Below the pieces are notes generated by a model. That model ran no database searches. It saw only the letters and a list, made by a program, of their open reading frames with translations, and was not told where the DNA came from. Of a stretch of DNA of 18,347 nt, positions 1-18,347 are shown piece by piece. A program made the translations under genes and the position numbers. The number at the start of each line of letters is the position of its first letter. Within the stretch, counting starts at the first letter, position 1. Source of the DNA: Candidatus Thorarchaeota archaeon (GTDB taxonomy: Archaea > Asgardarchaeota > Thorarchaeia > Thorarchaeales > Thorarchaeaceae); NCBI GenBank assembly GCA_046758445.1, contig JBHIAE010000055.1:1-18347 (forward strand). The letters run 5' to 3'.

Positions 1-11
1 GAGATGACAGA

Positions 12-18
12 CTTAAAT
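12..18 (+). promoter_or_regulatory. Putative archaeal TATA box (CTTAAAT) for the FabK-like/ADH/AOR operon
   Basis: AT-rich CTTAAAT ends about 25 nt upstream of ATG 43, the spacing expected for a leaderless or short-leader archaeal transcript. Position-based inference only. Confidence 0.4.
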
Positions 19-42
19 CGACGTTGGGACTAGCGGTGTCTT

Positions 43-1137
43 ATGACGCTCCTCAGAACCGAGATCTGCGACATCATCGGAATTCAACACCCGATACTGC
101 AAGGAGGCATGGGTCCATACAAGACAGAGGATCTTGCGATTGCAGCTTCGAGAGCTGGAGCCTTGGGTATGATCAGTAGTATTGGGATGGCTGCGACTCT
201 GATTCCCGAAGCGGCACCGGTTGATGCGGTGAGAATGTTCGGAACAGACCCACCGGCGGTGATTCTTCAGAAGTCGATTGAAGCAGTGGCAGAAGGCGTT
301 CAAGGTACTGGAGGAGTCTTTGGCGTCAATATCCCAGTTGCTGCCGAGTTCCTTCTTGCTTCCCAGATGTTTGCCGAACAGGTAGTGGAGGCTTGTAGGA
401 GCGATTCAGATGTTGAAAGAACCCTTCGTGTTGTTGTGACATCAGCAGGGAATCCAACACCCTGGGCAGAACTGAAGAAACAAGGACTTGTTTGGATTCA
501 TGTTGTTCCTTCTGTGTATCACGCTAAGAAAGCTGAGAAGGCGGGGGCAGATGTAATCGTAGCCTCAGGTCATGAGGGCGGAGCTCATGTTTCCTGGGAC
601 CCTGTTCACTCCATGGTCCTAGTCCCAGCGGTAGTGCGAGCTGTGAAGACGCCCGTTGTAGCGGCAGGCGGATTCTGTGATGGAAGTACGCTTGCAGCGG
701 CTCTATGTCTCGGTGCGAAAGGGATACAGATGGGTACCAGGTTCATTGCCACAAAAGAGAGTGAGTTCGAACCCATCTGGAAACGAGCGATAATCGAAAA
801 AGAGGAGCGTCAGACCCTAGTTGCGAGAGGGCTCTTCGGACCAATGCGATTCCTTAGAAACAGGAGAGCTGAGGAGATAGTTGAACAGACTCTCAAGGAC
901 CTTCCCCGTTTCTACTTGGGCGAACCTCTGGATTCAAACGATGAGATCCTCAGACTTGAGAAAACGGGATTCGACGACCTAATTGACTCCAAAGCAGAAA
1001 CAGCACTGATGTTCGGCGGGGAAGTGGTGGGGCGCATAGATGATCTTCCAAGCGTACAAGATGTCGTCGAGAGTACTGTGCGAGAGGCCTCCGAGATAGT
1101 GCGAACTCTCCCAAGTGCAATTCTTAGGGAAGAGTGA
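43..1137 (+). CDS. Nitronate monooxygenase / enoyl-ACP reductase II (FabK) family FMN-dependent oxidoreductase
   Basis: 364 aa. Family motifs: N-terminal 'GIQHPILQGGMG', 'AKKAEKAGADVIVASGHEGGAH' (catalytic His of the GxEaGGH motif), 'PVVAAGGFCDG', 'LGAKGIQMGTRF'. Substrate cannot be assigned. Confidence 0.88.
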   Translation: MTLLRTEICDIIGIQHPILQGGMGPYKTEDLAIAASRAGALGMISSIGMAATLIPEAAPVDAVRMFGTDPPAVILQKSIEAVAEGVQGTGGVFGVNIPVAAEFLLASQMFAEQVVEACRSDSDVERTLRVVVTSAGNPTPWAELKKQGLVWIHVVPSVYHAKKAEKAGADVIVASGHEGGAHVSWDPVHSMVLVPAVVRAVKTPVVAAGGFCDGSTLAAALCLGAKGIQMGTRFIATKESEFEPIWKRAIIEKEERQTLVARGLFGPMRFLRNRRAEEIVEQTLKDLPRFYLGEPLDSNDEILRLEKTGFDDLIDSKAETALMFGGEVVGRIDDLPSVQDVVESTVREASEIVRTLPSAILREE

Positions 1138-1219
1138 GACGTCACAAATAAGAGGGCGTTCAATAACTGTCTGGCTGTTAGGGCGAGATGCCAGAGAACG
1201 TGCTCTGAGGTTGCGGAAG

Positions 1220-2395
1220 ATGTCATGGGAATTCAACATGCCAAAGGTCGTTTTCGGAGAAGACTCGATTGAGGAGCTTGAGAGAGTCAAGGGCAAAAGT
1301 GCGTTCATAATCACCGACGAGGTGATTAACAAACTTGGTCTGGTAGACAAGGCCGTACAGATTCTGACTGACAACCAGTGGAGTATCGCTGTATGGGACT
1401 GCGCAGAACCGGATCCGCGAATATCGACCGTTCGTGAAGCTTCTGTAGGCATCAGAGAATTCGGCGCTGACACGATAGTTGCAATCGGTGGGGGTAGTGT
1501 CATGGACACTGCGAAAGCAGCATGGGTCCTCTATGCGAAACCCGACATGGACCTGACAGCCCTTTCACCGTTTGATGAGCTCGGAGTGGCTGAGAAAGCA
1601 AAGCTAGTCTGTATTCCAACCACTGCCGGCACGGGTTCAGAGGTGACTCATTCCGTAGTGATACGTGAAGACGAAACCGGACGCAAGTTTGCGACAGTAA
1701 ACTCTGAACTAGTCGCGGACCTCGCAATCCTCGACCCCTATTTCGTAAAGGACCTTCCCAAGAACCTCACAGCCTATACGGGAATGGACGCGTTGACTCA
1801 CTCGGTGGAGGCCTACGTGTCGTCTTGGAAGAACGACATATCGGACGGATGTGCCATGAAGGCCGTCAAGATGGTGTTTGAGTGGTTGCCAAAATCTGTA
1901 GAGAACTTGGATGACATTGAGGCGAGGGAAAAGATGCTTGTTGCTGCCAGTCTTGCAGGTATGGCTTTCGGTAACTCCCAGGTTGCACTCTCGCACTCAC
2001 TTGGTCACAGCATGGGCTCAGTACTCAGACTTCATCATGGTCTCTCCGTGGGGATGGCTCTTCCATATACGATTGAGTACAGCTGCAAGGGAGTGCCTGA
2101 TGCGGCCCGTCATTATTCCGAGCTTGCCAGCCTGATTGGAATCCCGGGAAAGAGACACGTGAGTGTAGCTAGGAAGTTTGCCCAGGCAATACGTGAGCTC
2201 ATGGATAGCATAGGAAGCCCAACAAGCCTGAAGGCTGCCAAGGTCAAGAAGAAGGACTTCAAGGCCGGTCTCGACAATCTTGTGAAATACACAATGATGG
2301 ATGCTGCCATCACAATGAATCCCCGAAACACTGACAGCACAATCATCCGCAAGATATACGAATACATGTTCGAAGGCAATCCAATCGACTTCTGA
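1220..2395 (+). CDS. Iron-containing (type III) alcohol dehydrogenase
   Basis: Start moved from 1115 to ATG 1220 (MSWEFNMPKVVFG), which has GAGGT upstream and avoids overlap with the previous gene. Motifs: GGGSVMD, PTTAGTGSEVT, AILDP; metal ligands in DALTH, LSHSLGH, LHHG. Confidence 0.93.
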   Translation: MSWEFNMPKVVFGEDSIEELERVKGKSAFIITDEVINKLGLVDKAVQILTDNQWSIAVWDCAEPDPRISTVREASVGIREFGADTIVAIGGGSVMDTAKAAWVLYAKPDMDLTALSPFDELGVAEKAKLVCIPTTAGTGSEVTHSVVIREDETGRKFATVNSELVADLAILDPYFVKDLPKNLTAYTGMDALTHSVEAYVSSWKNDISDGCAMKAVKMVFEWLPKSVENLDDIEAREKMLVAASLAGMAFGNSQVALSHSLGHSMGSVLRLHHGLSVGMALPYTIEYSCKGVPDAARHYSELASLIGIPGKRHVSVARKFAQAIRELMDSIGSPTSLKAAKVKKKDFKAGLDNLVKYTMMDAAITMNPRNTDSTIIRKIYEYMFEGNPIDF

Positions 2396-2399
2396 TGGA

Positions 2400-4226
2400 G
2401 TGAGTCCAGTGTTAGGGTATCGTGGAAAAATACTCAGAGTAGATTTCAGTACTGGGAAGATCTCAGATATGGCCGTTGACCCCAAGATGGCTCGCCAGTA
2501 TATTGGGGGTGCAGGTCTGGCAGCTCGTATTCTCTACGATATGATTGATGCAAACACGGACCCACTCAGTCCGGAAAATCCCCTGATGTTCCTCACTGGT
2601 CCTTTCTGTGGAACAATGGTACCTACGGGTAGCAAGGCCTCGGCATGCTCGCGGTCCCCCCTGACAGGTATATGGGCGCACAGCACATTCGGAGGTCATT
2701 TCGGGGCGGATCTCAAGTTCGCAGGATATGACGGAATACTACTCGAAGGTGCAGCCGACAGGTCCAGCTACTTGTTTGTGGAAGACTCGAATGTAGAAAT
2801 CAGGGATGCAGATCATCTTTGGCGTAAGGACACTCTTGAAACATGGGAAATCCTGAAAGAAGAAACAAAGCTTCGAAGCCCCGGTGTCGCCAGAATAGGG
2901 GTAGCTGGGGAGAACCTAGTCAAGTTTGCGAACATCATCTTTGACCATCACCGAGCAGCAGGGCGCGCAGGTCTGGGAGCTGTCATGGGCTCAAAGAAGC
3001 TGAAGGCTATCGTCGTCCGGGGGTCCGACAGGAAGGTCCCTGTTGCTGAACCGGAGAGGCTCAAAGAATATGCCAACTATCTCAAGGAGGACAAGAGCGA
3101 AGACCCAACAGTTGCAATGTACACCGCTCTGGGTACTGCAGGCTATGTCGATATGGCCGTGGGGATGTACGGCTCACTCCCGGCAGGCTACTACACTGTT
3201 TCCGATTTCGACTCGTACAATATCAGTGGAACCTCTCTTCGCGAAACAATACTAGTCGGCAAGACAGCATGCTACAGGTGTCCAGTTGGCTGTGGCAGAG
3301 TGATTGAGATCAAAGAAGGGAAGTACGCTACTGAGAAGTTTGCGGGGCCAGAATACGAGGTAACTGGTTCGATGGGTTCGCTTCTCCTAAACGACGATAT
3401 TGAGGCTCTGGCTTATGCGAACAAACAACTAACCCTTCTCGGATTGGACACAATAACTGGTGGGAATATTGTGGCCTTTGCTTACTATCTGTTCAACGAG
3501 GGAAAGATAACAGCGGAAGACCTTGACGGTATCAGTCCCAAGTGGGGTGAGATTGACTCAGCTCTAGTCATACTTGAGAAGATTGCCAATCGAGAAGGTA
3601 TTGGAAACCTTATGGCGGAAGGTTCCGTGGCCTTTGGAGCGAAATTCGGGTTTGAGAATCTGGCAGTCCAAGTGAATGGCCTTGACTTGCCGATGCATGA
3701 CCCTAGGGGCTTCTCAGGGCTCGCAGTTGGCTACGCGACGTCCCCACGTGGTGCGTGCCACATGACTGCTGACATGTACACGGTTCAGATGGGGCAAATC
3801 AACGAAGCATTGGGAATAGAGAGTAATCATAGGTTTGACAATGAGGCTGTTATTGTGGCGAAACATCAGGACTGGAGATGTCTAACGAACTCTGCTGTAA
3901 TATGCAACTTCTTCCCGGTGATGGCGGAGGAGCTAGTGGAGCTCTTCAAGATGGTAATGGGATGGGATTCATCCGTCGACGAGATTGCTCTTACTGGAGA
4001 GAGGATATTCACGATGATGCGTCTGTTCAATCTGAAATTGGGTTATGATGTGAAGAACGAGAAGCTCCCTGAGATTGTCCTACGTCCGCTTGAGGGTGCA
4101 TCTGAGGGTCATGTTCCTGATGTGGAAGCTCAGCTCGAAACTTGGTACAAGCATCGCAAGTGGAGCAGAAAGACCGGCAAGCCATCGAAGAAGAAGATCG
4201 AGAAGCTTGGCCTTGCTGAGCTGTGA
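2400..4226 (+). CDS. aor: Tungsten-containing aldehyde:ferredoxin oxidoreductase (AOR family)
   Basis: 608 aa. Motifs: 'GYRGKILRVD', 'SPLTG', 'LKFAGYD', 'AAGRAGLGAVMGSKKLKAI', [4Fe-4S] motif CYRCPVGC plus distal Cys (VIC), GPEYE, RGACH. GTG start; GTG 2409 after GGAGTGA is an equally good start. Confidence 0.93.
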   Translation: MSPVLGYRGKILRVDFSTGKISDMAVDPKMARQYIGGAGLAARILYDMIDANTDPLSPENPLMFLTGPFCGTMVPTGSKASACSRSPLTGIWAHSTFGGHFGADLKFAGYDGILLEGAADRSSYLFVEDSNVEIRDADHLWRKDTLETWEILKEETKLRSPGVARIGVAGENLVKFANIIFDHHRAAGRAGLGAVMGSKKLKAIVVRGSDRKVPVAEPERLKEYANYLKEDKSEDPTVAMYTALGTAGYVDMAVGMYGSLPAGYYTVSDFDSYNISGTSLRETILVGKTACYRCPVGCGRVIEIKEGKYATEKFAGPEYEVTGSMGSLLLNDDIEALAYANKQLTLLGLDTITGGNIVAFAYYLFNEGKITAEDLDGISPKWGEIDSALVILEKIANREGIGNLMAEGSVAFGAKFGFENLAVQVNGLDLPMHDPRGFSGLAVGYATSPRGACHMTADMYTVQMGQINEALGIESNHRFDNEAVIVAKHQDWRCLTNSAVICNFFPVMAEELVELFKMVMGWDSSVDEIALTGERIFTMMRLFNLKLGYDVKNEKLPEIVLRPLEGASEGHVPDVEAQLETWYKHRKWSRKTGKPSKKKIEKLGLAEL

Positions 4227-4246
4227 CGCAGGAACAGATGGCTTGA

Positions 4247-5755
4247 CTAGGAAAGGTCGGAAAGTTGTCGGAGAATTGACTTCAAGAGATTGTATAGAAC
4301 TCCCACATCAGCAATCTTCAGCTTCTCATCCGGGGTATGAGGGTTCTTCAGACTAGGCCCGATTGACGCCATTTGTATGCCAGGTATCTTCGCTCCAACA
4401 ATACCACACTCAAGCCCAGCGTGGATCGCCTCAACCGTGACGCTCTTTCCAAGCTCACTCTCGTAGCGCTTCCTTACAAACTGAAGAAACGGACTGTTAG
4501 GGTTAGGCGCCCACCCCGGATATGGCGGCTTCATCGTCACTTCCCATCCACCGAGTCTTCCGAGATCAGAGAGAGCCAAGCGAAACGATTCTAGCTCCTC
4601 GTCGATATTCCCTCTAGCTGACAGAAGCACAGTTACAGTATCTCCCTCTGACTTGATTATAGCCAGGTTGTTGGATGTTTCAACAAGACCATCAACGGCG
4701 GGAGAAAAGCGTACAGGGCCATGAGGAAGAGCGTGAACAGTGCGGACAATCTTGACTGAGTCATCCACAGAGAAACGGGGCTCAGACTCGCTCTTGTTCC
4801 ATTTGATTTCAAGTTTCGGCTCAAGGACTTCTGCTCCAGGCTCCGGACTTTTGTAGTAATTCAAGATGGCATCGCGCTCAGAAATGAGTGTCTCCTCTAC
4901 CCTGGCGGCTCTGTCAGCAGTGACTCCGAACCTGACAGTCGAATCACGAGTAATCGCATTGGCTTTGCTGCCTCCGTTCCAGTCACATAACATCACTCCG
5001 GTTTCGCGGACGATTCTCGAGAGGATTCTGGCGACTAGTTTGTTGGCGTTAGCACGAGGCAAATGAATATCGACACCAGAATGACCACCAAACAATCCAG
5101 ATACTGCTAGTTCTAGAAAGGCTGTGGGGCCTCTTGGCTCGATGCGTTTCAGCTCCTTCTCAAAGAGGAGGTCTCCTCCGCCGGCTGAACCTATTGTGAT
5201 GGATCCAATTCCCTCAGAATCGATGTTGATCATCAGCTTGCTCTCTATGCCAAGACTCTCAGTGTCAAGTCCGAATGCACCAACTAGTCCTGTTTCCTCG
5301 TCGACAGTTGCAAGAATCTCAAGTGGACCATGGACCACATCGGAGTCGAATAACAGAGCAAGTGCAATCGATAGACCGATCCCATTGTCCCCTCCAAGTG
5401 TAGTGCCTTCAGCATCAACCCATTCACCGTTGTCCTGGACACGGACGGGGATTGGCTCATTATCAAAATCGAACCCGTCCGGTCGATCAGTTTCACAGAC
5501 CATGTCCATGTGACCCTGAAGAAGGATACGTGGCGAGGACTCCATTCCCTGTGTGGCAGACTTCTTTAGCAGGAGGTTTCCAGTCGAATCCTCTGAAATC
5601 GTTATGTCCAAGTTCATTGACTTCGACTGCTCTGCGACCCATTCCTTGATTTTGGCACGAATCTTCTCTTCCTTCTTGGATGCACGTGGAGTGCGAGTGA
5701 ACACGTCTTCAAATATCTCCCAGACCAGCTTCGGTTCAAGATTCTCGAGGACCAT
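4247..5755 (-). CDS. pepD: Aminoacyl-histidine dipeptidase (peptidase M20C, PepD)
   Basis: Start moved to ATG at 5755 (MVLENLEPKLVWEIF) with GGAG upstream. Motifs: PRASKKEE, QGHMDMV, TTLGGDNGIG, DEETGL, NIDSE, GGHSGVDIH, VETSNNL, IHAGLECG, PHTPDE. Confidence 0.92.
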   Translation of the reverse strand: MVLENLEPKLVWEIFEDVFTRTPRASKKEEKIRAKIKEWVAEQSKSMNLDITISEDSTGNLLLKKSATQGMESSPRILLQGHMDMVCETDRPDGFDFDNEPIPVRVQDNGEWVDAEGTTLGGDNGIGLSIALALLFDSDVVHGPLEILATVDEETGLVGAFGLDTESLGIESKLMINIDSEGIGSITIGSAGGGDLLFEKELKRIEPRGPTAFLELAVSGLFGGHSGVDIHLPRANANKLVARILSRIVRETGVMLCDWNGGSKANAITRDSTVRFGVTADRAARVEETLISERDAILNYYKSPEPGAEVLEPKLEIKWNKSESEPRFSVDDSVKIVRTVHALPHGPVRFSPAVDGLVETSNNLAIIKSEGDTVTVLLSARGNIDEELESFRLALSDLGRLGGWEVTMKPPYPGWAPNPNSPFLQFVRKRYESELGKSVTVEAIHAGLECGIVGAKIPGIQMASIGPSLKNPHTPDEKLKIADVGVLYNLLKSILRQLSDLS

Positions 5756-5793
5756 TTGGATGTCTCCGTAGAAACCCAGGAGCGAATGTCCTC

Positions 5794-5806
5794 TATTAAA
5801 CTTCTC
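5794..5806 (-). promoter_or_regulatory. Putative BRE + TATA box for pepD
   Basis: Minus strand reads GAGAAG-TTTAATA, a purine-rich BRE-like element directly before a TATA-like box, about 40 nt upstream of ATG 5755. This leaves room for a short leader carrying the GGAG SD. Confidence 0.55.
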
Positions 5807-5899
5807 ACAAGTCGTCAGCAAGTCAGTGAATCGCTTAATCCTCGGAATGCTTTTCATAGGCGTTGCACAACACAGTCGAGCATGTTGGTGGATTGGAAC

Positions 5900-6781
5900 A
5901 TGTTATTTGATCCAGAGATTACAATATTCCTACGCGACCTTATCCCTTGGGCGGGAGAAGTCTTAGGATTCATCAGCGAAGTCGGCGATCTTCTCTTCTA
6001 TGTCGGTGTAATCTTGATAGCATACTGGACCTTCGGCAAGAGAGAAGCTATCCTGACTTCAGTTGTGATGACTGTTTCACTCTTTTCCAACTACTGGTTG
6101 AAGTATGCGATTGCGAATCCGAGGCCGCCCAACACTCCCCCGAACAACTATTGGTATGAAGGTGTAGAAGCGACGAACTTCAGCACACCCAGTGGACACG
6201 CACATAACTCAGCGACCTTCTACGGTTGGATTTCAGCGAAAGTGAAGACATGGTGGATGCTGTTCGTTTCCATTATTGTCGTCCTTCTAATTGGCTTCTC
6301 AAGGGTCTACCTTGGTGTACACTATCTGGGAGACGTGTTGTTGGGATGGGGCATAGGAATCGTAACGGTGTTGGTCATCTTCCAGATTGAGAGACCGTTT
6401 ACCAGCTTCGCGTCGCAATACAAATCAGAATACCTCTGGCTGGCTCTCTCAGCCTTCGCGTTCCTTTTGGTACTCATCAGCTCTTTCCTCCCATACCCAC
6501 CAGCTGACAATTTTGGCGCATATGGAGGATTAGTAATGGGACTAGGAGTTGCCGTCCCGCTGGAGCAGAAGTACGTCGGCTTCGAAACCGGGTCTGCTAT
6601 CAAAGTTACACACATGGCTGTGCGGGTAGTGGTCGGCCTAGTGCTGGTATTAGGTTTGATGCTGGGTCTTTCGGGACTGCTGCCAACAACCCAGATCTGG
6701 CTCAGGACCCTCCGCTACTTCCTAGTGGTTCTGGTGGGCGTCTTCATTTGGCCCCTGATATTCAAGAAGGCGGGGCTGTGA
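5900..6781 (+). CDS. PAP2-family integral membrane phosphatase (lipid or polyprenyl phosphate phosphatase-like)
   Basis: All three PAP2 motifs are intact: KYAIANPRP, PSGH, SRVYLGVHYLGD. Multiple hydrophobic helices. Start set at ATG 5900 (GGTGG upstream); ATG 5882 is an alternative. The 5756 start would fill the whole divergent promoter region. Confidence 0.9.
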   Translation: MLFDPEITIFLRDLIPWAGEVLGFISEVGDLLFYVGVILIAYWTFGKREAILTSVVMTVSLFSNYWLKYAIANPRPPNTPPNNYWYEGVEATNFSTPSGHAHNSATFYGWISAKVKTWWMLFVSIIVVLLIGFSRVYLGVHYLGDVLLGWGIGIVTVLVIFQIERPFTSFASQYKSEYLWLALSAFAFLLVLISSFLPYPPADNFGAYGGLVMGLGVAVPLEQKYVGFETGSAIKVTHMAVRVVVGLVLVLGLMLGLSGLLPTTQIWLRTLRYFLVVLVGVFIWPLIFKKAGL

Positions 6782-6955
6782 ATACCGAACGGAAGGTCCC
6801 GTTCTTCGAGTCGAAGGTCAACTTATCCTACGGCCGGAAAGAGAAAGAACTCTCGAAACAGTCTACAATCATCAGCTGCAATTCCGAACCAACCGTATTG
6901 TTTTCCTCGGTAGATTCAATAGACGCAATTAAGTGGAGAAACTTTGGTGAGTTCC

Positions 6956-7675
6956 ATGCTTGAGAAGTTCAGCACACCGTTGGCTAGTCCATTCTATCCG
7001 AGACCGCCATACCTATACAAGGACGCAGAGCTATTCCTAGCGCTCTTCAACCCAACAGAAGAGTCCCTAGAGAAGATGCTGCCAGACCCTCTGAAACCTT
7101 CTCAGTTGCCACTTGCAGCGCTGCTGTTTGGCAAGATGCCCTGTGTGGAAACTGGGACCTTCATAGAGTCAGCCCTCCTCGTGCAGTGCGTATTTGAGAA
7201 CATTGAAACTGGAGAAGAAGAGGTCGGGGTATACTTCTCACACAACTACGTGGATACGGACATTGCCCAAGCTTGCGGGAGAGAGATATGGGGGTATCCT
7301 CGCAAGATCGCCAAGACCACTATGAGATGGAGAAAAGACACGCTTACAGCATCAACCAAGAGGGATGGAAACACACTGTTCAAGGCAAAGTGCAAGTTTG
7401 ATGATGAGGGTGAATGGATTGACAGCGGCCCAAATGTCAATATCAAGGTCATACCTAGCGTGACCGGGGAATCATTCGACCTAGCTGTCGTGACCGCAGC
7501 ATACCTGACCTACGATATCCGAAACGGTCGCTCGGGCGAGGTCAACCTAGAGATCAATGGTGGGCCAGATGATGACTTCAGTCTAGTTGAGATAGATACA
7601 CCGATGCTTGGGATCTACTTTGACTGCGACATACATTTGCCACCTGGCAAGGTAGTGGCAAAGCTGAAGTCTTGA
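6956..7675 (+). CDS. Acetoacetate decarboxylase-like (ADC superfamily) protein with atypical active site
   Basis: 'STPLASPFYPRPPY', 'LPDPL', 'FIES', 'GREIWGYPRK' and 'VNIKVIPS' align by eye with Adc proteins. ATG 6956 is preceded by the SD GGTGA (6946-6950). Confidence 0.85.
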   Translation: MLEKFSTPLASPFYPRPPYLYKDAELFLALFNPTEESLEKMLPDPLKPSQLPLAALLFGKMPCVETGTFIESALLVQCVFENIETGEEEVGVYFSHNYVDTDIAQACGREIWGYPRKIAKTTMRWRKDTLTASTKRDGNTLFKAKCKFDDEGEWIDSGPNVNIKVIPSVTGESFDLAVVTAAYLTYDIRNGRSGEVNLEINGGPDDDFSLVEIDTPMLGIYFDCDIHLPPGKVVAKLKS

Positions 7676-7679
7676 GTAA

Positions 7680-8324
7680 TCAGAACTCAATCCAGCCAAA
7701 ATACGCAAGGATCGAGGTCAAAGCTACAACCTCTCTTTCAGGCATCTGCGTCATCTCAATGATGTCACGAATCGTGCGTGTGCCACTCGCACTCTGCTGG
7801 AGAATCTCCAGCTTCACATCGACTTCGCCTACACGCCAAGGAATCGGATTTCCCTTGTCGAGCGATTTCGGAACTGAGTCGAGGCTAATGTTCACAAGTG
7901 GCAACTCTTTGATCACTGCAAGTGCGAAGTTCTTGTAGCGGCGTATATCACCGATATCATCTCTGAGTGCCAACTTGTACTCCTTCTCAAAACCACGAAG
8001 CATCTTCACTAACCGGTCCCGATATACTCCTTCCTCATGCCCGCTTGTGAGACTCATCAGGCCAATGGATATTTCTCCGGGCTCAAAGATGTAGGAGAAG
8101 TTCGACCATCGAATTGATCGTATGTCATCACCGGTGAACTGCATAATGGCTCGGAGAAGTGCCGCCCTGACATCGTGGTTGACATCTGTAGATCCATCGT
8201 ACGGGACATATAACAGCAGCTCACCACCGTCTATACCAAGGAACATGATATGCTGGATGGGGGTTACATCAACCGAGCCGCTCAATTTCGCAGTCCACAC
8301 TTGTTTTTGGATAGTCAGACCCAT
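7680..8324 (-). CDS. Hypothetical protein, predicted longin-like domain plus C-terminal winged helix (NPRL2/Npr2-like)
   Basis: 214-aa ORF filling the gap between convergent genes. The N-terminal beta-beta-alpha-beta-beta-beta-alpha pattern ends in 'FEKEY..L...GDIRRYKNF', typical of Asgard longin-like proteins. The C-terminus 'GTRTIRDIIEMTQMPEREVVALTSILAYFGWI' is wHTH-like. The CDS is confident; the fold is an inference. Confidence 0.65.
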   Translation of the reverse strand: MGLTIQKQVWTAKLSGSVDVTPIQHIMFLGIDGGELLLYVPYDGSTDVNHDVRAALLRAIMQFTGDDIRSIRWSNFSYIFEPGEISIGLMSLTSGHEEGVYRDRLVKMLRGFEKEYKLALRDDIGDIRRYKNFALAVIKELPLVNISLDSVPKSLDKGNPIPWRVGEVDVKLEILQQSASGTRTIRDIIEMTQMPEREVVALTSILAYFGWIEF

Positions 8325-8333
8325 TTTCAGTTC

Positions 8334-8340
8334 AAAAAAG
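8334..8340 (-). terminator. Possible oligo-T archaeal terminator after the ABC permease
   Basis: Minus strand CTTTTTT about 35 nt after the permease stop at 8374. It lies only about 10 nt before the next ATG (8324), so its role is ambiguous. Confidence 0.3.
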
Positions 8341-8373
8341 AATGTTGCGTCTATCTAGCTGTAGATTCCTGGT

Positions 8374-10110
8374 CTAAAGATACTCGGAAGCTTCAATCTG
8401 CGCCAGCTTGACCCCTGCACTGTGAGAGTAGTGGTTGTATAGATAGAGGCAAGCCAACCCTAACAGTCCAAGCACACCGTAGGCCGTCAACGCGCCAATG
8501 ATAGGGCCATAGAGTGGACTGAGAAAGAGCCCTGATCCGACAACACCATAGATTCCTATGTAGCCCACCACATATGGCACCAATTGTGCTCTCAGCATTG
8601 ACCACCCTCTGATTGGCATTTGGACTGGCGCTCCTCTTTGTCTTAGAACCATTCTCTCTGCCTTGAAATCGCCACCCATGGCGGCCGCATTTGCGGCGAT
8701 GGCTCCAGCCGCAAGGCTGATGAAGATACAAGCAATGGGCACTCCCGGGACGAAAGGCAAGATGGTAGGACTAATGAAGAGCAGCAAAACTGAAACTATG
8801 ATACTAGCTACCAAGACAAATGGCACGGCACTGATGACCTTGCCCTTCACATAATCGGCCATGTTTGTGGCTGCCAGTTGCAGATTCATCAGGTTCCTGC
8901 CTTCGTATACAATCTCATAACCTGCGAAATACACTCCGTAAGACACTGCAAAAGGAACCGCTGCAGCGAGGATAAGCAATGGAGAAAACTCCATAGCCAT
9001 CTCACCTACAGCTACGAATGGTATCACCAAGAAGATCACAAACCTAACGGGACCAATCAGATAGTTTGCAAGTACTCTTCCTTCTCTCCGTATCGATGCG
9101 ATGTTGTACCACATTGAAACACTGATGATTTGGTTTAGCCGTATACCAGGAAGCGGTTGAGGATCCCACGTGGTATGTGAGGTGCGGATTTCATCGGCAG
9201 AAGTTCTCTTCGAACCACTGGCAAGCCATCCGCTGTAGTGAGCCATCTCACTAACGTAGGAGTTCGCGTAGGCAAGTCCGAGACTTAGCGCGACAAACAG
9301 CATAGCAAGGAGCACATCTGAAATGTTCAGGGAAGCACCTATCAACGCTCCAAGGGAAAGGGTACTTACTGCATATCCAGGACTGATGTCAGAAGAGAGC
9401 CCGAGTGATTGAGCGATTTCAAATAGCCATTGGAAAATGTCAGATCCATTCGATGTGTATAGTGTGAGATAGTATACTGCATAGACGACGATGGCCAGAC
9501 TACTTCCAACGAACCAGCCGATCTGCTTGAGAGTTCTCCGACCTGCGAGAAGACGAGAGAAGAACAGGCCAAATAGACCTCCGATTGATACACCAATCGC
9601 CACTAGAGCTAGCATGAGTACTGCGAACACGGCTACCGATAGAACTGCAAAGGGGGCTGTGGAAACAATACTGAGGCCGATGAAGATAGGGACACCAATG
9701 CTCAGGAACAGTATGGAATTGTTCAAGATCACTAGTATTGTCTTCTCAAGAAAGACTGTACGCATCGTCAAAGGCATCGTAAGAAGGTATTCCATGCGTT
9801 GACTGTTTCCGACAGTTGTTGCGGACACCATGATTGACCCTATGAACGAGAATATCAGAATGAAATTGAACAAGGTTGCTCCAATATCCAGGTTGTCATT
9901 CACAATCTGGGCAAAATTGCTCCATCCAATAACTGGAATGAATGATAGAATAGCCCAGATTATGGCGATTCCAACAAGTGCGACTAGGATTACTGGGCGG
10001 AAACGTTTGAACGCGCTTTCCTGTTTTGTTCGCTTACCTCTGGCTCCAGTGAGTCTGAAGGTTTGGTTGAGGTCCTGCTTCAACAGGACCCATAGGTCTG
10101 ACAGTGTCAA
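8374..10110 (-). CDS. ABC-2 type exporter permease (large, two-repeat membrane subunit)
   Basis: 578 aa, many hydrophobic segments, with 'MEYLLTMPL' and 'EGRNLMNLQLA' half-repeat motifs typical of ABC-2 permeases. The TTG start overlaps the ATPase TGA (TTGA). Confidence 0.85.
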   Translation of the reverse strand: MTLSDLWVLLKQDLNQTFRLTGARGKRTKQESAFKRFRPVILVALVGIAIIWAILSFIPVIGWSNFAQIVNDNLDIGATLFNFILIFSFIGSIMVSATTVGNSQRMEYLLTMPLTMRTVFLEKTILVILNNSILFLSIGVPIFIGLSIVSTAPFAVLSVAVFAVLMLALVAIGVSIGGLFGLFFSRLLAGRRTLKQIGWFVGSSLAIVVYAVYYLTLYTSNGSDIFQWLFEIAQSLGLSSDISPGYAVSTLSLGALIGASLNISDVLLAMLFVALSLGLAYANSYVSEMAHYSGWLASGSKRTSADEIRTSHTTWDPQPLPGIRLNQIISVSMWYNIASIRREGRVLANYLIGPVRFVIFLVIPFVAVGEMAMEFSPLLILAAAVPFAVSYGVYFAGYEIVYEGRNLMNLQLAATNMADYVKGKVISAVPFVLVASIIVSVLLLFISPTILPFVPGVPIACIFISLAAGAIAANAAAMGGDFKAERMVLRQRGAPVQMPIRGWSMLRAQLVPYVVGYIGIYGVVGSGLFLSPLYGPIIGALTAYGVLGLLGLACLYLYNHYSHSAGVKLAQIEASEYL

Positions 10111-10877
10111 CCGGAGGGGACCCCTCCCAGAAACTCTGCAATCCTTTGCATGTCAGGGCCGCCTGTTAGTGAAAGGAATATCTCTTCCAGGCTGCTCTGA
10201 CCCTTTGCCTTCAACCGAAGTTCAGCCATGGTTCCCTCAGCAATCATGCCTCCCTCGTTGATTATCCCTATGCGGTCGCACATCTGTTCTGCAATCTCGA
10301 GGACGTGAGTACTCATGAGAATGGTGGCCCCTTTTGCGCGAAGGCCATTCAGTATCTCCTTGATTGTGGCAGCACCTCGTGGGTCAATGCCGGCCTGAAC
10401 TTCATCAAGAATGATGACCTGAGGGCGATGTATCAGAGCAGCAACCAGGCTGGTCTTTCTTGACATACCCTTGGAATAGGTTTCGATGAGATCATCACTT
10501 GCATCTTTGATGTCAAGTAATGTCAAAAGCTCCTCAATCTCCTCTTCACGCTCAGGGCCTCTTGGCATACGCCAGACGTCGCTGACGTAGTTCACGTACT
10601 CCCAACCTGTGAGTCTCTCCGGGAGTATAGGCTCCTCAGGAACATATCCCATTACACGCTTTGCAGCAACAATGTCTGTCGCAATGTCGTGACCAAGGAT
10701 ACGGGCCGTGCCCTCTGTCGGCTTTAGGATGCCCAGAAGCATTCTCATGGTCGTAGATTTTCCAGATCCATTGGGTCCCAAGAGGCCATATATCTCTCCA
10801 GTCGCCACCTGAAAGCTCAGGTTGTTCACTGCAGTGAACTCGCTGAACATCTTTGTCAGTCCTAGAGCCTCAATCAT
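10107..10877 (-). CDS. ABC-2 type transporter ATP-binding protein
   Basis: Walker A GPNGSGKST, signature YSKGM, Walker B VIILDE, H-loop STH. Confidence 0.95.
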   Translation of the reverse strand: MIEALGLTKMFSEFTAVNNLSFQVATGEIYGLLGPNGSGKSTTMRMLLGILKPTEGTARILGHDIATDIVAAKRVMGYVPEEPILPERLTGWEYVNYVSDVWRMPRGPEREEEIEELLTLLDIKDASDDLIETYSKGMSRKTSLVAALIHRPQVIILDEVQAGIDPRGAATIKEILNGLRAKGATILMSTHVLEIAEQMCDRIGIINEGGMIAEGTMAELRLKAKGQSSLEEIFLSLTGGPDMQRIAEFLGGVPSG

Positions 10878-10910
10878 CTAGAGTCATATTGGAAGCTTGG
10901 ATATGGGGAT

Positions 10911-10926
10911 TTATGCCTTGGCATAA
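10911..10926. promoter_or_regulatory. Inverted repeat TTATGCC-TT-GGCATAA, candidate transcription-factor operator
   Basis: Perfect 7-bp arms with a 2-nt spacer in the 126-bp divergent intergenic region between the ABC ATPase and lipS2. It overlaps a TATA-like CATAAAT on the minus strand. Confidence 0.5.
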
Positions 10927-11003
10927 GTGTAGACTCGGTTACCATTACTAAACGGTAATAAGAGGGATATCACCATCGTGCCAGGCGAAGCGGTGAATAG
11001 TCC

Positions 11004-12140
11004 ATGAAGACTACCGACCAGTCTCCGTGTAGTGACACTGATGCAACCTCCAGAGAGTCACCCGAGTATGTGAGAACAAGCATGGCTGCGGCCATGACGA
11101 TGGGGAAGATTCCTGGTAAGTTCTACCGAGATGCCAAGCTTCACTGCATCAACCTTCTTCTCACGTATGAGGACGGTTGCCATGCGAAATGCGCATACTG
11201 TGGACTCTCCGGTTCAAGACAGACAGATACTGATTGGGTTGATAGTAGCTTCATCCGAGTGGACTGGCCAATCTTTTCACTGAATGATGTCACAAAGGCG
11301 GTTACTGATGGAACGTCACCACATGTGGAGCGGGTGTGTCTATCTATGATCACACATGGCCGTGCACGAAATGATTGCATAGAGGTAGTTTCCCGACTAA
11401 AGGAAGTCATACCAAGAATCTCTGTTTTGATAACACCCACGATAGTGAATGAGGATTGGCTTCGCCGTCTAAGGGAGGCAGGTGTAGACATGGTAGGCAT
11501 AGCTGTGGATGGAGCTACGCCGGAAGTCTTCGAGGATTTGCGCGGAAAGGGAGTCCGCGGACCTCATAAGTGGGCCAAGTACTGGGAAACTGTAGAGCAA
11601 GCAGTGGAGGTGTTCGGCCCCGGCAACGTCGGAGTACACTTGATTGTTGGCATCGGTGAAACCGAGCGACAGATGATCGAAACGATCCAGAGAGCGCAGG
11701 ACATTGGGGCTCGCACTCATCTCTTCTCGTTCTTTCCAGAAGAGGGTTCTGCGATGGAGGACCATCCGCAGCCGCCCCTTGGAAGCTACAGGAGAGTTCA
11801 AGCAGCACGTTACATGATTAACTACGGGCTAGGCTCATTTGCGGACATGAGTTTCAATGAGCGAGGTCAGCTTGTTGAGTTCGGACTAAACCAAGAGGTC
11901 TTTGAAGACATGATGAACAAGGGTGAGGCCTTCATGACATCAGGATGTCGTGGAAACACAATGGAAAATGCATGCAACCGACCGATGGGGAATTGCACGC
12001 CCTTCCAAGCAGCCATTGGCCACTGGCGCAACTTCCCAATTGTGCCAGAAGAGAAAGATGTAGAGAAGATTCGTGACCAACTTTGGGATTATTCTCTCAC
12101 GTACGAGGTGGATGACTCTTACCTTGACAGCGAGCCGTAG
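11004..12140 (+). CDS. lipS2: Radical SAM sulfur-insertion subunit of the two-component lipoyl synthase (LipS2-like)
   Basis: CxxxCxxC = CHAKCAYC. C-terminal TSGC-x8-CNRP resembles the LipS2 TxGCPxC(N/D)RP motif. Adjacent to a second radical SAM gene and a lipoate ligase. SD GGTGA at 10992-10996. Confidence 0.82.
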   Translation: MKTTDQSPCSDTDATSRESPEYVRTSMAAAMTMGKIPGKFYRDAKLHCINLLLTYEDGCHAKCAYCGLSGSRQTDTDWVDSSFIRVDWPIFSLNDVTKAVTDGTSPHVERVCLSMITHGRARNDCIEVVSRLKEVIPRISVLITPTIVNEDWLRRLREAGVDMVGIAVDGATPEVFEDLRGKGVRGPHKWAKYWETVEQAVEVFGPGNVGVHLIVGIGETERQMIETIQRAQDIGARTHLFSFFPEEGSAMEDHPQPPLGSYRRVQAARYMINYGLGSFADMSFNERGQLVEFGLNQEVFEDMMNKGEAFMTSGCRGNTMENACNRPMGNCTPFQAAIGHWRNFPIVPEEKDVEKIRDQLWDYSLTYEVDDSYLDSEP

Positions 12141-13125
12141 TTTCGTAGATGATTGTTTCATTCTGCCAGAGGAGCAGCTCACTAGCCTGTTTGAGAGGGC
12201 ATTCTCGATCTCCAGAGAGTCCTTTCCTGAGAAGATCGCATTCTATGCCCCGGGGATGGTGCACTACAAGACAGAGTTTCACGAGGCAACTGACCCATAC
12301 AGGTTTCCCAGTGTTTCAATCACAGGCAGGGGATGCGCGCTCAATTGCGAACACTGCCATGGTCAGCTGCTTGAAACTATGATACCTGCAACAACACCTG
12401 AGGCGCTCTGGGAAGTCTGCAATGAGGTCAAGGAGAGAGGGGGCACTGGGTGCCTCATCAGTGGAGGGGCCACGCCTCTAGGAAACACGCCGATGCAGCC
12501 CTTCATTCCAATCATAAAGAGAATCAAGGACGAGCTCGGTCTCGACATTGTGATCCACACAGGAATCGTCTACCCAGAAGTGGCAGAGGCCCTCGGTGAT
12601 GCTGGCATTGATGGCGCAATGATGGATGTCATTGGCTCGGAAGCAACGCTTAGAGAGATATACCACCTGGATGTGTCAGTAGACGTATTTGACAAGTCCA
12701 TGACGCTCCTAGAGGACAACGGAGTGCCACACATGCCACACATCATTGCTGGTCTTCACTTCGGTACACTCAAAGGTGAGGCCGAAGCAGTGAGAATGAT
12801 TGCTGACCACAATCCTACATCAGTGGTTGTGGTTGCGTTCATGCCATTGGATTGCACTCCAATGGAGAAGGTGCAACCAGCAAGCCCCATAGACATTGCA
12901 CGAGTGATTGCAGCTGCCCGAATTGCAATCCCGGACAAACCGCTGATTCTAGGCTGTGCCCGACCTCTCGGTATGCATCGAAGGACGACGGACAGGCTGG
13001 CTATTGACGCTGGAGTGAATGGAATCGCGTACCCATCCGATGAAGGATACCAATATGCGTTGGAAAGAGGGATGTCTGCAGCCTTCGCCAACGAATGTTG
13101 CTCATTGATTAGCAGAGTATTATGA
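12112..13125 (+). CDS. lipS1: Radical SAM sulfur-insertion subunit of the two-component lipoyl synthase (LipS1-like)
   Basis: 'FPSVSITGRGCALNCEHC' (CxxxCxxC), 'GCLISGG', and the LipS1-type GC(M/A)R (LGCARP) and terminal CC (ECCS) motifs. Start uncertain: GTG 12073, ATG 12112 or TTG 12124 after GAGGTG. Confidence 0.82.
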   Translation: MTLTLTASRSFVDDCFILPEEQLTSLFERAFSISRESFPEKIAFYAPGMVHYKTEFHEATDPYRFPSVSITGRGCALNCEHCHGQLLETMIPATTPEALWEVCNEVKERGGTGCLISGGATPLGNTPMQPFIPIIKRIKDELGLDIVIHTGIVYPEVAEALGDAGIDGAMMDVIGSEATLREIYHLDVSVDVFDKSMTLLEDNGVPHMPHIIAGLHFGTLKGEAEAVRMIADHNPTSVVVVAFMPLDCTPMEKVQPASPIDIARVIAAARIAIPDKPLILGCARPLGMHRRTTDRLAIDAGVNGIAYPSDEGYQYALERGMSAAFANECCSLISRVL

Positions 13126-14748
13126 TTGTGTAGGTGGCTTCAACTGACAGACTGGCGACTCTTGGACACGGGCGTTCTCACTGGCGCAGAGAACATGACT
13201 CTGGATGATGTGATATTGGATTGTCGGTCAGAGAATGAGAGCCCAAACACTATGAGGTTCCTTCAGTTCAATCCAGGAACCGTTCTAATAGGCTATCATC
13301 AGTCTGTAAATCAGGAGGTTAGAGTTGACTACTGTAGAGAGCACGGCGTGGACATAAACCGCAGGATAACAGGAGGTGGAGCAATCCTATTCACACCCAC
13401 TTGCCTGGGGTGGGAGATCTTCGCCGACAAGTCAGCATCCAAAGTAGGTGAGCTAAGAAGAGATCTCGGCAGATTGGCCCGATTCGTTTGCCAAGGTGCA
13501 GTAGCTGGTCTCCAACGACTCGGCGTGAATGCCGAGTTCAGGACGAAGAATGACATCGAGATAGAAGGGAGGAAGATATCTGGAACGGGCGGGACTGAGA
13601 GGAATAGCTCCTTCCTGTATCAAGGAACGCTACTTGTCGACTTTGACGTAGAGTTGATGCTGCGTTCTCTCAGGATTCCCGTTGAGAAGCTGAGGGACAA
13701 GGAAATCGAAAGCGTCAAGGAGAGAGTTACCTGCTTGAAATGGGAGCTTGGCTACGTCCCCTCCATTACAGACATCAAGGAGGCCTTCGCTGCAGGTTTC
13801 GAGGAGGTCCTGGGCTCAAGCCTAGAGCCTCAGGGACTCTTGCCTGTGGAGAGTGATTTGTTTCGCAAGAAACTCCCCTATTTTGAGTCTGATGAGTGGG
13901 TGTACATGGTGAGGAAGCCTGAGGACTCGTCAGGTCAGGTCAGCGCGATGAGGAAGACTCCTGGTGGACTCGTGAGAGTGTCATTAGCGCTCGATGTTCC
14001 GGGCAATTTCATTGTTAGCTCATTCATCACAGGAGACTTTCAAGCCTTCCCGCAGAGGGCCATTATGGACCTCGAGGCCAGGTTGAAGAACGCCTCAGCT
14101 GATGATGAATCGATTCGGGCGGTCGTAAATGATTTCTTTAATGAAACCGGAACGAGGGTATTCGGGGTCGAAGCTGACGACTTCGTGGGACTCATCCTTG
14201 AGGCAGTGAAGAAGACCTCTTTCGTTAAGTACGGCGTGTCATTGGAGGACTCCAATCACCTGATGACGGTGAACTTCATGCCTGATGAACTTGATGAACA
14301 GAGATTCGATTACGTGCTTCTGCCTTATTGTGCGAAGCTGATAGATTGTGAGTACAGGTGGAAAGAAGGGTGCTCAATTTGTGGTGCCTGTACGACCAGT
14401 GACATCTATGAGATAATAGACGAGATAGGCGTGCCAGTGCACACAGTCCAGAATTATGAACATCTTATAGAAACCATTGAAAAGTTCAGGCAAGAGGGAG
14501 CAAGGGGCTACATCGGATCATGCTGCGAAGCTTTCTACAGTAAGCATCACTATGACTTCGTGGAAACAGGAGTGCCTGCGCTCCTTGTGGACGTTGATGA
14601 CTCTACCTGCTACGACTTAGGAAAAGAACATGACGCATATGCCGGCAAGTTTGAAGGCCAGACGACGCTCAAGACTGACCTACTCGCACACATCATTAGG
14701 ACCATGTGGCAGAGAGGGAACCTTAGGGCTGAGGTGAAGTCGCATTAA
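13126..14748 (+). CDS. lplA: Lipoate/octanoate-protein ligase (catalytic + LplB-like accessory domain) fused to a C-terminal Cys-rich DUF116-like domain
   Basis: Catalytic domain: WRLLDTG, NMTLD, IGYHQ, RRITGGGA, NDIEIEGRKISG (catalytic Lys). Accessory domain: KTPGGL..ITGDF. Tail: LLPYC..C..CSICGAC..GSCC. The start may be CTG 13144 after AGGTGG. Confidence 0.88.
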   Translation: MCRWLQLTDWRLLDTGVLTGAENMTLDDVILDCRSENESPNTMRFLQFNPGTVLIGYHQSVNQEVRVDYCREHGVDINRRITGGGAILFTPTCLGWEIFADKSASKVGELRRDLGRLARFVCQGAVAGLQRLGVNAEFRTKNDIEIEGRKISGTGGTERNSSFLYQGTLLVDFDVELMLRSLRIPVEKLRDKEIESVKERVTCLKWELGYVPSITDIKEAFAAGFEEVLGSSLEPQGLLPVESDLFRKKLPYFESDEWVYMVRKPEDSSGQVSAMRKTPGGLVRVSLALDVPGNFIVSSFITGDFQAFPQRAIMDLEARLKNASADDESIRAVVNDFFNETGTRVFGVEADDFVGLILEAVKKTSFVKYGVSLEDSNHLMTVNFMPDELDEQRFDYVLLPYCAKLIDCEYRWKEGCSICGACTTSDIYEIIDEIGVPVHTVQNYEHLIETIEKFRQEGARGYIGSCCEAFYSKHHYDFVETGVPALLVDVDDSTCYDLGKEHDAYAGKFEGQTTLKTDLLAHIIRTMWQRGNLRAEVKSH

Positions 14749-15802
14749 GAGCTACGACGTTACAGTCGTCGGGGCAGGGCCCGCAGGCTCTGCAACGGCC
14801 ATCGGTTGCGCTTCTGCAGGTCTAGATGTTCTGCTCTTGGAGCAGGGCCGCCGAAACAGACACAAGCCGTGCGGAGGGGTCCTTCCGCTTGTGGCTCCAG
14901 AAATCATAGAAGACATCGTTGGAGCTGCGATTCCTGATGACGTAAGAACCACGCCCAAACAACTTGGGCTATACTATGTGCCTCCAAGCGGAAGGAACAA
15001 CAGCGGCAGAGTGAAAGGATACGAAATCCACAACATCGATCGAGATAGGTTTGACCAGTGGCTCCGTGACCTGGCGGAAGATGCTGGAGCTGAGATCAGT
15101 TATGAAACCCGGTTCGTGGAGCTTAGGCGTTCTGATGGCTTTGATGTTCTTGCTACAACAAAGAGCGGCCGAATGTCAGCAAAATCAATCTACCTAGTAG
15201 GAGCTGACGGCGTCAGATCGAAGGTCAGAAACACTCTGTTCCCTGAACATCCTACTCCCGTGATGATTGTCGGCCAAGAACACTGGCGAGGATCGGGCGA
15301 CTTTGAAGACTGTTTCTACGGGTTCTTCAGGGATGATGTTTCAATCTCATACGCCTATCTGATACCCAAAGATAGAACGCTGCTTCTTGGCCTTGGAGTT
15401 GTCCCACAGAAAGAGCCAAGCATTGTAGAAGCGCACGACAGATTCAGGAGCTGGTTGTCAGTTGAGTTCTCTTTTGCACCAGAGCGATTAGTAAAGAAGG
15501 AAGCATGGTCTATCCCCTTCGGATACTTCATTCCCGGCCAAGGGAATGCAATCCTCGTAGGTGATGCCGCTGGCTTGTGCAATCCCCTCTCAGGAGAAGG
15601 TATTCGGCCTGGGGTTGAGTGTGCAGAAGCTGCTTCGGACGCAATCATCAACTCAGGCGAGATTCCCCCTGCGGAGAGATACGCAAATGACATCAAGAGC
15701 CTGGCTGATATGATTGAGAATCTGAATCGCTTCGTTAGACAGCTCGACAACGCTGGACGTGAAGCATTCGTAGGTGAGGAGCTGTTTCGAGGCCGTGGCT
15801 AG
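14744..15802 (+). CDS. Geranylgeranyl-reductase-family FAD-dependent oxidoreductase (LipT-like by context)
   Basis: The frame extends upstream of the track's TTG 14837 to give IKSYDVTVVGAGPAGSATA (Rossmann GxGxxG). Also KPCGG, VGADG, VGDAAGLCNPLSGEGI. An in-frame TGA at 14735 bounds the ORF; ATT 14744 sits 6 nt after GAGGTGA. Confidence 0.85.
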   Translation: MKSYDVTVVGAGPAGSATAIGCASAGLDVLLLEQGRRNRHKPCGGVLPLVAPEIIEDIVGAAIPDDVRTTPKQLGLYYVPPSGRNNSGRVKGYEIHNIDRDRFDQWLRDLAEDAGAEISYETRFVELRRSDGFDVLATTKSGRMSAKSIYLVGADGVRSKVRNTLFPEHPTPVMIVGQEHWRGSGDFEDCFYGFFRDDVSISYAYLIPKDRTLLLGLGVVPQKEPSIVEAHDRFRSWLSVEFSFAPERLVKKEAWSIPFGYFIPGQGNAILVGDAAGLCNPLSGEGIRPGVECAEAASDAIINSGEIPPAERYANDIKSLADMIENLNRFVRQLDNAGREAFVGEELFRGRG

Positions 15803-15869
15803 CTCCATGAGAGCAGTTGTCTAGCAGATTCGCCAATGCTATATGGTATGCACCCTCAAACTGTGTGTG

Positions 15870-16943
15870 ATGCGTTCCTTTCGAGTGCGTGCTCCAGGTA
15901 GGGTATGCTTGTTTGGAGAACATAGCGACTACCTTGGATTACCTGTTATCCCAGCGGCTCTTGACATGGCAATTGAGCTAGAGGCGACACCTCGAGAGGA
16001 CAACAGGATCAGTGTTGACTACCCGGATACCAATGACCGCGATACCTTCTCATTGGAAACGGAAACTGACTACCGCCATTCGCGCGACTATCTCAGGAGT
16101 GCGTTCAATCTTCTCTTCCGACGTGGGATGAAGCCCAAACATGGTTGGAATCTTCGAGTAACTGGGGAAATTCCCATATCTGCAGGGCTCTCAAGCTCGT
16201 CAGCGCTCACAGTGGCCGCGGTTATGACCTTCGCGAGAATGGCATCCATCGAACTTGAGGTGACTAATCTCGCACAGACTGCCTACGAAGCTGAGGTGAC
16301 TGAGTTTGGAGAGAGCGGAGGAATGATGGACCACTTCTCTTCTGCATATGGACACATAATCCATGTAGATCCTGGATTGAAGTACAAGACCACACGCCTT
16401 CCTGCGCAGATTGAGGGTCTAGTGATTGGTGATTCCCTTGAGAAGAAAGAAGATACCGTCGGAGACCTGAGGAGAATCAGATCTGAGGTTGAGAGAGAGT
16501 ACGAGATGCTGGCGACAGTGATTCCTCACTTTGACCAGAGAACAACATCATCGGACAAGGTATTCGAGGTTTCTCCTGAGGAGCCAACGGAGTCAAGAAG
16601 AATGGCGCAGGCAACACTCCTCAACAGAGACCTTACACAACAAGCATTTGGACTGCTAAAGGACAAGAAACCGAATCCAAAGGAGGTGGGTGAGCTGCTT
16701 GACCTCCACCATGATCTGCTCAGATCTCGTTTGAAGAGATCAACGCAAAGAATTGAGGACATGATTGTGGCGGCCAAATCAGCAGGGGCTCTGGGTTGCA
16801 AGATAAACGGCAGTGGGGGAGGAGGTACGATGCTGGCACTTGCTCCAGGGAATGAGAACCAGGTAGCTGAAGCTATCAAAGACGCTGGCGGAGTCCCTTA
16901 TCATGTCAGAATCGGTCCTGGTGCCCGAATAGAGGAAGCTTGA
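15870..16943 (+). CDS. GHMP-family kinase, galactokinase-like
   Basis: Motifs: APGRVCLFGEHSDY (GalK-type motif I), IPISAGLSSSSA (ATP-binding loop), GGMMD, GALGCKINGSGGGG. Start ATG 15870; ATG 15843 is an alternative. Confidence 0.85.
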   Translation: MRSFRVRAPGRVCLFGEHSDYLGLPVIPAALDMAIELEATPREDNRISVDYPDTNDRDTFSLETETDYRHSRDYLRSAFNLLFRRGMKPKHGWNLRVTGEIPISAGLSSSSALTVAAVMTFARMASIELEVTNLAQTAYEAEVTEFGESGGMMDHFSSAYGHIIHVDPGLKYKTTRLPAQIEGLVIGDSLEKKEDTVGDLRRIRSEVEREYEMLATVIPHFDQRTTSSDKVFEVSPEEPTESRRMAQATLLNRDLTQQAFGLLKDKKPNPKEVGELLDLHHDLLRSRLKRSTQRIEDMIVAAKSAGALGCKINGSGGGGTMLALAPGNENQVAEAIKDAGGVPYHVRIGPGARIEEA

Positions 16944-16944
16944 T

Positions 16945-17745
16945 TCAAGTCGCAAGTGGATGTTTGGGTTCTTCCCCTTTGCACTCTAAACCGATCGCAT
17001 CGCAAACTGCATACCTGTGGTTATATCCGGCTATGTGTAGCGGGGCGTCTCCAAGCTCTCTGTCAACCGTCATTGCGCCTGTACATGGATAGGCGTGATG
17101 GGCCTTTGCAATGACGTCGAAGAGACCCTCTGTGTCAGAGATGTCGTGGCCTTTCACCTTCTGTGATACATACCAAGCACATCCACAGGGTGAGGATCTC
17201 ATCACTGCAATCTCAGCTATTCGACCGTTGCTTACAGTGGCGTCAAATACCGGCATCCCGATTCTATACCTGTCCATGAACGCGTCTATGACCTCTCCAT
17301 GTCCATGCGTTAGAGTGCAGAATGGCTTTGGAAAAGCCGACTCTGTGCCAATTGCATCAAGAGATTCCTTGACTTGTTCTCGAAGGCCGGGAGGCAACCA
17401 TGTTGTATCTTCTATTGGGGCGATGACCGCCTTCGCGCCTGTCTTCTTCACCAATAGGTCAGCTGAAGCAATGAGGTCATGGTGAACACCAATGAGTAGA
17501 AGGACATCACATTGCTGAAGATTGATACCCTCAAGCATCTCCATTGGATCATCGAACATCTTGGAGGCGGGAGCATCTATCCTAAACATTCCGACGATAT
17601 CGCCGACAAAAGTCCCATAGGTAACCCTGCAGTCACCGCAGGTAGGAGCGCAACCTTCACAGAAGGTCTTGAAGTTGATGAGATTCCCCAGCACTCGCTC
17701 GGCAAAGACATCACCATAAATGGTAACCAATCGCAATGTGACCAC
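16945..17745 (-). CDS. DUF166-family Cys-rich conserved archaeal protein
   Basis: 'PKPFC', 'RSSPCGCAWYV' and 'YPCTGAM..D..LH.AG' match my recollection of DUF166 proteins. There is an extra N-terminal CxxCxxxCxxC. The start may be TTG 17736 after GGGTGG. Confidence 0.7.
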   Translation of the reverse strand: MVTLRLVTIYGDVFAERVLGNLINFKTFCEGCAPTCGDCRVTYGTFVGDIVGMFRIDAPASKMFDDPMEMLEGINLQQCDVLLLIGVHHDLIASADLLVKKTGAKAVIAPIEDTTWLPPGLREQVKESLDAIGTESAFPKPFCTLTHGHGEVIDAFMDRYRIGMPVFDATVSNGRIAEIAVMRSSPCGCAWYVSQKVKGHDISDTEGLFDVIAKAHHAYPCTGAMTVDRELGDAPLHIAGYNHRYAVCDAIGLECKGEEPKHPLAT

Positions 17746-17824
17746 CCATGTAACACGAAAGACGACGTGCTTTCCTACTAAAGCTTGGTGATTGTGGCGG
17801 AATCAGCATGATGACGATGAATTG

Positions 17825-18346
17825 CTAGCCTTCGGCCAGTTCCTTCATCCGTGCCTCTACAATCTCTAAGACTTCAGACTGAAGCTTCCTTCCGTCATCG
17901 ATTATCTTCTGTACCTCTTCGGAGGTCTTCTTGACAAATCCCTTGTCCTTGATATTGCCAAGGTTGATCCTCACATTCAGAGCTGCACCCTCGATTGCAG
18001 CGAACAGAGCGTATGCAGCTACTCCTGCGTCAGTTATCGAGTTGATGTTGCCTTTTGCAGCCGCAACCTTGGCATGCTCCAGCGCCTTGAAAGAGTGTCG
18101 CATCGTCTGGAGCGGGACCTCTGCTGCATGGATTGTGGCACTCTCTGTGAACGCCTCTTTCTGCTTCCTTTCTTTAGGGGTCTCCTCAGCCATCTTGAAA
18201 GTGTCCATCACCGCATCGAATGCAGCGGAGTCCTTCTCTACAAGGTCCATGAGTACCCCACGATCGTTCTCGGCTGCACGACGATGCTGAAGCATCTCCT
18301 CCTTGATTGCTACAAACCTACGACCAGATAGGGAAAGACCAGTCAC
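17825..18346 (-). CDS. Formiminotetrahydrofolate cyclodeaminase domain (C-terminal part of FTCD or a stand-alone cyclodeaminase), 5' end outside the window
   Basis: 'LVEKDSAAFDAVM', 'AAEVPL', 'GNINSITDAGVA' and 'EGAALNVRINL' are FTCD_C motifs. The ORF runs off the window edge. Confidence 0.85.
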   Translation of the reverse strand: MTGLSLSGRRFVAIKEEMLQHRRAAENDRGVLMDLVEKDSAAFDAVMDTFKMAEETPKERKQKEAFTESATIHAAEVPLQTMRHSFKALEHAKVAAAKGNINSITDAGVAAYALFAAIEGAALNVRINLGNIKDKGFVKKTSEEVQKIIDDGRKLQSEVLEIVEARMKELAEG

Positions 18347-18347
18347 C

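Follow-up and report, generated by a model that had tools for sequence, protein, structure and literature searches.

What is the function of a cysteine-rich domain that is fused to a lipoate-protein ligase and encoded between the two subunits of a radical SAM lipoyl synthase and a flavoprotein? The question is raised by an operon in a stretch of 18,347 nt (the window) from a Candidatus Thorarchaeota archaeon (assembly GCA_046758445.1, contig JBHIAE010000055.1, positions 1-18,347, forward strand). Lipoyl synthases destroy one Fe-S cluster per turnover and need low-potential electrons, and an earlier interpretation of the window (the sequence-only reading) had proposed that the ligase tail relays electrons from the flavoprotein to the synthases or resupplies them with clusters or sulfur. 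The gene neighbours and natural fusions analysed here, from more than 20 phyla, suggest that the domain assists the sulfur-inserting enzymes of lipoic acid synthesis as a redox helper not studied so far.

The ligase and its operon

The genes follow each other on the plus strand in the order lipS2-lipS1-lpl(AB)/DUF116-lipT and form a translationally coupled operon with the following features.

11004-12140, plus strand: LipS2-type radical SAM lipoyl synthase subunit, 378 aa (NCBIfam NF053743 LipS2, Pfam Radical_SAM, CxxxCxxC)
12073-13125, plus strand: LipS1-type radical SAM lipoyl synthase subunit (NCBIfam NF053742 LipS1, Radical_SAM and BATS, CxxxCxxC)
13126-14748, plus strand: Lpl(AB)-DUF116 fusion, whole open reading frame, 540 aa from TTG 13126 (stop-free translation, Pfam, AF2)
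13186-14196, plus strand: lipoate-protein ligase part, catalytic domain (residues 21-226) and LplB-like accessory domain (277-357), with GRK150ISGTGG (Pfam PF21948, Foldseek)
14164-14745, plus strand: DUF116-like tail, residues 347-540, linker helix and three-layer alpha/beta/alpha domain with a Cys-rich loop (PF01976, AF2)
14329-14391, plus strand: Cys cluster C402-x5-C408-x7-C416-x2-C419-x2-C422 (PYCAK...C.YR...GC..CG.C), invariant in 112 and 129 homologues
14521-14526, plus strand: vicinal C466-C467 (YIGSCC), directly after a beta strand, conserved across homologues
14608-14610, plus strand: C495 (DDSTCY), directly after a beta strand, conserved and aligned with the GPC Cys of canonical DUF116
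14744-15802, plus strand: LipT-like GGR-family FAD flavoprotein (NCBIfam GG-red-SF, 1.1e-29), overlapping the ligase stop

The database gene call for the fusion starts at 13162 and yields 528 aa instead of 540 aa, and the full-length AF2 model is confident (pLDDT 93.9, pTM 0.92). LplA-B_cat (PF21948) matches residues 21-226 with an E-value of 6e-45, and the accessory domain Lip_prot_lig_C is matched weakly at residues 277-357 (21.8 bits vs a cut-off of 24). In Foldseek the ligase model superposes on whole LplA structures over ~360 columns (5iby, E 1.7e-23, TM 0.83 on the target); these structures match only the first ~360 residues of the fusion, in agreement with the earlier remark that LplA of the E. 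coli type lacks the tail domain. By these matches and the model, the ligase part is a complete Lpl(AB) with a catalytic and an LplB-type accessory domain. Both RRITGGG and GRK150ISGTGG are present, the latter with the acyl-adenylate-binding lysine K150, which we take to be equivalent to K133 of E. coli LplA and which is retained in 76 of 77 lipoate-type homologues. The gene product is thus a predicted octanoate/lipoate:protein ligase, for which family membership suggests ATP-dependent transfer to GcvH, LbpA or E2.

For the neighbours named by the sequence-only reading (LipS1, LipS2 and a LipT-like flavoprotein), Pfam and NCBIfam matched LipS2-type and LipS1-type proteins upstream and a GGR-family flavoprotein downstream. 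The LipS2 model is the best match for its open reading frame at 223 bits, under the equivalog cut-off of 270, and so is the LipS1 model for the next one at 210 bits, under its cut-off of 230; the LipS1 start codon is uncertain, the family match beginning only at residue 75. This Thorarchaeota-like genome has two LipS1/LipS2 sets, of which the operon is the second, and across Asgard genomes the tail-linked copies form the lower-scoring paralogue set. For lipT, ATT 14744 is the sole start candidate ahead of the GxGxxG motif, which lies upstream of the listed start, and in Thorarchaeota relatives an ATG that overlaps the ligase stop occupies this position. We call the protein LipT-like as a GGR-family FAD protein encoded within a lipS/lpl cluster; it is 27% identical to the lipT product of lipS1-slpl(AB)-lipT-lipS2 clusters. 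The proposal of a self-contained lipoylation machine had to be given up: the window contains no lipoyl acceptor gene, and GcvH-like and E2-like candidate acceptors are encoded elsewhere in the genome (at C20, C48 and C27). No sHdr/LbpA context was found in the window and no LipA in this genome.

Identity and fold of the tail

PF01976 (DUF116) matches residues 395-497 (nt 14308-14616) over profile positions 41-143 of 155, with an E-value of 1.7e-7 and 31.3 bits vs a gathering cut-off of 25; in a genome-wide search the tail scored 33.8 bits. The DUF116-like nature of the tail, which had been put forward with a Pfam search as the check, therefore holds, and its eight cysteines with their spacing, GSCC and TC were read directly from the translation. 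The boundaries proposed for the domain (14300-14748) held in part: the Pfam match falls inside them, but in the AF2 model the domain is longer than this match and begins earlier, at about residue 347 (nt 14164), with the linker helix.

All eight tail cysteines are 100% invariant across 112 full-length fusion homologues and essentially invariant across 129 representatives that are 24-78% identical to the window protein; C466 is at 94% in the ubi-type branch of Pseudomonadota (described below), and the other positions and branches are essentially invariant. This eight-cysteine pattern is far beyond chance. K404, R411, K473 and H474 beside the cysteines are also conserved; they could mark a place where a substrate binds, which would speak against a domain that only conducts electrons.

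A model of the tail alone (AF2, pLDDT 94.9) has a generic flavodoxin/CheY-like fold (best Z 7.1 in VIA-align wide), in which the eight cysteines are placed on loops after beta strands, at the strand C-terminal ends. These ends are the usual cofactor face of flavodoxin-like folds. Neither a solved relative nor a diagnostic Fe-S fold match was found in the PDB sequence search (only an insignificant Zn-ribbon match, E 8.7), with Foldseek against the PDB (nothing at E <= 1e-3) or with VIA-align wide, whose output held only generic Rossmann, CheY and de novo designed folds (Z <= 7.1) and no HdrB/CCG, ferredoxin or NifU-type relatives. The ESM Atlas gave DUF116 clusters (0.80-0.84) and, beyond these, nothing but a weak lead to Prismane (0.77). 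The cysteine pattern and the gene context suggest that the tail may bind Fe-S.

Distribution, gene neighbours and natural fusions

A search of 1.84 billion representatives with the tail subfamily gave 186 matches, mostly proteins of ~500-560 aa in which the tail occupies about residues 380-520, almost always C-terminal to Lpl(AB). Loci were sampled with a degenerate DNA pattern of the Cys motif, which yielded at least 119 loci and is biased to members that keep PYCAK...C...R...C..C..C exactly. The lipoate-type branch extends over about 20 phyla, and LipS1 or LipS2 lies within the partial 8-kb chunk in 55 of 78 lipoate-type loci among the matches listed. In the Asgard sample, 28 of 29 tail-bearing genomes encode LipS1, in at least 22 of them within ~5.5 kb.

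Where LipT was matched it was directly downstream of the tail in 37 of 38 cases (among the matches listed), and two single open reading frames join Lpl, DUF116 and LipT (P0151 and L040). The conserved adjacency and these natural fusions support a functional tie between the tail and LipT. Among the matches listed, 63 loci had enough downstream sequence to identify what lies directly 3' of the tail: LipT in 30, a fused CdhB-like domain in 11, LipS in three and LipA in two. One Desulfovibrio has the gene order lpl/DUF116-lipT-lipS1-lipS2. A flavoprotein partner next to the tail is missing in 17 of these 63, which counts against the electron-relay reading.

The CdhB-like fusion (Lpl-DUF116-CdhB-like) is found in all 11 Aquificaceae loci among the matches listed, and in a Bacillota MAG (L031) a protein of 836 aa joins Lpl, DUF116 and LipA and scores 401 bits against lipoyl synthase. 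A search for fusions of more than 945 aa found none, which is weak evidence. A possible Lpl-like-DUF116-SCP2 fusion (L079) has an in-frame stop and was not counted. In Sporomusa the tail is a separate gene of 189 aa that ends a gcvH-like/lpl(AB)/lipT/lipS2/lipS1 operon, so that the tail follows the synthases and not only the ligase. An HdrD-like CCG protein is a further product of the same operon.

Tail-less sLpl(AB) directly followed by LipT occurs in Acidithiobacillus, Ectothiorhodospira and Thiohalorhabdus. The domain is therefore accessory, being neither universal nor an obligatory relay from LipT to LipS, and the proposed tail-LipT relay to the synthases is supported as far as the functional tie goes. 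The expectation that the fusion co-occurs with lipS1/lipS2 is borne out tightly within this branch, as in the Asgard genomes, but the tail is also found apart from them, in the LipA fusion and in ubiT-ubiU-ubiV operons, which indicates a role broader than LipS1/LipS2.

Proposed role of the tail and alternatives

Tentatively, and with a likelihood that falls a little short of even, we favour the tail as an Fe-S redox module that links the flavoprotein to the lipoyl synthases and brings ligation and sulfur insertion into one complex. The tail cysteines would hold one or two iron-sulfur clusters and the tail would act as a built-in ferredoxin-like module. The dedicated flavoprotein beside it (LipT in this operon, the CdhB-like domain in Aquificaceae) would supply the electrons, and the tail would hand them on to the radical SAM clusters of the two synthase subunits, first LipS2 and then LipS1. 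As the ligase would meanwhile keep hold of the octanoylated acceptor, ligation and the two reductive sulfur insertions would occur within one complex. The module would be an accessory one, absent from some lineages. We prefer this reading because domain identity, cysteine conservation, the confident fold, gene context, natural fusions, the split form and prior predictions converge on it.

The tail might instead hold a transferable Fe-S cluster, or a persulfide on the vicinal cysteines, and rebuild the auxiliary clusters of LipS1/LipS2 or LipA; in E. coli, NfuA and IscU rebuild the LipA auxiliary cluster that is destroyed in each turnover. Such resupply would fit the tail directly ahead of LipA in L031 and its place beside LipS1/LipS2 even when split from the ligase, but the seven to eight invariant cysteines within one compact domain resemble fixed ligation, whereas known cluster carriers have two to three cysteines at a dimer interface. 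The repeated fusion or adjacency to flavoproteins (LipT, CdhB-like) indicates electron flow, and the ubi-type branch adjoins UbiU/UbiV, whose clusters, to our knowledge, are not consumed in turnover. We therefore regard resupply as improbable, even though the regeneration route for the LipS1/LipS2 auxiliary clusters is unaccounted for (PMC13692748). Nor is it probable that the cysteines bind one or two structural Zn and that the domain merely docks LipT, LipS1, LipS2 or the acceptor on the ligase, free of redox chemistry. Eight cysteines would suffice for two Cys4 Zn sites, tail and ligase are packed rigidly against each other in the full-length model (pTM 0.92) and no Fe-S fold relative was found with Foldseek or VIA-align; however, instead of a Zn ribbon or knuckle the tail has a flavodoxin-like fold with the cysteines on the cofactor face, its CxxCxxC triplet resembles that of ferredoxins (PMC5898192), all partners are redox or Fe-S enzymes and most fusion-bearing genomes among the matches listed belong, by name only, to commonly anaerobic groups.

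Two further explanations keep a redox role for the domain or its cluster. Without feeding the radical SAM clusters, the tail could be a ferredoxin-like partner or a catalytic site for LipT's own chemistry, either by providing electrons for a GGR-family reduction or by thiol-disulfide chemistry of the HdrB/FTR kind on the mercapto-octanoyl or lipoyl arm. LipT belongs to the geranylgeranyl-reductase family, of which at least one archaeal member requires a dedicated ferredoxin, the adjacency of tail and LipT is the tightest seen among the matches listed, and the CC pair, the basic residues conserved beside the cysteines and the HdrD-like CCG protein of Sporomusa would be in line with this. Yet Aquificaceae have the CdhB-like domain in place of LipT, the Bacillota tail is fused directly to LipA in the absence of LipT, and LipT clusters exist that have no tail, so that we find this explanation improbable. 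An oxygen-labile cluster in the tail could also serve as a redox or oxygen sensor that restricts ligase activity to conditions in which the oxygen-sensitive synthases function. Both branches indeed go with pathways that are sensitive to oxygen or independent of it (radical SAM lipoyl synthases in one, ubiU/ubiV in the other) and nearly every member has the domain covalently joined to the ligase, but a regulator of the ligase alone would not be expected to occur as a separate gene, as in Sporomusa, or fused to LipA, LipT and CdhB, and the ubi-type branch keeps the cysteines while the ligase Lys is lost in 14 of 52 members; a sensor is very unlikely.

Returning to the redox module, the covalent tie to the ligase and the lineage-specific fusions to LipT, CdhB-like and LipA make the tail a concrete, purifiable candidate for the missing link. 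A wider claim, which we consider less likely than not, is that the DUF116 fold is a new Fe-S redox module, a dedicated electron conduit or cluster-repair station for oxygen-free Fe-S enzymes acting on lipid-like substrates. Its clients would be both types of lipoyl synthase, LipS1/S2 and LipA, and in Pseudomonadota, by exaptation, also the UbiU/UbiV ubiquinone hydroxylases. If this wider claim is true, the tail would be a candidate physiological reductant or regeneration route for LipS1/LipS2, none having been identified in the literature searched, and a function would be assigned to the whole orphan DUF116 family, including its membrane-anchored canonical form.

Comparison with known systems

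Canonical DUF116 proteins (COG1852, arCOG02078, e.g. MMP0162) match PF01976 above the cut-off like the tail, their globular part has the same flavodoxin-like fold, and in three reference members (178-192 bits) seven cysteines, including CxxCxxC, align with C402, C408, C416, C419, C422, C467 and C495 of the tail. C466 is extra in the tail; of the vicinal pair only C467 has a canonical counterpart. The tail subfamily scores 31-52 bits as opposed to 178-192 bits for canonical members, covers only profile positions ~38-143 and forms a separate clade on a long branch from canonical DUF116. Canonical members have a hydrophobic N-terminal region of ~130 aa (transmembrane, PMC5898192), whereas the tail lacks any membrane segment, with the ligase and a soluble linker helix ahead of it, and is therefore a TM-less subfamily. 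The tail is a distinct, soluble DUF116 subfamily. Makarova et al. 2015 (PMC5898192) predicted DUF116 to be metal-binding with an electron-transfer role and described its CxxCxxC triplet as ferredoxin-like, so the electron-transfer idea was, in its general form, already in print. The family is described as uncharacterised in the literature searched, where we found no link between DUF116 and lipoate, and the lipoate operon provides its first well-defined pathway context.

The Lpl-like-DUF116 proteins of ubiT-ubiU-ubiV operons in Pseudomonadota (pathway of Pelosi et al. 2019, PMC6747719) share the two-part architecture and all eight cysteines, and branch from inside the lipoate-type tails in a tree built from a short alignment (SH-aLRT 92). 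Their ligase part is only 23-31% identical to the window ligase, the catalytic Lys is kept in 38 of 52, the Gly-rich motif is changed and two U32 genes and an SCP2 gene lie beside them; among the matches listed, lipS1, lipS2 or lipT never do. Five genomes were examined, four of them ubi-type, and all five have lipS1 elsewhere, three of them in a tail-less slpl(AB) cluster. A 262-aa radical SAM gene near ubi-type loci was rejected as a partner, being an NrdG equivalog (199 bits) on the opposite strand. This branch suggests an unrecognised component of oxygen-independent ubiquinone synthesis.

Among lipoate systems, NCBIfam NF053790 (LplA_LipA_fuse) also joins a ligase to the sulfur-insertion step, and L031 matches both of its halves; the 606-position model has no room for DUF116, whereas L031 carries the tail between ligase and LipA, and the window protein, unlike this family, has no fused synthase. 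The nearest known systems are the LipS1/LipS2 system of T. kodakarensis (Jin 2020; Neti 2022, via PMC13692748) and the sLpl(AB)-LipS1/LipS2-LipT pathway (Cao et al. 2018; Tanabe et al. 2023, PMC10332631), which has the same four functions in a single operon, namely an Lpl(AB)-type ligase, two BioB-like radical SAM enzymes and a GGR-family flavoprotein. In T. kodakarensis the ligase is in two parts and no such domain is described, and regeneration of the auxiliary cluster of LipS1/LipS2-type enzymes has been demonstrated neither in vitro nor in vivo (PMC13692748). LipT was proposed as the electron source for LipS1/S2, and lipS1-slpl(AB)-lipT-lipS2 of Thioalkalivibrio, its ligase being with or without the tail, is functional on an E. 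coli helper plasmid (PMC10332631). The tail-less sLpl(AB)-LipT clusters and the T. kodakarensis ligase indicate that the tail is dispensable for the core chemistry. An eight-Cys ligase extension of ~190 aa has no mention in the literature searched. The window ligase part is 40-44% identical to the ligases of the lipS1-slpl(AB)-lipT-lipS2 clusters of sulfur oxidisers; those examined are 357-389 aa long and end where the tail would start, whereas the window ligase continues for another ~190 aa that carry the eight cysteines.

Operon and domain architecture of the fused ligase

Five genes on the plus strand of the window (G+C about 50%) abut or overlap:

11004-12140, plus strand, LipS2-like
12073-13125, plus strand, LipS1-like
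13126-14748, plus strand, 540-aa ORF, Lpl(AB)-DUF116
ending at 15802, plus strand, GGR-family flavoprotein (LipT-like)
after the flavoprotein gene, plus strand, GHMP kinase

Within 14731-14839, the LipT-like gene shows no ATG, GTG or TTG ahead of its GxGxxG motif. ATT 14744 occupies the site of the ATG of Thorarchaeota relatives, which overlaps the ligase stop (ATGCCGGAATATGA), and is either a rare ATT start or an assembly base error. Further upstream (43-4226, plus strand), genes for an NMO-family flavoprotein, an iron alcohol dehydrogenase and an aldehyde:ferredoxin oxidoreductase follow in succession; downstream lies a DUF166 protein gene (16945-17745, minus strand; PF02593, 159.6 bits).

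By Pfam, the 540-aa protein contains an LplA/B catalytic domain at residues 21-226 (6e-45), followed by a weakly matching LplB-type accessory domain at 277-357. A DUF116 match at 395-497 scores 31.3 bits (cut-off 25) and confirms the family proposed for the C-terminal tail by the sequence-only reading; the cysteine pattern is present in the translated ORF exactly as described there. The eight tail cysteines are invariant across 112 full-length homologues and essentially invariant in 129 representatives (24-78% identical to the window protein), C466 being kept in 94% of the branch with ubi gene neighbours. K404, R411, E445, K473, Y496 and G507 are near-invariant as well. In the AF2 model of the full-length protein (pLDDT 93.9, pTM 0.92) the first ~360 residues superpose on LplA structures, and the tail (pLDDT 94.9 when modelled alone) is predicted to be a three-layer alpha/beta/alpha domain with its cysteines directly after strands (LLPYC, YIGSCC, DDSTCY) and in the intervening loop. 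Fold searches with the tail returned generic flavodoxin, CheY and Rossmann matches only (best Z 7.1), and a PDB sequence search found no solved structure related to it in sequence. The modelled flavodoxin-like fold agrees with an HHpred-based prediction, by which DUF116 is flavodoxin-like, binds metal and takes part in electron transfer (Makarova et al., 2015; PMC5898192).

Searched with phmmer, 1.84 billion cluster representatives yielded only 186 matches to the tail, nearly all of them proteins ~500-560 aa long in which it occupies residues ~380-520; the tail is thus a compact subfamily found almost always behind Lpl(AB). Canonical DUF116 proteins, taken from three genomes in which the tail type occurs too, carry a hydrophobic N-terminus of ~130 aa and score 178-192 bits, versus 40-52 bits for tails (31.3 for the window protein). 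Their seven conserved cysteines align with seven of the eight in the tail, C466 being the additional one. In a tree rooted on these proteins the tails form a single clade on a long branch, its deep order being tentative with only 136 columns. Public annotations name the fusions 'DUF116 domain-containing protein' or 'lipoate-protein ligase'; a whole-word literature search for DUF116/PF01976 found nothing on lipoate, and the lipoate-pathway papers searched do not mention the domain.

Distribution of the fusion

A degenerate DNA pattern of the cysteine motif yielded at least 119 loci in a species-representative genome collection, which tblastn with the window proteins separated cleanly into a lipoate-type and a ubi-type group. 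Lipoate-type ligases share 38-72% identity with the window ligase and come from 78 loci among the matches listed (86 with truncated and split forms) in ~20 phyla of Archaea and Bacteria. LipT matches lie directly downstream of the tail in 37 of 38 cases among the matches listed. Where downstream sequence sufficed (63 loci), the next gene or domain was LipT (30), a fused CdhB-like domain (11), LipS (3), LipA (2), or other or nothing detected (17).

The ubi-type group (~31 loci among the matches listed, Pseudomonadota almost throughout) retains only 23-31% identity in the ligase part and forms one clade within the lipoate-type tails of the 136-column tree. All eight cysteines are kept, but 14 of 52 representatives have lost the ligase lysine. 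At 19 of the ~31 loci the neighbours are an SCP2 gene and a pair of Peptidase_U32 genes, the ubiU/ubiV/ubiT signature. At one such locus (L019:1515-3074, minus strand, neighbours to 5657) the diverged Lpl-like-DUF116 protein ends a ubiT-ubiU-ubiV-like operon, an arrangement repeated at L034, L041, L046, L076, L078, L086, L091, L094, L095, L102, L106, L118 and L120 in many beta- and gammaproteobacteria, Acidithiobacillus and Ectothiorhodospira among them. The protein may take part in oxygen-independent ubiquinone synthesis as a hitherto unrecognised component.

The proposed co-occurrence of the fusion with lipS1/lipS2 therefore holds for one branch: LipS1 or LipS2 was found in 55 of the 78 lipoate-type loci (8-kb chunks, often truncated) and ubi genes in none, whereas neither LipS1 nor LipT was found near the ~31 listed ubi-type loci. 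Among 151 Asgard genomes, 29 carry the tail, always as a single copy in an ORF of ~520-620 aa; 28 of these encode LipS1, within ~5.5 kb of the tail in at least 22. Two LipS1 copies occur in 23 of the 29, versus 5 of the 122 tail-less genomes. The source genome follows this pattern, with a second LipS1 on another contig (C3:28641-29549), a second LipS2 (C42:2-1223) next to a plain LplA gene that the contig end truncates, and two further LplA-like genes; no LipA was found in it. Outside the window it also encodes two GcvH-like proteins and one E2-like lipoyl protein. The operon is thus a second, paralogous lipoate-assembly set that lacks its own acceptor gene, and not a self-contained lipoylation machine.

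Natural fusions and possible role of the tail

As read from gene structure, natural fusions and splits are the most informative results:

L064:365-2578, plus strand, Aquificaceae Lpl(AB)-DUF116-CdhB-like (PF02552, CO dehydrogenase epsilon family)
L107:3757-5934, plus strand, Aquificaceae Lpl(AB)-DUF116-CdhB-like (PF02552); nine more Aquificaceae loci
L031:798-3305, minus strand, Lpl(AB)-DUF116-LipA triple fusion of 836 aa from a Bacillota MAG, 401 bits to canonical lipoyl synthase
L037:1521-7909, minus strand, Sporomusa silvacetica operon with split tail

The CdhB-like fusion forms one ~730-aa ORF in 11 of 11 Aquificaceae loci, where no LipT adjoins and lipS1 lies elsewhere in the genome, and likewise in the protein representatives P0254 and P0260. 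Lpl-DUF116-LipT exists as a single ORF (P0151, L040), and at L123 LipA follows the tail. The Sporomusa operon runs HdrD-like CCG/4Fe-4S protein, GcvH-like carrier, tail-less Lpl(AB), LipT, LipS2, LipS1 and DUF116, the tail being a separate 189-aa gene in last place; this split version has its own acceptor, and the cultured organism could serve for genetics. A stand-alone tail in Desulfosporosinus is encoded upstream of genes for 2-oxoacid dehydrogenase E1. Going by these fusions and splits, the tail tracks the sulfur-insertion machinery (LipS1/S2 or LipA) together with a flavin-type partner, not the ligase reaction alone.

In the favoured reading, held at somewhat under even chances, the tail would be an iron-sulfur redox module connecting the flavoprotein encoded beside it with the radical SAM clusters. 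Beyond the established architecture, conservation, fold class and gene context, the cysteines would bind the metal, and electrons would pass from flavoprotein to clusters inside a putative ligase-anchored complex. The CODH epsilon subunit has a flavin role. In archaeal CODH this subunit packs at an interface near a [4Fe-4S] cluster (PMC11493965), which makes the CdhB-like partner suggestive. Competing readings are less probable: the tail could resupply clusters or sulfur to the synthases, act as a Zn scaffold, serve LipT's own chemistry as a partner, or sense redox state.

Comparison with known systems limits the model proposed by the sequence-only reading. Acidithiobacillus ferrianus, Ectothiorhodospira marina and Thiohalorhabdus possess tail-less lipS1-slpl(AB)-lipT-lipS2 clusters whose ligases (357-389 aa) end where the tail would start, with LipT immediately next; each genome holds a ubi-type fusion at another site. 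No such domain is described for the T. kodakarensis system either (PMC13692748). The tail is therefore accessory and not an obligatory relay from LipT to LipS. The LipA triple fusion, finally, has the same two halves as the known ligase/lipoyl-synthase fusion NF053790, but with the Cys-rich domain inserted between them.
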